Below are positions 1 to 64,000 of a stretch of 64,000 bases of DNA, one piece after another. Within the stretch, counting starts at the first letter, position 1. Every line of letters begins with the position of its first letter. The stretch is from Burkholderiales bacterium (GTDB taxonomy: Bacteria; Pseudomonadota; Gammaproteobacteria; Burkholderiales; SG8-39): NCBI GenBank assembly GCA_049802235.1, contig JBARMB010000107.1, forward strand, positions 103,874 through 167,873, written 5' to 3'. The notes under the pieces are model-generated. The model did no database searches, was not told the origin of the DNA, and saw only the letters and a program-made list of their open reading frames with translations. The translations under genes and the position numbers were made by a program.

Positions 1-458
1 TCGACAGGTCGGGCAATCCCAGGACGCTGGAGTTCAACTGCCGCCTCGGCGACCCCGAAGCGCAGCCGATATTGCTGCGCCTGAAAAGCGATCTGCTCGA
101 ACTGATCGAGCACGCGGTGGACGGCAGGCTCGACCGCGTCGAGGCCGAGTGGGATCGCCGCGCCGCGCTCGGCGTGGTGCTGGCGGCCGCGGGTTATCCC
201 GAGGCGCCGAAAAAGGGTGATGTCATCACCGGCCTTCCCGCCGCGGGGGAAGATTTCCGCGTGTTTCACGCCGGCACCGCACTCAAGGACGGCAAAGTCG
301 TCACCAGCGGCGGCCGGGTGCTGTGCGTAACCGCCCTCGGAGACTCGATCAAGATGGCACAGCGGCGCGCCTACCAGGCGCTGGAGGGCATCCGCTTCGA
401 CGGCATGCAGTATCGCCGTGACATCGGCCATCGCGCCATTGCGGCGAGAAAGCATTGA
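1..458 (+). CDS. purD: phosphoribosylamine--glycine ligase, C-terminal part (5' end lies outside the window)
   Basis: The reading frame is open to the window edge. The C-terminal sequence ([46 protein letters not shown]) is typical of the PurD C-domain. Its stop overlaps the next gene's start. Confidence 0.85.
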
Positions 459-1393
459 CGCAAGAACGCGAAGATTTGCGTGTGAATCCCGATAGCGTCA
501 AATCCTATCTGCTCGAATTGCAGAATCGCATCGTTGCCGCGCTCGAGCAGCTCGACGGCAGCGCGTTCCGTCGCGACCGCTGGGAGCGGCCCGGGGGCGG
601 CGGCGGGGAGAGCCGCATCATCGAGGAAGGCGGGCTGTTCGAGCGCGGCGGGGTCAATTTCTCGCATGTCTCCGGCGAGCAGCTGCCGCCCTCGGCGAGC
701 GCCGCGCGCCCCGAGCTCGCCGGCCGCGGCTTCGAGGCCATGGGCGTGTCGCTGGTGCTGCATCCGCGCAATCCCTACGTACCGACCGTGCACATGAACG
801 TGCGCTTCCTTGTCGCGACCAAGGCGGCGAGCGATCCCGTATGGTGGTTCGGCGGCGGCATGGACCTGACGCCCTGCTATGGCTTCGAGGAAGACGCGCG
901 GCATTTTCACGCCGCGTGCAGGCACGCTCTCGAGCCTTTCGGCGCCGACTGCCACCCGCGCTTCAAGCGCTGGTGCGACGAGTATTTTTTTCTCAGGCAC
1001 CGCGGCGAGCCGCGCGGCGTCGGCGGCATTTTCTTCGACGATCTGAACGAGCGCGGATTCGACCACTGCTTCGCGCTCCTGCGCAGCGTCGGCGACCACT
1101 TCCTGCCCGCCTACGCGCCCATCGTCGCGCGCCGCCGCGACGCGCGTTACGGCGAGCGCGAGCGCGATTTCCAGGCGTACCGCCGCGGACGCTACGTCGA
1201 ATTCAACCTCGTCTATGACCGCGGCACCCTGTTCGGCTTGCAATCCGGCGGCCGCGTCGAGTCGATCCTGATGTCGCTTCCGCCGCTGGTGAAATGGCGC
1301 TACGACTGGAAGCCCGAGCCGGGCAGTCCGGAGGATCGGCTGGTGCGCGAATTCCTGCGTCCGAGAGACTGGCTCGGGGAGCCTGATATTTAG
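455..1393 (+). CDS. hemF: oxygen-dependent coproporphyrinogen-III oxidase
   Basis: 312-aa ORF carrying [13 protein letters not shown] and [11 protein letters not shown] motifs characteristic of HemF. The TTG start overlaps the purD stop. Confidence 0.9.
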
Positions 1394-1481
1394 CACAACC
1401 TCTTTCTTGTATTACGCGCCGGCACGCGGCCGGCGACCTTGGCATCATCTGAACGCAATCACCAGCAACGGAGGGGAAAAA

Positions 1482-2471
1482 ATGAAAACGCGCAAGCTTG
1501 GAAAGAACGGACCATCGGTATCGGCGCTCGGCCTGGGATGCATGGGAATGACGATCGCCTACGGCGAACCGAACGATCCCGAATCGATCGCCACCATTCA
1601 CCGCGCCATCGATCTCGGCATCGGCCTGATCGTCACTTCCGATGCCTACGGCAACGGCGTCAACGAAGATCTGGTCGGGCGCGCGATCAAGGGCAGACGC
1701 GACCGGGCGCTGATCGCCACCAAGTTCGGCAATCTCGGGCTGGGAGGCAAGGTGCCGGAGGGGCTATCCGGCGGCCATCCCCGCTATGTGTCGCTGGCGT
1801 GCGACGCATCGCTCAAGCGCCTCGGAGTCGATGTGATCGACATTTACGGATTGCATCGCGTCGATCCCAAGGTGCCGATCGAGGACACGGTCGGCGCGAT
1901 GAAAAAGCTCATCGAGCAGGGCAAGGTGCGCTATCTCGCGCTCTCCGAAGCCGGTCCGCAGACCCTTCGGCGCGCACACAAGGTGCACCCGATCGCGGCG
2001 CTCGAAACCGAATACTCGCTGTGGTCCCGCGACGTCGAAAGAGAAATACTTCCCGCCTGCCGCGAGCTCGGCATCGGCTTCATGGCGTATTCGCCGCTCG
2101 GACGCGGCTTTCTCACCGCCACCATCAAGACGCTCGACGCCTTGCTGCCGACGGACCGCCGCCGCGACCATCCCCGCTTCAATCCGGAAAATCTCAGGCG
2201 CAATGTCGAGTTGCTGCAGCCGCTCGAGAGCGTCGCCGCCGCGCACAAGTGCACGCCGGCGCAGATAGCGCTGGCGTGGGTGCTGGCGCAGGGCGAGGAC
2301 ATCGTGCCGATCCCCGGCACCAAGCGGCGCAGTTATCTCGAGCAGAATGCCGCAGCGGCCGACATCCGGCTCACGGCCGCCGAAATCGCGCAGCTCGCGC
2401 AGGCGTTCCCGCCCGGTGTCCCCGCCGGCACGCGCTATCCCGAGAAGCAGTTGGGTGGGCTCGGCATCTGA
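1482..2471 (+). CDS. aldo/keto reductase family oxidoreductase
   Basis: The N-terminus [23 protein letters not shown], the [12 protein letters not shown] motif and the C-terminal IPGTKR...LEQN motif fit the AKR family. ATG 1482 is preferred over the 25-codon upstream extension in the ORF track. Confidence 0.85.
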
Positions 2472-2552
2472 CGCCGGGTCAGTTGCTTTGCGGAGAAAGA
2501 AGAGTTTCGCGAGGCCGGATTTCGCCACAGCACCGCGAATGCGCGCGCTCCT

Positions 2553-3743
2553 TCAGCGCCCGGCCTGCGGCGCCACACCGGCATTGGCGCTGGCGCGAAA
2601 ATGCCGGTTTGCGTCCTCGGTGCGGCCGATGCGGTCGAACAGGTTCGCCAGCGCCACATGCACCGCCTGCGTCGGCTGCACGGCGAGGCTCGCTTCGAGA
2701 TAGCTCTGCGCCTTTCCCCACAGCTCGCGCTGGGCGCACAGCCGGCCCAGGGTAAGCAGCAGCCCGGCGTCGTCGGGACGCTCTCGCAGCCAGCGCTCGG
2801 CGCGCTCGATCCGATCGAGCGCATCGGCGTCGGTGCATTCGCCGTAAAGCAGGACAAGCTCGCCGTGCCACTCCCGCTCCAGCGCCTCCCCGATGAGCCG
2901 GTGCGCCGTGCGGCAGTCGCCGAGCTGCATGAAGGCGCGCGCCGCGGCCGCCGCCACCTTGGGATGAGTGCGCTCGGGCTCCGGAACTTCGCGCCAGTGC
3001 CGGGCGAGGTCGGCCGGATCGTGGGTCTTGCGCGACAGCAGCGCGATGTTCGCGTTGACACGGATGCCCTCGATCGCCTCAGGCGGCATGGCGGCACGCT
3101 TCTCCAGCAGTTTCGCGAGGCGGATCACTTCGCTCCAGTTCCCCAGGCCCTGCTCCGCGCGCAACAGCAGGGTCAGCGTGGCGATGTGCTTGGGGCCGCT
3201 TGCGTGCAGCTCACGCAACACCATGCGCGCTTCATCGAAGCGCCGCTCCTCGAGCAGGAGTTCCGCCATGACCACCTGACGCGCCAGGCGCCAGTCGCCG
3301 TCGTCTTCTTTCGCGCGCTCGAGCCACTGGTCGCGCCGCTTAAAATCGCGCATGCGTTGCGCCGCGCGCGCCGCGATCAGGCTGGCAAGCGCCGGGGCGA
3401 CCTTGAGCTCGCGCGCCCGGGAAGCGAGCTTTTCGGCGCGGCCGAAGCGGCCCTCGAACAACGCCTGGATGGCGCCGAGGACCGCGACGCGTCCTTTGCT
3501 CTCATGCTGGCGAGCGTGGAAAGCGCGCACGTGCGAGGGCAGCCGCAGCGTATGCGACACCGCTCTGACGATCAGGTACCCCGCGCCGAAGGCGGCGAGC
3601 AGCAGGATCGCGAGCAGGTTAAGCGAAATTTCGACGCGCCAGGGATGCAGCACGAACAGGGCGTAGCCGTCGTTGGCCCGCATCGCAAGCGACAACGCCA
3701 CTGCAAGCGCAAATGCGGCCAGCAGCCACAGCAGCCCTCTCAC
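2553..3743 (-). CDS. hemY: HemY-like membrane protein with TPR-like repeats
   Basis: 396 aa with two N-terminal TM helices followed by helical repeat sequence. It is the last gene of a hemC-hemD-hemX-hemY run and overlaps the hemX stop by 4 bp. Confidence 0.75.
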   Translation of the reverse strand: MRGLLWLLAAFALAVALSLAMRANDGYALFVLHPWRVEISLNLLAILLLAAFGAGYLIVRAVSHTLRLPSHVRAFHARQHESKGRVAVLGAIQALFEGRFGRAEKLASRARELKVAPALASLIAARAAQRMRDFKRRDQWLERAKEDDGDWRLARQVVMAELLLEERRFDEARMVLRELHASGPKHIATLTLLLRAEQGLGNWSEVIRLAKLLEKRAAMPPEAIEGIRVNANIALLSRKTHDPADLARHWREVPEPERTHPKVAAAAARAFMQLGDCRTAHRLIGEALEREWHGELVLLYGECTDADALDRIERAERWLRERPDDAGLLLTLGRLCAQRELWGKAQSYLEASLAVQPTQAVHVALANLFDRIGRTEDANRHFRASANAGVAPQAGR

Positions 3744-4783
3744 CGCGCCGCCCCGCCCCGGGACGACACCTTGTAGTTGCGTACGGCCGCAAGGCTGTCG
3801 CCGATCGTCGGCAGCGCCATGCTGATGCCGCTCGACCCGATCTGCTTCAGGCCGGCGATTGCCGCCGCAGCGGCGCCGGCGCGGGTGTCGAAATAGCGCT
3901 CGATCCAGCTCGTGGCCGTCTTGATGTCATTGCGGAAGGTGGCTTCGTCGCGCGCGAGAAGCGCAAGCCGCGCATTGAGCAGGCGCAGTTTCAGGTTCTC
4001 GCGCAGGAAAAACACCTGCGACGGCGCGAGCAGCGCCGGCTCCGCGCGCTCGACATTCTCCACCCGCACCAGTTGCCCGAGCTCCGCCATCAGTTCCGCG
4101 CCGAACCGCCTCCAGAATCCTTCCTGCGCCCCCACTCTCGCGGACTCGGCGCTTGCCTGCGGCCGCGCATCCTGCGCCAGCGGCAGGGAGTCGATGCTCG
4201 CGATTGCCTGGTCGAGTCTCACGGCGAGTCCGGCGATGTCGAGATTCGGCGTGGTCTTGAGCCGCTCGATGTCCCGCGCCAGCACCTTGCGCAACGGCGC
4301 GAACTGGGGGCGGTTGGAACGCGCAAGCCTGGCATCGGCAGTCTGCAGCGCGACCAGCGCCGCCTGGACATTGCCGGCGAGCTGCAGTTGCTGCGAGGCG
4401 ATAGTGAGGATCTGATCGACCTCGGCAAGCACCCATTCGTCGCGGCCGCGCGAAAGCTCCTGATAGAGCGCCTCGAGCGCGACCTGCTGGTTCTGCGACT
4501 CGGCGAGCTTCAGCTCCAGCTGCGACAGCTTCGCCTGCGCCTCGCGCAGCCCTTCCTGCGACTGCCTCGCCACCAGGCGGGCGTCGCGGCTTTCGGCGTC
4601 GCTGTCACGCAACCGCCGCGCAAGCTCCTCGCGCAGCTGCCCCATTTCGGCGCGGCTGTCGTACCACTGCCACGCAAGCAACAACGCCAGGGCGGCAAGC
4701 GCGATGGTGACCGGTGAGGTCAACCACGCCGCACGCTTCAATCGGCGCGGGGCTTCGGCTGGGCGGGGTGTAGTGTCTTCCAT
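3740..4783 (-). CDS. hemX: HemX-like membrane-anchored protein
   Basis: ATG at 4783 (MEDTTPRP...). One TM anchor (WLTSPVTIALAALALLLAW) is followed by a long Q/A/L/R/E-rich coiled-coil-like region. The position between hemD and hemY supports the call. Confidence 0.7.
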   Translation of the reverse strand: MEDTTPRPAEAPRRLKRAAWLTSPVTIALAALALLLAWQWYDSRAEMGQLREELARRLRDSDAESRDARLVARQSQEGLREAQAKLSQLELKLAESQNQQVALEALYQELSRGRDEWVLAEVDQILTIASQQLQLAGNVQAALVALQTADARLARSNRPQFAPLRKVLARDIERLKTTPNLDIAGLAVRLDQAIASIDSLPLAQDARPQASAESARVGAQEGFWRRFGAELMAELGQLVRVENVERAEPALLAPSQVFFLRENLKLRLLNARLALLARDEATFRNDIKTATSWIERYFDTRAGAAAAAIAGLKQIGSSGISMALPTIGDSLAAVRNYKVSSRGGAAR

Positions 4784-4805
4784 GGGGGAAATGTTCAGGG
4801 TGCGG

Positions 4806-5579
4806 TCATACTTTAACAAAAAAAGCCGCCATCTCCGCGACGGTTTGCTCATCCCCGGACCCGGCGACGATGACTTCACGCAGGCCGAGACTGGCGGCGG
4901 CCTCGGCCACGCGCCGATGCGGGACGAACACCGGCGTTGCACAAAGATAATCCTTCCCCGCCGGCCCGAGCACCTCGAGGAAATTCGTCAGCCCTTCGGC
5001 GCTGGTAATGGACACCGCTGCGACTTCGCCTCGCCGCCAGCGCGCCAGCAGCGGCCCGCTGTCGGCGCTCGGCCGGGCGCGCCGGTAGCATTCAGCATAG
5101 TCCACGCGCGCGCCGCGCGCTTCGAGCGCCGCGCGCAACCATTCGCGCCCGCCCTGGCCGCGAAAAATGACCACCGATTTGCCGCGCAGGTCCTGCAGCT
5201 CGGGCAATGCCGCGAGCGCTTCGCTGTCGGCCCTTCCCTCGGGGGCGATGACGGAGTCGAAGCCCAGGTGCCTGAGCATCGCGGCGGTGCCGGCACCGAC
5301 GGCTGCGACGCGCAGGTCCTTCGGCCAGGCACGTTCCGCCGTCACCGCTGCGTACCCTTTCACCGCCGCCGTCTGGCTGATGAAAATTGCGAGCTGGAAC
5401 CGATCCAGGCCGGAAACGAGGCTCAGAAGCGCGTCGGAATCGTCGGGAGGCAGTATCTCGATCGCGGGAAACACGATCGGCTCGCCGCCGGCGGCGCGGA
5501 TCCGCTCCGCGAGTCCCGCAGCATGCTCGCGCGGCCGGGTGATGACGATGCCGCGGCCGGAGAGCGGGCCCACCGTCAT
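4806..5579 (-). CDS. hemD: uroporphyrinogen-III synthase
   Basis: The 257-aa C-terminal portion of the 547-aa run-on ORF starts [16 protein letters not shown]. It has an ATGA overlap with the hemC stop. Size and context fit HemD. Confidence 0.8.
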
Positions 5580-6505
5580 GACAGGGCGGCGAGGATCGCG
5601 TCGGCGCCGCGCTCGCGCAATTTTGCCGCGAGCGCCTCGCCCAGGCTCTCGGGCGCACCCGCGGCGCCGCGCGCTTCCGCACGCACGACGCTGCGGCCAT
5701 CGGGCATCGCCACCAGGCCGCGCAGATGAATCTCGCCGCCCGCCGCCACTGCGTAGGCGGCAAGCGGTAACTGGCAGCTCCCGGACAGGGCGCGGGAGAG
5801 CGCGCGCTCGGCGCGCACGCACGCCGCAGTGCCGGCATCGTCGAGCGGCATAAGCCATCGATGCAGCTCGCCGCGCTCTTCGCGGCACTCGATCGCAAGC
5901 GCTCCCTGCCCCGGCGCCGGCAGGCTCTGCTCGGGTTCGATCATGGCGCGGATGCGTCCCTCCAGGCCCAGCCGCTTCAGCCCCGCGGCTGCGAGCACGA
6001 TCGCCTGGTAATCGCCGCGATCGAGCTTGGCGAGGCGCGTGTCGAGATTGCCGCGCAGGGGCGCCACCTCGAGCCCCGGGTAACGTTCGCGCAGCTGCGC
6101 TTCGCGCCGCAGGCTCGAGGTGCCGACGATGCTCCCCGCCGGCAGCACGTCGAGACCGGCATGGTCGTTCGAGACGACGCAGTCGCGCGGATCCTCTCTC
6201 GTCGTGGTGGCCGCCAGGCAAAACCCGCGCGGCAACTGCATCGGCACGTCCTTCGCGGAATGCACGGCGAGATCGGCGCGGCCCTCCTCCAGCGCAGTCT
6301 CGAGCTCCTTGACGAACAGGCCCTTGCCGCCGATTTTCGCCAGCGACTGATCGAGGATCCGGTCGCCGCGCGTGGTGATGCCGAGAATGCTGACCTCGCA
6401 GTGCGGGTACAGCCGCCGCAGCTCGCTCGCCACGTGCTCGGACTGCCACAACGCGAGCCGGCTCTGGCGCGAGGCGATCACGAGTCTTTCAGGGGCATTA
6501 TTCAC
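5576..6505 (-). CDS. hemC: hydroxymethylbilane synthase (porphobilinogen deaminase)
   Basis: 309 aa with [16 protein letters not shown] and [13 protein letters not shown] motifs. Confidence 0.92.
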
Positions 6506-6515
6506 AGTACGTTGC

Positions 6516-7268
6516 TCATTTCGCCAGCACTTTCACGTGCCCCCACTGCCGGCGGCTCACCGGCAGCCTCTCCTCCCGGCCTTCCAGTACCACCGACCAG
6601 CCGGCTTCGCCCTCGGTCTCGACGCCGCGCTCGAAGCCCCGGATCAGCCTGCGCGCCACCAGGCAGTTGCGGTGGATGCGCACGAATATGCCGGCGAACT
6701 CCTGCTCCAGTTGCGCCAGCGATTCTTCGAGCAGGTGTTCGCGTTCGCGGGTGCGGATGGTGACGTACTTCTGCTCGGCCTTGAGGTAGATCACCTCGGT
6801 CACCGGCACCAGGGTCACGCGCCCGCGCTCGGCGACGCTCAGGAAGCGCCGCGGATCGGGATCGATGCGCTCGAGCACGCTGCGTTCCACGCGCGCCCCG
6901 TTCGCCGCTTTCTTCAGCGCCAAAAGCAGGCGCGCCGCGCGCACCGGCTTCAACAGGTAGTCGACTGCGTTTACCTCGAACGCCTGCACCGCGTATTGGT
7001 CGTACGCCGTGACGAAGATCACCGCCGGCGGCCGCTCCAGCACCTGCAGGTGCCGGGCGAATTCGATGCCGCTCATGCCCGGCATGTGGATATCCACGAG
7101 CGCGAGCTCCGCGTCCGCGGCGGGGACGAGCTCGAGCCCCTCGATCCCGTTTTCCGCCTCGCCGGCAACCGCCAGCGGCAGCTCCGCGCGGCAATCATCG
7201 AGCAGCTCGCGCAGGCGATTGCGCGCCGGCCGCTCGTCGTCGATGATCACCACGCGCAGCGGCGTCAT
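6516..7268 (-). CDS. algR: LytR/AlgR-family response regulator (receiver plus LytTR domain)
   Basis: An N-terminal receiver (VVIIDDE ... [12 protein letters not shown]) is followed by a C-terminal LytTR-type domain. The synteny algZ-algR-hemC-hemD with divergent argH matches Pseudomonas. Confidence 0.8.
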
Positions 7269-8299
7269 GGCGCGGCGCGGTACGGCATGACAATATCGAT
7301 CTCGTAACGGCCGCCTGCGACGCGGGTATCGAGGCTCGCTTCGGCGTCGAAATGCAGCTGCAGCCGCTCGCGGATATTGGCGAGCGCCATGCGGTTGCCC
7401 TGGCGGTGCTGGTGCTCTTCGTGATAGGGATTGGAGAGCCGCAGCCGCAGCCGATCGTCCTGGCGCGCGATGCGGATCTCGATGACGCCCGGGGCGAGCC
7501 CCGGCTCGATGCCGTGATAGACGGCGTTCTCCACCAGCGGCTGCAGCAGCATCGGCGGCACGAGGGCCCGTTCCGCCGCCGGCTCAAGCTGCCATTCGAC
7601 TTGCAGCCGCTCCCCCAGGCGCAACTGCTCGAGGTTGAGGTACTGGCGGCACAGCGACACCTCCTGGTGCAACACCGCCAGTTCCCGGGTGTCGGCCATG
7701 ACCGTGCGGAACAGCTCGGCGAGATCCTCCATGGCGGCCTCCGCGCGCCTGGGATCGCTGCGGATCAGCGACAGCACGGCGGTCAGGCTGTTGAACAGGA
7801 AATGCGGGCGGATGCGCGCCTGCAGCGCCTGCAGCCGCGCCTCGGCGAGCGCCGGGGAGAAGGCGCGGTTGCGCAGATGGAAATACGAGGCAAGCAGAGC
7901 GGTGGCAAGCCACGCATAACTGACGCCCCACGCCAGATCGCGCCAGCCGCCGCCCTCGCCGAGCAGCTGCTGCAGCGGCAGCAGCGCCGCGGTCGTGGCG
8001 GCTACCGCAGCGAAGACGCACAGCAGCCCGAAGCGGTATTCGAGCCGGCCAAGCAGCCGCGAAAACACGTAAAGCACGATCAGGTTCGCGAGCAACGCCA
8101 TCTCGAGCCAGCCGGCGATCTCCATCAGCTTTCCCGGCAATTCGGCCAGCTCGCGCGAGCGCGCCAGCGCGACCAGCAACGCCGCGGCATTGACTGCGAG
8201 CAGGATGCGCGACATCACGCCCAGATTGCGGAAATCCGGTAGGGCGTCAGAGCTGTCGTTTTGCCTTATACTTTCTGAATTGCGCGCCAACAATGTCAA
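7265..8299 (-). CDS. algZ: AlgZ/FimS (LytS-type) sensor histidine kinase
   Basis: It has a multi-TM N-terminal half preceded by LPDFRNLGV, an HFLFNSLT H-box region, and a C-terminal ATPase part ([13 protein letters not shown]). It overlaps algR by 4 bp. The start is uncertain: candidates are TTG at 8299, 8293 or 8290, GTG at 8218, or ATG at 8215. The ORF-track start at 8428 would run into the argH start. Confidence 0.7.
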
Positions 8300-8354
8300 T
8301 GCTCCCGGGGAATATCCGGTGCACGCGACGAAAACGGCTATTTTACAGTCAACC

Positions 8355-9752
8355 ATGGCAGCCAAGCCGAAATCCGGAAACGAGGCATGGTCGGGGCGTT
8401 TTGCCGAACCGGTGTCTGAAAGGGTCAAGCGCTACACCGCCTCGATCGGGTTCGACCGGCGCCTGGCGCAATACGATATTCGCGGCTCGACAGCGCATGC
8501 GCGCATGCTTCACGCCGTCGGCATCCTGTCCGCCGCGGACTTGGCGACGATCGAGCGCGGACTGTCGAGAATCTCGAAGGAGATCGAAACCGGCCGATTC
8601 GAATGGTCGCTCGACGCCGAGGACGTGCATCTCAACATCGAGCGGCGGCTGATCGCGCTTGCCGGCGACGCCGGCAAGCGCCTGCACACTGCGCGCTCAC
8701 GCAACGACCAGGTCGCAACCGACGTGCGGCTATGGCTGCGGGATGCCATCGACGAGCTGACGGGCCTGCTGCGCGACCTGCAATCGCGCCTGCTCGACCA
8801 GGCGGAAAAACACGCGGCAACCGTGATGCCGGGGTTCACGCATTTGCAGGTGGCGCAGCCGGTGACCTTCGGCCATCATCTCATGGCCTATTTCGAGATG
8901 CTCGATCGCGACCGCCAGCGCCTTGCCGACTGCCGTCGGCGCGCGAACCGGTTGCCGCTCGGCGCCGCGGCGCTTGCCGGCACCTCGTTTCCGATCGACC
9001 GCAAACGCGTAGCGCGCGAGCTCGGCTTCGAGGGCCTCTGCGAGAACTCGCTCGACGCCGTGTCCGACCGCGACTTCGCCATCGAATTTTGCGCCTGCGC
9101 GGCAATCGCCATGGTGCACCTGTCGCGGCTGTGCGAAGAGCTGATCCTCTGGGTCAACCCCCTGTTCGGCTTTATCGCCTTGCCGGACCGCTTCTGCACC
9201 GGTTCGTCGATCATGCCGCAGAAGAAGAATCCTGATGTCCCCGAGCTCGCGCGCGGCAAGACCGGCAGGGTCATCGGCAGCCTGGTGGCGCTGCTCACAC
9301 TCATGAAGGCGCAGCCGCTCGCCTACAACAAGGACAACCAGGAGGACAAGGAGCCGCTGTTCGATGCGGCCGACACGCTGCGCGACACGCTCGCCGTGTT
9401 CGCCGAACTCGTCGCCGGCATCCGGGTGAACGCCAAGACCATGCGCGAGGCTGCGCGGTCAGGCTTCTCCACCGCGACCGACCTCGCCGACTATCTGGTG
9501 AGGAAGGGGCTGGCGTTTCGAGACGCCCACGAGGCCGTGGCGCGCACGGTGCGCTTCGCCGAAGGCGCGGGCCGCGACCTGTCGCAGCTCAAGCTCGCCG
9601 AGCTGCGCCGCTTTTCTCCCAAGGTGACAGCCGACGTGTTCCGCGTGCTCTCGCTCGAAGGTTCGGCAGCGAGCCGCAAGCACATCGGGGGCACGGCTCC
9701 GGCTCGGGTGCGCGCGGCAGTGAAGCGCGCCCGCAGGATTCTTGCAAGCTGA
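8355..9752 (+). CDS. argH: argininosuccinate lyase
   Basis: ATG 8355 ([16 protein letters not shown]...). The fumarate-lyase signature [12 protein letters not shown] is present. Confidence 0.92.
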
Positions 9753-9859
9753 CCCGATGGCATAATCTGCGAAAGCAGCGCGTTGGAGCGGACGGCAAGG
9801 AGGGATCAAGCCTCCCCCGCGTCACCCGAGGGCCGCCGCTCAACGCGCCCCACGCGAAC

Positions 9860-11137
<1,278 letters not shown>

Positions 11138-11197
11138 CCCCCTTGTCAAGGGCGATGCCGCGCCAGCGGCGGAGGACCTTGAAAATCGCTGCACCCC

Positions 11198-12085
11198 ATG
11201 TCACCGGTTGAACTCCGATCTGCGATTGAGGCCGCGATTTCGGACGCGACCGGCAGCCGCTTTCGCATCGAACGCATGCTCCCGGCACCGGGAGGCTGTA
11301 TTCACCGCTCCTTCGTCGTCGAAGGGGGCGACGAGCGATTTTTCGTCAAGACCAACGACGCCGGGTTCGCCGATGCGTTCGCGGCCGAAGCCGACGGACT
11401 AGCGGCGCTGATCGCAGCCGGCGCGCCCGCGCCGCGGCCGATCTGCCACGGCGGCGATGAGCGGCATGCCTGGCTCGCAATGCAGTTCCTGCCGCTCGGC
11501 GGCGCCGGCGATTTCGCGGTGCTCGGGCGAGTGCTCGCGGCACTGCATTCGACGCATGGCGAGCGCCATGGCTGGCACCGGGACAACCATATCGGCGCGA
11601 CGCCCCAGCGCAACGCCTATTCGGAATCTTGGAGCGGCTTCTGGCGCAATCAGCGGCTGCTGCCGCAGCTCGAGCTGGCCAGGAAGAACGGCCTTGGGAA
11701 GCGCCTGGCGGAAAAAGGCGGGAAACTCGTCGCGGCATTGCCGCAACTTCTCGCCGGGCACGAACCGGCCCCATCGTTACTGCACGGCGACCTGTGGAGC
11801 GGCAATGCCGGCTTTCTCGCCGGCGGCGCGCCGGTGCTGTTCGACCCCGCGGTCTATTACGGAGACCGCGAGGCGGACCTGGCGATGACCGAACTCTTCG
11901 GCGGGTTTCCCCGGGCGTTCTATGGCGCCTACCGCGACATCGCGCCGCTCGATGCGGGCTATGCGGCAAGAAAGGCGCTCTACAACCTCTACCACGTGCT
12001 CAACCACGCGAATCTCTTCGGCGGCGGCTACGTGGCGCAGGCTGAAACGATGATCGAACGGCTCCTGGCGGAAATCAAAAGCTGA
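11198..12085 (+). CDS. fructosamine/ketosamine kinase family protein
   Basis: 295 aa with LLHGDLWSGN and DPAVYYGDREADLAM motifs of the fructosamine kinase (APH-like) family. Confidence 0.8.
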   Translation: MSPVELRSAIEAAISDATGSRFRIERMLPAPGGCIHRSFVVEGGDERFFVKTNDAGFADAFAAEADGLAALIAAGAPAPRPICHGGDERHAWLAMQFLPLGGAGDFAVLGRVLAALHSTHGERHGWHRDNHIGATPQRNAYSESWSGFWRNQRLLPQLELARKNGLGKRLAEKGGKLVAALPQLLAGHEPAPSLLHGDLWSGNAGFLAGGAPVLFDPAVYYGDREADLAMTELFGGFPRAFYGAYRDIAPLDAGYAARKALYNLYHVLNHANLFGGGYVAQAETMIERLLAEIKS

Positions 12086-12190
12086 AGCACCAAGAGGCCA
12101 AGAACCGCTTTTTTTTGACGTGGGTAGTGCTGAATTAATACCGTGCTGAACAAAAAGGCCCTTCTCGGCGTCTGGGCGGCGAAGAGTTTT

Positions 12191-12505
12191 TTACGCAGTG
12201 CCTCCGAGCAGGCGTTGCAGCTCGCCCGACTGGTACATCTCGCGCATGATATCGGAGCCGCCGACGAACTCGCCTTTTACGTAGAGCTGAGGGATCGTCG
12301 GCCAGTTGGCGAATGCCTTGATGCCCTGGCGGACTTCCGCATCCTCGAGCACGTCGACCGTGAACACTTCCTGCGCGCCGCAAGCCTTCAGTATCTGCAC
12401 CGCGTTGGCGGAAAAACCGCACTGCGGAGACTGCGGCGTGCCCTTCATGTACAGCACGACTGGATGACCGGTGACCTGTTGCCTGATGCGTTGCTGCACG
12501 TCCAT
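12191..12505 (-). CDS. grxD: Grx4-type monothiol glutaredoxin
   Basis: 104 aa with the CGFS active site (PQCGFS), WPTIPQLY and GG.D motifs. Confidence 0.9.
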   Translation of the reverse strand: MDVQQRIRQQVTGHPVVLYMKGTPQSPQCGFSANAVQILKACGAQEVFTVDVLEDAEVRQGIKAFANWPTIPQLYVKGEFVGGSDIMREMYQSGELQRLLGGTA

Positions 12506-12570
12506 GTCTGCCTCCAGAAATAATACCCGATGAAAACCGTCGGGTATTTTACCGTTCGCTTATGGCCCGG

Positions 12571-13401
12571 TCAACCGCGCCGGCGTCCGGCGCCCACGCG
12601 CGGCAGACCGGCGAGATCGGTGAAGTCGTCGATATCCGCGTAGCCGAGCCCGCGCAACAGCGCCATGCAACGCGCTCCCTGGTCGAAACCATGCTCGAAC
12701 AGGAGCCAGCCGCCGGGACGCAGACGGTCTTGCGCCCCCGCAGCGATTTCCCCGATGAATTCCATGCCGTCGTCGCCACCCGCGAGCGCGAGGCGCGGCT
12801 CGAAGCGCACGTCGCCTCGCTCTAGATGCGGATCCTGTCTCGCCACATAGGGCGGGTTGGAGACGATCAGGTCGAACCGCTCCGGACCGAATGCGTCGAA
12901 CCAGTCTCCAAGCACAAAGTCGATCGCGACCCCATGGCGCTGCGCGTTCTCCCGGGCGACGGCGAGCGCGGCGGCGGAAATATCGGTCGCCGTGATCCGA
13001 AGCCCTGATCGCTCATGCGCGAGCGCCAGCGCGACGGCCCCGCTGCCTGTCCCCAGATCGAGGACGCGTCCGGCTCCGCCGGCGGGGATGCGCTCGAGCG
13101 CGAGCTCGACCAGCAGCTCGGTTTCCGGGCGCGGGATCAGCACCTCGGGCGTCACGCGCAGCGCCAGGCCGAAAAATTCGCGCTCGCCGCTGATGTAGGC
13201 GATCGGCTCGCCCGCACGGCGGCGCGCAAACCAGTCCCGAGCTGTACGCAGCCGGGAGGGATCGACCGTTTCTTCCGCGTGGGCGATGAGCCAGGCGCGT
13301 TCGCGCCCGAGAAGAACGCGAAGCAGCAACTGCGCCTCGGACCGCGGCAAGCCGGACTCGCGCAGCAGGCTGCCGATGGTGACGGTCGCGACGGCGCTCA
13401 C
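12571..13401 (-). CDS. prmC: release-factor glutamine N5-methyltransferase
   Basis: SAM site LDLGTGSGA and the NPPY motif are present. It lies directly downstream of prfA. Confidence 0.88.
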   Translation of the reverse strand: MSAVATVTIGSLLRESGLPRSEAQLLLRVLLGRERAWLIAHAEETVDPSRLRTARDWFARRRAGEPIAYISGEREFFGLALRVTPEVLIPRPETELLVELALERIPAGGAGRVLDLGTGSGAVALALAHERSGLRITATDISAAALAVARENAQRHGVAIDFVLGDWFDAFGPERFDLIVSNPPYVARQDPHLERGDVRFEPRLALAGGDDGMEFIGEIAAGAQDRLRPGGWLLFEHGFDQGARCMALLRGLGYADIDDFTDLAGLPRVGAGRRRG

Positions 13402-13416
13402 GCTATGGCCGCAGCC

Positions 13417-14499
13417 TCAGCGCTCTTCGGCAAGCGCCGCGAGCTGCTCGGCCTGGTGCTCCGCCATCAGCGCCGAGGTCAGATCGGAAAGGTCGCCGTC
13501 CATGATGGCGCTGATCTTGTAGAGCGTGAGGTTGATGCGATGGTCGGTAACCCGGCCCTGCGGAAAATTGAAGGTGCGGATGCGCTGGGAGCGGTCGCCT
13601 GAGCCGATCAGCGACTTGCGCGTGGCGGCCTCCTTTGCCTGCTGCTCGCGCAGTTGCTTGTCCTTGATGCGCGCCGCCAACACCGCGAGCGCGCGCGCCT
13701 TGTTCTTGTGCTGCGAGCGGTCGTCCTGGCACTCGACCACGATCCCCGTCGGCAGGTGCGTGACGCGGATCGCCGAGTCGGTCTTGTTGACGTGCTGGCC
13801 GCCCGCGCCGGAAGCGCGAAAAGTGTCGATGCGCAGCTCCGCGGGGTTGAGCACCACTTCGCCGAGCGCGTCGGCCTCCGGCAGCACCGCCACCGTGCAT
13901 GCCGAAGTATGGATGCGCCCCTGGGTCTCGGTCAGCGGCACGCGCTGCACCCGGTGCCCTCCCGACTCGAACTTGAGTTTCGAATAGGCGCCCTGGCCGA
14001 TGATGCGGGCGATGATTTCCTTGTAGCCGCCGATCTCGCCGGATGACTCGGAAATCACTTCCACCTGCCAGCCCTGGCGCTCGGCGTAGCGCGAATACAT
14101 GCGGAACAGGTCGCCCGCGAACAGCGCCGACTCGTCACCGCCGGTGCCGGCGCGGATCTCCAGGAAAATATTGCGCTCGTCATTCGGATCTTTCGGCAGG
14201 AGCAGCTTCTGCAGCTCCGATTCGAGTGCGGCAAGCCGCTCGCGTCCGGTCTTGACTTCGCTCTCGGCGTAGCTCTTCATCTCCGCGTCCGCGAGCAGCA
14301 CCTGCGCTTCCGCGACGCCCTCCTCGGTTTCCCGGTACTTGTTGAACAGATCGACCACCGGCTCGAGTTCGGCGTGCTCGCGCGAGAGCCTGCGATACTG
14401 CTCCATGTCGCGCGTGGCGTTCTCCGAGGAGAGCAGCGCGCTGACATCGGCCAGGCGCGCGTGCAATTGATCGAGCTTGGCCGCGATACTGGGCTTCAT
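13417..14499 (-). CDS. prfA: peptide chain release factor 1
   Basis: 360 aa with the GGQ motif ([11 protein letters not shown]) and the [17 protein letters not shown] region. Confidence 0.95.
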
Positions 14500-14522
14500 C
14501 GAAAGAAAGACAGGCGGCGCGC

Positions 14523-15773
14523 TCAGTCGCGCGCGCGCAGGTGGTACAGGCGCGCCACCAGCGCCTTGAGCGACTCGTCGTTCGCGTCGCCCTGATTGAG
14601 CGCCTGGGTGGGAGCGTGCAGCAGCTTGTTGGTGAGGCCGTGCGACAGCGCTTCCAGGACCGCCTTCGGATCGTCGCCGCGCGCGAGCATGCGCGCGGCA
14701 CGCTCGACCTCATGCCGGCGCGCTTCCTCGGCCGACTCGCGCAGACGGCGGATGAGCGGCACGCTCTCGCGCGCCTTCATCCAGTGCAGGAACGAGCCGA
14801 CCTGCGACTCGATGATGGCCTCGGCCTGCGCCACCGCCGACTGGCGCGCGTCGATTCCCTCGCGCACCGTGGCGGCCAGATCGTCGATAGTGTAGAGAAA
14901 CACGTCGTCCATCTCGCCGACCTCGAGCTCGATGTCGCGCGGCACGGCGAGATCGACCATGAAGATCGGGCGGTGCCGGCGCGCGCGCACGGTGCGCTCC
15001 ATCGTGCCCTTGCCGATGATGGGCAGCGAACTGGCGGTGCACGAGACGACGATGTCGTATTCGGCCAGGCGCTCCGGGAGGTCGCGCAACTCGAGCGTCT
15101 TCGCGCCGAAGCGGTGCGCCAGCGCCTCGGCGCGCTCCAGCGTGCGGTTCGCCACCGTCATCTCGCGCGGTTGCTGCGCGGCAAAGTGCGTGGCGCACAG
15201 CTCGATCATCTCGCCGGCGCCGATCAGCAGCACCTTCTGCTCGGCGAGGCTTGGAAAAATGCGCGCGGCGAGCTTCACCGCCGCCGCCGCCATCGAGACC
15301 ACGTTGGCGCCGATGCCGGTGTTGCTGCGCACCTCCTTCGCCACCGCGAATGAGCGCTGGAACAGCTTGGAGAGCAGCGTGCCGAGCGTGCCGGCGGACT
15401 CCGCCGCGCGCGCCGCTTCCTTCATCTGGCCGAGGATCTGCGGTTCGCCGATCACCATCGAGTCCAGGCCCGAGGCGACGCGAAACGCGTGCCGCACCGC
15501 CTGGTCCTGCGGCAGGGTGTAGAGGTAGGGCTTCAGCTCCCGCGGCTCGACCCGGTGATAACCCGCCAGCCATTCCAGCGCCGCCTCCGGCGAGCCGCAG
15601 GCGGCGTAGATCTCGGTGCGGTTGCAGGTGGAGAGGATTGCCGCTTCGGCGACCGGCTCGCGGCGGGTCAGCTCGGCAAGCGCCGACTGCAGGCGCTCGA
15701 CGTGAAACACCACCCGCTCGCGGATCGCGAGCGGCGCGGTGTTATGGTTCAGGCCGAGAGCGAAGAGTTTCAT
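14523..15773 (-). CDS. hemA: glutamyl-tRNA reductase
   Basis: ATG 15773 ([10 protein letters not shown]...). The active-site region LSTCNRTE is present, and the hemA-prfA-prmC order is classical. Confidence 0.92.
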
Positions 15774-15932
15774 GGCGGGTGCGCCTGTCAAGCGCGTAAT
15801 TATAAACTACCCGCCCTTCGCCCCCCCCAAGGCCCGCCCGGGACATGCGCGGCCCCTGAGCGTGTCGAGCGGCTCCGAAGGCGCCCGTTCCAACACGCTC
15901 AGTCAAAGCGGCGCTCCGCACCCGCTTTAACC

Positions 15933-16952
15933 CTATTTCAGGCGCTTCGCGGCCTCCTGGGCGATGCTCAGATCGGCGTGCTTGCTGACATCGAGATCGC
16001 TCTTGAGAAAGCCGAGATCTTTCTGCAGCTTGATATTGGCCTGAAGCGCTTTCAGGTCGGGCAGTAAATTGGCGTCGCGATAATAGTCGCCTCCCTGCCC
16101 GCCCTTGAGGAACAGCCATTTGTCGAACGACGCGGCCGGCCGCTTGGAGACGCGCGCGGCGATTTCGACGGCTTCGGCGTGATTCTTCGGGTCGGTCCAC
16201 CAGCGCGCCGCGCGCATCGCGTCCTCCATGAAATCCACCATCGCCGCGCGGTTCTTCTGGAGGAATTCCTCGCGCGCCCCCCAGAGGATCATCTGCGTGC
16301 GTCCGACGATCTCCTTCTGCGTGTACAGCACGCGCGCCATGCCGCGCAGCTCCGGGTCGAGCGAGAACGGCACCACGCCGGGAATCAGATCCACCTTCTT
16401 CGAGGCCAGCATCGCCTTCATGTTGGGGAACGCCGCCTCGACGAAGGTGACGCCGGTCTTGTCGTCGATCCCGTTCTTCTTCAACGCGGCGCGCATGACG
16501 ATGTCCACCCCGCTGCCGGCCGCGTTGGTGGCGATGACCTTGCCCTTGAGGTCGGCGATTGATTTGATCGGGCTGTCCTTGAGCACGAAGAACTCGTCGC
16601 TGTAGTAACCCTCGACGCCGTCCTGGAACTCATCGCCGATGATCTTGAGGTCCTTCATGCCGGCGTTCTCCACCGCGAGCGCAAACGAGGAGAACGCGAA
16701 ATCGGCAATCTCTAGTTCGTTGTTGGCGAGCGCCGTGATCATCGGCGGCGTACCCTGGAAATGCACTGCCTCGAAGGTATAGGACTTGCCCATGTGCCGC
16801 GCGAGACCCGGCTTCTCGAACAGGATCGAAGGCCAGTTGGCGACCGGCACCACGAAGGCGGCGCGGATTTTCACCGGATCGGCGTGCGCGGCGAACATGC
16901 CGAGCGCGAATGCCGCGGCAAGAACAACTGACAGGAATTTAGACGGACGCAT
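15933..16952 (-). CDS. ABC transporter periplasmic substrate-binding protein (NitT/TauT, NMT1-like), system 1
   Basis: ATG 16952 is preceded by GGAGGA. A Sec-type signal is present (MRPSKFLSVVLAAAFALGMFAAHA). It is the last gene of the ATPase-permease-permease-SBP operon. Confidence 0.8.
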   Translation of the reverse strand: MRPSKFLSVVLAAAFALGMFAAHADPVKIRAAFVVPVANWPSILFEKPGLARHMGKSYTFEAVHFQGTPPMITALANNELEIADFAFSSFALAVENAGMKDLKIIGDEFQDGVEGYYSDEFFVLKDSPIKSIADLKGKVIATNAAGSGVDIVMRAALKKNGIDDKTGVTFVEAAFPNMKAMLASKKVDLIPGVVPFSLDPELRGMARVLYTQKEIVGRTQMILWGAREEFLQKNRAAMVDFMEDAMRAARWWTDPKNHAEAVEIAARVSKRPAASFDKWLFLKGGQGGDYYRDANLLPDLKALQANIKLQKDLGFLKSDLDVSKHADLSIAQEAAKRLK

Positions 16953-17129
16953 GATTCCTCCTTCACGATGATGGGCCGGAGTAATTTCCGCCGCGCGCGG
17001 TTGCGACGGCGTGTACCGGAACTGAATCAAATTGCCTTTGGACACGAAGCCCGCGGCTCTTTCTTGGTGAACGTGTCCGGATTGTTTCTTGCCGACGCAG
17101 TCCTTGTCAAGCTCGCGGGAGAGAGTCGC

Positions 17130-17927
17130 TCAGACATTCGCAGGCGCGAGCGCTTCCTGATGCCATAACAGCAACCGACGGCGCAGCATCGCCATGCCTT
17201 TCACGAGGCCAAGCCCGGCCACCGCGATCTCGACGATGCCGGCGAATACGCCCGGAGAATCGGCGAAACGCGACGCGTTCAGCATCGCCCCGCCCAGACC
17301 GATGCCGCCCATCGCCATTTCGGCCACGACGCACACGATGAGCGCGATGGGCAGCGCCACCTGCAGGCCGGTGAGAATCTGCGGCAGCGCCGCCGGCAGC
17401 ACGATCTCCCACAGGATGCCCCGTTCGCTCGCGCCCAGGTTGCGCGCTGACCAGAGAAGTTCGCGCTCCACGGCCTGCGCGCCGGCGACGGTCGCTGTCA
17501 CCACCGGGAAAATCGCGTCGAGCACGACCATCGTGATCTTGGACACGTCGTAGTAGCCGAGCCACAGCGTCACGATCGGCAAGAACGCGATCTTGGGCAT
17601 CGGAAACCCGACCGAGATGATCGGGTCGAAGAGCCAGCGCACCACGCGGCTGCGCACCATGCCCATGCCGATCGTTACACCGAGCGCGGTGGCGATGAAA
17701 AAGCCCGCCAGCGCCCGGTACATCGTCATACCGAGATTGCGCAGCAGCTCGCCCGAGATCGCGTCGCTGCCGATGCGCTCCACTACGACGCTGAACGCCG
17801 GGAGCATGAACGGCGTAATGAGGCCGCTTCGCGCAACGCCTTCCCAGAGGAGCAGCACCGAGACGATCGAGATCCATGACACCGCGCGCCAGAAGAAGCG
17901 CCCGCCGCTGCCGTTCATTCGCGCCAT
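17130..17927 (-). CDS. ABC transporter permease (NitT/TauT family), system 1
   Basis: This is the 265-aa C-terminal part of a 492-aa run-on ORF, with ATG at 17927. It is a multi-TM BPD-type permease (EAA-like region WSARNLGASERGILWEIVLPAALP). It overlaps the upstream permease by 13 bp. Confidence 0.8.
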   Translation of the reverse strand: MARMNGSGGRFFWRAVSWISIVSVLLLWEGVARSGLITPFMLPAFSVVVERIGSDAISGELLRNLGMTMYRALAGFFIATALGVTIGMGMVRSRVVRWLFDPIISVGFPMPKIAFLPIVTLWLGYYDVSKITMVVLDAIFPVVTATVAGAQAVERELLWSARNLGASERGILWEIVLPAALPQILTGLQVALPIALIVCVVAEMAMGGIGLGGAMLNASRFADSPGVFAGIVEIAVAGLGLVKGMAMLRRRLLLWHQEALAPANV

Positions 17928-18658
17928 TGCAGCACCCTGTTCACGACCTTCTGATAGACGCGATCGGCGACGAAACCGAGGAAAGCCACGGTGAGCACGA
18001 CCGCGAACATCGCGTCGTAGGTGCCGCCGGCGCCGAGAAACCCGATGAGGTAGCCGAGCCCCGAGCGCGCCACGATCAGCTCGGAGCTCACCAGCAGCAC
18101 GAAGCTCAGGGCGAGCGCGGTGCGGATGCCGTTCAGCATCTCCGGCAGCGCGCTCGGCAGCACCACATCCCAGAGCGTGCGCAGGCGGCTCGCGCCCATG
18201 CTGCGCGCCGACCATACCAGCGCCTGCTCGCTGCCGCGCGCGCCGTTGAACGCGCCGAGCGTAACCGGCAGCATGCAGCCGAGAAAAATCAGCAGGATCT
18301 TCGAGCCGTCGCCGAATCCCAGCCACAGCACCGTCACCGGAATCAGCGCCGATTTCGGCAGCGGATAGAAAATCTCCACGATCGGGCTCATGACCGCATT
18401 CACCGGCCGCCACCACGCCATGAGGACGCCGAGTGCGCCGCCGATCACGACCGCGAGCAGCAGGCCCATGCCGCCGCGATAGAGCGAGGATGCGGCATTC
18501 GCCCACAGGTCGCCGCCTTTCATCAGCTCGAACCACGAATGGAGCACCTGGGTGAACGACGGCAGCGTATCGGCCGAGACAATGCCGAAACGCGAGACCG
18601 CCTCCCACAGCGCCGCGAGAAGGACGAGCGGCAAATAGCGCAGGACCGCGGCCGTCAC
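17915..18658 (-). CDS. ABC transporter permease (NitT/TauT family), system 1
   Basis: 247-aa multi-TM protein with the region WSARSMGASRLRTLWDVVLPSALP. It overlaps the ATPase gene by 4 bp. Confidence 0.8.
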   Translation of the reverse strand: MTAAVLRYLPLVLLAALWEAVSRFGIVSADTLPSFTQVLHSWFELMKGGDLWANAASSLYRGGMGLLLAVVIGGALGVLMAWWRPVNAVMSPIVEIFYPLPKSALIPVTVLWLGFGDGSKILLIFLGCMLPVTLGAFNGARGSEQALVWSARSMGASRLRTLWDVVLPSALPEMLNGIRTALALSFVLLVSSELIVARSGLGYLIGFLGAGGTYDAMFAVVLTVAFLGFVADRVYQKVVNRVLQWRE

Positions 18659-19449
18659 GGTCCGCGCCGCTCCTGCGCCTTCAGCGCCTCCTCGCGCACC
18701 AGGGCCCAGACTTCATCGACTTTTTCGATGAAGGGCCCGGACTTGAAAAGGCGGGGATCGCTGCGATCGAAATTCGTGTCCACGATCGCCTTGACGCGAC
18801 CGGGCCGCGCCGACATCACCACCACCCGCTCGGCGAGGTAGACCGCCTCCTGCACGTCGTGCGTGACGAAGATGACCGTCTTGGGCGAACGCTGCCAGAT
18901 GCCGAGAAGCTCCGACTGCATCAGACTGCGCGTCTGCGCGTCGAGCGCGCCGAACGGCTCGTCCATGAGCAGGATCTCCGGATCGATCGCGAGCGTGCGC
19001 GCGATCGCCGTGCGCTGCTTCATGCCGCCGGAGAGCTGCGACGGATAGCTGTCCTCGAAGCCGCGCAAGCCGACCATGTCGATGAACATCTGCGCGCGGT
19101 GCTCGCGCTCCTCGCGCGGCAGGCCGAGTTTCTCGAGGCCGTAGAGGACGTTCGCACGCACCGTCTTCCAGGGGAACAGCGCGAAATGCTGGAACACGAT
19201 GCCGCGGTCGGGTCCCGGGCCGGTGACCGGCTTGCCGTCGACCCGGATGGTGCCGTTCTCGCTCGGCAGGAAACCGCCGATGAGGTAGAGCAGCGTCGAC
19301 TTGCCGCACCCCGACGGGCCGAGCAGGGCGATGAACTCGCGCTCCCGCACCTCCAGCGACACGTCCTCGAGCGCGAGCAGCGCGCGCCCGCGGGGCGGGC
19401 GATAGAGATGGCTTACCCGGTCGATGACGATTTGCGACGCGCCGCTCAT
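18655..19449 (-). CDS. ABC transporter ATP-binding protein (NitT/TauT family), system 1
   Basis: Walker A GPSGCGKST, signature LSGGMKQR and Walker B LLMDEP are present. Confidence 0.88.
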   Translation of the reverse strand: MSGASQIVIDRVSHLYRPPRGRALLALEDVSLEVREREFIALLGPSGCGKSTLLYLIGGFLPSENGTIRVDGKPVTGPGPDRGIVFQHFALFPWKTVRANVLYGLEKLGLPREEREHRAQMFIDMVGLRGFEDSYPSQLSGGMKQRTAIARTLAIDPEILLMDEPFGALDAQTRSLMQSELLGIWQRSPKTVIFVTHDVQEAVYLAERVVVMSARPGRVKAIVDTNFDRSDPRLFKSGPFIEKVDEVWALVREEALKAQERRGP

Positions 19450-19536
19450 GGTCCCCTAGAGGCCAGTCCTCGCTGAAGGCTCCGTTCCGGGCTGTGTGAA
19501 AGCAGTTCTTCTCCTCGCCTCACTCGCAGAAATTGA

Positions 19537-19612
<76 letters not shown>

Positions 19613-19687
19613 CCGCACCCCCGGACAGGCCGTGGTGTTAAACCAGCGCGCGTCCCACGAACCGGAACGCGCGAGAAAGGAGCGCGG

Positions 19688-19716
19688 ATTATAAGGGGAA
19701 AACGATATCCCGCCAA
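19688..19716 (-). promoter_or_regulatory. candidate sigma70-type promoter upstream of tRNA-Phe
   Basis: The minus strand reads TTGGCG-N17-TATAAT about 75 nt upstream of the tRNA 5' end. This was matched by eye only. Confidence 0.35.
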
Positions 19717-19732
19717 GAAATCCGGGAGACCC

Positions 19733-19764
19733 AAAAGAAAAGGCCCGCACTAGCGGGCCTTTTA
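19733..19764 (-). terminator. rho-independent terminator downstream of the MFS transporter gene
   Basis: The minus strand reads AAAAGGCCCGCTAGTGCGGGCCTTTTCTTTTG: a GC stem (AGGCCCGC/GCGGGCCT) followed by a T-run. Confidence 0.55.
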
Positions 19765-19781
19765 ACGCCGGAAACGAACGA

Positions 19782-21395
19782 TTACGCGCTGTCGTAGGTG
19801 CGGATGTCCCGATCCTTGGTTTCCGTCAGGAACAGCGCGCCGACGATCAGCGTCATCACCGCGACGACGATGGGGTACCACAGCCCGTAATAGATGTCGC
19901 CCGTTGCCGCCACCATGGCGGTGGCGGTGAGCGGCAGCATGCCGCCGAACCAGCCGTTGCCGATGTGGTAAGGCAGCGACATCGACGTATAGCGGATCCG
20001 CGTCGGGAACAGCTCGACGAGGAACGCCGCGATCGGTCCGTACACCATCGTCACGTAAATCACCATGATGACCAGAATCAGGAGCGTCATCCCGTAGTTC
20101 ACCTGCGACTTGTCGGCATTGCCGGGATAGCCGGCCGCCTTCAGCGTCTCGGTGAGCTTCTTCTCGTCCCAGCCCTCGATCTGGACGGCGTTGACCGTGG
20201 TCACCACCGACTTGCCCGCAATGGCCGGAACCGACTTGAAGCTCAGGCCCTGCTTGGTCATGTAGTCCTTGGCCCGGTCGCAGTCGCTGAACGTGCTCCA
20301 CGGTCCCACGAACAGGTGGAACTCGCAGTCGGTGGCGGCAACGGTGATCTGGGTCTTCGCCTGGAACGCCTCCAGCGCCGGGTTGACGTAGTGGGTCAGT
20401 CCGTGGAACAGCGGGAAGTACGTGAGCGCGGCAATCAGGCAGCCCGCGAGGATGATCTTCAGCCGCCCGATCTTGTCCGAGAGCCAGCCGAAAAAGATGA
20501 AGCCCGGCGTGCCGATGATCAGCGACGCCCCGATCAGCGTATAGGTCGTTACGTAGTCGAGCTTCAGCGTGATCAGCATGAAGAACAGCGCGTAGAACTG
20601 GCCCGTGTACCAAACCACGCCCTGGCCGGCGGTGGCGCCGATCAGCGCGAGCAGCACGTACTTGTTGTTCGGATACTTCAAGAAGCTGTCGGTGAGCGGC
20701 GCCTTCGACCCCTTGCCTTCTTCCTTCATCTTGCGGAAGATCGGCGACTCCTGCAGCTTCAGCCGGATGTACACCGAGAACGCCAGCAGAATCAGGGTTA
20801 CCCAGAAGGGGATGCGCCAGCCCCAGTTCGCAAATTCCTTGGCATCCATGACTTCGCGGCAGGCTCCGATGATCACCAGCGCGAGCAGCAAGCCCAGCGT
20901 GGCGGTCGTCTGGATCCAGCTGGTGTCATACCCGCGCCGGTCGTGCGCGGCGTGCTCGGCAACGTAAGTTGCCGCCCCGCCGTACTCGCCGCCGAGCGCC
21001 AGGCCCTGCAGCAAGCGCAGCGTCACCATCAGAACGGGCGCCGCCCAGCCGATAGTCGCGTAGGTCGGCAACAGCCCGACCGCGAAGGTCGAGGCGCCCA
21101 TGACGACGATCGTGATCAGGAACGTATACTTGCGCCCCACCAGATCGCCGACGCGGCCGAATAGGAGCGCGCCGAAGGGGCGGACCAGGAAGCCGGCGGC
21201 GTAAGCAGCGAACGCCGATAGCAGCGCCGCCGTAGCATTGCCCGGAGGAAAGAACAGTACCGCAAAGAAGGGCGCCAGTACCGCGTACAGATAAAAGTCG
21301 TACCATTCGAAAACCGTTCCGAGTGAAGACGCGAATATGACCCGTTTTTCCTCGGTACTGAAGTCCGGGTGCGTTGCGGCAGCTGCTGTCGACAT
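19782..21395 (-). CDS. MFS transporter, metabolite:H+ symporter (MHS) type, with a large inserted loop domain
   Basis: 537 aa with the MHS-like motif FGRVGDLVGRKY and 12 predicted TM segments. A non-membrane insert of about 100 aa (residues ~333-433) lies between late TM helices. Confidence 0.85.
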   Translation of the reverse strand: MSTAAAATHPDFSTEEKRVIFASSLGTVFEWYDFYLYAVLAPFFAVLFFPPGNATAALLSAFAAYAAGFLVRPFGALLFGRVGDLVGRKYTFLITIVVMGASTFAVGLLPTYATIGWAAPVLMVTLRLLQGLALGGEYGGAATYVAEHAAHDRRGYDTSWIQTTATLGLLLALVIIGACREVMDAKEFANWGWRIPFWVTLILLAFSVYIRLKLQESPIFRKMKEEGKGSKAPLTDSFLKYPNNKYVLLALIGATAGQGVVWYTGQFYALFFMLITLKLDYVTTYTLIGASLIIGTPGFIFFGWLSDKIGRLKIILAGCLIAALTYFPLFHGLTHYVNPALEAFQAKTQITVAATDCEFHLFVGPWSTFSDCDRAKDYMTKQGLSFKSVPAIAGKSVVTTVNAVQIEGWDEKKLTETLKAAGYPGNADKSQVNYGMTLLILVIMVIYVTMVYGPIAAFLVELFPTRIRYTSMSLPYHIGNGWFGGMLPLTATAMVAATGDIYYGLWYPIVVAVMTLIVGALFLTETKDRDIRTYDSA

Positions 21396-21504
21396 GACCT
21401 CTCCTTGTTTTTAGATGGAATCCCGCGCTGTCCTCGCGCGAAGCGCCAATCCCCTCCACAGAGCGAAAGCCCCGTGCCTTTTGGTAGCGCATGCAGTGTG
21501 CCGT

Positions 21505-21548
21505 GCCTAACTTACCTGGAACTGACGCGAACCTTACACGAATCTTAC
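21505..21548 (-). promoter_or_regulatory. phased GTAAG direct repeats (candidate OmpR-family regulator site) upstream of the MFS gene
   Basis: The minus strand reads GTAAGATTCGT GTAAGGTTCGC as tandem 11-mers. A third GTAAG lies 22 bp further downstream. The site is about 110-150 bp upstream of the MFS start. Confidence 0.35.
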
Positions 21549-21622
21549 TTTGGACCAGACACACCGGACTGAAATACGTTTTTATTTCAGATTGTTATGG
21601 ACTAGGCCTGCTGCGGCCGTGA

Positions 21623-23047
21623 TTACGCCGCGCGCCTGATTTGTTCGGGTGAGCCGTTTGTCCGCTGAAAAGCAATCCGGACCAATGTGCCGGTCTCGTT
21701 TGGATTGCTCTCAAGGGTGACGCGGGCGCGATGCAAATCGGCGATCGCCCTCACGATCGCCAGCCCCAGTCCGGTGCCCTCCGTGCCGGTGCCCAGCACG
21801 CGGTAGAACCGCTCGAACACCATCGCCCGGTCGGAGGTTCCGATCCCGATTCCGTTGTCCTCGACTTCCAGCAGGGCCTGCTCGGCCCGCGCCAAAACGC
21901 GCACGGTGACGGTCCCGCCTTCATTTGTATACCGAATCGCGTTGTCCACGACATTGTTGAGCAGTTCTCGCAACAGCAGGTTGTTGCCCTCGATCTCGCA
22001 TGATTCATGGGGAGCGTCGAAACCCAGGTCAAGACCCTTTTCCATCGCGCGGGCCACCCACTCGCGGGTCGTTTCCCGTGCCACCGCAATCAAATCGAGA
22101 GGCTCAGTTTGCGGCGGCACGTCGGCATCCGCACGCGCCAGGGCGAGCATCTGATTGATGAGGCGGGACGCGCGATCCGCCCCCGCCGCGATCTGGCGTA
22201 CGGTGAGCTCGAGCCCGGCCCTGTCCCGCTGGCGCAGTGCAAGCTCCGCCTGAGTCTTGAGCCCCGCAATCGGCGTGCGCAACTGGTGCGCCGCGTCGGC
22301 GACGAACCGCCTCTGGCCCTTCAGGCTCTGATCGAGCCGGTCCATCAGATGGTTGATCGAATAAATGAACGCCCGCACCTCCTCGGGCGCGTCCAGCGGA
22401 TCAAGAGGCGAAAGATCCTGCGGTTTCCTGCCGCGCACTCGCGTCGTGAGCTCGTTGAGCGGTTCGATGCCCTTGGCGAGTCCGAACCAGACCAGGACCA
22501 TCGCCGCAGGTACGAGGAGGAACTGGATGGAAAGTTGTCCACCCGTCATCGCAGACGCAAGCATGACTCGCTTTGCGCGGCTCTCGCCGACCTGGACGAC
22601 GACGTTGTCCTCGCGCCCCCGCAGGCGTGCGAACATGTAGGCGACCCGCATATCCCTGCCCGCGACGACTTCATCACGAAAATAAGCCGTGTCCAATTCC
22701 GTATCCGCGGTGAACTGCGGCACGGACAACAGTTTCGACCCGAATACGATTGCGTTGTGCGGTCCGCGAACCTGGTACAGCAGCCCGCTTTCATCGTCGT
22801 CGCGAATTTCTGCCTCCACCGCGGCCGGCAGATTCACCACGATTCGGCCGTGGGAACCCGTTGTCTGCCGCAAGAGGCGCTTTACCGCAATGCTCAACTC
22901 GCCGTCGTACCTTGCATCCGCAATGGACAGGGAAAGCAGGTATTCAATGCCCATGCTGATGATCCAAAGCAAGACCAGCGGAATGAGCATCCAGTTGAGA
23001 ATCTCGCCGAAAAGCGAGGGATTGCGCTTGGGATCAGCCTTTGCCAT
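21623..23047 (-). CDS. sensor histidine kinase with 2CSK_N-type N-terminal domain (TctE/QseC-like)
   Basis: 474 aa with two TM segments, H-box FVADAAHQLRTP, and an ATPase region (NAIRYT, DNGIGI, GTGLGLAIV). It overlaps the regulator gene by 14 bp. Confidence 0.85.
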   Translation of the reverse strand: MAKADPKRNPSLFGEILNWMLIPLVLLWIISMGIEYLLSLSIADARYDGELSIAVKRLLRQTTGSHGRIVVNLPAAVEAEIRDDDESGLLYQVRGPHNAIVFGSKLLSVPQFTADTELDTAYFRDEVVAGRDMRVAYMFARLRGREDNVVVQVGESRAKRVMLASAMTGGQLSIQFLLVPAAMVLVWFGLAKGIEPLNELTTRVRGRKPQDLSPLDPLDAPEEVRAFIYSINHLMDRLDQSLKGQRRFVADAAHQLRTPIAGLKTQAELALRQRDRAGLELTVRQIAAGADRASRLINQMLALARADADVPPQTEPLDLIAVARETTREWVARAMEKGLDLGFDAPHESCEIEGNNLLLRELLNNVVDNAIRYTNEGGTVTVRVLARAEQALLEVEDNGIGIGTSDRAMVFERFYRVLGTGTEGTGLGLAIVRAIADLHRARVTLESNPNETGTLVRIAFQRTNGSPEQIRRAA

Positions 23048-23711
23048 TCAGCTTCTCGAGACAATAGCCCAGGCCGCGCACGGTCGCGATCCTTACGCCG
23101 CTGGATTCGAGCTTCTTGCGCAGGCGGTGGATGTAGACCTCGATGGCATTGGTGCTGACCTCCTCGCCCCACTCGCACAGGTGGTCCACCAGCTGTTCCT
23201 TGCTCACCATCCGTCCCGGGCGATGCATCAGAATCTCCAGCAGGGCGAGCTCGCGCGCCGAGAGCTCGAGCTTCTGGCCCTCCAGGTGCGCTACCTTGCC
23301 GGCCTGGTCGAAGCGAAGCGGCCCGAGCGACGCGCCGACGCCGGACATCCCGTTTCCACGCCGCGCGCATGCACGCACGCGCGCCTCCAGCTCCTCCAGC
23401 GCGAACGGCTTGGCGAGATAGTCGTCGGCACCGAGGTCAAGCCCGCGCACACGATCCCCGATCCCGTCCATGGCAGTGAGGATCAGCACCGGCAGACGGG
23501 AATCGCGGCCTCGCAGCCGTTTGAGCACCTCCAGTCCCCCCATTTTCGGAAGACCGAGATCGAGAATGAGCAAGTCGAATTCCCCGGTGGTGAGCGCGCA
23601 ATCGGCTTCGACCCCGTTCTTGACGCAGTCCACCGCGTAGCCCGAGACGCGCAGGCTGCGTGTCAACCCGTCGGCGAGAAGCGCATCGTCCTCGGCTACC
23701 AGGATGTGCAT
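23034..23711 (-). CDS. OmpR-family response regulator (TctD-like)
   Basis: ATG 23711 (MHILVAEDD...). A receiver domain is followed by a winged-helix C-terminus (EVYIHRLRKKL, TVRGLGY). Confidence 0.88.
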   Translation of the reverse strand: MHILVAEDDALLADGLTRSLRVSGYAVDCVKNGVEADCALTTGEFDLLILDLGLPKMGGLEVLKRLRGRDSRLPVLILTAMDGIGDRVRGLDLGADDYLAKPFALEELEARVRACARRGNGMSGVGASLGPLRFDQAGKVAHLEGQKLELSARELALLEILMHRPGRMVSKEQLVDHLCEWGEEVSTNAIEVYIHRLRKKLESSGVRIATVRGLGYCLEKLNGKG

Positions 23712-23812
23712 GTCCCCTCCTTTCGCGGCCCCATGTCGGAAAGTTGCCCGGGCCACGCCCTCTCGGGGAAAGTGTAGCAAAGCGCCGTAGCCGCTGCAGC
23801 GGAAGCCGGAAA

Positions 23813-23840
23813 TAAAAAAGCCCCGCCGAAGCGGGGCTTT
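23813..23840 (-). terminator. rho-independent terminator of groESL
   Basis: The minus strand reads GAAAGCCCCGCTTCGGCGGGGCTTTTTTATTT: a GC stem with a TTCG loop and a T-run. Confidence 0.6.
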
Positions 23841-23926
23841 CAGGAATTGCTGCGGAGGGGGTAACGGGGGAACCTCGGGTTCCCCCGTTTCGAGCCTGCC
23901 GGCATGTAATGCGCGCTAAGGGCGCA

Positions 23927-25621
<1,695 letters not shown>

Positions 25622-25912
25622 TTATGCGAGGACGCCCAAGATGTCCTCTTCGCGTATTACGAGGTACTCCGTACCTTCGATCTTCACCGGTTGCCCGGCA
25701 CTGTACTTGGCGAACAGGACGCGGTCGCCGACTTTGACGTCAAGCGGGCGCACCTTGCCGTCTTCGAGGATCTTGCCTTTGCCGACGGAGATGACTTCAC
25801 CCTGGTCGGGCTTCTCTCCCGCGGTATCGGGAATGACGATTCCACCGGCGGTCTTGCTTTCTCCTTCGAGACGCTTCACCACGACGCGGTCATGCAAGGG
25901 ACGGATCTTCAT
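25622..25912 (-). CDS. groES: co-chaperonin GroES
   Basis: 96 aa starting [14 protein letters not shown]..., 36 nt upstream of groEL. Confidence 0.95.
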
Positions 25913-25988
25913 ACAATTGCTCCTTTAACAGTGGGTTAGTGCCCGCTAACTGACGATGCGGCCAAGAAAATCATGTGAAACGAACTTG

Positions 25989-26015
25989 TTAGCACTCGTA
26001 TAGGACGAGTGCTAA
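25989..26015 (-). promoter_or_regulatory. CIRCE operator (HrcA binding site)
   Basis: TTAGCACTC-GTATAGGAC-GAGTGCTAA is a perfect match to the CIRCE consensus TTAGCACTC-N9-GAGTGCTAA. It lies about 75 nt upstream of groES. Confidence 0.85.
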
Positions 26016-26043
26016 TAGTACGGCTTTCGGTGCCGGATTTCAA
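26015..26043 (-). promoter_or_regulatory. candidate groESL promoter
   Basis: The minus strand reads CTTGAAA-N17-TACTAT, with the -10 abutting CIRCE. The CTTGAAA -35 also resembles the sigma32 -35 element. Confidence 0.5.
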
Positions 26044-26491
26044 GCACCTGTGTGGGGAAGTGTCGACTTGCTGACTTCCTGCAGCTCAATGGTGACACCG
26101 GATCCCGGAGTGTCAGCCCTACGCCCGATGCGGGCGGAAATTTCGATATTGCCGGTGCCTTCCCATCGATACGCCGCATGACGCGCGGCTAAGGCGGTTG
26201 GCGATCGCGACGCTGCAGCTGGCGTGACGATTCGGGACGCGGATTGAGCCCGTCATCGACAAAGACGGTCGATGTTCAACGCGACACTGACGTCAATGCG
26301 GAGCGCGACGCCAACAACGAGAACCATCGCTGAGCAATCGCGCTGCCGTTTCAAATCCGGGCGGCTGGCCCGAGCGCCCGGCCCGTTCGGCCGCGAATCG
26401 CCCCCCGTTCTTTAGCACCGCGCCGGTCGGTCGCGGAGCGTCCGGCGCAGTGCCCGGCAACTTTGGAGCAACGGTCCCGAACTGGGGGCAC

Positions 26492-27484
26492 CTAGGCGCG
26501 CGCCTTCTCCATGAAATCCGGCCGCAGGGCTTTGTCCCAGTCCGGTATGGCCGGAATCTTCTTCGCCTTCAGGAGAATTTCCGCCTGCTCCTGCATATAG
26601 GACTTCAGATTCGACGGAAAGCCCGGGTTCACGTCCACGGTGGCGATCGCCTTCCTGAAGGTCTCCTTCGACATCTTGTAGCCCTTCGAGGTATAGAAGG
26701 CGTAGATGGTGTCGGCCACCTTGTCCGGGAGTTCCTTGAAGTCGCGCGCCACCGCGAGCCAGGACTTCAGGTAGGCCACCACGACGTCCGGATTTTTCTC
26801 GATGAAGTCGGGGGTAGCGGCCATGAATACCGGCATCTTGTCGATGTCCCAGTAGTCCATGATGGTGGTGGCGATGCCGTCGGCCTCGGCGATCGAGTTG
26901 TAGGGCTCCACGCACACCATGGCGTCCACCGACTTGGCGGCCATCGCGGACACCATGTCGTTGACGTTCATGCGCACCTCCTGATAGTCGCCCTTCTTCA
27001 GCCCGTGCGTCGGCCCGATCGTGTCCACGAAAATGTTACCAATGGACGAGCCGGTCTGGTTGGCGATCTTCTTCCCGCGCAGCTGCTCGACCTTGGTGAT
27101 GTTCAGGTCCTTGCGCGCCATCACGCGGGTGGTCTTGCCCACCTGCTCGATCACGGCGATGGCGACGAGGCCGCCGCGGGCGTTGCCGATGATGAACGAC
27201 GGCCCGGCGTAGGTACCCATGTCCACCTGCCTGGCGACCATCTGCTGCATGGTGAGGTTGCCCGAGGGCACCGCGAAATCCTGGAACTTGACGCCGTGCT
27301 TCTCGAGCTGGCCCGAGTGCATGAGATAGTAGGTGGGCATGCCCCACATGTTTGTCTGATAGCCTTGGCGGACGGGCTCCGCCGCCAGCGTCAATCCCGA
27401 GCGCCCCAGGCCCGCCGCCAGCATCGCAGCGCCGGACGTGGCCAGAAATTGCCGACGGGCAATCATCGTTTTATGAATGGTCAT
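26492..27484 (-). CDS. ABC transporter substrate-binding protein (NitT/TauT, SsuA/TauA/NMT1-like) with twin-arginine signal, system 2
   Basis: ATG 27484. The N-terminus MTIHKTMIARRQFLATSGAAMLAAGLG carries a Tat-type RRxFL motif. It is the last gene of the permease-permease-ATPase-SBP operon. Confidence 0.8.
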   Translation of the reverse strand: MTIHKTMIARRQFLATSGAAMLAAGLGRSGLTLAAEPVRQGYQTNMWGMPTYYLMHSGQLEKHGVKFQDFAVPSGNLTMQQMVARQVDMGTYAGPSFIIGNARGGLVAIAVIEQVGKTTRVMARKDLNITKVEQLRGKKIANQTGSSIGNIFVDTIGPTHGLKKGDYQEVRMNVNDMVSAMAAKSVDAMVCVEPYNSIAEADGIATTIMDYWDIDKMPVFMAATPDFIEKNPDVVVAYLKSWLAVARDFKELPDKVADTIYAFYTSKGYKMSKETFRKAIATVDVNPGFPSNLKSYMQEQAEILLKAKKIPAIPDWDKALRPDFMEKARA

Positions 27485-27537
27485 AGCTCGTTTCTCCTTT
27501 CGGGTGGATGATGGGCGCACCGTCCCTCAGTTCTCCA

Positions 27538-28299
27538 TCAGGCCTTCACGGCCTGCTCGCTGAGGTGGCGCAGGAGTTCCTTCTGATGCTCGAGGAATTC
27601 TACGCTGAGCGCGTCTCGCGGCCGGGGCAGGCGAATGGGGATCACCGCCTTCACCGTGCCGGGGTGCGGCGTCATGACGACCACGCGGTCGGCAAGGAAG
27701 ACCGCCTCGGCGACGTTGTGCGTCACGTAGATGACCGTCTTTCGCGTCTCCCGCCACACGTCCGCCAGCAGTTGCTGCATGTTGTCACGCGTCATCGCGT
27801 CCAGCGCCGCGAACGGCTCGTCCATGAGGAGCACTGCCGGATTGTAGGCAAGCGCGCGCGCAATGGCGACGCGCTGCTGCATCCCGCCCGACAGATGGTG
27901 CGGATAGGACCGCGCGAACTTCTCCAGCTTCACCAGCCGGAGTTGCTGCATCGCGATCTCCTCGCGCTCGGCCTTCGGCACGCCCTTCATCTCCAGGCCG
28001 AAGGCCACGTTTTCGATCGCCGTGCGCCAGGGAAAGAGCTGGGCGAAGTCCTGGAACACGACGCCACGATCCAGGCCGTGGCCGGTCACCGCCTTCCCGC
28101 CGATGCGGATCTCGCCGGCGGAGGGCGCGAGGAATCCCGCGATGATGTTGAGCAGCGTGGACTTGCCGCAGCCGCTGGGGCCGACGATGCAGAGAAACTC
28201 GGAGGCCTGCATGCTGAAATTGACGCCCTGCACGCCGGGCACCTTGCCGCCGGGGGTGTCGTACGCGAGCGTGACGTTGCCGACTTCGATGGGAAGCAT
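27538..28299 (-). CDS. ABC transporter ATP-binding protein (NitT/TauT family), system 2
   Basis: Walker A GPSGCGKST, signature LSGGMQQR and Walker B LLMDEP are present. By eye it is roughly half identical to the system-1 ATPase. Confidence 0.88.
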   Translation of the reverse strand: MLPIEVGNVTLAYDTPGGKVPGVQGVNFSMQASEFLCIVGPSGCGKSTLLNIIAGFLAPSAGEIRIGGKAVTGHGLDRGVVFQDFAQLFPWRTAIENVAFGLEMKGVPKAEREEIAMQQLRLVKLEKFARSYPHHLSGGMQQRVAIARALAYNPAVLLMDEPFAALDAMTRDNMQQLLADVWRETRKTVIYVTHNVAEAVFLADRVVVMTPHPGTVKAVIPIRLPRPRDALSVEFLEHQKELLRHLSEQAVKA

Positions 28300-28309
28300 T
28301 GTCGCGCTT

Positions 28310-29101
28310 TCAGCCTTTTGCCGTTCGAACCATGCCCCAGCGCAGGATCGTCGCGCGCTCCAGCGAGCCGAACACCAGCCGCTCGAAGAGGAAGCCGATG
28401 CATCCGATGACCGCGAGCGAGGCGAGCATCACGTCGGCGTTGAGAAATTCCTTGGCGTCAAAGATCACCCAGCCCAGCCCCCAGTCGGACGCGGCGATCA
28501 TCTCGGCCCCGACCACGGCGACCCAGGAGCGCAGGAACGCCTGACGCAGCCCGGTGATGACGAAGGGCGAGGCGCCCGGGATGATGACCTTCCAGAACAG
28601 CGCGCGCCCGCCGGCGCCCATCGCGCCGGCCGCGCGCAGCCACAGCGGGTTGACCGAGCGCACGCCCGTCCAGGTATTGAGCAGCATCGGAAAGGTCGCC
28701 GCGTAGACGACGATGAGGATGGTGGTCGCGTTGCCCAGGCCCAGCCACAGGATGAACACCGGTACCCAGGCGAGCGACGGAATCGGCATGAGCACGCTCA
28801 CCAGCGGCAGGAAGAAGTGTTCGACGGCGCGAAAACGCGCCATCAGGAACCCCAGCGGCAGGCCCACTGCGACCGCGAGCCCGAAGCCGAGCAGCACGCG
28901 GTACAGGGTGTAGAAGGCGTGGCGCTCCATGCTGCCGTCGGCGAGCATGCCGATCAGCGTGTGCGCCACCGTGGGAATTGCCGGCAGCAGCGCCGCGGCA
29001 AAGAATCCGCTGCGGGCGGCGGCTTCGTAGAGCGCCGCCGCGACCGCCAGCGTGATCGCCGCGCGCCGGATCGACCGCACTCTCTCGCCGGAGGCACTCA
29101 T
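28310..29101 (-). CDS. ABC transporter permease (NitT/TauT family), system 2
   Basis: This is the 263-aa C-terminal part of a 516-aa run-on ORF, with ATG at 29101. It overlaps the upstream permease by 4 bp and has a multi-TM BPD-type fold. Confidence 0.8.
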   Translation of the reverse strand: MSASGERVRSIRRAAITLAVAAALYEAAARSGFFAAALLPAIPTVAHTLIGMLADGSMERHAFYTLYRVLLGFGLAVAVGLPLGFLMARFRAVEHFFLPLVSVLMPIPSLAWVPVFILWLGLGNATTILIVVYAATFPMLLNTWTGVRSVNPLWLRAAGAMGAGGRALFWKVIIPGASPFVITGLRQAFLRSWVAVVGAEMIAASDWGLGWVIFDAKEFLNADVMLASLAVIGCIGFLFERLVFGSLERATILRWGMVRTAKG

Positions 29102-29940
29102 GCGGTCATCATCCCCCAGCGGACCACCGTGTACTGCTCCAGCCGCCTGAACGCCAGGTTCTCGAGGATCAGGCCGATGGCGCCGATCATCGCGATGCCG
29201 GCCAGCATCACGTCCGTGTTCAGGAACTCCTGTGCCCCGAAGATGAGCCAGCCGAGCCCCCATTTCACCGCCGCGAGCATCTCCGCGGCAATCAGGATGC
29301 GCCAGGCCTGCGCCAGCCCCAGGCGCAGCCCGGTGAGGATGTGCGGCAGCGCGCCCGGCAGGATCACATGATAGAACAGCCGCCGGTCGCTCGCGCCCAT
29401 CGCCTGCGCCGCGCGCACCCAGATCTCCTTCACCGCCTTCACGCCGGTCCAGGTGTTCACGATGACGGGGAAGGTCGCGACGAAACCCACCAGCAAAATG
29501 GTGGGCACGTTGCCCAGGCCGAACCAGAGCATGAAGAGCGGCGCGTAGGCGAGGCCCGGAATCGGTGCACCGATGCTCACCAGGGGGAGAAAGACGTCCT
29601 CGGCGACGCGCGAGCGGCCCATCGCGATGCCGACGGCCACGCCGAGCACCGCGGCGAGCGCAAACCCGGCAAGCAGCCGCCCGAGCGTGTCGACGGTGTG
29701 GTGCAGCAGGATGCCCGAGGCGGCGAGGCGCACGAACGCGGCCGCCACCGTCTCCAGCGTCGGAAACAGCTGCGCCGGAAAGGTGCCCGTGCGCGCCACG
29801 ATCTCCCAGATGCCGCCCACCACGAGGAACGGAAATACCGTGCGCGCCGCCAAGCGCCACCGCGTGCCGCTCCGGAGGTCCGCCGGCGCCTCGGAGAGTG
29901 CCGAGACATGGGCGGAAGCGACAGGGACGTTATCGTGCAT
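29098..29940 (-). CDS. ABC transporter permease (NitT/TauT family), system 2
   Basis: 280-aa multi-TM protein with the region WVRAAQAMGASDRRLFYHVILPGALP. Confidence 0.8.
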   Translation of the reverse strand: MHDNVPVASAHVSALSEAPADLRSGTRWRLAARTVFPFLVVGGIWEIVARTGTFPAQLFPTLETVAAAFVRLAASGILLHHTVDTLGRLLAGFALAAVLGVAVGIAMGRSRVAEDVFLPLVSIGAPIPGLAYAPLFMLWFGLGNVPTILLVGFVATFPVIVNTWTGVKAVKEIWVRAAQAMGASDRRLFYHVILPGALPHILTGLRLGLAQAWRILIAAEMLAAVKWGLGWLIFGAQEFLNTDVMLAGIAMIGAIGLILENLAFRRLEQYTVVRWGMMTA

Positions 29941-30391
29941 TGAACTGGGATATCCGTTAAACCCCGAACAGCGGGGGAAGAGCTTCCAGAGGGTTTCGCA
30001 AGCCGTCGCTTTTCCGATGTCTCCGCGCGGATCGCCGCGTCGCAGATCCGTTTGAGCGGATTTCCGCGCGTCGCGACGGATTTAATTTCTCTTATTATCT
30101 ACGGAGAGAGATCCCCTTGCCCATGTCCGGTCCGGCGTACGGACCGAGAGGATCCGCTCCCGCGGATTATGGCCGAAAGGCCGACAAACGACCGACGCAA
30201 TATATACCAAGGTCGCGACACCTTCACAAGCCCAGGTCTTGTGGACCCGCGTCGTGTCGCGTTTTCAGGCTGTCCGCTTGCCGCACCGAGACGCGACCCG
30301 CCGGAGTCCGGAAGCGCCGGAATCATGTGGGGCCCGCCGCAGCCGGCGGACTTCCCGGTTGCGCGCCACGCCCGGGCGGGAAGCCGGGAAT

Positions 30392-30610
30392 TCAGCCGGC
30401 GGCGCCGCGTTCCTTCAGCCCGAACCGCTTGAGCAGCGACTCGAGCGGGCATAACCCGGTGAAGCTGCTTTGCAGAAGATTGGCTCCCACAAACGCCGCG
30501 ACCCACAGCCAGTAGCCGCTGTGGAATAGCGGGCTCGCCGCCGCACCGAGCGCCAGCGACACCAGGACGAAACTTCCTGCAAAAGCGCGAATCGCACGTT
30601 CGAGCGTCAT
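30392..30610 (-). CDS. YgaP-like transmembrane domain protein (DUF2892)
   Basis: 72 aa with two TM helices and the FTGLCPLESLL motif typical of DUF2892. It starts 19 nt downstream of the RND gene. Confidence 0.7.
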   Translation of the reverse strand: MTLERAIRAFAGSFVLVSLALGAAASPLFHSGYWLWVAAFVGANLLQSSFTGLCPLESLLKRFGLKERGAAG

Positions 30611-30629
30611 TGATGTCTCCTCAGGGAAG

Positions 30630-33600
30630 TCAAGATTGGGGAAGAGGCTCCGGATCGGCGGCCGGAGCGCCGAGTTCTTTCCATTTGAGCGCGTAATAGA
30701 GCACCGGGATGACGACCAGAGTAAGAACGGTGGACACGAGGATGCCGAATATGAGCGACACGGCGAGGCCGTTGAAGATCGGGTCGTCGAGGATGAACAG
30801 CGCCCCGAGCATCGCCGCGACGCCGGTGAGGATGATCGGCTTGGCGCGCGTTGCGGCCGCGCCGATCACGGCGCGCTGGAAATCCACGCCCCCCTCGACC
30901 TGCAGGTTGACGAAATCGACCAGCAGGATCGAGTTCCTCACGATGATCCCGGCAAGCGCAATCATGCCGATCATCGAAGTCGCGGTGAATTGCGCGCCCA
31001 GGAGCGCGTGACCCGGCAGCACACCGATGACCGTGAGCGGGATCGGCGCCATGATGACGAGCGGAACGAGGTAGGAGCGGAATTGTGCCACCACCAGAAG
31101 GTAGATCAGGACGAGGCCCACCGCGTAGGCGATGCCCATGTCGCGGAAAGTCTCGTAGGTCACCTGCCATTCTCCGTCCCACTTGATGGCGTAGCCGCCG
31201 TATGCGTCCTCGGGCTGGCTGATGAAGTACTCGCCGAGCGTCCCTCCCTGCGGCGCCTTCAATGCGTGCACGCCGGCGCGCATGCCGAACATGCCATAGA
31301 GCGGGCTGTCGAGCTTTCCGGCCATGTCGGCGACGACGTAGGCCACCGGCAGCAGGTCCTTGTGATAGATGGTCTTGTCGCGCTGCGTCGGGGTTGCGAT
31401 CAGCAGTTCCGACAGCGGCACGAGATTGCCGTCCTGCGAGCGCACCCGCAGTTTGAGCAGCGATTCGGCGCTGCCCGCCTGCTCGGGCGGCAGGCTGATC
31501 CTGACCGGGACTTCGTACTTGGCGCGCCCGTCGTGGATCGGCGTCACCTCGTCGCCGGCGAGCGCGGCGCGCAGGGCGAGCACGATGTCGCGCTGCGCGA
31601 CGCCCATCAACGCGCTTTTCGCCCGGTCGACGCGCAACACCAGCTTCGGCGCGTCCTCGTCGACGCTCGAGTCGATGTCGATGATGTCCGGCGTGGCGGC
31701 GAAAAGACCGCGAAGCGACTGTGCCAGCTCAAGCTGGCCGGCGTAATCGGGGCCGTATACTTCCGCCACGATCGGCGACAGCACGGGCGGACCCGGCGGC
31801 ACCTCGACCACTTTCACGGTGGCGCCGTATCGGGCGCCGATCGCGTCTATCGCGGGGCGAACCCGAAGCGCGATATCGTGGCTTTTGCGGTCGCGGTGAT
31901 GCTTGTCTACGAGATTGACCTGGATGTCGCCCAACTCCGGCGCGGCGCGCAGGTAGTACTGCCGCACCAGGCCGTTGAAATTGATCGGAGCGCTGGTGCC
32001 GGCATAGGCCTGGTAGTCGGTGACTTCGGGCACGGTGGCAAGGAAGGCGCCGATTTCGTGCAACACCCGGCTGGTTTCCTCGAGCGGCGTGCCGGTGGGC
32101 ATGTCCACCATGACCTGGAACTCCGACTTGTTGTCGAACGGCAGCATCTTCAGCACCACGAGCTTCACCGCCACGAGCGAGATGCTGGCGGCGATCAGCA
32201 CGCCGATCGCGACGAAGAGCTTGCGCCGCGCGCGGGCGCCGTCGCGCCCGCGCAGGAACGGCGCGATGATGCGCTCGAACGCGCGCGCGGTGCGGCTGCT
32301 CGCGGCCTCGCCGTGCACTTGGGGATGCGCGGGGAGCAGCTTCAACGCCAGCCACGGCGTCACCACGAACGCGATCGCAAGCGAAATCAGCATGCCGATG
32401 CTGGCGTTGATCGGGATCGGGCTCATGTACGGCCCCATCAACCCGGTGACGAACGCCATCGGCAGCAGCGCGGCGATCACGGTAAAGGTGGCAAGAATGG
32501 TCGGGCCGCCGACTTCGTCCACCGCCAGGGGGATCATCAACTCGAGGGAGTCGCCGGCGTGGGCGCGATGGCGATGGATGTTCTCCACCACCACGATGGC
32601 ATCGTCGACCAGGATGCCGATGGAAAAGATGAGCGCAAACAGCGACACGCGATTGAGCGTGAAGCCCCAGACCCAGGAGGCGAACAGCGTGGCGGCAAGG
32701 GTCAGCAGCACCGCGCCGCCGACGATCACCGCCTCGCGCCTGCCGAGCGCTGCCCACACCAGCGCCACCACCGACAGCGTAGCAAAAATCAGTTTCTGGA
32801 TCAGCTTCATCGCCTTGTCGTTGGCGGTCTCGCCGTAGTTGCGGGTGAGCGCGACGGAGACGCCCTCGGGAATGATGCTGCCTTTCAACTGATCCGCGCG
32901 ACGGATGAGACGCTCGGCAACCTCGACCGCGTTCTCGCCAGGCTTCTTCGAGACGGCGATCGTGACCGCCGGAAACTCGGAGCCGGCCGCCACGGATTCG
33001 GCGCCCGCGTGCCCGAATCCGTGCCAGACATAACGCCCAGGCAGCTCCGGACCATCGACGACACGGGCGATGTCCTCGATGAACACCGGGCGCCCCTGCT
33101 GCTGCCCCACTACCAGCCGTGCGACGTCGCGCGCCGAAGACAGGAAAGTTCCCGCCTCGACCAACACCTCGCGGTTCGCGCCGATCAGACTCCCCGCGGG
33201 AAGCGAAACGTTGGCCGCGAGCAGCGCACCTCGCACGTCCTGAGCCGTCACCCGGGAGGACTGCATCCGTTCGGGATCGAGCAGAACGCGCACGCTGCGC
33301 CCGGGGCCGCCGATGGTCTGGACCACGCGGGTGCCCGGCACGCGCTTCAACTCGACTTCGGCGGCGTGCGCGACGCGCTCCAGGTCGAATGCCCCGCGCT
33401 GCGGATCGGCCGTCCACAGCGTCAGCGTCACGATCGGCACATCGTCGATTCCCATCGGCTTGATGATCGGCTCGCCGACGCCGAGGTCGGGCGACACCCA
33501 GTCCTTGTTCGAGTAAAGGGTGTCGTACAGCCGCACCAGCGCCTGGGTGCGGTCCTCGCCGACCTTGAACTGCACGGTCAGGATTGCGATGCCGGGCTTG

Positions 33601-33869
33601 GACACCGAGAACACGTGCTCGATGCCGGTGATCCTCGAGAGGACTTGCTCGGCGGGCGTCGCGACCAGCGCCTCCACGTCCCTTGCCGACGCTCCCGGGA
33701 ACGGGATCAGGACGTTTGCCATGGTGACGTTGATTTGCGGCTCCTCCTCGCGCGGGGTCACCGCGACCGAGAACGCCCCGAGCAGCAACAGCGCGAGCGC
33801 GATGAGCGGCGTCAGCTGCGAGGAAATGAAGAACCGGCTGATGCGTCCGGAAATGCCGAGCGGCTCCAT
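30630..33869 (-). CDS. RND efflux transporter permease (AcrB/AcrD/AcrF superfamily)
   Basis: 1079 aa with 12-TM RND architecture and the TM4 motif GILVDDAIVVVENI. Confidence 0.92.
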   Translation of the reverse strand: MEPLGISGRISRFFISSQLTPLIALALLLLGAFSVAVTPREEEPQINVTMANVLIPFPGASARDVEALVATPAEQVLSRITGIEHVFSVSKPGIAILTVQFKVGEDRTQALVRLYDTLYSNKDWVSPDLGVGEPIIKPMGIDDVPIVTLTLWTADPQRGAFDLERVAHAAEVELKRVPGTRVVQTIGGPGRSVRVLLDPERMQSSRVTAQDVRGALLAANVSLPAGSLIGANREVLVEAGTFLSSARDVARLVVGQQQGRPVFIEDIARVVDGPELPGRYVWHGFGHAGAESVAAGSEFPAVTIAVSKKPGENAVEVAERLIRRADQLKGSIIPEGVSVALTRNYGETANDKAMKLIQKLIFATLSVVALVWAALGRREAVIVGGAVLLTLAATLFASWVWGFTLNRVSLFALIFSIGILVDDAIVVVENIHRHRAHAGDSLELMIPLAVDEVGGPTILATFTVIAALLPMAFVTGLMGPYMSPIPINASIGMLISLAIAFVVTPWLALKLLPAHPQVHGEAASSRTARAFERIIAPFLRGRDGARARRKLFVAIGVLIAASISLVAVKLVVLKMLPFDNKSEFQVMVDMPTGTPLEETSRVLHEIGAFLATVPEVTDYQAYAGTSAPINFNGLVRQYYLRAAPELGDIQVNLVDKHHRDRKSHDIALRVRPAIDAIGARYGATVKVVEVPPGPPVLSPIVAEVYGPDYAGQLELAQSLRGLFAATPDIIDIDSSVDEDAPKLVLRVDRAKSALMGVAQRDIVLALRAALAGDEVTPIHDGRAKYEVPVRISLPPEQAGSAESLLKLRVRSQDGNLVPLSELLIATPTQRDKTIYHKDLLPVAYVVADMAGKLDSPLYGMFGMRAGVHALKAPQGGTLGEYFISQPEDAYGGYAIKWDGEWQVTYETFRDMGIAYAVGLVLIYLLVVAQFRSYLVPLVIMAPIPLTVIGVLPGHALLGAQFTATSMIGMIALAGIIVRNSILLVDFVNLQVEGGVDFQRAVIGAAATRAKPIILTGVAAMLGALFILDDPIFNGLAVSLIFGILVSTVLTLVVIPVLYYALKWKELGAPAADPEPLPQS

Positions 33870-33880
33870 GCGCGCGTCGG

Positions 33881-34963
33881 TTACTTCCCGCTGCTCTTCA
33901 ACTGGGCCAGCGCGCCCACCGGATCGAGCGCGACCTTTTCTCCGCGCCGTACCCCCGCCAGCACCTCGACGCCGGCTTCCCCCGCGGGCTCGCCGAGGCG
34001 AAGCTGGCGGAAATGGATCTCGCCATTTTCATTGACGATGTAGGTGCCGGCGACCTCGCTGCGGTAGACCACCGCCCGTGCCGGAATGATGAGCTTCCCG
34101 GAGCGCGCGAGGCTGAATTGCGCGCGCGCGAACATGCCGGGATAGGCGTCCTTGACGTCTCCGGGAAGATCGAGCCGAACCTGGGTGGTGTGGGTACGCG
34201 CATCCGCCGCGGGCAGCACCGTGACCGATTTCGCCTTGATCCGCAGGTTCAGGCTCGGTAACTCGACGACTGCCGAGCCCGCGGCGCGAACTTCCGCAAG
34301 CTTTGCCTGCGGCACGTTCGCCACCACCCGAAGATGTCCCGGTTCGTAGAGGGTAAACAACGCAACGCCGGGTTGCGCCATGTCGCCCTGCTGCAGGTGG
34401 CGTGCCGCGATGACGCCGGAAAACGGCGCAGTGATGGTGGCGTGGCCCTTCGCCGTGATTGCCTGCCCGGCGCCCGCCCTGGCCGCTGCGACCTGCGCCC
34501 GCGCCGCGTCGTAATCGGCCTGCGCCTTGTCGAGCGCGGCCTGGCTGATGAATTTCTGCTCGACCAGCCTTCTGGCGCGCTCCACGCTCGCCGTGGCATT
34601 GGGGAAGTCCGCCTCCGCGCGCGCGACCTGTGCCTCGCTGGACGCAACGAGTTGTGCGGCCTCGCGCGCATCGATGCGCGCGAGCACTTGCCCCCGGACA
34701 ACCGCATCGCCGGCATCGGCCCGCGTCTCCACGATGCGGCCGGCGATTTGCGCGGCCACGGTCGCCTGATTCAGCGCTTCGACGACGCCTTCGGCCGGCC
34801 AGGTCTGGTCGACTTCCTGCATGCCGACGACGGCCGTATCCGGCGGCGCGGCAACGGCGGCGACAGCAAACAGCGCCAAGACCGCGAACAGCCGCGAAAC
34901 GCCGCGGCGGAGCACAACGGAATTCCCTGCGAGAAGTGTCGCGCTCCGGTGGTGCATCAGCAT
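33881..34963 (-). CDS. RND efflux periplasmic adaptor (membrane fusion protein)
   Basis: A signal/anchor (LFAVLALFAVAAVAA) is followed by coiled-coil and beta-barrel regions of the HlyD/MFP family. ATG 34963 is chosen. An alternative GTG at 35026 would overlap the HMA gene's stop. Confidence 0.8.
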   Translation of the reverse strand: MLMHHRSATLLAGNSVVLRRGVSRLFAVLALFAVAAVAAPPDTAVVGMQEVDQTWPAEGVVEALNQATVAAQIAGRIVETRADAGDAVVRGQVLARIDAREAAQLVASSEAQVARAEADFPNATASVERARRLVEQKFISQAALDKAQADYDAARAQVAAARAGAGQAITAKGHATITAPFSGVIAARHLQQGDMAQPGVALFTLYEPGHLRVVANVPQAKLAEVRAAGSAVVELPSLNLRIKAKSVTVLPAADARTHTTQVRLDLPGDVKDAYPGMFARAQFSLARSGKLIIPARAVVYRSEVAGTYIVNENGEIHFRQLRLGEPAGEAGVEVLAGVRRGEKVALDPVGALAQLKSSGK

Positions 34964-35015
34964 TTTCTGATATTCAAATCCAAGAAAATTCCACGCCGGT
35001 TTCGCAACGGCAGCT

Positions 35016-35288
35016 TCAGGAAACACGGCCGATGGCGCAGCTCACGAACGACTTTGCCTTGGCTGTCGCCGAGCCCAATCCGGATACCGCGCCGCGCTCG
35101 GGGTAGCCGAGCTCAAGCAGCCGCCGGACCACCGCGGGGCGCGCAGTTTCATTGCCGTCGACGCGAACCTCCCCGGCGTCGATGTCCACCACGACGCCCT
35201 CCACGCCGCAAATTGCGGCCAACGCCCTGTCGATGGTCCTCGCGCACCCGCCGCACCTGATGTTCTCCACCGCGATCGTCCATGTCAT
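35016..35288 (-). CDS. heavy-metal-associated (HMA) domain protein, CopZ-like with C-terminal extension
   Basis: ATG 35288. About 65 aa of ferredoxin-like HMA fold carry a CGGC (CxxC) motif at the usual position (VENIRCGGCARTI). A ~25-aa tail contains one more Cys. Confidence 0.7.
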   Translation of the reverse strand: MTWTIAVENIRCGGCARTIDRALAAICGVEGVVVDIDAGEVRVDGNETARPAVVRRLLELGYPERGAVSGLGSATAKAKSFVSCAIGRVS

Positions 35289-35363
35289 GCCTGCCGCTCC
35301 TCGTATTGGTTGGACCCCCGACGTCCCCATCGCTGGCCCACCATCAATCATACTTGTTGTTAT

Positions 35364-35384
35364 ATACTATAGGGGGTATAGTAT
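35364..35384. promoter_or_regulatory. G5-centred perfect palindrome: candidate CsoR/RcnR-family operator within back-to-back promoters
   Basis: ATACTATA-GGGGG-TATAGTAT sits between the divergent HMA operon and the repressor gene. Flanking elements are TTGTTG-N17-TATAGT on the plus strand, and a TTGACA -35 (35387..35392) on the minus strand with its -10 inside the palindrome. Confidence 0.55.
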
Positions 35385-35428
35385 TTTGTCAACGGGGCCG
35401 TTGGCCCCATCATCAGGAGACACAAGCC

Positions 35429-35707
35429 ATGGAGCGTCTCAACCGGGAGGAAGACAAGCGCGCGCTGATCCTGCGTCTCAAGCGCGTCGAGGGCCAGTTG
35501 CGCGGCTTGCAGCATTTGATCGAGAGCGAAGCCCCCTGCGAGTCGATCGCCCAGCAGCTCTCCGCCGCGCGGCGGGCGCTCGACAAGGCGTTTCACGTCA
35601 TGGTTGCCTGCATGGTCGACCAGCATGTCACCGGCCACGGCCGCGACAAGACATCGAGCCGGACCGCAGTCGAGCAGCTGACCGGCATCCTGTCGCGCTA
35701 TAGTTGA
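35429..35707 (+). CDS. CsoR/RcnR/FrmR-family (DUF156) metal- or thiol-sensing transcriptional repressor
   Basis: ATG 35429 is preceded by AGGAGA. The 92-aa protein has the RLKRVEGQLRGLQHLIE helix and a conserved Cys (APCESI), typical of the family. Confidence 0.8.
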   Translation: MERLNREEDKRALILRLKRVEGQLRGLQHLIESEAPCESIAQQLSAARRALDKAFHVMVACMVDQHVTGHGRDKTSSRTAVEQLTGILSRYS

Positions 35708-35809
35708 GGGGACCACCCGCGCCGGCAACGGCGCGCGCCGCCGGCGCTCTTGAGAATCCGGCGGGTCGCAGCCATACTCATCGATGCAATCCGGCAAACG
35801 ACTCACACC

Positions 35810-36742
35810 GTGAAATTCAAGGACTATTACGCGACTCTCGGCATCGAGCGCAGCGCCTCGGATGGAGACATCAAGAAGGCGTATCGGCGGCTCGCGCGCA
35901 AATACCATCCCGACGTCTCCAAGGAAGCGAACGCCGAGGAAAAATTCAAGCAAGTGGCCGAAGCCTACGAAACGCTGAAGAATCCGGAGAAGCGCGCCGC
36001 CTACGACCAGCTCGGCCGCTATCAGACCGGGCAGGAGTTCCGGCCGCCGCCCGACTGGGAGGCGCGTTTTGGCCCCGGCGGCCTCGATGACGTTCTCGAC
36101 CTCGGCGACTTGTTCGCTCATTTCGGCGGCGGGCGCAGGGGACGAGGCGGTTTCGCCATGCCGGGGCAGGACTACGAAGTCACTGCCCGCATCAGCCTCG
36201 AGGATGCCTACCGCGGCACCGAGCTGGCGCTCAACCTCTCGGCCCCCGAAGCGGGTGCCGACGGCGGGATGCGGCGCGTGCCGCGCACGGTGCAGGTGCG
36301 GGTACCGAAGGGCGCGACCGACGGGCAGCGGCTGCGCGTTCCCGGCAAGGGGGGTCCCGGCGCCAACGGCGGGCAGGCGGGAGATCTGTATCTCAACATC
36401 GCACTCGATCCGCACCCGCTGTTTCGCGTCTCCGGCCACGATCTGTATCTCGAGCTGCCGGTGACGCCCTGGGAAACGGTGCTTGGCGCGCAGATCGAGG
36501 TGCCGACCATGGAGGGACGCATCGCCGTGACTATAAAGCCAGGCGCGAAGGCCGGGCAGAAGCTGCGCATCCCGGGTCGCGGACTGCCGCTGCCGCGGGG
36601 CGGCGCAGGCGACTTATATTGCGTGCTGTCGATCGTAATGCCCGCAGCGCCGAGCGAGCGTGAGAAAACGCTTTACCAGGAGCTGGCGGGAATCACGGAC
36701 TTCGACCCGCGCGCGCACCTGCGCCCAAGGAGCACCTCATGA
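35810..36742 (+). CDS. cbpA: curved-DNA-binding protein CbpA (DnaJ-like co-chaperone without zinc finger)
   Basis: The J-domain reads KDYYATLGI...KKAYRRLARKYHPD. A DnaJ C-terminal domain is present and there is no Cys-rich region. GTG 35810 is preferred because the family N-terminus is M-x-x-KDYY; an upstream TTG at 35750 is the alternative. Confidence 0.8.
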   Translation: MKFKDYYATLGIERSASDGDIKKAYRRLARKYHPDVSKEANAEEKFKQVAEAYETLKNPEKRAAYDQLGRYQTGQEFRPPPDWEARFGPGGLDDVLDLGDLFAHFGGGRRGRGGFAMPGQDYEVTARISLEDAYRGTELALNLSAPEAGADGGMRRVPRTVQVRVPKGATDGQRLRVPGKGGPGANGGQAGDLYLNIALDPHPLFRVSGHDLYLELPVTPWETVLGAQIEVPTMEGRIAVTIKPGAKAGQKLRIPGRGLPLPRGGAGDLYCVLSIVMPAAPSEREKTLYQELAGITDFDPRAHLRPRSTS

Positions 36743-37053
36743 CCGGCGAGCCGATCCTGCAATTTCTCGACGACGTCACCGAGATCGCCTTCGATGAGTT
36801 GCTCGAAGCTTCGGGTCTCGCGCGCGAGGAACTGCTCGAGTTGGTCGAGTTTGGCGTGTTTCACCCGCGCGGTCCTGCCGGCGAAGCCTGGCGTTTTTCC
36901 GCCCGTGCGATTGTCCTGGGCCGCCAGGCAGCGCGGCTGCGCGACGACTTCGACCTGAATCCCTCCGGCATGGCCCTGGCGCTGACTTATATCGAGCAAA
37001 TCGAGGAACTCGAACGGCGGCTGCGCGAGCTGGAGTGCCTTCTCCTCCGCTAG
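36739..37053 (+). CDS. cbpM: chaperone modulatory protein CbpM
   Basis: 104-aa MerR-like small protein overlapping cbpA by 4 bp, the classical cbpAM arrangement. Confidence 0.7.
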   Translation: MTGEPILQFLDDVTEIAFDELLEASGLAREELLELVEFGVFHPRGPAGEAWRFSARAIVLGRQAARLRDDFDLNPSGMALALTYIEQIEELERRLRELECLLLR

Positions 37054-37114
37054 CTTCGCCGCGCCCGGCGCTGGCAAACTGTGAGCTCCCTGGGAGGAGC
37101 TGCGCCACCGCTAC

Positions 37115-37519
37115 TCAGAACGGCAGCGCCTCGCGATCGTTCAAAGCCACCCAGCCCCGCGCGATGCGATAAATCACCCACAACCCGGCGGCCACGAATA
37201 CCAGCCAGGCAAGCGGAATGCCGATCAGAGTAAGAATGAGGATCGCCCCGGTGATGCACCAGAGCAATCCGAACCAGAAGGTGCGAATCTGCCAGCGGAA
37301 GTGCGATTCCAGAAACGTGCCCCGCGCCTGGCTGCGCTTGGCATAGTTGAGGATCACGGCAATGATCGAGGGCCAGCCGAATACAAAGGCGCCGACAATG
37401 GTCACGACGCTGGTGATGCCGATCACGACTGAAAGCGAGTGCAGCCCGTAGATCACATGGGTAAGCCTGACCAGCGACGGATTCGCCGCTCCACCTGGCG
37501 GCGCGTTTTCCTCTGCCAC
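37115..37519 (-). CDS. small integral membrane protein (about four TM helices; possibly DUF4870-like)
   Basis: 134 aa with hydrophobic segments (VVIGITSVVTIVGAFVFGW, FWFGLLWCITGAILILTLIG, LAWLVFVAAGLWVIY). The family assignment is a guess. Confidence 0.5.
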   Translation of the reverse strand: MAEENAPPGGAANPSLVRLTHVIYGLHSLSVVIGITSVVTIVGAFVFGWPSIIAVILNYAKRSQARGTFLESHFRWQIRTFWFGLLWCITGAILILTLIGIPLAWLVFVAAGLWVIYRIARGWVALNDREALPF

Positions 37520-37552
37520 GATTTTCTCCCTGGTCGGCGGCCGAAGTCCGCC

Positions 37553-39097
37553 TTATAGCCCGAGTTCGCGCCACAGCGCATCGACGCGTTTCCTGACGCT
37601 CGTGTCCATCTCGATCGGCCGGCCCCAGTTGCGCGCGGTTTCCGCCGGCCATTTGTTGGTCGCGTCGATCCCCATCTTCGAGCCCAGCCCCGCGACCGGA
37701 CTGGCGAAATCGAGGTAGTCGATCGGTGTGTTCTCGACGATGACGGTGTCGCGCGCGGCATCCACGCGCGTGGTCAGAGCCCACACGACTTCCTTCCAGT
37801 CGCGGATATCGACGTCGTCGTCGGTAACGATGATGAACTTGGTGTACATGAACTGGCGCAGAAAGCTCCAGATGCCGAACATGACGCGCTTGGCATGGCC
37901 GGGATACTGTTTTTTAATGCTCACGATCGCAAGCCGGTAGGAGCAGCCTTCGGGCGGCAGATGAAAATCGGCGATCTCCGGGAACTGCTTCTGCAGGATC
38001 GGCACGAACACTTCGTTCAGCGCCGCGCCCAGCACCGCCGGCTCATCCGGCGGCTTGCCGGTGTAGGTCGAGTGATAGACCGGTTCGCGTCGCATCGTAA
38101 TGCGCTCGATCGTGAGCACCGGAAATCTGTCCTTCTCGTTGTAATAGCCGGTGTGATCTCCAAATGGCCCTTCCAGGGCCATTTCGTATTTCGCACGCCC
38201 GCCTTCGTTCGCACGCCCGCCTTCGGCGGCGGGCCCGTCCAGGGCCGTCTCACCCGGGTGAATGGCGCCCTCGAGCACGATTTCCGCCGTCGCCGGAACC
38301 CGCAGATCGGAGCCGATGCACTTCGCCAGCTCGGTGCGCGAGCCGCGCAGCAGGCCGGCGAACTGGTACTCCGAGAGCGCATCCGGGACCGGCGTCACCG
38401 CGCCGAGGATCGTCGCCGGGTCGGCGCCGAGCGCCACCGCCACCGGAAACGGCTCGCCGGGGCGCGCCTCGCAATGGTCGCGGAAGTCGAGCGCGCCGCC
38501 GCGGTGCGGCAGCCAACGCATGATGACCTTGTTCGGCGCGATCACCTGCTGGCGGTAGATGCCGAGGTTCTGCCGCGCCTTGCGCAGCCCGCGCGTCACC
38601 GTCAGGCCCCAGGTGATCAGGGGCCCCGCGTCCCCCGGCCAGCAGGTCTGCACCGGCAGGCGCGCGAGATCGACGTCCTTGCCCTCCCACACGACCTGCT
38701 GGCAGTCCGCGCCCGAAACTTCTTTCGGCGCCATCTGCAGCACCTTCCGACCGATCGGCAGCCAGCGCTCGATGGCATCGCGGAAACCCTTGGGCGGCTC
38801 GGGCTCCTTCAGGAACGCGAGCAGCTTGCCGATGTCGCGCAGCGCCGCGCGCGGGTCCGCATCGGCGGCCGCGCCCATGGCGAGCGCCACGCGTTTGATG
38901 GTGCCGAACAGGTTGCCGAGCACCGGAATGACGTGACCTCTGGGCCGCTCGAACAGCAGCGCCGGGCCGCCCGCTTTCAGCACGCGGTCGCAGATCTCGG
39001 TCATCTCCAGTTTCGGGTCGACCTTGACGCGGATGCGCTTCAGCTCGCCTGCGCGCTCGAGCTGCGCGAGAAAATCCCGCAGGTCGCGATATGCCAT
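37553..39097 (-). CDS. ubiD: UbiD-family 4-hydroxy-3-polyprenylbenzoate decarboxylase
   Basis: ATG 39097 ([22 protein letters not shown]...). The [11 protein letters not shown] motif is present. This is the 514-aa C-terminal part of a 671-aa run-on ORF. Confidence 0.9.
38190..38225. repeat. perfect 18-bp tandem duplication inside ubiD
   Basis: TTCGCACGCCCGCCTTCG occurs twice back to back (38190..38207 and 38208..38225). The duplication is in frame and encodes [12 protein letters not shown]. Confidence 0.9.
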
Positions 39098-39099
39098 GC

Positions 39100-39888
39100 T
39101 CAGACGACGGTCGCGGCGGCGCCGCCGTCCATGGGAATGACGGCGCCGGTGACGTAGCTCGCGCGCCCGGAAGCGAGAAACACGGCGACGGCGGCGACTT
39201 CCTCCGGCCGCGCGAAGCGGCCGAGCGGAATGTTTTTCTCCCCTCGCTGCCGCGCCTCTTCCTCGGAGATCCCGAGGCGTTTTGCTTCCACCTCGAAGCC
39301 GCTTTTGGCGCGCTCGGTGAGCGTGATGCCCGGATTGATGGCATTGACGCGGATGCCGGCGCGCCCGTAAGCGCTCGCGAGTCCGGCCGAAACCAGCATC
39401 AGCGCCGCGTTCGCGGAGCCTCCGGGGAGGTGGCTCGGGCTCGCGACCTTGCCACCCTGGCCGACGATGTTGACGATGACGCCGCGCCTCCTCGCCGCCA
39501 TTCCCGGCAGCACCGCCTGGATCGCATGCATGGTGGTGAAGTATTTGCTGTCCATCGCCGCGTGCCATGCCTGCACGTCGAGGTTCTCCGGCGCATAGCG
39601 CCGGGCCGCGCCGGCGGAGTTGATGAGCACGTCGATCGCGCCGAGGCGCCGCTCGACTTCGGCCGCCATTTCCGCGGCGGCCTCCGGATCGGTGAGATCG
39701 GCCGCGATGGCGGCGACTGCATGGCCCTTCGCCCCGAGCGCCCGTTCCGCTGCGGCGAGGTTGTCGCGGCTGCGCGAGTTTATCGCCACGCGCGCGCCCT
39801 CGGCGGCGAAGGCTTCGGCGCAGGCCAGCCCGATGCCCTTGCTGCCGCCGGTAACGAGCACCACCTGCCCGGTGAGATCCATATCCAT
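39100..39888 (-). CDS. short-chain dehydrogenase/reductase (SDR) fold protein lacking the canonical Ser-Tyr-Lys residues
   Basis: TGGSKGIG (cofactor site), INSAG and NAINPG motifs are present. At the positions expected for the catalytic S, Y and K, by-eye alignment gives G143, G156 and N160. Confidence 0.8.
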
Positions 39889-39898
39889 GAAAACCCTT

Positions 39899-40774
39899 TC
39901 AACCCCGCATTGCGAAATCGATGCAGATGCCGGCGAACACCGCCGCGCCCACCCAGTTGTTGTGATTGAACGCCTTGAAGCATGGCTCGCGCTCGCGGCC
40001 GCGGATCAGGCGCCAGTGATAGAGCATGATTCCGGCTGCCGCAGCCAGACCCGCATAGTAATACACGCCCAGCTTGTGCTGCAGCCCGATGCCGGCGAGC
40101 ACCGCGAGCATCGCGGCGTAACAGACCATCACCGCAGCCACGTCGTAGCGACCGAAGGTGATCGCCGCGGTCTTGATGCCGATGCGCACGTCGTCGTCGC
40201 GGTCGACCATCGCATACTCGGTATCGTAGGCAACGGCCCAGAAAATGTTCGCCAGCAGCAGCCACCCGCCTTCCGCCGGCACGCGATCGAGAATCGCGGC
40301 GTAGCCCATCGGGATACCGAAGCCGAAGGCGATGCCGAGATACGCCTGCGGAATGGCGAAAAAACGCTTGGTAAGCGGGTAGGTGGCGGCGAGCGCGAGC
40401 GCGACAAACGACAGCAGCACCGTGAGCCGGTTCAAAAACAGCACCAGCGCAAACGCGGCGAGCGCCAGCAGCGCGGCCAGCATGGCCGCCTCGCGGCGGC
40501 TCACGGCGCCGGTGGCGAGCGGGCGGTCGCTGGTGCGCTTGACCTTGGCGTCGTAGCGCCAGTCGGCAATGTCGTTCATGACGCACCCCGCCGAGCGCAT
40601 GAGCAGCGTGCCAAGCGCGAAGATCCACACCATCTTCCAGTCGGGCACGCCCCCGGCAGCGAGCCACAACGCCCACAGCGTCGGCCACAGCAGCAGCAGC
40701 GTGCCGATCGGCTTGTCGAGCCGCATCAGGCGCTCGTAGAGCGTCAGTCTGGCGGCGAGCGCGGCGATTTTCAT
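39899..40774 (-). CDS. ubiA: 4-hydroxybenzoate polyprenyltransferase
   Basis: 291-aa multi-TM protein with the Asp-rich motif NDIADWRYD and a second motif YAMVDRDDD. Confidence 0.9.
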
Positions 40775-40818
40775 GGGCCCGCCATTCTAGCCTGCTCGGG
40801 CATCAGACCTTCCTGAAT

Positions 40819-42975
40819 TCAGGCCTTGAGAAAATCGGCGCGGTCGCCGAGCCAGCGCTCGAGGTGCCGCTCCGCCGCTTCGGCATGATCGGCGAGGAGC
40901 GACTGCGCCGTTACGCGCGCCGCTTCGATCAGATCGGCGTCCTCGTTGAGGTCGGCAAAGCGCAGCAACGGCACGCCGCTCTGGCGCGATCCCAGATATT
41001 CGCCGGGACCGCGCAACAGAAGATCCTCGCGCGCAATGACGAAGCCGTCGGTGTTCTCGAAAATCACGCGCAGCCGCCTGCGCGCCGCCTCGCCCAGGGG
41101 ATTCTGGTAGAGTAGGATGCACACCGATTCCTCGGCGCCGCGACCGACGCGCCCGCGCAACTGGTGCAGTTGCGCGAGGCCGAAGCGCTCGGCGTGCTCG
41201 ATCACCATGAGCGAAGCGTTGGGCACGTCGACGCCGACTTCGATCACGGTGGTCGCGACGAGCAGGTGAATGCGGCCCGCCAGGAAAGCCGCCATCGTCG
41301 CGGCCTTTTCCGCGGGCTTCAATCTGCCGTGGATCAACCCCACTTCGATCTCCGGAAATTCCCTGCTGAGTGCGGCGTGGGTATCGAGCGCGGTCTGCAA
41401 CTGCAGTTCTTCGGACTCCTCGATCAGCGGACAGACCCAATAGGCCTGGCGGCCCGCGGCGCAGGCCTCGCGGATACGGCGCGCGACTTCGTCGCGGCGC
41501 GAGCCGGCGACCAGCTTGGTCGCCACGGGTTTGCGGCCCGGCGGCAGCTCGTCGATCACCGACACGTCGAGGTCGGCGTAATAGCTCATCGACAGCGTGC
41601 GCGGGATCGGCGTCGCGCTCATCATCAGCTGATGCGGCTCCGCGCCCCGCGAGCGGCGTGAAACCGTACCCTTCGTGCGCAGCGCCAGGCGCTGCGCCAC
41701 GCCGAATCGATGCTGCTCGTCGACGATCGCGAGTCCGAGCGCGCCGAACTCCACCTGTCCCTGGAACAGCGCGTGCGTGCCGATCACCACCCCGGCGTCG
41801 CCGGAGGCGATCGCCGCGAGCGCGGATTCGCGCTCCTTCTTCGTCTGGCTTCCCGTGAGCCACGCCACCTGTACCCCGAGCGGGGCGAGCCACTCGCTGA
41901 ATTTTCGCCAATGCTGCTCGGCGAGGATTTCCGTCGGTGCCATGACCGCAGCCTGCAGGCCGCACTCGACCGCGCGCAGGGCGGCGAGCACCGCCACCAC
42001 GGTCTTGCCGCTGCCGACATCGCCCTGCAGCAGACGATGCATGGGATGCGGCTGCGCCACGTCGCGCTCGATTTCCTGCCACGTCCGCTGCTGCGCTCGC
42101 GTCAGCCGGAACGGCAGTCGCTCGAGCAGGGCCGCCGTGCAGCCGCGCTGACTTTCGCCTGGGCGCCGCAGGGCCGGAGCGGTGCGAGCCTTGCGCTCGC
42201 GGTAATGCTTGCGCATCGACAGCTGCTGCGCCAGCAGCTCATCGAATTTCATCCGCCGCCAGGCGGGAAGCGTGCGTGCGCCGAGCGCCGCCGGATCGGC
42301 TCCGTGGCGGGGATGATGCAGCGTGTCGACGGCCTCGCGAAATCCGCACAGTCCGAGCGGCTTGCATACGCTGTCAGGCAGCGTGTCCTCGAGCGTGGCG
42401 CGCGCAAGCGCACCCTCGATCAGGCGCCGCAGAGCGTTTTGCGCCAGCCCGGCGGTGGTCGGATAGATCGGCGTCAGCGCAGCCGGAAGGGGCGCCGGGC
42501 CGTGCAGCACGCGAAAGCGCGGATGGATCATCTCGCCGCCGAAAAATCCGCCGCGCACCTCGCCGAAGGCGCGCACCGTTTCTCCGGGCGCAAGCGCTTT
42601 CGCCTGGCTCGCGTAGAAATTGAAAAAGCGCAGCACCACCTCGCCGCTCGCATCCTCGATCCGGCACACGAGCTGCCGCCGCGGGCGATAGACGATGTCG
42701 GTCGAACGCACCGTGCCTTCGACCTGCACGGGAACACCCGCCGGGGCGTCGGCGATCGGCGTGATGCGCGTTTCGTCCTCGTAGCGCAACGGCAGATGCA
42801 GGACCAGGTCGAAGTCGCGGCGGATGCCGAGCTTTTCCAGGCGTTTCACCGTCGCCGGCGCGACGCCGGGGATTGAGGCCGCAGGGATCGCGGCGCGTGC
42901 GCGACCGGGCGACGCCGTCCCGGGGCGGGGAGACCGGTCAGAGGTTTTGCGCGTAAAGAGTCCCGGCACCGGCAC
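40819..42975 (-). CDS. recG: ATP-dependent DNA helicase RecG
   Basis: 718 aa with an N-terminal wedge/OB region, Walker A GDVGSGKT, and DEQHRFG. Confidence 0.93.
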   Translation of the reverse strand: MPVPGLFTRKTSDRSPRPGTASPGRARAAIPAASIPGVAPATVKRLEKLGIRRDFDLVLHLPLRYEDETRITPIADAPAGVPVQVEGTVRSTDIVYRPRRQLVCRIEDASGEVVLRFFNFYASQAKALAPGETVRAFGEVRGGFFGGEMIHPRFRVLHGPAPLPAALTPIYPTTAGLAQNALRRLIEGALARATLEDTLPDSVCKPLGLCGFREAVDTLHHPRHGADPAALGARTLPAWRRMKFDELLAQQLSMRKHYRERKARTAPALRRPGESQRGCTAALLERLPFRLTRAQQRTWQEIERDVAQPHPMHRLLQGDVGSGKTVVAVLAALRAVECGLQAAVMAPTEILAEQHWRKFSEWLAPLGVQVAWLTGSQTKKERESALAAIASGDAGVVIGTHALFQGQVEFGALGLAIVDEQHRFGVAQRLALRTKGTVSRRSRGAEPHQLMMSATPIPRTLSMSYYADLDVSVIDELPPGRKPVATKLVAGSRRDEVARRIREACAAGRQAYWVCPLIEESEELQLQTALDTHAALSREFPEIEVGLIHGRLKPAEKAATMAAFLAGRIHLLVATTVIEVGVDVPNASLMVIEHAERFGLAQLHQLRGRVGRGAEESVCILLYQNPLGEAARRRLRVIFENTDGFVIAREDLLLRGPGEYLGSRQSGVPLLRFADLNEDADLIEAARVTAQSLLADHAEAAERHLERWLGDRADFLKA

Positions 42976-42996
42976 GCAACCCCGAATCCTCGATCC

Positions 42997-43380
42997 TCAT
43001 CGCTTGAGCACCAGAATCGCATCGGCCTCGATCAGCGCCCCGCGCGGCAGGGCCGCGACGCCGACCGCGGCGCGCGCCGGATACGGCGGGTCGAAATACC
43101 CGGCCATGATCTCGTTGACGCGGGCGAAGTACGCGAGGTCGGTCAGGTACACCGTGAGCTTCACCGCATCGGCGAGCGATCCGCCCGCCGCCTCGGCGAG
43201 CGCGCCGAGGTTGGCGAACACGCGGCGGATCTGATTGTCCGCGCCTTCCACGAGCTGGCCGGTCGCCGGATCGAGTCCGATCTGGCCCGAAACATACACG
43301 GTATCGCCGGCGCGCACCGCCTGCGAATAGGCGCCGATCGCCGCCGGCGCGTTGCGGGTGGAAATGATCGATCGGGTCAT
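42997..43380 (-). CDS. ridA: RidA/YjgF-family reactive-intermediate deaminase
   Basis: ATG 43380. The 127-aa protein carries [21 protein letters not shown]. Confidence 0.88.
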
Positions 43381-43453
43381 GGCGAGGGTCGGGTTGGCGT
43401 GAGGCGACTGATCTATAATATCCGCGCTGGGCCAGGCTGCGCCAGCGCCTTCG

Positions 43454-43801
43454 ATGACCTCCCCGCACATCGCCAATCTCCTAAAGCTTCTGGGCACGCC
43501 CAGGGACGGTGCGCTGCTGCGCTTTTCCCTGGGGAACGAATACTTGAAAATCGCCGATTTCGAGCACGCCATTGCGTACCTGAACGCAGCGGTCGAAAAG
43601 GATCCCGGCCACTCCGCCGCCTGGAAGCTGCTCGGGCGCGCGCTCGCCGAGTCGGGCCGCGCCGGTGCTGCGCTGCAAGCCTGGCGCTCGGGCATCGCCG
43701 TCGCCGAGCGCAAAGGCGACAAGCAGGCGGCGAAGGAGATGACGGTGTTCGCGCGGCGCATCGCGAAGCAGCCGAAAACCAAAGAACAAGACGCCTCTTG
43801 A
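43454..43801 (+). CDS. small TPR-like helical protein
   Basis: 115 aa with a TPR-like repeat pattern ([38 protein letters not shown]). Its stop is 2 nt before the next gene's ATG. Confidence 0.5.
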
Positions 43802-43803
43802 CC

Positions 43804-45771
43804 ATGCCACTCGCCGCCCTGCGCCAGACGATTTTCGGCAAGCCGCTCGACCCTCTCAATCCGAAAACCCGCCAGCACATCGCGCTGGTGGCTTTTCTTG
43901 CCTGGGTGGGCCTCGGCGCGGACGGGCTGTCGTCCTCCTGCTATGGCCCGGAGGAGGCGTTCCGCGCACTCGGCGAGCACACGCATCTGGGCATCTATCT
44001 GGCGCTCGCCACCGCGGCGACGGTGTTCATCATTGCCCTCGCCTACAACCAGGTGATCGAGCTGTTCCCGAGCGGCGGCGGCGGCTACAAGGTCGCCACG
44101 CGCCTCATCGGACCTTATGCCGGACTCGTCTCCGGGTCGGCGCTGATCCTCGATTACGTACTGACCATCGCGATCTCCGTCGCGAGCGGCATGGACGCGC
44201 TGTTTTCCCTGCTGCCCGTGGGCGCGACAGGCTTCAAGCTCGCCGCGGACCTTGGACTGGTGGTGCTGCTGATGTATCTCAATCTGCGCGGCATGAAAGA
44301 ATCGATCACCATTCTGCTGCCGATTTTCCTGGGATTTTTCATCAGCCACGCTTTCCTGATCAGCTACGGCATTCTCGATCACGTGGAACGTGTCCCGAGC
44401 CTCGTCCCGGACACACTGCGCGAAACCGTCGATCTCACCCGCGAGCACGGCTGGATCTTCGTCGCGGCGCTGTTTCTGCGCGCCTATTCCCTCGGCGGCG
44501 GAACCTATACCGGGATCGAGGCGGTGTCGAACAACGTCCAGTCGCTCGCCGAGCCGCGGGTCCAGACCGGCAAGCTCAGCATGCTGTACATGGCGCTTTC
44601 GCTCGCGTTCACGGCGGGGGGCATCATCCTGCTCTACCTGCTGTGGCAGGCGAGGCCGGTCGAGGGGCAGACGCTCAACGCGGTCGTGTTCGGCTCGATC
44701 ATCCAGAGCTTTGGCTGGAACGACTCATTCATGAACGGGACGGCGCTGTGGCTCGTGCTCGCATTCGAGGCGGGGCTCCTGTTCGTGGCTTCGAACACGG
44801 GCTTTCTCGGCGGGCCGGCCGTACTGGCAAACATGGCGGCCGACTCCTGGGTGCCGCACCAGTTCCGCTACCTGTCGACCCGACTTGTCACCATCAACGG
44901 CATCCTGCTGATGGGCATCGCCGCGATTGCCATCCTGATCTTCACGCGCGGGAGCGTGGCGCTGCTGGTGGTGCTCTACAGCATCAACGTGTTTCTCACG
45001 TTCTCGCTGTCGCTGGTCGGGCTCTGCGTCTACTGGTGGAGGATGCGCACCAAGGACGGGCGCTGGCTGAAGCGCCTGGCACTTTCCGGCGTCGGGCTTG
45101 CTGTCACCTTCAGCATCCTGATTGTGACCCTCATCGAGAAATTCGCCGAAGGCGGCTGGCTGACTGTGTTGATCACCAGCGTGGTCATCGTGCTGGGCCT
45201 GATCGTTCACCATCATTACTTGGACACGAAGGTTCGCCTGAAGAAAATCGACGAGGTGTTCGCCAATCAGCCGTTCGGCAGTATTGTGAACGCCCCGAAA
45301 ATAGACCGTGATCAGCCGACCGCGGCATTCATCGTCGGATCGAGCCGCGGCGGCGGCCTGCACGCCTTGCTTTGGGTGCAGCGCATGTTTCCGGGACATT
45401 TCCGCAATTTCGTGTTCATCAATGCGCGCAGCGTCGACTCGCAGAGCTACGGCGGCGAGGAGTCGCTGCGGTTGCTGAGGCAGGAAGCGACGGTTTCCCT
45501 CAACTATTTCGTGAACTTCTCCAACAGCTACGGGCTCGCGGCGAAATCCTATCTGGCATTCGGCACCGACCCGATCGAAGAGATCACCAAGCTCGCCGAC
45601 CAGGTCAGCCGCGATTTCCCGAATACGATTTTCTTCACCAGCAAGCTCATCTTCGAGCATGAGAACTGGTTCACCCATCTGCTCCACAACCAGGCGCCGC
45701 TCGCGCTGCAGCAGCGGCTGCACCTGCAAGGCATGCAGATGATCATCCTGCCGATGAAGCTCAGCGCCTAG
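43804..45771 (+). CDS. APC-superfamily permease with C-terminal cytoplasmic domain (KimA-like, possible K+ uptake)
   Basis: ATG 43804. The 655-aa protein has an N-terminal 12-TM APC core ([41 protein letters not shown]) that, as I recall it, resembles Bacillus KimA. A soluble C-terminal domain of about 190 aa follows. Confidence 0.75.
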
Positions 45772-45853
45772 GAACGGACTGAAGAAGTACGGGTTGCGTC
45801 GCGAGCGGGGCGACCGGGACGGCTGGAGCATGGACCCCGGCCGCAGAAAATCG

Positions 45854-45929
<76 letters not shown>

Positions 45930-45944
45930 AAAGAAGAGCTGTAT

Positions 45945-45973
45945 ATTGTAGCGGCTCGGCCGCGCCGAGACAA
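45945..45973 (-). promoter_or_regulatory. candidate sigma70 promoter of tRNA-Ala
   Basis: The minus strand reads TTGTCT-N17-TACAAT, ending about 15 nt before the tRNA 5' end. Confidence 0.45.
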
Positions 45974-46002
45974 ATCCCGCCTCGCGCCGGCAACGGCAAA
46001 TG

Positions 46003-46037
46003 AAAAGCCCCGGAAGCTCGCCTCCGGGGCTTTTTTT
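46003..46037. terminator. bidirectional-looking rho-independent terminator
   Basis: AAAAGCCCCGGAAGCTCGCCTCCGGGGCTTTTTTT has an 8-bp GC stem flanked by an A-run and a T-run. It lies 26 nt downstream of the FadL-like gene on the minus strand. Confidence 0.6.
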
Positions 46038-46062
46038 AGAGCAGCCCGCAACCGCTTCGAGG

Positions 46063-47415
46063 CTAGTATCGCTTCTGCCAGGCAACGCCCACCGAGTACT
46101 CGCTCATGCTGATCGTTTCGGTTCCGCCAGCGCCAGCCCCCATGAACTGATCGAACAGGCTGGCCCCGGTCACGCTCTTGCGCGGCGCGTACATCGCCGC
46201 CATGGTGATATCCGAGTCGGATGCCACACCATAAGTGAAACCGGCGGTCCAGTGATCCTGAACGACACCCGGCGCGAGGATATTGAACGTCACGTCGGCG
46301 GAGCGGATCGGGTTCTTGCTCTTGCCGTAGCCGCCGCGCACCGTCAGCGCATCGCTCCACTGGTATTCGAGGCCCAGCTTGATGACGTTGACGTCCTGCC
46401 AGCCGAAGCCGCGGCCATCGGTCCCGCCGAGCGAGTTCGGGATTCCCGGATTTCCGGCAACGGCAAAGGTGCTCGAATTGCCCACGGACTTGACGCCGCT
46501 GTAATTGATTTGCTTGTAGTCCGCCAGAACGGTGAGCTTGGGTGCCGCCTTGAACGCGGCGCCGATGCTCCAGTTGGCCGGCATGTCGAAGCCGCCCTGC
46601 TCGGCAAACAAGCCGGCGTACTTGCTGAACTTGGACATGGCGATCTTGGTCGAGTACGCGGCGCCGATGCTCACGCTGTCGCTCAGCTTGCCCAGCCAGC
46701 CGAAGCGCACGCCCCAGCCTGTCGCGGTGTCGTAGCCGTTGTTGGTGAGCTTGGACGCATCGGTCGAGAATCCGGCGAAGCCCTGCAAGCCCTCGGCCTT
46801 GAAGCGCTGATAACCGAGAAGCGGCGAGATGCCGATGGACTGGTTCGGCATCATTTTCCACGACAGCGTGGGAGCGAAAATCAACTGCGACAAGTCGACA
46901 CCCAGATTGCCATCGCCGCACAACATGTTGTAGCTGGCCTTGGGGGTTCCGAGACCACCTGTCTGAAAGAAATTACATGTACCAGTACCGGCAGCACTCG
47001 TGATCTGCCCGCCCGGGTAATTGGTGTTCATGCCGCCGTTACCGTACACCGTCACGCCGAGCGAAAGATCCGGACTCAGCATTTTGTTGTAACCGAACTC
47101 GGGTATGAAAAACATCGTGTCGCCGCTGGTGACCGAACCGTCGAGTCCCACTGTCGCTGTCGGCGAGCCGGTACGCGCGGCATCACGGTCGGGGCTGAAC
47201 AGGTCGATGCCCAGATCGAAACGGTTGCCGACCCAGACCATCGTCGCCGGGTTGGTCGCACCGCCGAAGGTGTCGCCCGTATAAGCGGTCGTGGCGCCGG
47301 CCATGCCTTTCGACTTCATGCCGTAACCGTGGGAAAAATAGCCGTCGGTCGCCCCGGCCAGCCCCGGTGCGAGGCACGCCCCCATTACTGCCACTGCGAT
47401 TGCCTTGGATTTCAT
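46063..47415 (-). CDS. outer-membrane transport protein of the OmpP1/FadL/TodX family
   Basis: 450 aa with a signal peptide ([22 protein letters not shown]) and an N-terminal hatch-like GYFSHGYG. Alternating beta-strand sequence runs throughout and the C-terminal residue is aromatic. An AGGAGG site precedes the ATG. Confidence 0.8.
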
Positions 47416-47467
47416 CTTCCCCTCCTATCAGTTGAAAACTGCCCCCTCGCAAAGCAAACCCGAAATA

Positions 47468-48085
47468 TCAGATAAACAGGGAGACGTCGGCGTCCTTCGC
47501 CATCGGCAGGAAGGTCGCCGCGCCGCAGTACTCTTTTACTTCCGGAATAAAATCGTCGTGGGTGAAGCCGAACAGGTCCACCGTCATCTGGCAACCGATC
47601 AGGTTGACGCCGGATTCGATGCAGGCTTCGCGCAGCTCGGGAATGGTGGCGATGCCCTTGTTCTTGATGGTCTGGCGCATCAGCCCGCTCGCCATGGCCT
47701 CGAATCCCGGGGCAATCGCCTGCACCGCATTGGGTATGTTCCAACTGATGCCCTTGAACCAATCCGGCCCGAAGGGCATTTTCATCGGCATCGCCGGGTT
47801 GCCCAGCGGGCTGATTTTCAGGTCGCTCAGGTCCTTCCTCAGCAGCAGCAGGCCGTAGAAGGTGAAGAAAACCGACACGTTCCAGCCCAGCGCCGCAGCC
47901 GTGGAAGCGAGGATGAACGGCGGATACGCCCAGTCGAGCGTTCCGCGGGTGGCGATGATGGTCATGGAAGGCGTCTTCTTCGCCTCCCGCTCGGCCAGCT
48001 TCTGTTCGAGTCTTTCGGAAAGGATTTCGTCTATGCGCTGCTTGATCATTGCATCGATGGCAGCGGTGTCCGGCATGACTCCCAT
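47468..48085 (-). CDS. DsrE/DsrF/DrsH-like family protein (COG2210-type sulfur-carrier fold)
   Basis: ATG 48085 is preceded by GAAGGGGG. The 205-aa protein has TIIATRGTLDWAYPPFILASTAAALGW and the conserved Cys region LIGCQMTVDLFG, typical of DrsE_2/COG2210 proteins. Confidence 0.7.
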   Translation of the reverse strand: MGVMPDTAAIDAMIKQRIDEILSERLEQKLAEREAKKTPSMTIIATRGTLDWAYPPFILASTAAALGWNVSVFFTFYGLLLLRKDLSDLKISPLGNPAMPMKMPFGPDWFKGISWNIPNAVQAIAPGFEAMASGLMRQTIKNKGIATIPELREACIESGVNLIGCQMTVDLFGFTHDDFIPEVKEYCGAATFLPMAKDADVSLFI

Positions 48086-48366
48086 GACGTGTCCCCCTTC
48101 AATTGAGATTGATAAAGCAACCGTCCGCGACGGCTGTTGCGCCGTGACCACTCGCCGATCCGAACAGGTTCCGGTTCCGGTAGAGTATATTAATAGTTGG
48201 TGATTTTCTAATGAATCAGGCGAACATACAAGTCCCTGTGTGACCCGCCCTGAGGACTGGCGCGGAGCGGGCGATGATATCCTGTGGTGTCCCCTGATCC
48301 ACCAGCCAAAAAATTGATCGGGACATAGAGATTTTTTAAGACAGGACACCAGGCGCGACCACCCGT

Positions 48367-48981
48367 ATGACAGCAGAAAAGGAACGGTTCCTGCACGCGA
48401 TCGAGCGCTTCGACGCCGCCAATGGCGAAGACCCGAACCGGACGCTCGCCGACGGCCGGGAACAGCCGAAGGAATTGCTCTACGGCAGGCGTCTCAGCGC
48501 CATGCTGGAACGCTTCGCCCCGGAAGCACCGGAGGCGCTGCGGCTGGCGGTGCGCTGCCAGCATATCCAGCGCTGGCGCACACCGCGCGATACCTACCCC
48601 AGGACGCCGCTGGGTTATCAGCAGTGGCGGACGCAACTGATGAAATTCCACGCCGAGACTGCGGGCCGCATCCTGCGCGAGGTCGGTTACGAGGAAGCAA
48701 TGATCGGACGCGTCAAATCGCTGGTCCGCAAGGAGGGCCTGAAGCGCGACCCCGACTGCCAGACGCTCGAGGATGTGGTGGACCTTGTATTTCTGGAAAA
48801 CTATCTGGCGGATTTTGTCGCTTCCCATCCCGACTACGACGAGGCGAAATTCGCCGACATCCTGAATAAGACCTGGAAAAAGATGTCCACACGCGGCCAT
48901 GAGGCAGCGCTTTCGATGATCAAGCTGCCCGAGCACCTGCTGCCCGTCATCCACAGGGCGGTGCTCCCGGGCGATGGATGA
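48367..48981 (+). CDS. DUF4202-family protein
   Basis: 204 aa. The sequence (RCQHIQRWRTPRDTYPRTPLGYQQWRTQLMKFHA...) matches my recollection of DUF4202. Function is unknown. Confidence 0.6.
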   Translation: MTAEKERFLHAIERFDAANGEDPNRTLADGREQPKELLYGRRLSAMLERFAPEAPEALRLAVRCQHIQRWRTPRDTYPRTPLGYQQWRTQLMKFHAETAGRILREVGYEEAMIGRVKSLVRKEGLKRDPDCQTLEDVVDLVFLENYLADFVASHPDYDEAKFADILNKTWKKMSTRGHEAALSMIKLPEHLLPVIHRAVLPGDG

Positions 48982-49058
48982 TCCGCTGATGAATTGCGGA
49001 ACCGGGCCGGAATCGTCCGCTCTAACCTATCCTTGCCCGCTCCGGCGAAAATTACCCG

Positions 49059-50324
49059 ATGCGCACGACACGCAAAACAGCGTCCGACATGGATAAATCC
49101 CCGACGGTGCATCCGTTGCTCCGGCGCGACACGGCCGGCTCCGGGAGCGCCGTCTCGGGCAGCCGGCACGGTATCGAGGCACTGAAGATTCTTGCCGAAG
49201 CCGCGGGGACGGGAGAGCGCGATCCGGAGGCACTGCTCGGCCGCTCGCTTGAAATCATGATGCGGCTCGCAGGCGCCGCCGCCGGCATCGTACGCGTGGT
49301 AACCGGCGACGGCGCACACATGCGACTGGTGGCCGCGGCCGGCCTGCCTGCCGAGGTCGTGGAGCGCGAGCAGTTGGTCGATCTCGACTGCGGGGTTTGC
49401 GGCGCCGCCGTGAGCGACGATGCCGTGCACGCAGCGCACGACCTGTCGTTGTGTGCCGGGCGTGCCGGGGCCGCCGGATTGGCCCCCTACCGGGCAATCA
49501 CGGCGATCCCGCTCAAGCACCTCGACAAGGTGCTCGGCACATATACGCTTTTTTTTTCGGAGAAACGCGACCTTCCCGAAGATCTCGCGCTGCTGTTTCA
49601 ATCCATCATTGAGCACCTCGGCATGGCGCTCGAGCACGCACGCCTGCTGCGCGAGAACATGCGCATGACGCTCATGAACGAGCGCCAGATGATGGCGAAC
49701 GAGGTGCATGATTCGCTGGCGCAGACCATGGCCTACATGAACATCCGGCTGACGATGATGCTGGAAGCCGTCAACCACGATGAAAAACAGCAGGCGCTGA
49801 AATATGCCTCCGACACGCAGCAGGCGCTGGAGGGCGCGTATGCCGACCTGCGGGACCTTCTGTCGCAGTTCCGCAACCGGATGGATCCGCTCGGACTGGT
49901 GCACGCGCTGCAGGAGGTCGTTTCGCGATTCTACGACCGCACCGGCATCTCGCTCGATTTCGAAAACAGGGTCGCCGACCTGGACCTCACGGTGAATCAG
50001 GAAGCGCAGGTGTTTCACATCGTGCAGGAAGCGCTTGCGAACGTGGTGCGGCATTCCGGCGCAAAGCACGCCAGGCTGACGGTAGACCGGCGCGACGACC
50101 AGTACGAATTCACGGTCGAGGATGATGGACTCGGTTTTTTCGCCATGGGAAACAGGCTGGGCGAAATCGGGGAGCAAACGCACCTGCGGCACCATCTGGG
50201 CATCAACATCATGCGCGAACGTGCACAGAGCATGAACGGCAGAATCGAGATCGCCAATCTGCCGCAGGGAGGGGCCCGCATGCGGCTGGTGTTACCCGCG
50301 AACGCAAGCGGAGACGGGTCGTGA
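49059..50324 (+). CDS. GAF-domain sensor histidine kinase (HisKA_3/NarX-type)
   Basis: A cytoplasmic N-terminal GAF-like region is followed by H-box ANEVHDSLAQTMAY and an ATPase domain (QEALANVVRHSGA, DDGLGF, LGINIMRERA). The start could instead be ATG 49089. Confidence 0.8.
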   Translation: MRTTRKTASDMDKSPTVHPLLRRDTAGSGSAVSGSRHGIEALKILAEAAGTGERDPEALLGRSLEIMMRLAGAAAGIVRVVTGDGAHMRLVAAAGLPAEVVEREQLVDLDCGVCGAAVSDDAVHAAHDLSLCAGRAGAAGLAPYRAITAIPLKHLDKVLGTYTLFFSEKRDLPEDLALLFQSIIEHLGMALEHARLLRENMRMTLMNERQMMANEVHDSLAQTMAYMNIRLTMMLEAVNHDEKQQALKYASDTQQALEGAYADLRDLLSQFRNRMDPLGLVHALQEVVSRFYDRTGISLDFENRVADLDLTVNQEAQVFHIVQEALANVVRHSGAKHARLTVDRRDDQYEFTVEDDGLGFFAMGNRLGEIGEQTHLRHHLGINIMRERAQSMNGRIEIANLPQGGARMRLVLPANASGDGS

Positions 50325-50980
50325 GCGCACCGATACGGGTAATGGTGGTCGATGACCACACGCTGTTTCGCAAGGGGCTGGCGGAACTGCTTCAGCGTGC
50401 CGGCGTGATCGAGATCGTAGCCATCACCGGCAGTGCCGCAGAAGCCGAGTCGCTGGTGCGCAAGCTGGCGCCGGAAGTGCTGATCCTCGACCTGAATCTG
50501 CCGCCGCACGGAGGGCTCGCCCTGCTGCGCGATCTGCAACATTCAGGCTGGAGCGGCGCGACCCTGATCCTGACCGTAAGCGATTCGGAGGAAGACCTGG
50601 CAAATGCGCTGCGCCTGGGCGCGCGCGGTTACCTGCTGAAGGACATGGAGCCCGATGATCTGGCAGACGCCGTGGTGCGGGCGGCACGCGGGGAAACAGT
50701 GGTCGCCCCGGCGATGACCCTGAAGCTGGTCAACCTGCTGCAACCGGGCAAGGGCGGCAAACCGAAGGAAAGTCTTCTGAGCCAGCTGACCGACCGCGAA
50801 CGCCAGATCCTCGATTATCTCGCCAAGGGCCTGTCGAACAAGGCGATCGGGCGCACGCTCAACATCAGCCACGACACGGTGAAGCTGCACGTGCGCCACA
50901 TTCTCGCCAAGCTCAATCTGACATCGCGCGTCGAGGCAGCCGTGTTTGCGGTGGAACTTCGTTCCGCTCCTCAGAAATAG
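50321..50980 (+). CDS. NarL/FixJ (LuxR-type HTH) response regulator
   Basis: A receiver (IRVMVVDDH...LDLNLP) is followed by a C-terminal LuxR HTH ([36 protein letters not shown]). It overlaps the kinase gene by 4 bp. Confidence 0.88.
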
Positions 50981-51758
50981 CCGCCGCAGGCCGCCCCCGG
51001 GCCGGATCGAACCAGTCCAGCTTGCGCCGCAACTTGACGACCTCGCCGACGATGATCAGCGTGGGCGGCACGATGCGTGCCTGCTGCGCTCGCTGCGGGA
51101 GCGTCTTCAGCGTTCCCTCGACGACGCGTTGCCGAGGCGTCGTTCCCCGCTGCACCACGGCGGCCGGCGTGTCGGGGGAACATCCATGCGCGATGAGCTC
51201 GCGGCACAGCGTCGGCAACCCGAGCAGCCCCATATAGACGACCACCGTCTGGTGGGGACGTGCAAGCGCCCGCCAGTCGAGATCCATCCGTCCTTCCTTG
51301 AGATGGCCGGCAACCAGAATGCAGCTGCTGGCGTGGTCGCGGTGCGTGAGCGGGATGCCGGCATAGGCTGAAACGCCCGAGGCGGCGGTAATGCCCGGCA
51401 CGATTTCGAAAGGCACCCCGTTCTCGGCCAGCGCTTCGGCTTCCTCGCCGCCGCGCCCGAAAATGAACGGGTCACCGCCCTTCAACCTGACCACCAACTT
51501 CCCCTCAGAGGCGAGCCGCACCAGCAGCGCGTTGATCTGCCCCTGACTCATCGTATGGTTGCCGCGCTCCTTGCCGGCGTAGATGCGCTGTGCTTCGGAA
51601 CGAGCCAAATCAAGGATTTCAGGCGCAACCAGATGATCGTGGACGATCACATCGGCCCGCTGGATCAGGCGCAGCGCGCGCACGGTCAGCAGATCCGGAT
51701 CCCCCGGACCGGCACCGACCAGATACACCGCACCGCGTTGGCGTTCGGAATCGGTCAT
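50913..51758 (-). CDS. cobA: uroporphyrinogen-III C-methyltransferase (CobA/SUMT type)
   Basis: [15 protein letters not shown] and [18 protein letters not shown] motifs are present. Start is ATG 51758, or 51779 with an 11-bp overlap on dsrN. The 3' end overlaps the convergent regulator gene. Confidence 0.85.
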
Positions 51759-51768
51759 TGCCGCCTTC

Positions 51769-53175
51769 TCACGAGACACTCACAGTGTACCCGACGTGCG
51801 GGCTTCGGGCGGCGGCGCATTGCCGCACGAAGGCGACGAACCGTCCCGCCCAATCATATCCGGCGCAGGACCGAAAATGACTGTAGCAGGCGAGGACATT
51901 CTTGTGGACGATGCCGTCGTGCGCCCCGTCGGCGCCGTGGCCGCGCAACACCCGGTACGAAAATACGGTGGCGGGATCCAGGTGCTCCAGCCCGGAATAA
52001 TGGAACTCGTGCGCCGGAATTTCCCCCGCCGGCGCCTGACCGGCGGCCCGCCAGGGATGTGCGGATGTTTCCTGCAGGCGCACATAGCCGCGTCCGACGG
52101 GCTTGTCGTGCATGACGATGTCGGCGGGCAGGGCGCCGACCATGCGGTGCGCCTTGCCTCGCCAGCTGATCGAGCGCGCCAGATACATCAGGCCGCCGCA
52201 TTCCGCGTAGACGGGAAGGCCGGCTTCGATCGCCTGCAGCAGATCGTGGCGCAGCCCGGCATTCGCCTCCAGTTCGCCGGCAAGTCGTTCCGGGAAACCG
52301 CCGCCGATGAATACGCCGTCCACCGCTGGCAGGCGCCGATCGGACAGTGTATCGAAAGGCACGATCACGGCGCCGGCGCGTTCCAGCGCTTCCAGATCGT
52401 CGTGGTAGTAAAACCCGAAGGCCCGATCCCGCGCCAGCCCGATGCGCACCGGTTCCGCAGTGGCGCTGCTCTGCAGCGGTGGCGCGACCGGCGGAGGCGT
52501 CGCCGTAAGGGCGAGCAGCCGGGCGATATCCACTTGCAGGCCGATGACTTCGGCGAGCCTGGCGATATGCCGTTCGGCTGCGGTTGATTCGTTCGCGGGC
52601 ATCAGCCCGAGATGACGTTCCGCGATCGTCAGAGCAGGGTCCTCGGCCACCGCCCCTATTACCGGGACGTCGGTGTAGTGCTCGATTACCGCCCGCAGCT
52701 TCGCTTCATGCCGGGCGCCGCCCAGCCGGTTCAGGATGACACCGGCGATGCGGATTGCCGGATCGAATGCCTGATAGCCGAGGATGAGCGGTGCAATGCC
52801 CCGGGTCATGCCGCGCGCATCGAGCACCAGCACCACCGGCAACTCGAGCAGCCGCGCCAGCGCGGCATTGCTGTTGCCGCCGTCGAGGTCCAGCCCGTCG
52901 TAGAGCCCTTTGTTGCCCTCGACCAGGCAAACGTTCGCAGTCGCTGCGTGACGCGCAAACTGCAGGCGCAATTCCTCACCCGTTGACAGATTGAAATCGA
53001 GATTCCGGCAAGGACGCCCGCTGGCAAGCCCGAGCCAGATAGGATCGATGTAATCGGGCCCCTTCTTGAACGGCTGCACCGTCAGCCCCCTGCGCCGCAG
53101 TGCGGCAGCAAGCCCGATGCTGACCATGGTCTTGCCCGAGGACTTGTGCGCGGCCGAAATCAGGAAGCGGTGCAT
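51769..53175 (-). CDS. dsrN: DsrN, cobyrinate a,c-diamide synthase homologue (siroheme amidase)
   Basis: ATG 53175 ([16 protein letters not shown]...). A CobB/CbiA-type P-loop and a C-terminal glutamine amidotransferase part ([10 protein letters not shown]) are present. It sits after dsrP. Confidence 0.85.
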
Positions 53176-53195
53176 GGACGCTGCCCCGGGCCGGA

Positions 53196-54401
53196 TCAAT
53201 GTTGCCCGGCCGCAGCCTCGGCTTGATCGAGACGTCGGGGAAGGAACGGCAATACCCGCAGCGCGATGGCTACCAGGGTCGCGGCCAGAGCCACGCCGCC
53301 GATCCCGAGCAGGGCCTCGACCATGCTCGGCGCATAGGGGTGAATCTCGCCGTCGAAGAAGCTCGACGATTCCTGCATGCCGGGAAAAAGCACCAGCGGC
53401 CAGGCCTGCGCGCCGATGATGGTGACGTACATCTGCGCCAGGCCTCCGAGCGCCACGAGCGCGGCGGCGGCCACGAGCGCGGCCCGCGATCTGGCGGTCG
53501 CGGGATGGAATACCAGCACCAGCGGCAGCAAACCGCCCAGAACGATCTGGCCGCCCCAGAAAAGGAATGTGTAGACCCCGCCATCGAGAAGAATGAAGCG
53601 CTCGATACCGGCATGCCGCGCGAGATAGAGCTTGGTCAAATGGAAGATCGCGATGAAGTAAAGCGACGCGCCGACGAAGATGCCGAGCAGATTCCCGAGG
53701 CGCAAAAACAGTTCCCCGCCTAGCGGCAGGCCGTCAAAGCGACTGATCGCGACCAGCACCAGAATGAAAAGAGCCGTTCCGTACGCAAACGAGAATGCGA
53801 TGAACATCGGCGCGAGAAGCGCCGAGTCGTAGGCCTGACGCGCTACCAGGAAGCCGAAGATCGAACCCGTGCCGGTGGTCAGCACCAGCCGCCACACGAA
53901 AGACAGGAATCCGGCGAGGGTGACAAGACGGTTCAGGCCGGGATCGAGCATGAACCACAGGTACACCGCGACGACGGCGAAAAACCCGGTGTAGAGAAAA
54001 ATATTCCAGGCGAAAATCGACTGGAAGTTGAAATGCGTCATCGCCACGATCAGCCGCTCGGGCCGGCCGAGATCAAGCATCAGGACAGCCAGCCCCCCCG
54101 CGAGCAGCGCGACCGAAAGCAGCCCCGACAGCGGCGCAAGCGGCTTGTACAGTGTTCTCCCGAACACCGACGCGATGGAGGCAATGTTGAGCGCCCCCGA
54201 TGCGGAAACGATCAGAAATACGGCAAATACATGCGGCATTCCCCAGACGACCTGGTTATCCATGCCGGTGACGATATGCCCTTGCGTTTCCATGTGCAGG
54301 AACGATGCGAAGCCGAGCGCAAGCGGCACGGCCAGGCACGCAAGCAGCCACCAGAACCGGCGACCCGGGCCGTCAAGCCGTCTGAATTCCGCTGCCTGCA
54401 T
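53196..54401 (-). CDS. dsrP: DsrP, NrfD/PsrC-like integral membrane quinone-interacting subunit
   Basis: ATG 54401, 1 nt after the dsrO stop. It is a polytopic membrane protein of about 400 aa in the conserved dsrMKJOP position. Confidence 0.85.
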   Translation of the reverse strand: MQAAEFRRLDGPGRRFWWLLACLAVPLALGFASFLHMETQGHIVTGMDNQVVWGMPHVFAVFLIVSASGALNIASIASVFGRTLYKPLAPLSGLLSVALLAGGLAVLMLDLGRPERLIVAMTHFNFQSIFAWNIFLYTGFFAVVAVYLWFMLDPGLNRLVTLAGFLSFVWRLVLTTGTGSIFGFLVARQAYDSALLAPMFIAFSFAYGTALFILVLVAISRFDGLPLGGELFLRLGNLLGIFVGASLYFIAIFHLTKLYLARHAGIERFILLDGGVYTFLFWGGQIVLGGLLPLVLVFHPATARSRAALVAAAALVALGGLAQMYVTIIGAQAWPLVLFPGMQESSSFFDGEIHPYAPSMVEALLGIGGVALAATLVAIALRVLPFLPRRLDQAEAAAGQH

Positions 54402-54402
54402 T

Positions 54403-55143
54403 TCAGATTCCCTGGTAGCGCACACCCGGATCGAGGCCGAGATCGGCGCGTAACTGCATCGATGCTTCCCGGGCCACGCGCCGGGCAATCTCGCTCGAAG
54501 GATCGTTCAAGTCGCCGAACAACATCGCGCCATGTCCGGCCTTTTGGCAGGCCTCGACGCACGCCGGCTCGCCATCGCGGTCGATGCGATGGACGCACAG
54601 CGTGCAGCCCTCGACGCAGCCCTTGCCCCGCGGAACCTCGGGTTTCTGGTCGTCCAGATTCTCGTGCACGAACGAGCGCGCCTTGTAGGGACAGGCCATC
54701 ACGCAGTAGCGGCAGCCGATGCAGGTGTGCCGGTCGACAAGCACGATGCCGTCTGCGCGCTTGAACGATGCCCCGGTGGGGCAAACATCGACACAGGGCG
54801 GATCGGCGCAATGCTGGCACATCACCGGCGCGGCATGGGTGCGTCCGGAGCGCATGTCCTTCAGCTCGACCTTGCGGATCCACTGGGCATCGGTGCGGGG
54901 ATGCCCGGTATCCTTGAGACCGTTCTCCGTAGCACACGCTTTCACGCAGTCGTCGCAGCCGCTGGCGCACTTGTCCGCGTCGATCAGAAGGCCCCAGCGG
55001 ACCTTGGCAGATGCCGCCTCCTCCGGCGCGCGCGCTCCGGCGATCTCGATCAGCCGGATGCCGGGCGCGAGCGCCGCACCGCCCAGGGCCGCCGCCGAGA
55101 TGGCCAGAAACCCGCGCCGGCTGACGCTTGCGTCTTCGCTCAT
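54403..55143 (-). CDS. dsrO: DsrO, periplasmic 4Fe-4S ferredoxin-like subunit with Tat signal
   Basis: ATG 55143 has an ATGA overlap with the dsrJ stop. The Tat motif SRRGFL and several CxxCxxCxxxC-type clusters are present. Confidence 0.85.
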   Translation of the reverse strand: MSEDASVSRRGFLAISAAALGGAALAPGIRLIEIAGARAPEEAASAKVRWGLLIDADKCASGCDDCVKACATENGLKDTGHPRTDAQWIRKVELKDMRSGRTHAAPVMCQHCADPPCVDVCPTGASFKRADGIVLVDRHTCIGCRYCVMACPYKARSFVHENLDDQKPEVPRGKGCVEGCTLCVHRIDRDGEPACVEACQKAGHGAMLFGDLNDPSSEIARRVAREASMQLRADLGLDPGVRYQGI

Positions 55144-55586
55144 GGCTTCGCTGCCGCGGCGAGCCTCGGTCTCGAGGCGTGGCATTCGAAGCAGTCCGGC
55201 GCGATGCCCGCGTAGGCGTGGCAGCTCTGGCAGAAGCCCTGCTCACCCAGTACGCTGCCGGTTTTTTTGCTCGCATGGCACTCGACGCAAGCGCTCAGGC
55301 TGTATTGACGCGTGCGGATGCCCTCGTGCACGGTCCTGTCGCGCTGATGCTTGAGCATTTCCGGATGCTCGCGCCGCATGACTTGCGTGTCCGCCACGCA
55401 CTGCCCCGGCCTCTCGATGGCGATGGTTGGCTTCGGCGTTCGGTCGGCGGCGAACGCAAGCGCAGGCAGCAGCAGCACGAGCAACGCCAATCCCTCCCAC
55501 GCCCCCTTTTTCAAAGCGAGGGGCGGCGTTTGCCCCTTTTCCGCAAAAAGGGGGCCGCACGAAGCGCGGGGGGATTTTCGGCGCAT
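55140..55586 (-). CDS. dsrJ: DsrJ, trihaem cytochrome c
   Basis: Three CxxCH motifs are present (CVECH, CQSCH, CFECH), together with an N-terminal hydrophobic anchor. ATG 55586 is 1 nt after the dsrL stop. Confidence 0.8.
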   Translation of the reverse strand: MRRKSPRASCGPLFAEKGQTPPLALKKGAWEGLALLVLLLPALAFAADRTPKPTIAIERPGQCVADTQVMRREHPEMLKHQRDRTVHEGIRTRQYSLSACVECHASKKTGSVLGEQGFCQSCHAYAGIAPDCFECHASRPRLAAAAKP

Positions 55587-55587
55587 G

Positions 55588-57549
55588 CTACTCGCCCAGC
55601 CCCATCTTGATGTAGCCGGTCGGGCACACGTCCATGCAGATGTGGCAGCCGATGCAGCGGTCGTAGTCGGTATACACGTAGCGACCAATGGTCGATTGCG
55701 CCTTTGGCGTCTTTTTCACCGCGGTCTGCGGGCAATAGACGACGCAGTTGTCGCACTCGAAGCACAGCCCGCAACTCATGCAGCGCTTGGCCTCGGCCTG
55801 CGCCTGCGCCTCGGCGAGCGCGACGATGCGTTCCTCGAAGTTGCCGAGCGCGCTTTTTTCGTCGAGCGTGATGGTCTTGCGCCGGTTGCGCGGGGTGAAC
55901 GGGAAATGGCCGAGAAACAGCTCGGTGTGCGGAATCACGTAGCGGTCGGAGCGGTTCTCGTAGTTGTGCACGGCGACGTTGGCGCTGTCGGTGCCGCGCA
56001 GCGGCTCGTGGGTTTCCCCAACCTTGAGGCCCTTTTCCACCAGCTTGCGCATGAGATCGAAGTGATGCACGTCGATCTTCGGGCGCTTCTCCAGTTCTTC
56101 GCCGGCCAGGAAGCGGTCGATGCCCTCGGCGGCGATGGCGCCGTGGCCGATTGCCGTGGTCAGCAGGTGCGGCCGCACGATGTCGCCGCCGACGAACACG
56201 CCCTGCTTGCCGGTGACCTGATAATTCTTGTCCGCGGCGACCGCGCCCTTGCCGTTGTCGAATTCCTCCAGGCCGGAGAAATCCACCGCCTGGCCAACGG
56301 CCGAGACGATGAGGTCCGCGGCGATATCCTCCTCGGTGCCGTCTATTTTCTTGATTTCGAGCCGCCCGCCGACGAATTTAGCTTCGCATCGGGCCACGCG
56401 CAGCGCTGTGGCGCGGCCGTTGGCCGAGCGCACCACCGCGACCGGCATCAGGCCCCCGCGGATGGCGATGCCCTCGGCCCGCGCCTGCTCGATCTCGTGC
56501 TTGTTGGCCTGCATCTTGTCGATCGCAAATACGGAGGTAAGCGTCACTTCGGCGCCCTGCTTGGCGGAAATTTCGGCGACGTCGTGCGCCATGTGACCGG
56601 CGATGGCGTGCTCCGGGCGGTCCGTCTCGTGCGTCTGCTCGATGTGGCCGAGGCGCCGCGCCACCGTGGCGACGTCGATCGACGTATCGCCGCCGCCCAC
56701 CACCACGACGCGCTTGCCGACGTGGCGCATGCGGCCGTCGTTGAAGGCGCGCAGGAACGCGGTCGCAGTGACGATGTTGGGCGCTTCATTCCCCGGGCAG
56801 GGCAGCGCACGGCCCGCCTGCGCGCCGAGACCGAGAAACACGGCATCGAACCCGGCGCGGATCTGCTCCATCGTGACATGCGTGCCGACGCGGCAGTTCA
56901 TGCGCGTTTTCACGCCGAGATCGAGAATGCGCCTGATCTCCGCGTCGAGCACCTCGCGCGGCGTGCGGAACCCCGGAATGCCGTAGCGCATCATGCCGCC
57001 GAGCTCGGCGTGCTCATCGAAGATGGTGACCTCATGTCCTTTGCGCGCGAGCTGGTAGGCCGCGGACAGTCCGGCCGGTCCGCCGCCGATCACGGCGACC
57101 TTCCTGCCGGTCGTGGCTGCAGGCTTCTCGTAAACGAAGTTTTTCGCGATCGCGTTGTCGCCGATGAAGTGCTCGACCGAATTGATGCCGACGAAATCCT
57201 CGACCTGGTTGCGGTTGCAGCCGGATTCGCACGGCGCCGGGCAGACGCGCCCCATCACCGAAGGAAAGGGATTGGCGTCGGTGAGGCGGCGGAAGGCGTA
57301 CTCCTGCCAGCTCATCGGATTCTGGCCCGCGGGCGGCTTCTCGATGCCGCGCACGATGTTGAGGTAGCTGCGGATGTCCTCGCCCGCGGGGCAGCTGCCC
57401 TGGCAGGGCGGCGTCGCCTGCACGTAGGTCGGGCACTTGTGCGAGTGATCGGCGTCGAAAATCTTGTCCTGCCAGCGTTTCCATTGGGCATCGCCTTCGC
57501 GGAAACGGCGGAAGGTCAGGTTGGTGGATTGTTCGGTCGCGTTTGACAT
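55588..57549 (-). CDS. dsrL: DsrL, NAD(P)H:acceptor oxidoreductase (GltD-like with C-terminal ferredoxin domain)
   Basis: 653 aa with N-terminal Fe-S Cys motifs, two dinucleotide-binding folds (VAVIGGGPAGLSAAYQLA; VVVVGGGDTSIDVA) and a C-terminal 2x[4Fe-4S] ferredoxin motif (CIGCHICMDVCP). Confidence 0.85.
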   Translation of the reverse strand: MSNATEQSTNLTFRRFREGDAQWKRWQDKIFDADHSHKCPTYVQATPPCQGSCPAGEDIRSYLNIVRGIEKPPAGQNPMSWQEYAFRRLTDANPFPSVMGRVCPAPCESGCNRNQVEDFVGINSVEHFIGDNAIAKNFVYEKPAATTGRKVAVIGGGPAGLSAAYQLARKGHEVTIFDEHAELGGMMRYGIPGFRTPREVLDAEIRRILDLGVKTRMNCRVGTHVTMEQIRAGFDAVFLGLGAQAGRALPCPGNEAPNIVTATAFLRAFNDGRMRHVGKRVVVVGGGDTSIDVATVARRLGHIEQTHETDRPEHAIAGHMAHDVAEISAKQGAEVTLTSVFAIDKMQANKHEIEQARAEGIAIRGGLMPVAVVRSANGRATALRVARCEAKFVGGRLEIKKIDGTEEDIAADLIVSAVGQAVDFSGLEEFDNGKGAVAADKNYQVTGKQGVFVGGDIVRPHLLTTAIGHGAIAAEGIDRFLAGEELEKRPKIDVHHFDLMRKLVEKGLKVGETHEPLRGTDSANVAVHNYENRSDRYVIPHTELFLGHFPFTPRNRRKTITLDEKSALGNFEERIVALAEAQAQAEAKRCMSCGLCFECDNCVVYCPQTAVKKTPKAQSTIGRYVYTDYDRCIGCHICMDVCPTGYIKMGLGE

Positions 57550-57558
57550 CGATTTCTC

Positions 57559-59052
57559 CTACTTCGGCCCGAGCCGGATTGCGTTGGACACGAGCTGATG
57601 AACCCCGCCCACCATGCTCATCTTGAACTTGTAATAGGGCAGGACTTTGGTGAACTGCGCCTTGCAGATGGCGCAGATGGTCGCCATGAAATTGACGCCG
57701 TCGCTATCGACGACGGACTTCAGCGCTTCCATGCGCGGCAGCGCGCCCTTGACGCGCAGATCGAGCAGTTCGTCGGTCAGCAGCCCGCCGCCGCCGCCGC
57801 AGCAGAAGGTCTTCTCACGGATGCTGTCGGCGTGCATTTCAACGAACTTGTTCGCCACCGCGCGGATGATGGCGCGCGGGATCTCGAACTGGCCGCCGGG
57901 CATGTCGCCCATGCGCGAGGCGCGCGCCACGTTGCAGGAGTCGTGGAACGTGACCACGTACTGGTCGTTGGCGCTTTTGTCGAACTGGATCGCGCCGCGC
58001 TGAATCAGATCGTAAGTCAATTCGCAGATATGCTGCGGCACCGGGTAGCGCGAATCGAGGAAATCGAACGGGCCGATCAGCGTGTTCCAGAAGCTGTAGG
58101 CGACGCGCCAGGCATGGCCGCATTCGCCGACGACGATGCGCTTCACGCCTAGGTCGAGCGCCGCCTCGCGCACGCGCATGGCGATCGACTTCATCTGGCC
58201 GTAGTTGCCGATGAACAGGCCGAAATTGCCGGCCTCGGAGGCATGCGTCGAGAGCGTCCAGCGGATGCCGGCGGCGTGGAACACCTTGGCGTAGCCGATC
58301 AGGCTGAACACGTGCGGCTCGGCGAAGAAGTCGGCCGAAGGCACGACTACCAGCACTTCGGCGCCCTTTTCGTTGAGCGGCAGGCGCACGTCCTGGCCGG
58401 TTTCCTCCTTGAGATCTTCCTCGATGCTCTGCAGGGTGTTCTCGAGCGCCGGGCCGGGAAGGCCGAGGTTGTTTCCGATCTTGTGTACCTTGCCGATAAT
58501 CTCGTTGGAGTACTTCTGCCCCACGCCGATGGAGTCCATGATCTCCTTCGCGGCCATGGTGATTTCGGCGGTGTCGATGCCGTAGGGGCAGAAAACCGAG
58601 CAGCGTCGGCATTCGGAACACTGGTTGAAATAGGTGTTCCAGTCGTCGAGTACTTCCTTGGTGAGGTCTTCGGCGCCGACCAGCTTGGGGAACAGCTTGC
58701 CCGACCAGGTGAAGTAGCGGCGGTAGACTTTGCGCAGCAGGTCCTGGCGCGCGACCGGCATGTTCTTGGGGTCGCCCGTGCCGAGGAAATAGTGGCACTT
58801 GTCGGTGCAGGCGCCGCAGTGGACACACGCATCGAGATAGACCTTCAGCGAACGGTACTTGCCCAGCAGCTCGCCAAGCTTGAAGATCGCCTTGTCCTGC
58901 CAACCCTCGACGAGCTCACCGGGGAAGCCGAGCGCCTGCTGCATCTGCGCGTTGGCGACATACGGCTTGCTCGCCGCCATGGCGCCGGCCTGCAGGATCG
59001 GAATGACCGGATACGGCTTCAGCGGCGGCGCGATGACTTCGGCAGTGGCCAT
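57559..59052 (-). CDS. dsrK: DsrK, HdrD-like catalytic Fe-S subunit
   Basis: 497 aa with ferredoxin-type clusters (CVHCGACTDKC; CSECRRCSVFCP) and a C-terminal CCG region (FCCGGGGG). Confidence 0.88.
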   Translation of the reverse strand: MATAEVIAPPLKPYPVIPILQAGAMAASKPYVANAQMQQALGFPGELVEGWQDKAIFKLGELLGKYRSLKVYLDACVHCGACTDKCHYFLGTGDPKNMPVARQDLLRKVYRRYFTWSGKLFPKLVGAEDLTKEVLDDWNTYFNQCSECRRCSVFCPYGIDTAEITMAAKEIMDSIGVGQKYSNEIIGKVHKIGNNLGLPGPALENTLQSIEEDLKEETGQDVRLPLNEKGAEVLVVVPSADFFAEPHVFSLIGYAKVFHAAGIRWTLSTHASEAGNFGLFIGNYGQMKSIAMRVREAALDLGVKRIVVGECGHAWRVAYSFWNTLIGPFDFLDSRYPVPQHICELTYDLIQRGAIQFDKSANDQYVVTFHDSCNVARASRMGDMPGGQFEIPRAIIRAVANKFVEMHADSIREKTFCCGGGGGLLTDELLDLRVKGALPRMEALKSVVDSDGVNFMATICAICKAQFTKVLPYYKFKMSMVGGVHQLVSNAIRLGPK

Positions 59053-59056
59053 GGCG

Positions 59057-59800
59057 TTACCTAAGAGACTTCGCCTTTTCCAGCTCGGCGGCCCACGGCG
59101 CGAGATGGCGCACTTCGCGTGGATTGTCGGCCTGGTTGCGCCCGGGACTGAAGAACACGCCCGGCGCGTGCAGCAGCTTCGAGTACGGGAAAATCGCGAT
59201 CAGCAGCGCGACCAGCGTGAGGTGCACGAACAGCCCCGGGTGCGTCGGCAGCGGCTGCCAGTCGAACACCATCAGGCCGAGAAAGAACGCCTTCACCGCG
59301 ACGATGTCGGTGTGGTTCGCGAATTTCATCAGCAGCCCCGATGCGCCGATGGCCAGGATCAGCGCGAGCATCAGATGATCCGAGGGCGTGGAGATATAGC
59401 GGATGCGCTCCACCAGGAATCGCCGCGCCCACAGGCCGGCGAGACCCGCCACCAGCGCGAAGCCGCCGTAGATGCCGAACGGCTGGATCCAGCCGACCCA
59501 GAACCACACCGGCTCGGTGAAGTAGCGCAGGTGCCGCGCCAGCACCAGCAGCAGCGCGACATGGAACATCCAGCCGAACAGCCAGATCCAGAGGTTTGCC
59601 TTGAACAGGCTCTCGAACAGCGTCACCTCGCGGAACATCCGCAGCACCACGCCGCTCGCGGTCGTCGGGGCGGGCGTGGTCGGGATCTTGAGCGGCACCG
59701 GGGTACGGGCATAGTCGTAAATGCGCCAGGCAAGCCCGGTCACGCACAACAAAGTTGCGGCGTAGAACAGCAGCGCGAAAAAGAGGGTTGCCACTGTCAT
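59057..59800 (-). CDS. dsrM: DsrM, NarI-like dihaem cytochrome b membrane subunit
   Basis: 247 aa with about five TM helices and conserved His residues. It sits between dsrC and dsrK. Confidence 0.85.
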   Translation of the reverse strand: MTVATLFFALLFYAATLLCVTGLAWRIYDYARTPVPLKIPTTPAPTTASGVVLRMFREVTLFESLFKANLWIWLFGWMFHVALLLVLARHLRYFTEPVWFWVGWIQPFGIYGGFALVAGLAGLWARRFLVERIRYISTPSDHLMLALILAIGASGLLMKFANHTDIVAVKAFFLGLMVFDWQPLPTHPGLFVHLTLVALLIAIFPYSKLLHAPGVFFSPGRNQADNPREVRHLAPWAAELEKAKSLR

Positions 59801-59825
59801 TGCGAAAAACGCTGATCCGGATCAC

Positions 59826-59896
59826 CTCCCGCTTTCGCGGGAGGAGCGGCTGCGCGTCCGGAATGACGTCTCACTTGGCCGCGGGTTTCACCCGCG
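59826..59896 (-). other. two GC-rich hairpins between dsrC and dsrM
   Basis: On the minus strand, CGCGGG-TGAAA-CCCGCG (59880..59896) abuts the dsrC stop. CTCCCGC-GAAA-GCGGGAG (59826..59843) follows. Neither has a clear T-run. Confidence 0.4.
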
Positions 59897-59897
59897 C

Positions 59898-60236
59898 TCA
59901 GACGCAACCGGTCGGCTTGGGCAGGCCGGCAATCTTGCAGGCCTGTTTCGCCGGTCCATAGGGAAACAGCTCGTAGAGATACTGGCTGTTGCCTTTTTCG
60001 GAGCCGAGCTTCTTGCCGATCGCCTTGGTGAGCACCCGCACCGCCGGTGCGATCTGAAATTCGTTGTAATACTCGCGCAGGAAATTGATGACTTCCCAGT
60101 GATTCGGAGTCATTTCGAGATTCTCCTGCTTGGCAATGGTGCCGGCGATGTCTTCGTTCCAGTCCGAGAGGTTGACGAGATACCCTTCCTCGTCCGTCTC
60201 GATCGTCTTGCCGCCTACTTCGATAGCCATATGCAC
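59898..60236 (-). CDS. dsrC: DsrC, sulfur-transfer substrate protein of DsrAB
   Basis: 112 aa. The C-terminal arm reads ...KQACKIAGLPKPTGCV and carries both conserved cysteines. Confidence 0.92.
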   Translation of the reverse strand: MHMAIEVGGKTIETDEEGYLVNLSDWNEDIAGTIAKQENLEMTPNHWEVINFLREYYNEFQIAPAVRVLTKAIGKKLGSEKGNSQYLYELFPYGPAKQACKIAGLPKPTGCV

Positions 60237-60249
60237 TCCTTTGATGTCG

Positions 60250-60552
60250 CTACAGCCAGGATTGGCAGGTGCTGTGCTTCGCCACCAGGTCGACGAAGCC
60301 GCCGTAGTCCACGAGCTTCACGCCCTCGGTGGCCGCATTTGCCATGCCCCGCGCCTCCAGGTCAGGCGTCAGAACATAGATTTCAAGGCGCGCCATCGCC
60401 GCACACAGCTTGGCTTCCGCCGCGCCGCCGCGCGTGGCGGCATAGACGCCGTCCTCGATCAGAAGCACGGCTCCGCCTGCCTGCGCCGTCTCGAGGCAGC
60501 TGTCGAGCGCATTGCGTTCGGTCGGGGACTTGTTGACGATGTGCAGCACCAT
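60250..60552 (-). CDS. dsrH: DsrH, sulfur relay subunit
   Basis: ATG 60552 (MVLHIVNKSPTERNALDSCLE...) is preceded by AAGGA. It ends ...CQSWL like known DsrH proteins. Confidence 0.8.
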   Translation of the reverse strand: MVLHIVNKSPTERNALDSCLETAQAGGAVLLIEDGVYAATRGGAAEAKLCAAMARLEIYVLTPDLEARGMANAATEGVKLVDYGGFVDLVAKHSTCQSWL

Positions 60553-60626
60553 GTTCCTTAGTTTCCAAGATTTATTTCTGACCCGGGGGATATGCAAGGG
60601 GGCGTGCCCCCTTGTTCAAACCCCTG

Positions 60627-61001
60627 TCAGAAGCTGAACAGCACGTCCTGCCGCTCCATCAGCTTGCCCAGATCGGCGCGCGATACCACCTCTACCGGCA
60701 CGCACATGTCATCGGCGGTAAGGCCTCGCGCCTTGAGCGACTCCTGCTCCACGTACAGCTTGGTGACGTCGTAGTCCTCCAGCGCCCGGTAGGTGGGCTG
60801 GAAGTTCTTCATCTCGATGCCCTTGGTCTGGTGCCCCTTTTTCAGCTGGTAGACCCCGTCGTCCAGGAACGCCAGCGACACGTCCTGGTCGAAGGCCGCC
60901 GCAATCAGCACCACCTCCAGCGACTCCAGCGCGTAAATGGTGCCGTACGGCGCCTTGCGGTTGACGTACATGAACTTCTTGATCTGGCCGTGCTCGCTCA
61001 T
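60627..61001 (-). CDS. dsrF: DsrF, sulfur relay subunit
   Basis: 124 aa with KKFMYVNRKAPYGTIYALESLEVVLIAAAFDQDV and a C-terminal ...VLFSF, closely resembling Allochromatium DsrF as I recall it. Confidence 0.85.
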   Translation of the reverse strand: MSEHGQIKKFMYVNRKAPYGTIYALESLEVVLIAAAFDQDVSLAFLDDGVYQLKKGHQTKGIEMKNFQPTYRALEDYDVTKLYVEQESLKARGLTADDMCVPVEVVSRADLGKLMERQDVLFSF

Positions 61002-61011
61002 CGCGCCTCCA

Positions 61012-61371
61012 TCAGTCCCCGAACACCAGCATCCGGTCGGCCTGGATGCCGGACTCGATCAACTGGCCCAGCCCTGAAATGCGGAATCCCGGCGCGAGAA
61101 TCTCGTCCTTGATTCCGCGTCGCAGCGCCGCCGCGACGCACACCACCAGGTCGAGCCCGTGTTCCTGCGCCAGCTTTGACCAGCGGACGACGATGTTGCG
61201 GTCGTCATTCGGCGGCTCGGTGAGCCGCGTCGCGTTGTCGACCCCGTCGTGATAGAAGAACACGCGATGGATCTTGTGCCCCCTGGCCAGCGCCGCCTTG
61301 CAGAAGTGATAGGCGCTGTCCGAGGCCTGGTGGGTGTAAGGCCCTTCATTGACCAGGATACCGAAAATCAT
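61012..61371 (-). CDS. dsrE: DsrE, sulfur relay subunit with active-site Cys
   Basis: ATG 61371. The 119-aa protein has NEGPYTHQASDSAY, the VVCVAAALRRG active-site Cys region and a C-terminal FGD. This is the C-terminal part of a 430-aa run-on ORF. Confidence 0.88.
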   Translation of the reverse strand: MIFGILVNEGPYTHQASDSAYHFCKAALARGHKIHRVFFYHDGVDNATRLTEPPNDDRNIVVRWSKLAQEHGLDLVVCVAAALRRGIKDEILAPGFRISGLGQLIESGIQADRMLVFGD

Positions 61372-61385
61372 GCCGGATGATATTT

Positions 61386-62465
61386 CTAGAATCGGATATG
61401 CGTCGAGGCATTGAGACTGGCCCGCGCCCCGCGCCAGTCGTCGATGAGGTACTTGGTAAAGGTCAGCCCGGTCTTCTCGAAAAAGCGCGGCCAGCCGATC
61501 CGGTCGATCCAGTCGGACAGGCGCTCCCAGGGGCGCGCGTCCTCCTTGTAGACGTGCAGGATCTTCTTCACCACCTCGCCGACTTCGGGCCACCGGGGCG
61601 GATTGTTGGGCAGACCCGAAACGACCATTTTCATGAAGGTCGGCTTGGCGCGGGCGTTCGAATTCTTGCCGCCGACCCAGATCGCCAGCTTGGTATGCTC
61701 GGGATCGTTGATCTGCATCGGCGGGCAGGGCGGATAACAGGCGCCGCAGCACATGCATTTCTTCTCGTCGATTTCCAGCGACGGCTTGCCGTTCACCAGC
61801 GCCGGGCGGATCGCGGCGACCGGGCACCTGGCGACCACGGCCGGCCGCTCGCAGACGTTGGCGACCAGATCGTGGTTGATCTTGGGCGGCTTGGTGTGCT
61901 GCACGATGATGGCGATGTCGGCCTGGCCGCCGCAGTTGATCTCGCAGCACGAGGTGGACATGTGCACCCGGTTGGGCATCTCCTCGTGCCTGAACTCGTG
62001 ATAGAGCTCGTCCATCAGCGCCTTCACCACGCCCGAGGCATCGGTGCCGGGAATGTCGCAGTGCAGCCAGCCCTGCGTGTGCGCAATCATCGAAACCGAG
62101 TTGCCGGTGCCGCCGACGGGGAACCCGTTTTTCTCCAGGGCCTCGACCAGGGGAGCGACCTTTTTCTGCTCCGCGACCATGAACTCGATGTTGGAACGAA
62201 TGGTGAAGCGCACGTGTCCGTCGGCATACTGGTCGCCGATATCGCACAGCTTCCTGATGGTATAGACGTCCATCTGCCGCTGCGTGCCGGCGCGCACCGT
62301 CCATACTTCCTCGCCTGAATGCGATACATGATGCAGCACCCCCGGGCGCGGGCGGTCGTGGTACTTCCAGTTGCCGTAGTTCTTCAACAGGGTCGGATGC
62401 ATGTACTGCTTGTTGTCCGGGACCCCGGTTTCCTTGGCTCTACGCATCGGCTGGGCTTGCGCCAT
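61386..62465 (-). CDS. dsrB: dissimilatory sulfite reductase beta subunit (oxidative type)
   Basis: ATG 62465 (MAQAQPMRRAKETGVPDNKQYMHP...). Sirohaem/Fe-S Cys motifs and a ferredoxin insert (CMCCGACYPPCP) are present. Confidence 0.93.
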   Translation of the reverse strand: MAQAQPMRRAKETGVPDNKQYMHPTLLKNYGNWKYHDRPRPGVLHHVSHSGEEVWTVRAGTQRQMDVYTIRKLCDIGDQYADGHVRFTIRSNIEFMVAEQKKVAPLVEALEKNGFPVGGTGNSVSMIAHTQGWLHCDIPGTDASGVVKALMDELYHEFRHEEMPNRVHMSTSCCEINCGGQADIAIIVQHTKPPKINHDLVANVCERPAVVARCPVAAIRPALVNGKPSLEIDEKKCMCCGACYPPCPPMQINDPEHTKLAIWVGGKNSNARAKPTFMKMVVSGLPNNPPRWPEVGEVVKKILHVYKEDARPWERLSDWIDRIGWPRFFEKTGLTFTKYLIDDWRGARASLNASTHIRF

Positions 62466-62493
62466 GACTTGTCTCCAGGCTTCGTGACGCCGC

Positions 62494-63789
62494 TCAGGCG
62501 GCGACTTTCTTGGCGTTGATTTTCGCCACTTCCTCATCCCAGCCGTCGGTACGAACGTAGGGATTGGTGCGCGGGGCGGCCACCATGTTCGCATCCACTT
62601 CGAGGTCGATGCTCTCGAGGAAGTTCACCAGGCCGATGCGCTCGATCATTTCCCCGGTGCGCTCGTGCTCAAGGGCATTTTCCGCGAAGAAATCGACGAT
62701 CTTCTTGCCCAGTTCGACGAGCTTCGCGTAGTCCTCTTCCTTTTTGAGCGGCAAGAACGGCACCACCACGGTCCCCATCAGATCGCCGATCTTGAGCGTG
62801 CGCTTGCCGCCGACAAGAATCGTCGCCCCCTTGTCCTTGCCGGGGGCGAGCGCTCCGGTCATGACGTTGATGCAGTGCATGCAGCGCACGCAGTCGCGGT
62901 TCTCGATCTCCAGGGCGTGGGTATCGCTCACCGCGACCGAGGAAATGCTCTCGCTCTTCCCGAGCGTCTTGATCTCTTTCAACTGGATCGCCTTGGTCGG
63001 GCAGCGCGCGATGACGTCATTCACCAGCTCGTTCATGCCGTGCCTGGCAAACCATTTCCTGGCCAACGGCTCGTCGGTGCGCATGTTGTCGCGCCAGGTG
63101 CCGATGATCGCCATGTCGGAGCGCTGGATCGAATTCATGCAGTCGTTCGGACAGCCCGAGAACTTGAACTTGAACTTGTAGGGCAGTGCCGGACGGTGAA
63201 TATCGTCGAGGAATTCGTTGATCACCATGCGGTGCGCCTTGCCTTCGTCGTAGCAGGACTGCTCGCAGCGCGCCGCACCGACGCATGACATCGAGGTGCG
63301 CACGGCGGGCCCGGCGCCGCCAAGGTCGAAACCGGCTTCGTTGATCTCGTCGAACGCCTTCTGCACGTTCTCGGAAGTGGCGCCCTGGAACATGATGTCC
63401 CCTGACTGGCCGTGAAAGGCGATCAGGCCGGAGCCGTGCTTTTCCCAGATGTCGCAGAGCTTGCGCAGAATCTTTGTGTCGTAGTGCATACCGGCCGGGG
63501 GCATGACGCGCAAGGTGTGGAACTCGGCCGCGTCCTTGAACAGCGGCTGGCCGTCTTCGCCCTTGGCCTCGGTGAAGCGCGGGATGATGCCGCCGCCATA
63601 GCCGTAGACACCGACGGTGCCGCCTTTCCAGTAACCCTTCTTGGTCTCGTAGGAATGTTCCAGATGGCCGAGCAGGTCGACCATGTAATCCTTATCCTTG
63701 GCCAGACGCTTTAGGCCGGTCACGAAACTCGGCCACGGCCCTGTTTCGAGTGTGTCGAGCATGGGTGTGTCATGCGGCTTCTTCGCCAT
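62494..63789 (-). CDS. dsrA: dissimilatory sulfite reductase alpha subunit (oxidative type)
   Basis: ATG 63789 is preceded by AGGAGGA. The sequence TPMLDTLETGPWPSFVTG...YWKGGTVGVYGYGGGIIPRF is typical of DsrA. Confidence 0.93.
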   Translation of the reverse strand: MAKKPHDTPMLDTLETGPWPSFVTGLKRLAKDKDYMVDLLGHLEHSYETKKGYWKGGTVGVYGYGGGIIPRFTEAKGEDGQPLFKDAAEFHTLRVMPPAGMHYDTKILRKLCDIWEKHGSGLIAFHGQSGDIMFQGATSENVQKAFDEINEAGFDLGGAGPAVRTSMSCVGAARCEQSCYDEGKAHRMVINEFLDDIHRPALPYKFKFKFSGCPNDCMNSIQRSDMAIIGTWRDNMRTDEPLARKWFARHGMNELVNDVIARCPTKAIQLKEIKTLGKSESISSVAVSDTHALEIENRDCVRCMHCINVMTGALAPGKDKGATILVGGKRTLKIGDLMGTVVVPFLPLKKEEDYAKLVELGKKIVDFFAENALEHERTGEMIERIGLVNFLESIDLEVDANMVAAPRTNPYVRTDGWDEEVAKINAKKVAA

Positions 63790-64000
63790 CGCTTTTCCTC
63801 CTGTCCTGCGTAAATACATTTCCCCCAGGTTCGCCATGCTAAACGCCGCGGCAAGGGGTCGACCATTACTCGGGCAGGGAAGCGTGCCCCCCCTGATCGG
63901 GTAATGTCCTACCTACCCGAAAGGAGTATCAACCCTCATCCAAGGCGGTGATTTTCCGCCCGCCCCACGGGTGCCATAGTGCCCCGATTCAGGGGTGCGC

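Follow-up and report, generated by a model that had tools for sequence, protein, structure and literature searches.

What does a module handle in which a CsoR/RcnR-type repressor faces an operon for an HMA-fold protein, a periplasmic adaptor (MFP), an RND permease and a small DUF2892 protein? The locus lies in a stretch of 64,000 nucleotides of Burkholderiales DNA (the window), and a sequence-only reading had proposed that it serves a reactive sulfur or metal-sulfur species, not simply copper, in a dsr-carrying sulfur oxidiser. Genes for dsrAB, dsrC, dsrK-like and dsrL-like proteins are indeed present at 55.6-63.8 kb of the window. All five open reading frames were found again with a Pfam match for each (Table 1), and the coordinates, the gene order, the intergenic gaps (HMA-MFP, 52 nt; MFP-RND, 11 nt; RND-DUF2892, 19 nt) and the divergent regulator/HMA gap of exactly 140 bp (35289-35428) agree with that reading. 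The G5-centred palindrome described in this gap and the motifs LVDDAIVVVEN (RND) and FTGLCP (DUF2892) were likewise located. The MFP start may be at 34963 or at an alternative GTG at 35026, and the N-termini of relatives are not conserved in the alignment. The hairpin pair lies directly 3' of the DUF2892 stop codon; it has no U-tract, was not called in the terminator scan, and may be a weak, putative operon end.

Table 1. Features of the repressor-pump locus, in positions of the window.
Feature	Position	Strand	Evidence
CsoR/RcnR-family repressor, 92 aa	35429..35707	+	PF02583, E 1e-18; RBS AGGAGA upstream
HMA-fold protein, 90 aa	35016..35288	-	PF00403; RBS GAGGAG upstream
MFP periplasmic adaptor	33881..34963	-	TIGR01730, 195 bits, cut-off 94.9
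RND permease, 1079 aa	30630..33869	-	PF00873, E 1e-146
DUF2892/YgaP-like_TM two-helix membrane protein, 72 aa	30392..30610	-	PF11127, E 1.4e-14
Operator palindrome	35364..35384		Perfect inverted repeat, layout conserved next to clade regulators
Sigma-70-like promoter, HMA operon	35364..35392	-	Consensus match 10/12
Two GC-rich hairpins	30331..30390	-	RNAfold -34 kcal/mol over 60 nt

The locus consists of two joined units, an MFP-RND-DUF2892 core and a CsoR|HMA regulatory cassette. The parts had been said to match no standard system, which holds for the unusual CsoR|HMA front end but not for the core, a common conserved unit of alpha-, beta- and gammaproteobacteria for which at least 599 matches were confirmed among species-representative genomes. 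The cassette is rarer than the core, and one conserved operator is common to the cassettes; in four of seven close-relative contexts (RND identity of 80-83%, or presence of the closest regulator homologue) no regulator is adjacent.

When co-occurrence was surveyed over 80 related loci of the pump family, the core recurred with SQR (17/80, in 3 of these between the MFP and RND genes), rhodanese (13/80), thioredoxin-2 (13/80) and two-Cys ArsR regulators of the BigR/SqrR type (13/80). One of the pump-linked SQR proteins is type-I (530 bits against the A. ferrooxidans SQR), and both cysteines of the pump-linked ArsR proteins align with those of BigR, YgaV and HlyU. Sulfur-stress genes stand in 38 of the 80 loci, whereas HMA, CusF, CusB-like and CusA-like genes were found in none, which speaks against a copper pump. 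The gene order in Paracoccus denitrificans PD1222 reads MBL-DUF2892-YeeE-DUF6691-sulfurtransferase <ArsR| cyt c-cyt b-DUF2892-MFP-RND. Two-Cys ArsR regulators of the BigR/SqrR/YgaV kind resemble the window system in controlling the same pump family (the 13 loci and Paracoccus), but the sensor in the window has the CsoR fold and not that of ArsR. Two-Cys ArsR sensors of sulfane sulfur have been noted to adjoin RND genes often (PMC12423496). Outer-membrane factor, SQR and rhodanese genes were not found by phmmer in the 64-kb window; the earlier statement that no outer-membrane factor is encoded therefore stands here but does not extend to the family, since such a gene lies in the operon of 12/80 loci and the pump family is thus probably tripartite.

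The linkage of DUF2892 to the pump, on which the sequence-only reading leaned, also holds elsewhere. The gene is co-directional with the pump in 47 of the 80 loci and immediately 3' of it in 40, and a 4-nt overlap in 14 of the 47 linked loci suggests that it is often translationally coupled to the pump. Cys54, located just after TM2, is 100% conserved and aligns with the Cys of the FCG motif just after TM2 in E. coli YgaP, where the same membrane domain is fused to a rhodanese, whereas it is free-standing here. In Azospira suillum PS an operon in the order MFP-SQR-RND-small hypothetical (Dsui_3440-3443) is strongly induced by H2S and was a Bar-seq hit, and a DUF2892 gene was up about 9-fold (PMC5358917). 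The same order is seen in three pump-family loci (L007, L025, L036); the window operon differs in lacking SQR and in carrying the CsoR|HMA cassette, and the orthology is one of gene order only.

Every homologue of the RND permease is annotated in databases as 'AcrB multidrug efflux pump'. The permease of the window is Cys-free and keeps the AcrB-type Asp-Asp relay (D-D/R/R/T) with Asp422/Asp423/Arg978 as proton relay residues and the HAE-type Asp-Asp motif in TM4, and the CusA triad M573/M623/M672 and the transmembrane Met pairs are absent from its key-residue map. The earlier description as AcrB-like and not CusA/CzcA-type is correct to this extent, but AcrB is as distant (22.7% identity) as CusA (22.0%), MdtB and MdtC falling in the same range of about 22-23%, and the AcrB Phe pocket is missing. 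The best PDB match is MdtB (225 bits), followed by ZneA (164) and AcrB (163), and all NCBIfam subfamily models score far under their cut-offs (CusA/CzcA, 231 bits for a cut-off of 701; HAE-1, 274 for 940). Compared with the HAE-1 systems AcrAB-TolC/AcrZ and MdtABC, the pump shares the TM4 Asp-Asp, the equivalents of Arg971 and Thr978 and the trimeric RND architecture, but has an invariant Arg in place of Lys940. These scores and residues place it in a deep clade distinct from both HAE-1 and HME pumps.

In an ungapped alignment of the repressor with FrmR and CstR, position X is C37, Y is M62 and Z is H66, with C61 at Y-1. Across the repressor clade Cys37 and Cys61 are nearly invariant, Y is Met or Leu and Z varies between His, Arg and Gln, which is not ligand-like; in the HMA-linked relatives L083 and P0122 Z is Gln. 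The Cu(I) C-H-C, CstR C..C(+29), RcnR and FrmR fingerprints were not found in the clade. By this alignment the repressor belongs to a dithiol clade, in which Cys37 and Cys61 would be the only conserved reactive residues of the CsoR-fold tetramer. Some regulators of the clade adjoin Sulf_transp/DUF6691/MBL genes, which we take to be the classic PDO-YeeE set, others adjoin DedA-rhodanese near RND-DUF2892-FCSD-AhpC/Trx, and further ones OsmC or DUF2892-SulP-TehB; the clade would thus elsewhere control persulfide-dioxygenase/YeeE, rhodanese and OsmC genes. A close parallel is CstR (Staphylococcus aureus, Enterococcus faecalis, Streptococcus; PDB 7MQ1/7MQ2), which shares the PF02583 fold, the conserved N-terminal Cys where helix 2 begins, two conserved Cys only with no metal-ligand set, rhodanese, PDO and sulfur-transporter neighbours, and a GC-centred palindromic operator. 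In contrast to CstR, the repressor has its second Cys at +24, one before Y, and not at Z (+29), and Met/Leu in place of the wedge Asn. Its clade is proteobacterial, and its operator belongs to an AT-arm/G5 type nearer to RcnR/FrmR sites.

This operator is a perfect palindrome, ATACTATA-GGGGG-TATAGTAT (full sequence ATACTATAGGGGGTATAGTAT), with a single copy in the window when up to 3 mismatches are allowed (0 expected); no other AT-rich perfect 8-5-8 inverted repeat occurs in the window. The palindrome overlaps both spacer and -10 element of a candidate HMA-operon promoter, TTGACA-17-TAGTAT (-35 at 35392-35387, -10 at 35369-35364), recognised by its consensus match alone. The layout TTGACA-N3-ATACTATA-N5-TATAGTAT recurs beside clade regulators in L083, L096-L098, L175-L177, L179-L180, L011 and L085-L089, and the operator is kept wherever the repressor clade diverges from HMA, from DUF2892-Trx2-MFP-RND or from OsmC.

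The pump residues, the DUF2892 linkage, the neighbouring genes and the repressor clade favour the proposal of a reactive sulfur or metal-sulfur species, and reactive sulfur, not copper alone, is what the module most likely deals with. That it is, as a whole, an efflux system under a thiol switch and directed at reactive sulfur stress we consider about an even bet; a mixed role for metal and sulfur is conceivable. With its thiols reduced, the repressor would sit on the palindrome over the -10 element and block the HMA-MFP-RND-DUF2892 operon, and probably also its own promoter, whose -35 element would abut the operator. When sulfide oxidation raises persulfide and polysulfide, Cys37 and Cys61' of facing protomers would become persulfidated or bridged, by analogy with CstR, and a thiophilic metal or an oxidant might trigger them likewise; the repressor would then leave the DNA and the operon would be switched on. 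Through Asp422/Asp423/Arg978 the pump would expel sulfane-sulfur species (polysulfide, S0, organic persulfide) or a metal-sulfide adduct, drawn from the membrane or periplasm, with an outer-membrane channel presumably encoded elsewhere. In the cytoplasm, the HMA protein could be a thiol buffer or a carrier, and the DUF2892 protein, with its invariant Cys at the cytoplasmic face of the membrane, could be an accessory subunit or a Cys relay. The small membrane protein AcrZ, which acts on its pump or is encoded with it, is a precedent for such an accessory subunit.

Several observations count against the sulfur reading. The first gene encodes an HMA-fold CxxC protein and the regulator has a 'metal-sensing' fold; the second repressor Cys stands elsewhere than in CstR; genes for SQR, rhodanese or PDO were not found beside the pump in the window; four of the seven close-relative contexts have no adjacent regulator; and neighbours such as OsmC, AhpC and TehB would be equally in keeping with thiol, oxidant or chalcogen stress in a wider sense. 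A general thiol-reactive stress defence is the strongest alternative, though we regard it as unlikely. Here the repressor would answer thiol oxidants and electrophiles of every kind (peroxides, HOCl, tellurite/selenite, quinones, reactive sulfur, soft metals), and the pump would expel metal-sulfide/chalcogenide adducts or hydrophobic products that have been damaged or conjugated, with no single cognate substrate. The regulon in relatives, with OsmC, DUF302, AhpC/Trx-like proteins, TehB-type and other SAM methyltransferases and SulP, is consistent with this, as are the quick reaction of H2O2 with CstR in vitro (PMC11672702), the metal-sulfide export proposed by the authors of the Azospira study (PMC5358917) and the crosstalk between Cu and RSS through CsoR in A. 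caldus (PMC12455602). However, it is SQR, rhodanese and BigR-type sensors that accompany the pump family most specifically, and not regulons for peroxides or electrophiles, and DUF2892 is the membrane domain of a sulfurtransferase, YgaP.

Efflux of copper, silver or another soft metal is rather improbable. It would have Cu(I) sensed through Cys37, Cys61 (or Met62) and His66, the HMA protein acting as a CopZ-like chaperone and the RND pump exporting Cu(I) from periplasm or cytoplasm. The classic copper pairing joins a PF02583 regulator and a PF00403 CxxC protein, as here, and Cu(I)-sensing CsoR (M. tuberculosis, B. subtilis, T. thermophilus, A. caldus) shares both the fold and a divergent small HMA CxxC gene; Met at Y and His at Z make a Cys/Cys(Met)/His site conceivable, the Thermus CsoR site being C-H-H and the uncharacterised CsoR SSN clusters 6-7 having been guessed to be Cu sensors (PMC8643695). 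In Acidithiobacillus caldus, a CsoR near an RND cluster binds Cu and links Cu to RSS signalling (PMC12455602). The HMA protein of the window is small and cytoplasmic. It carries a CGGC motif (C12, C15), its C-terminal tail AKAKSFVSCAIGR (C84) is conserved, and all three Cys are invariant in 82 family members; it scores under every NCBIfam CopZ/MerP cut-off. Its relatives stand beside CusB(HMBD)/CusA-like pumps in 9-11 of 80 loci, beside P-type ATPases in 5 and beside a MerR-type gene in one. Against copper, the C-H-C/C-H-H set is not conserved, the HMA-linked relatives have Gln at Z, CopA and CusF genes are absent, and the pump is not of the Cus/Czc type by Met sites or model score. The MFP has no Cys, HMBD or Met-rich N-terminus, and the CzcB and CusB models stay below their cut-offs. 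E. coli CusCFBA (Cu/Ag) likewise combines an RND pump, an adaptor, a small metal-binding protein and a metal-responsive regulator, but includes CusF and CusC, neither of which is present here, and is under the two-component system CusRS instead of a repressor.

An ordinary multidrug or amphiphile RND pump with coincidental neighbours, as the database annotation and the HAE-type TM4 motif would have it, is very improbable in view of the missing AcrB Phe cluster, the low identity to AcrB, MdtB and MdtC, the DUF2892 coupling, the sulfur-gene neighbours recurring across three proteobacterial classes and the dedicated conserved operator.

For the family, the MFP-RND-DUF2892 core is a conserved unit around a widespread pump that is so far unstudied, and its neighbourhoods suggest that in other proteobacteria it would form part of sulfide/sulfane-sulfur detoxification clusters.

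In the window the HMA, MFP, RND and DUF2892 genes are transcribed away from a divergent repressor gene of the CsoR/RcnR family. The locus anatomy proposed in the sequence-only reading, i.e., all ORFs, the gaps, the divergent spacer and its palindrome, was confirmed in full. The four genes are separated by 52, 11 and 19 nt and probably form one transcript, and the start of the HMA gene lies 140 bp from that of the regulator. The N-termini of relatives aligned over the two candidate starts of the MFP gene are not conserved. Downstream of the DUF2892 stop codon two GC-rich hairpins are found, and between the operon and an ABC-transporter gene cluster there is a gap of 450 bp. This gap contains several very stable hairpins of high G+C content (about -30 to -34 kcal/mol for every 60 nt) and gave no Rfam match at the gathering threshold.

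Features of the operon and its surroundings in window coordinates
Feature	Position	Strand	Description
HMA gene	35288 to 35016	-	90 aa, PF00403; GAGGAG upstream
MFP gene	34963 (alternative GTG at 35026) to 33881	-	TIGR01730, 195 bits
RND gene	33869 to 30630	-	1079 aa, PF00873
Insertion at switch-loop position of RND with the basic stretch after it (placement tentative, 22% identity)	about 31854-31997	-	RND residues about 625-672
DUF2892 (YgaP-like_TM) gene	30610 to 30392	-	72 aa, PF11127
CsoR/RcnR-family repressor gene	35429-35707	+	92 aa, PF02583; AGGAGA upstream
Predicted operator	35364-35384		ATACTATA-GGGGG-TATAGTAT, perfect palindrome within the divergent spacer
Non-coding gap	29941-30391		DUF2892 gene to ABC-permease gene
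CbpA (DnaJ-like) and CbpM (MerR_2) genes	35750-37053		flank the pump operon
Predicted membrane protein	37115-37519	-	134 aa, no Pfam match; adjoins ubiD
Reverse-type dsr cluster	55588-63837	-	two NIR_SIR proteins (dsrA/dsrB-like), DsrC (PF04358, 164 bits), DsrK-like CCG/Fe-S protein, DsrL-like flavoprotein
Small DsrEFH-like ORFs	60250-61001		within the dsr cluster

The palindrome is present as a single copy in the window at up to 3 mismatches (0 expected), and in this DNA of 65% G+C it is the sole AT-rich perfect 8-5-8 inverted repeat. Perfect repeats of this kind number 13 in the window versus about 1.7 expected from shuffles, all but the operator being GC-rich. The operator overlaps the spacer and the -10 element of a promoter match (TTGACA-17-TAGTAT) reading into the HMA gene, and it abuts the -35 element of a weaker promoter match directed toward the regulator. 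The same layout, TTGACA-N3-ATACTATA-N5-TATAGTAT, recurs at the junctions beside clade regulators in the related loci L083, L096-L098, L175-L177, L179-L180, L011 and L085-L089; the predicted operator over the promoter is conserved. When up to 2 mismatches were allowed, the scan returned 9 matches in 1.96 Mb of shuffled sequence; sites with 0-1 mismatch were counted separately, and the 2-mismatch sites in L175-L177, L179 and L180 were accepted only because they lie within the gap between the CsoR and HMA genes and match the L083 site. A match in L106 was dismissed. The regulator of L181, which is 57% identical, has a different operator, ATACCCCCAGGGGTAT, showing that the operator is not uniform across the whole repressor clade.

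The RND protein has thousands of relatives in the database, and the 120 best matches listed are at least 65% identical to it, all but one at least 71%. A scan of species-representative genomes gave at least 599 RND loci, from which 80 loci of beta- and gammaproteobacteria with 59-72% identity were kept. Among these are many sulfur oxidisers (Thioalkalivibrio, Thiohalophilus, Allochromatium, Thiothrix, Parabeggiatoa, Sedimenticolaceae, Gallionella and Ca. Tenderia). An MFP gene is located 5' of the RND gene in essentially all of them. The linkage of the DUF2892 gene to the pump, a point on which the sequence-only reading had leaned, was borne out by this co-occurrence survey: DUF2892 is co-directional with the pump in 47 of the 80 loci. 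It lies immediately downstream of RND in 40, with a 4-nt stop/start overlap in 14 of those 40, and just upstream of the MFP gene in 5.

To obtain neighbour counts for the 80 pump loci, adjoining ORFs were clustered and searches were then performed with representative proteins. SQR is encoded in 17 loci, rhodanese, the Zn-ribbon thioredoxin Trx2 and a two-Cys BigR-type ArsR in 13 each, a TolC-like outer-membrane factor (OMF) in 12 (directly downstream in most; confirmed as PF02321), a CsoR-family regulator in 9, OsmC in 8 and a P-type ATPase in 4. HMA, CusF, CusB-like and CusA-like neighbours were found in none of the 80. At least one sulfur-stress gene besides DUF2892 is present in 38 of the 80. 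One of the SQR proteins was confirmed with 530 bits against the Acidithiobacillus ferrooxidans SQR, and in three loci (L007, L025 and L036) the SQR gene sits between the MFP and RND genes. The two-Cys ArsR neighbours have Xylella BigR, YgaV, HlyU and SqrR as best matches, and both Cys align with the BigR pair. A second ArsR/SmtB-type regulator with a conserved C-terminal LCDLVC motif and without the BigR Cys pair lies divergent and upstream of MFP in 17 of the 80 loci (among them L018, L020-L023, L035, L037-L039, L042, L050, L053, L060, L067 and L075), frequently heads operons containing SQR, and may be another uncharacterised thiol sensor.

Relatives of lower identity retain the association with sulfur genes. 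On plasmid 1 of Paracoccus denitrificans PD1222 (43% RND identity) an MBL-fold hydrolase, DUF2892, YeeE, DUF6691 and a sulfurtransferase are encoded, and at the same locus a two-Cys ArsR gene is divergent from genes for cyt c, cyt b, DUF2892, MFP and RND. On a Vibrio replicon (57% identity) DUF2892 is divergent from MFP-RND. Searches with family-linked queries detected no OMF, SQR, rhodanese, Trx2, OsmC or persulfide dioxygenase (PDO) gene in the 64-kb window, which matches the pattern of sulfane-sulfur-linked RND operons by its MFP-RND-DUF2892 core and a dithiol repressor of the CsoR clade.

None of the NCBIfam subfamily models reached its cut-off with the RND protein: RND_permease_2 scored 453 bits and another RND_permease model 347 (cut-off 1250 for both), HAE-1 (TIGR00915) 274 (cut-off 940) and CusA/CzcA (TIGR00914) 230.9 (cut-off 701). 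Among solved structures MdtB (225 bits), a MexY-type pump and TriC come nearest, ahead of ZneA (164) and AcrB (163). In alignments the protein is 22-23% identical to each of E. coli AcrB, MdtB, MdtC and CusA, and is thus as far from each of them as CusA is from AcrB. The term AcrB-like, used in the sequence-only reading, was therefore too strong, and the pump is best described, from its sequence, as a separate deep RND clade. Of the AcrB relay, D407, D408, R971 and T978 are kept as D422, D423, R1008 and T1015, and at the position of the TM10 Lys, K940 of AcrB, the family has an invariant Arg978; in CusA the positions of D408 and K940 are occupied by Ala and Glu. The window RND and MFP proteins contain no Cys. 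The family also has about 12 extra residues where AcrB has its switch loop, followed by the invariant basic residues R636, R641, R659, R661, H664 and R671, both placements being tentative at 22% identity. A metagenome protein of 1241 aa (P0116) was rejected as an RND fusion, since it contains an exact internal duplication of some 155 residues (about 35-190), probably an assembly artefact and not a DUF2892 or other domain fusion.

The DUF2892 protein scores 54.3 bits against PF11127 (cut-off 25.3). A single Cys, Cys54, is invariant in 48 aligned sequences, as are G12, F40, G42, N44, L45, Q47 and G64. In the alignment with E. coli YgaP, the membrane sulfurtransferase from whose C-terminal domain PF11127 is defined, Cys54 coincides with the Cys of an FCG motif that directly follows TM2; unlike YgaP, the window protein is free-standing and not fused to rhodanese. 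The positive-inside rule would put both termini in the cytoplasm and Cys54 at the predicted cytoplasmic face of the membrane. The protein is likely to be an accessory of the pump.

The repressor was recognized by PF02583 with 67.7 bits (cut-off 22.8). The ligand positions of CsoR/RcnR-fold regulators were assigned by ungapped alignment to the FrmR and CstR structures, giving Cys37 at X, Met62 at Y and His66 at Z, with a second Cys, Cys61, at Y-1 (+24). When the window repressor was aligned with 16 homologues from the database and with several regulators of related loci, Cys37 and Cys61 proved nearly invariant, whereas Y is Met or Leu and Z is Arg, Gln or His (Arg/Gln in most). Many 88-aa members of the clade start with MxHLH; the window repressor (MERLN) and its HMA-linked relatives do not. 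With these residues the clade carries none of four sensor fingerprints summarised for the family (PMC8643695, PMC11672702): the C-H-C set of Cu(I) sensors (Y = His and Z = Cys/His with X = Cys), the C..C(+29) pair of CstR, the H-C-H-H set of RcnR (W = His3, Y = His60) and the P-C-H set of FrmR (W = Pro2, Y = His60). A formaldehyde sensor was rejected although FrmR is the best PDB and NCBIfam match (33.6 against a cut-off of 133) and the operator resembles its type, and a Ni/Co sensor was rejected with it (RcnR model 24.5, cut-off 138), because Pro2, His3 and a His at Y are missing and no frmA or rcnA is nearby. In these two papers persulfide-sensing CsoR-fold proteins are described from Firmicutes and Actinobacteria only, and the clusters 6-9 of the family's SSN are left uncharacterised (PMC8643695, PMC11672702).

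The genes next to regulators of the clade resemble, at clade level, the sulfide/sulfite detoxification neighbourhood of CstR, with YeeE/DUF6691/MBL, DedA-rhodanese and SQR represented. Clade members are divergent from a Sulf_transp/DUF6691/MBL set (PDO-YeeE), from OsmC, or from a DedA-rhodanese fusion with RND-DUF2892-DUF4395-cyt c-FCSD-AhpC/Trx a few kb away. Others face MFP-RND-DUF2892-DUF302-OsmC without HMA, DUF2892-Trx2-MFP-RND or HMA-OsmC, and members with DUF2892-SulP-TehB behind them face HMA-MFP-RND-DUF2892-DUF302-OsmC. Two members (L071, L080) are SQR-adjacent. We infer that the repressor acts as a thiol switch and that persulfide or polysulfide opens it. Lineages that bear both the CsoR and HMA genes have, downstream of the regulator, genes for a second DUF2892, a SulP/STAS anion transporter and a TehB-type methyltransferase (L083 1196-4010, L175 7395-10125, L176/L177), a hint that chalcogen oxyanions or anions are handled by the same regulon.

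The HMA protein scores 46.9 bits against PF00403 and has a C12-G-G-C15 loop. It belongs to a distinct family of at least 359 metagenomic relatives, in which the motif VENIKCGGCA is invariant and a conserved C-terminal tail, AKAKSFVSCAIGR, holds a third invariant Cys, C84; PDB matches span the HMA core only, leaving this tail without structural counterpart. The neighbours of this family are mixed: among 80 of its loci (L095-L174) rhodanese was counted in 16, CusB(HMBD)/CusA-like pumps in 9-11, an MBL/PDO-like gene directly upstream in 6, DUF302 and a P-type ATPase in 5 each and a MerR-type gene in 1. A recurrent sulfur-stress neighbourhood is found for the pump core and for the CsoR/HMA front end. 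In marine gammaproteobacterial contigs the three-Cys HMA gene repeatedly lies 3' of a rhodanese and an MBL-fold (persulfide-dioxygenase-like) gene (e.g., L116 5741-7282 and L147 5972-7282), and in other contigs it precedes the CusB(HMBD)/CusA-like pumps.

Seven contexts of close relatives were compared, six found via RND proteins 80-83% identical and one via the closest regulator homologue (P0122). A CsoR or HMA gene is absent in four of the seven, with PBP4, CbpA/CbpM and UbiD flanks as in the window; one has CsoR only, and two lineages have both. Genes for CbpA and CbpM flank the pump operon in several relatives, and an unannotated ORF similar in size to the 134-aa membrane protein gene lies beside ubiD in L081 and L191. 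In the close relative L193 the order is CbpM<CbpA / MFP-RND-DUF2892, compared with DUF2892<RND<MFP<HMA / CsoR>CbpA>CbpM in the window, which therefore corresponds to the L193 arrangement with a CsoR/HMA cassette inserted between CbpA and the pump operon. As the window MFP shares 65% identity with the MFP of a cassette-free relative versus only 51% with those of cassette-bearing lineages, the cassette joined the pump more than once, or moves. This argues for a functional pairing rather than chance.

The window itself encodes dsrAB, dsrC, dsrK-like and dsrL-like genes at 55.6-63.8 kb. In Azospira suillum PS, the operon Dsui_3443-3440 (MFP, SQR, a 'cation/multidrug efflux pump' and a hypothetical protein) was the sole Bar-seq hit under sulfide, its transcripts rose with H2S from log2 of about 1-4 to about 9-11, and a separate DUF2892 gene was about 9-fold up (PMC5358917). 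This set has the same gene order as L007, L025 and L036, to which it is likened by gene order alone. A 2025 survey of two-Cys ArsR sulfane-sulfur sensors found a whole group encoded beside RND transporters and does not mention DUF2892 (PMC12423496). We found no published work on the substrate of this pump family, on DUF2892 as partner of a pump or on the repressor clade, no paper on the Paracoccus cluster, and no Allochromatium transcriptomics mentioning AcrB.

We give even chances to the operon being an efflux system for reactive sulfur, in which the pump would expel a sulfane-sulfur species or a metal-sulfide adduct via an OMF encoded elsewhere. A broader role in thiol-reactive or metal-sulfide stress is less probable; metal-sulfide export was the guess of the authors of the Azospira study (PMC5358917). 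Plain Cu/Ag efflux we consider improbable. Copper-sulfur crosstalk through the CsoR fold is real, as the copper-binding CsoR of Acidithiobacillus caldus also undergoes persulfidation and regulates a gene for persulfide dioxygenase located close to an RND cluster (PMC12455602). Of the copA and copZ neighbours typical of Cu(I)-sensing CsoR, the operon has an HMA gene, whose product stays below all CopZ, CopP and MerP model cut-offs (best CopZ_AFE_1862, 36.5 versus 85), and no P-type ATPase. The sequence-only reading that the pump is not of the Cus/Czc type also stood, since the TIGR00914 score is below cut-off and the Met features of CusA are absent: where CusA has the Met573/623/672 triad, the RND family shows Val, Leu (or Val) and a gap, and it lacks the transmembrane Met pairs in the alignment. 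A multidrug pump placed here by coincidence would agree with the names of the 120 best listed matches, of which every named one is a generic AcrB-type or RND efflux pump, and is very improbable given the sulfur-gene neighbourhoods and the absent Phe pocket (F136, F178, F610, F615, F617 and F628 of AcrB replaced by V, I, Q, T, Y and Q, positions approximate at 22% identity). The annotation 'multidrug efflux AcrB' is probably misleading for every member of the pump family seen here.

The reactive-sulfur reading can be extended to a more specific model, which we consider unlikely. In Gram-negative sulfide oxidisers the MFP-RND-DUF2892 core would fill the place of a missing envelope exporter of zero-valent sulfur or polysulfide and would remove the product of SQR and FCSD from inner membrane and periplasm to the cell exterior. 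On the pump, the invariant cytoplasm-facing Cys of DUF2892 would be indispensable as a persulfide relay or gate. The HMA-fold protein with its three Cys would carry sulfane sulfur (or Cu-sulfide) instead of being a copper chaperone, and the repressor would found a proteobacterial persulfide-sensing branch of CsoR in which the Cys pair is shifted.

As kinds, RND pumps, thiol sensors of the CsoR fold and YgaP domains are all known, and earlier work remarked in passing that sulfane-sulfur sensors are linked with RND genes. As far as we found, the tight coupling to DUF2892, the distinct RND clade, the proteobacterial CsoR clade with its shifted Cys pair and operator, and the three-Cys HMA family are new. 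By its translational coupling to a YgaP-type Cys protein and its presence in SQR operons, under BigR-type ArsR, a second ArsR type (a possible thiol sensor) or the CsoR clade, the pump family is a concrete candidate for the disposal of sulfane sulfur, the hydrophobic and reactive product of SQR and FCSD, and also for the passage of sulfur across the outer membrane into external deposits. The three-Cys HMA family, found beside rhodanese/PDO genes and Cus-type pumps alike, bears on copper-sulfide crosstalk. The repressor clade would extend persulfide sensing by the CsoR fold from Gram-positive bacteria to proteobacteria with a different Cys geometry, and would be useful for understanding how specificities for Cu(I) and for reactive sulfur species separate.

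What the first reader, a model, noticed from the sequence alone, without database searches (positions are those of the whole stretch)
46063..48085. Cytoplasmic DsrE-like sulfur-carrier-fold protein in an operon with a FadL/TodX-type outer-membrane channel, beside the dsr cluster
The DsrE/DrsH-like gene (conserved Cys in LIGCQMTVDLFG) ends 52 nt before the start of a FadL-family outer-membrane protein gene. A strong AGGAGG site lies between them and no terminator does; a terminator follows only after the channel gene. FadL/TodX channels specialise in moving hydrophobic molecules across the outer membrane by lateral release. Elemental sulfur (S8) and long polysulfanes are hydrophobic. How sulfur oxidisers move zero-valent sulfur across the outer membrane is poorly understood. 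The pairing with a sulfur-relay-fold protein, 3 kb from dsrN...A, makes a role in uptake or release of hydrophobic sulfur an attractive hypothesis. The alternative is ordinary fatty-acid or aromatic uptake with a fortuitous neighbour.
Basis: inference. Interest (0 to 1): 0.6.

Follow-up and report, generated by a model that had tools for sequence, protein, structure and literature searches.

The report
Outer-membrane channel wired to sulfur relay
A FadL/TodX-type outer-membrane channel for greasy molecules is co-transcribed with the sulfur-carrier protein DsrE2, and the same pairing recurs inside the sulfur-oxidation gene clusters of about 70 other species, which makes it a concrete, testable candidate for the unknown route by which water-insoluble elemental sulfur crosses the outer membrane.

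Summary
A 205-aa DsrE2-type gene (47468-48085) is followed after 52 nt, with AGGAGG and no terminator, by a 450-aa FadL-family gene (46063-47415). A strong hairpin terminator comes next.

The pairing is not fortuitous.
- In 80 species carrying the closest relatives of the channel, dsrE2 lies immediately upstream on the same strand in 62 of 77 loci with enough flank.
- It lies within 6 kb on the same strand in 70 of 77.
- Conversely, 47 of 64 metagenome loci of the 205-aa DsrE2 clade have a FadL-like gene directly downstream.
- The common unit is (rhd)-tusA-dsrE2-channel, embedded in soeABC-like, sHdr/LbpA-lipoate, dsr or sox clusters. Thiobacillus denitrificans and T. thioparus carry it.

The channel has a signal peptide, a 14-strand barrel, the FadL NPA hatch motif and a clade-specific Cys pair. 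It is closer to TodX than to FadL.

The substrate is inferred, not shown. I favour hydrophobic zero-valent sulfur (about 0.5). The main rival is lipoate/octanoate uptake for LbpA.

The only precedent I found is a preprint suggestion for Chlorobaculum CT2230. I found no report of the dsrE2 linkage. I rate it a new variant of a known kind, interest about 0.7.

The parts
47468..48085 (-). dsrE2-type sulfur-carrier gene (205 aa). Residues 1-40 are a helical N-terminal extension. The DsrE-like core carries Cys165 (active-site position) and Cys155.
   Evidence: Translation. Pfam DrsE_2 2e-46. NCBIfam DsrE2 209.5 vs 210 bits. Cys165 97% and Cys155 68% conserved in 72 homologues. PDB profile hits 2QS7 (labelled DsrE2B) and 3MC3 (DsrE3A). 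The same 205-aa gene call appears on other assemblies.
47416..47467 (-). 52-nt spacer between dsrE2 and the channel gene, with the Shine-Dalgarno sequence AGGAGG (47421-47426) 5 nt before the ATG. No terminator and no promoter-like site.
   Evidence: Sequence. Promoter/terminator scan. The median spacer in 62 other species is about 72 nt (range 21-366).
46063..47415 (-). FadL/TodX-family outer-membrane channel gene (450 aa). The signal peptide spans residues 1-22 (47350-47415). Features: NPA hatch motif at N55-P56-A57 (mature 33-35), a 14-strand barrel, and a Cys147/Cys166 pair in the long loop between strands 3 and 4.
   Evidence: Pfam Toluene_X 61.8 bits. PDB profile: TodX 1e-26, TbuX 2e-18, CymD 1e-15, FadL 1e-4. 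AF2 model pLDDT 85.9 with 14 strands. Foldseek top hits FadL/TodX with TM 0.65-0.71. Conservation over 104 linked homologues.
46003..46034 (-). Intrinsic terminator hairpin (14-bp stem) followed by UUUUCAUUU; end of the two-gene unit.
   Evidence: RNA fold. Sequence.
48086..48366 (.). Divergent intergenic region (281 nt) between dsrE2 and DUF4202. It presumably holds the promoter and operator of the pair and includes an AT-rich stretch around 48180-48215.
   Evidence: Sequence. No sigma-70 consensus was found here, so promoter placement is an inference.
48367..50980 (+). Divergently transcribed DUF4202 gene, GAF-HisKA_3 histidine kinase and LuxR-type response regulator. This is a candidate regulator of the pair (context, not proven).
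   Evidence: Pfam. The same kinase/regulator pair (65-73% identity) lies divergently next to (tusA)-dsrE2-channel in L077, L090 and L098, and more distantly in L068.
50913..63789 (-). dsr operon (context): dsrA, B, E, F, H, C, M, K, then an unassigned stretch of about 1.8 kb, a dsrO-like Fe-S gene, P, N, and a cobA-like methylase. This is the sulfur-oxidising system the relay presumably feeds.
   Evidence: tblastn with L085 dsr genes. Pfam NrfD, CobB-like amidase and TP_methylase.

Best explanation
The two genes form a small operon that belongs to the dissimilatory sulfur-oxidation machinery. It is the local version of a widespread module, (rhd)-tusA-dsrE2-channel.

Shown by computation: the channel is a FadL/TodX-type, hatch-plugged 14-strand barrel, and it is genetically coupled to the cytoplasmic sulfur relay.

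Inferred mechanism:
1. The channel gives hydrophobic zero-valent sulfur (cyclo-S8 or uncharged polysulfanes) a way past the lipopolysaccharide barrier.
2. As in FadL/TodX, the sulfur would bind in the extracellular loops and pass the hatch. It would then leave through the barrel wall into the membrane or periplasm. Because this is passive diffusion, it could run in either direction, for uptake of external S0 or release of excess S0.
3. The clade-specific cysteine pair in the long loop may be only a structural disulfide, or it may open S8 rings as a thiol.
4. In the periplasm the sulfur becomes polysulfide or persulfide. In some species it may be handled by the periplasmic SCP2-like or 304-aa proteins encoded just downstream.
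5. It is then imported across the inner membrane by an unknown carrier.
6. In the cytoplasm it is accepted as protein persulfide by Rhd/TusA/DsrE2. In this organism it would then go to DsrEFH-DsrC-DsrAB. In others it would go to sHdr-LbpA, with sulfite oxidised by a SoeABC-like enzyme.

Co-transcription would match the capacity for sulfur entry to the capacity for carrying it.
For: (1) Operon anatomy.

(2) Conserved linkage. dsrE2 is immediately upstream on the same strand in 62 of 77 species loci, and within 6 kb on the same strand in 70 of 77. In the reverse test, 47 of 64 loci have a FadL-like gene directly downstream.

(3) The pair persists through different contexts:
- soeABC-like-(rhd)-tusA-dsrE2-channel, including T. 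denitrificans DSM 12475 and T. thioparus DSM 505;
- lbpA-lipS1-slpl-lipT-lipS2-dsrE2-channel;
- a divergent csoR-like gene next to dsrE2-channel;
- dsrE2-tusA-channel in Nitrospirae;
- next to dsrAB or soxY.

(4) Even where dsrE2 is not adjacent, the channel closes an sHdr-LbpA cluster.

(5) FadL-family identity: Pfam, model and Foldseek, and an NPA motif at least 97% conserved. The family transports hydrophobic molecules (established knowledge, reflected in the PDB entry names).

(6) The channel is closer to the monoaromatic-hydrocarbon channels TodX/TbuX/CymD (1e-26 to 1e-15) than to the long-chain fatty-acid channel FadL (1e-4). That fits a compact ring-shaped hydrophobic substrate such as S8 (inference).

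(7) Downstream genes in 27 of the 80 species loci encode signal-peptide proteins. One of them is SCP2-like, a hydrophobic-ligand fold, with four conserved Cys.

(8) Literature: DsrE2's function is 'unclear' and the import route of sulfane sulfur is 'not yet clear'. A FadL-family protein in the sulfide-repressed regulon of C. tepidum was independently proposed to carry hydrophobic sulfur chains.
Against: - There is no direct evidence on the substrate: no expression, binding or mutant data.
- C147 is conserved in only 76% and C166 in 91% of linked channels, so a catalytic thiol role is not universal.
- The sample of 80 loci is the set most similar to the query out of more than 583 relatives. Where the sulfur-linked clade ends is therefore unknown.
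- Many of these bacteria live mainly on soluble sulfide or thiosulfate, for which no such channel is needed.
- In this window tusA is absent, and the DsrE2 protein falls just under the NCBIfam DsrE2 cut-off.
- In about 8 loci the channel gene follows lipS2 rather than dsrE2, which fits the lipoate rival.
Confidence: 0.5

Rival explanations
1. The channel takes up free lipoate or octanoate (amphipathic C8 acids). These would feed the lipoate:protein ligase sLpl and the LipS1/LipS2 sulfur-insertion enzymes that mature the LbpA proteins of the sHdr pathway. On this reading the link to dsrE2 is indirect and arises from shared membership of sHdr clusters.
For: - FadL is the archetypal fatty-acid channel.
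- In 19 of 80 species loci the lipoate-assembly genes (lbpA, lipS1, slpl, lipT, lipS2) lie in the same string as the channel.
- In about 8 loci the channel directly follows lipS2: L010/L169, L014, L026, L028, L029, L033, L038 and L168.
- A periplasmic SCP2-like lipid-binding-fold protein follows the channel in some loci.
Against: - The association is much stronger with dsrE2 (70 of 80) and tusA (51 of 80) than with lip genes (15-19 of 80).
- Many loci, including this window, L085, the Nitrospirae loci and the Thiobacillus soeABC-rhd-tusA-dsrE2-channel loci, have no lip gene within 6 kb.
- The channel is closer to TodX than to FadL.
- C8 acids normally need no FadL channel in E. coli (established knowledge, from memory).
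Confidence: 0.13
2. The channel imports hydrophobic organic sulfur compounds rather than inorganic S0. Candidates are organic polysulfanes, thiols, dimethyl (poly)sulfides and CS2-type compounds. Their sulfane sulfur would then enter the TusA/DsrE2 relay.
For: - It shares the linkage evidence of the main explanation.
- The nearest solved relatives carry small uncharged organics such as toluene and cymene.
- Thiobacillus species are known to use some volatile organosulfur compounds (memory).
Against: - None of the genes I identified in the flanks looks like an organosulfur-degrading enzyme. The flanks were only partly annotated: several recurrent neighbour clusters had no Pfam match, and the panel held sulfur-related queries only.
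- The clade occurs in many taxa (Gallionellaceae, Nitrospirae, Acidiferrobacterales) that are not known for such metabolism.
Confidence: 0.12
3. The channel has no transport role specific to sulfur. It could be a general hydrophobic-molecule or envelope-maintenance protein, for example one that copes with membrane stress caused by sulfur chemistry. Alternatively it rides along as the last gene of a conserved operon.
For: - Family annotation is generic, 'long-chain fatty acid transport protein'.
- A few close relatives (L017, L023) have no sulfur gene within 6 kb.
- FadL-fold proteins also serve non-transport roles. PorV scored weakly, and the only non-FadL/TodX proteins above the porins were components of the Bacteroidetes BAM complex.
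Against: The adjacency survives repeated rearrangement of everything around it, in two phyla and several proteobacterial orders. It also holds with channel sequences diverged to 27-30% identity. That is hard to explain without a functional tie to the relay genes.
Confidence: 0.15

Closest known systems
TodX (Pseudomonas putida), TbuX (Ralstonia pickettii), CymD: monoaromatic-hydrocarbon channels of the FadL family
   Same: They are the best sequence matches among solved structures (profile E 1e-26, 2e-18, 1e-15). They share the fold: a 14-strand barrel with an N-terminal hatch and Foldseek TM 0.60-0.71. The hatch NPA motif is present.
   Different: - Identity is only about 20%.
- They are encoded in aromatic-degradation operons, whereas this one sits with sulfur-relay and sulfur-oxidation genes.
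- This clade has a conserved Cys pair in a long loop. In the aligned TodX sequence (3BRZ) those two positions are Ile and Phe.
Escherichia coli FadL (long-chain fatty-acid channel)
   Same: Same family and fold. The NPA motif falls at mature positions 33-35, exactly as in FadL; the PDB entries for the N33A, P34A and delta-NPA mutants are listed.
   Different: The sequence relation is very distant (profile E 1e-4, matching only about 80 residues; 15-16% identity). There are no fatty-acid degradation genes nearby.
rhd-tusA-dsrE2 sulfur-trafficking cluster of Allochromatium vinosum (Rhd_2599, TusA Alvin_2600, DsrE2A Alvin_2601)
   Same: Same protein families and the same association with Dsr/sHdr systems. 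Most related loci here carry (rhd)-tusA-dsrE2 in that order. The T. denitrificans and L085 DsrE2 proteins pass the NCBIfam DsrE2 model.
   Different: - Descriptions of that cluster in the papers I could read mention no outer-membrane gene.
- The window lacks tusA and rhd next to dsrE2.
- Its DsrE2 has a 40-aa N-terminal extension and scores 0.5 bit under the DsrE2 cut-off.
- I could not check whether A. vinosum itself has a channel gene next to Alvin_2601.
Chlorobaculum tepidum CT2230 (FadL-family outer-membrane protein, co-transcribed with CT2231)
   Same: A FadL-family protein tied to sulfur oxidation. There the tie is a shared operator motif with the sox and dsrC promoters and repression by sulfide. 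The authors suggested transport of hydrophobic sulfur chains (preprint 10.1101/172254).
   Different: The link there is regulatory, not an operon with TusA/DsrE2, and it is in a different phylum.
Thiol-bearing outer-membrane protein postulated for S8 activation in Acidithiobacillus (Rohwerder and Sand model; from memory, not checked here)
   Same: That model postulates an outer-membrane protein whose cysteine thiols mobilise S8 as persulfide. The channel clade here has a conserved Cys pair in a long loop that I place on the extracellular side from the strand/turn pattern.
   Different: No protein family was assigned in that model. The Cys pair here may simply be a disulfide, and its conservation is incomplete (76% and 91%).

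Membership tests
FadL/TodX outer-membrane channel family (Pfam PF03349 Toluene_X) | Sequence match above the curated family threshold | tested here: met
   61.8 bits against a cut-off of 29.7, although it covers only residues 170-415. A profile of 27 homologues hits TodX over positions 28-418 at E 1e-26.
FadL/TodX outer-membrane channel family (Pfam PF03349 Toluene_X) | Secreted protein forming a monomeric 14-strand beta-barrel | tested here: met
   The signal peptide ...LAGA|TDG is read from the sequence. The AF2 model has pLDDT 85.9 and 14 strands with short turns alternating with long loops. The top 24 Foldseek hits are all FadL, TodX, TbuX, CymD or the P. aeruginosa FadL homologue.
FadL/TodX outer-membrane channel family (Pfam PF03349 Toluene_X) | N-terminal hatch domain with the conserved NPA motif | tested here: met
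   N55-P56-A57 (mature 33-35) is invariant in 27 homologues and at least 97% conserved in 104. Residues 23-64 precede the first strand in the model.
FadL/TodX outer-membrane channel family (Pfam PF03349 Toluene_X) | Lateral opening in the barrel wall (strand kink) for release of the substrate | tested here: inconclusive
   The model shows a break in the second strand (residues 97-101) next to invariant P105. Coordinates could not be inspected, so an opening is neither shown nor excluded.
FadL/TodX outer-membrane channel family (Pfam PF03349 Toluene_X) | Transports hydrophobic molecules | not testable with these tools
   This needs binding or uptake assays.
DsrE2 sulfur carrier (NCBIfam NF047629; DsrE2A group of Liu et al. 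2014) | Sequence match above the curated equivalog threshold | tested here: not met
   209.5 bits against a cut-off of 210, a miss of 0.5 bit. Pfam DrsE_2 is clearly met (158 bits vs 25). Channel-linked homologues in L085 and T. denitrificans score 282 and 263 bits. The window protein is best described as a sister subclade of canonical DsrE2 (57% identical to L085 DsrE2) with a 40-aa N-terminal extension.
DsrE2 sulfur carrier (NCBIfam NF047629; DsrE2A group of Liu et al. 2014) | Conserved active-site cysteine, plus a second conserved cysteine in the DsrE2A subgroup | tested here: met
   Cys165 (LIGCQMT) is 97% conserved. Cys155 is present here, 68% conserved over 72 homologues and at least 90% within the 205-aa clade. 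The definition of the subgroup comes from PMC4175335.
DsrE2 sulfur carrier (NCBIfam NF047629; DsrE2A group of Liu et al. 2014) | Genetic linkage with Dsr or sHdr systems and with tusA (and rhd) | tested here: inconclusive
   In the window, dsr is 2.8 kb away but no tusA or rhd was found anywhere in the 64 kb. In related loci tusA is adjacent in 51 of 80, and dsr, shdr, lbpA or soe genes flank most.
DsrE2 sulfur carrier (NCBIfam NF047629; DsrE2A group of Liu et al. 2014) | Binds and transfers sulfane sulfur as a persulfide | not testable with these tools
   This has not been demonstrated even for the prototypes. Archaeal DsrE2B reacted with no sulfur compound tested, and the function of A. vinosum DsrE2A 'remains unclear'.
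Two-gene operon (co-transcription of dsrE2 and the channel gene) | Same strand, short spacer, no internal terminator or promoter, terminator after the second gene, and gene order conserved across species | tested here: met
   (62 species, median spacer about 72 nt). Transcript data were not available.

The most novel reading that the evidence does not exclude
This FadL/TodX-like clade is the long-sought outer-membrane gateway for elemental sulfur in Gram-negative sulfur oxidisers. It would let cyclo-S8/polysulfanes pass the lipopolysaccharide barrier in either direction. Its conserved loop cysteines would help open S8 rings. Periplasmic SCP2-like or 304-aa partners would carry the sulfur onward. 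DsrE2, whose function has been unknown for over a decade, would be the dedicated cytoplasmic acceptor of this import route. If so, a FadL-family channel would have an inorganic substrate for the first time.
Probability: 0.3. Interest if true: 0.85.

Novelty: new variant of a known kind. Interest (0 to 1): 0.7.

Why it matters
How water-insoluble elemental sulfur gets across the outer membrane is an old open question in the sulfur cycle. So is how sulfane sulfur reaches the cytoplasmic Dsr and sHdr enzymes. Recent work from the field still calls the import route 'not yet clear' and the role of DsrE2 'unclear'.

This finding supplies a specific protein family for the outer-membrane step. It also gives a strong comparative-genomic reason to believe that family is part of the pathway. 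The same module occurs in cultured organisms, Thiobacillus denitrificans DSM 12475 and T. thioparus DSM 505, so the hypothesis can be tested directly by knockout, expression and binding experiments.

It would also widen the known substrate range of FadL-family channels. It would improve annotation as well: these genes are currently labelled 'long-chain fatty acid transport protein' and 'peroxiredoxin family protein'. It adds further candidates to the pathway: periplasmic SCP2-like and 304-aa proteins, a CsoR/CstR-like regulator, and a GAF-kinase/LuxR two-component system.

Tried and rejected
- AlphaFold model of the window DsrE2, made to judge whether its hydrophobic stretch is a membrane anchor. 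The model was poor (pLDDT 42; the alignment is shallow, at least 77% identity) and I did not use it. Only the secondary-structure order (long N-terminal helix, then strand-helix-strand) is compatible with a soluble DsrE fold.
- Foldseek against AFDB, to find cultured-organism relatives and possibly CT2230. The library was unavailable.
- The Stockdreher et al. 2014 paper on rhd-tusA-dsrE2. It is not held, so I could not check whether its gene maps show an outer-membrane gene.
- Nine literature searches combining FadL/outer membrane/fatty-acid transport with DsrE2, tusA, sHdr, dsrAB, Thiobacillus, elemental or zero-valent sulfur. The only relevant hit was the C. tepidum preprint. An Acidithiobacillus proteome paper treats FadL as a fatty-acid transporter under acid stress.
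- A weak NCBIfam PorV/PorQ hit (24.5 bits vs cut-off 90) and a weak CdrL_M hit on the DsrE2 N-terminus (19.6 vs 27). I dismissed both as below threshold.
- The idea that the pair is the tail of the dsr operon. I rejected it because three opposite-strand genes intervene.
- The longest ORF for dsrE2 (293 aa, GTG at 48349). I rejected it in favour of the 205-aa ATG start, because homologues and independent gene calls are 205 aa.
- The 5-bp hairpin inside the end of dsrE2 as an internal terminator. I rejected it because it is weak, lies inside the coding sequence and is at the chance level.
Full report
**1. What is in the window**

The stretch 46063-48085 holds two genes, both on the minus strand.
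- The upstream gene (47468..48085, 205 aa) matches Pfam DrsE_2 (2e-46). It scores 209.5 bits on the NCBIfam equivalog 'sulfur carrier protein DsrE2', half a bit under the cut-off of 210.
- The downstream gene (46063..47415, 450 aa) matches Pfam Toluene_X, the OMPP1/FadL/TodX family (61.8 bits against a cut-off of 29.7). Its N-terminus reads as a signal peptide...LAGA|TDGYF.
- The spacer is 52 nt, with AGGAGG 5 nt before the ATG.
- The scan found no promoter-like site and no convincing terminator between the genes.
- A 14-bp GC-rich hairpin followed by UUUUCAUUU comes right after the channel gene (46003-46034). It is followed by a tRNA-Ala(CGC) gene with its own promoter-like site.
- Gene callers used on two other assemblies of the same or a 99%-identical organism produce the same 205-aa and 450-aa models. 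NCBI labels the 99%-identical copy a Burkholderiales MAG.

**2. Surroundings in the window**

Beyond the dsrE2 start lie three plus-strand genes, divergent from dsrE2 and convergent with dsr: DUF4202, a GAF-HisKA_3 histidine kinase and a LuxR-type response regulator. After them comes the end of a minus-strand dsr operon: a cobA-like methylase, dsrN, dsrP, a dsrO-like Fe-S gene, an unassigned stretch of about 1.8 kb, then K, M, C, H, F, E, B and A up to 63789.

The pair is thus a separate transcription unit 2.8 kb from the operon's end. On the other side are the tRNA, an amino-acid permease, ridA, recG, ubiA and ubiD. No tusA, rhd or soeABC homologue was found in the 64 kb.

**3. Is the pairing meaningful?**

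- The channel protein has thousands of homologues. The best 120 are 57-99% identical and come mostly from betaproteobacterial and Nitrospirae metagenome bins.
- A first look at a 70%-identical homologue showed a 205-aa DrsE_2 gene 29 nt upstream, in an otherwise unrelated neighbourhood.
- I then fetched the 80 best loci from one-genome-per-species contigs and searched them for DsrE2.
- Of 77 loci with enough upstream sequence, 62 have dsrE2 immediately upstream on the same strand (spacer 21-366 nt, median about 72).
- Three have it immediately downstream and five have it 1-5.6 kb upstream on the same strand. Seven have none within 6 kb.
- In the reverse direction, I fetched 80 metagenome loci with the window's DsrE2. 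Of 64 with room downstream, 47 have a FadL-like gene directly downstream and one has it directly upstream.
- Some of these channel sequences are only 27-30% identical to the window's, while their DsrE2 is still 66-70% identical.

**4. What surrounds the pair elsewhere**

I clustered the neighbouring ORFs, ran Pfam on representatives and obtained Pfam-annotated contigs. I then used a panel of the annotated proteins to write gene-order strings for all loci. The recurring patterns are:
- soeA-soeB-soeC-like (molybdopterin oxidoreductase, Fe-S subunit, DmsC/NrfD anchor)-(rhd)-tusA-dsrE2-channel. Thiobacillus denitrificans DSM 12475 and T. thioparus DSM 505 have this form.
- lbpA-(dsrE3)-lipS1-slpl-lipT-lipS2-dsrE2-channel, or tusA-dsrE2-lbpA-lipS1-slpl-lipT-lipS2-channel. 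This places the pair at the end of the sHdr/LbpA lipoate-assembly set.
- A divergent CsoR-family gene, often with tusA, next to dsrE2-channel.
- dsrE2-tusA-channel in Nitrospirae.
- tusA-dsrE2-channel directly beside dsrAB or soxY.

Over the 80 species loci the channel co-occurs within 6 kb with the following genes:

| Gene | Loci (of 80) |
|---|---|
| dsrE2 | 70 |
| tusA | 51 |
| soe-like genes | 13-16 |
| lipoate-set genes | 15-19 |
| csoR-like gene | 9 |
| soxY | 8 |
| dsrA | 7 |

Only two loci with full flanks (L017, L023) show no sulfur gene. Even a locus without an adjacent dsrE2 (L010/L169) has the channel as the gene after shdr-lbpA-dsrE3-lbpA-lipS1-slpl-lipT-lipS2.

The pair, or more generally (rhd)-tusA-dsrE2-channel, has been kept together while everything around it was rearranged. 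This holds in Nitrosomonadales/Burkholderiales, Rhodocyclales, Acidiferrobacterales and Nitrospirae. A 'fortuitous neighbour' can be rejected.

One caveat applies. The 80 loci are the closest of more than 583 relatives found, so I do not know where the sulfur-linked clade ends.

**5. The channel protein**

- A profile of 27 homologues matches solved TodX (1e-26), TbuX (2e-18) and CymD (1e-15) much better than E. coli FadL (1e-4, about 80 residues only).
- The AlphaFold model is confident (pLDDT 85.9). It shows an N-terminal segment (23-64) followed by 14 strands, with short turns alternating with long loops.
- Foldseek returns only FadL, TodX, TbuX, CymD and the P. aeruginosa FadL homologue as its top 24 hits (TM 0.57-0.68 relative to the query length, 13-21% identity).
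- The NPA motif of the FadL hatch is invariant (N55-P56-A57) and at least 97% conserved over 104 linked homologues. With cleavage after residue 22 it falls at mature positions 33-35, the same numbers as in FadL (the N33A, P34A and delta-NPA entries).
- Two cysteines, C147 and C166, lie in the long loop between strands 3 and 4. C147 sits in a short helix. They are invariant among close homologues, and 76% and 91% conserved over the wider set.
- In the aligned TodX sequence those two positions are Ile and Phe, not Cys.
- I could not inspect coordinates. The lateral opening and the Cys-Cys distance therefore remain unchecked.

**6. The DsrE2 protein**

- Cys165 (LIGCQMT) is 97% conserved. Cys155 is 68% conserved overall and at least 90% within the 205-aa clade. 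This fits the 'two conserved cysteines' of the DsrE2A group.
- The 205-aa clade is very abundant in metagenomes and is usually mislabelled 'peroxiredoxin family protein'.
- It differs from canonical 156-170-aa DsrE2 by a charged N-terminal extension of about 40 residues.
- Channel-linked DsrE2 proteins of L085 and T. denitrificans pass the NCBIfam model clearly (282 and 263 bits).
- There is no signal peptide, so the protein is cytoplasmic.
- Whether DsrE2 touches the inner membrane is disputed in the literature. My own model was too poor to help.
- According to the field's own papers, the function of DsrE2 'remains unclear'. How sulfane sulfur is imported is 'not yet clear'.

**7. Other recurrent partners**

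- Directly downstream of the channel, 21 species loci encode a 304-aa protein with no family match. Six encode a 170-aa SCP2-like protein.
- Both have signal peptides. The SCP2-like protein has four conserved cysteines. SCP2 is a hydrophobic-ligand-binding fold, which again points to a hydrophobic cargo.
- The divergent CsoR-family protein keeps two cysteines (at least 95% conserved) and has Glu where copper-sensing CsoR has His. From memory, that is the fingerprint of the persulfide sensor CstR. I did not test this.
- The window has neither of the downstream genes nor the CsoR-like gene.
- The window's divergent GAF-kinase/LuxR pair recurs in the same position in L077, L090 and L098 (65-73% identity), and more distantly in L068.

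**8. Interpretation**

Shown: the operon anatomy, the family and fold of both proteins, and a deep, rearrangement-resistant genetic coupling of the channel to the TusA/DsrE2 sulfur relay and to the Dsr, sHdr and Soe-like oxidation systems.

Inferred: the substrate. FadL-family channels exist to move hydrophobic molecules past the lipopolysaccharide layer. The one hydrophobic molecule central to this pathway is zero-valent sulfur (cyclo-S8 or uncharged polysulfanes). The closer resemblance to channels for compact aromatic rings than to the fatty-acid channel fits a ring-shaped S8.

I therefore favour a passive conduit for hydrophobic sulfur, usable for uptake of external S0 and possibly for release of excess S0. 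It would be followed by periplasmic conversion, inner-membrane import by an unknown carrier, and acceptance by Rhd/TusA/DsrE2 (confidence about 0.5).

The rivals are:
- Uptake of lipoate/octanoate for LbpA maturation (about 0.13). The channel follows lipS2 in some loci, but the link to dsrE2/tusA is much stronger and most loci have no lip genes.
- Uptake of hydrophobic organosulfur compounds (about 0.12).
- A role not specific to sulfur (about 0.15).

**9. Comparison with what is known, and novelty**

Both proteins belong to known families. The channel passes every FadL-family test I could run. The DsrE2 misses its curated equivalog threshold by 0.5 bit and is best called a DsrE2 sister clade.

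The rhd-tusA-dsrE2 cluster is established in the literature. None of the papers I could search or read mentions an outer-membrane gene attached to it.

The general idea that a FadL-type protein might carry hydrophobic sulfur was voiced once, for Chlorobaculum tepidum CT2230, on regulatory grounds.

The conserved operon with the sulfur relay, its breadth, the clade-specific cysteines and the periplasmic partners appear to be undescribed.

I classify the finding as a new variant of a known kind: a FadL-family clade in a new functional context, probably with a new class of substrate.

**10. Verdict**

Interest is about 0.7. The finding turns a long-standing open question, how elemental sulfur crosses the outer membrane and what DsrE2 is for, into experiments that can be done in cultured Thiobacillus strains.

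Noticed in passing
window 45854-45929 (-), promoter-like site 45973-45945 (-): A tRNA-Ala(CGC) gene lies directly after the terminator of the channel gene. It has its own sigma-70-like site (TTGTCT-17-TACAAT), so it appears to be transcribed independently.
   Followed up: partly
window 48367-50980 (+); also L077, L090, L098, L068: A DUF4202 gene plus a GAF-HisKA_3 kinase and a LuxR-type regulator are divergent from dsrE2. The kinase/regulator pair recurs in the same divergent position next to (tusA)-dsrE2-channel in at least three other organisms (65-73% identity). It may regulate the pair or dsr. DUF4202 itself was not seen in the other loci.
   Followed up: partly
L012, L015, L041, L053, L056, L064, L069, L081, L082, L167 and 16 metagenome loci (e.g. 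L095, L111, L121): A CsoR/RcnR-family repressor gene lies divergently upstream of dsrE2-channel. It has two cysteines at least 95% conserved and Glu at the position of CsoR's copper-binding His. This resembles the persulfide sensor CstR (comparison from memory) and would imply persulfide-responsive control of the pair.
   Followed up: partly
L169:11451-11963, L167:11326-11850 and 4 further species loci; L168:11447-12361 and 20 further species loci: Two uncharacterised periplasmic proteins are encoded directly after the channel gene in other species. One is a 170-aa SCP2-like protein with four conserved cysteines. The other is a 304-aa protein with no family match. They are candidate periplasmic carriers of the channel's cargo, and both are absent from this window.
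   Followed up: partly
window 47966-48085 (-), residues 1-40 of the DsrE2-like protein: The 205-aa DsrE2 clade carries a charged, predicted-helical N-terminal extension that canonical 156-170-aa DsrE2 lacks. It gives a weak, sub-threshold hit to CdrL_M. Its role is unknown.
   Followed up: no
window 50913-63789 (-): The dsr operon reads dsrABEFHCMK, then about 1.8 kb that I did not assign, a dsrO-like gene, dsrP and dsrN. It ends with a cobA-like tetrapyrrole methylase that overlaps dsrN by 11 nt. No tusA, rhd or soeABC was found in the 64-kb window, so the TusA partner of this DsrE2 must be encoded elsewhere.
   Followed up: partly
L051:1455-4316 and downstream: One Hydrogenophilus bin has two FadL-like genes in tandem after rhd-tusA-dsrE2. 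A few close relatives of the channel (L017 Sulfuricella, L023 Thiobacillus) sit in loci with no sulfur genes, which suggests paralogues with possibly different roles.
   Followed up: no
L011, L065, L070 (record titles): Contigs carrying the betaproteobacterial-type dsrE2-channel pair are labelled Terriglobia, Enterobacteriaceae and Candidatus Levyibacteriota bins. These are probably binning errors rather than real taxonomic spread.
   Followed up: no
(database names): Public annotations call the channel 'long-chain fatty acid transport protein' and the DsrE2 clade 'peroxiredoxin family protein'. Both labels are likely misleading for these clades.
   Followed up: no
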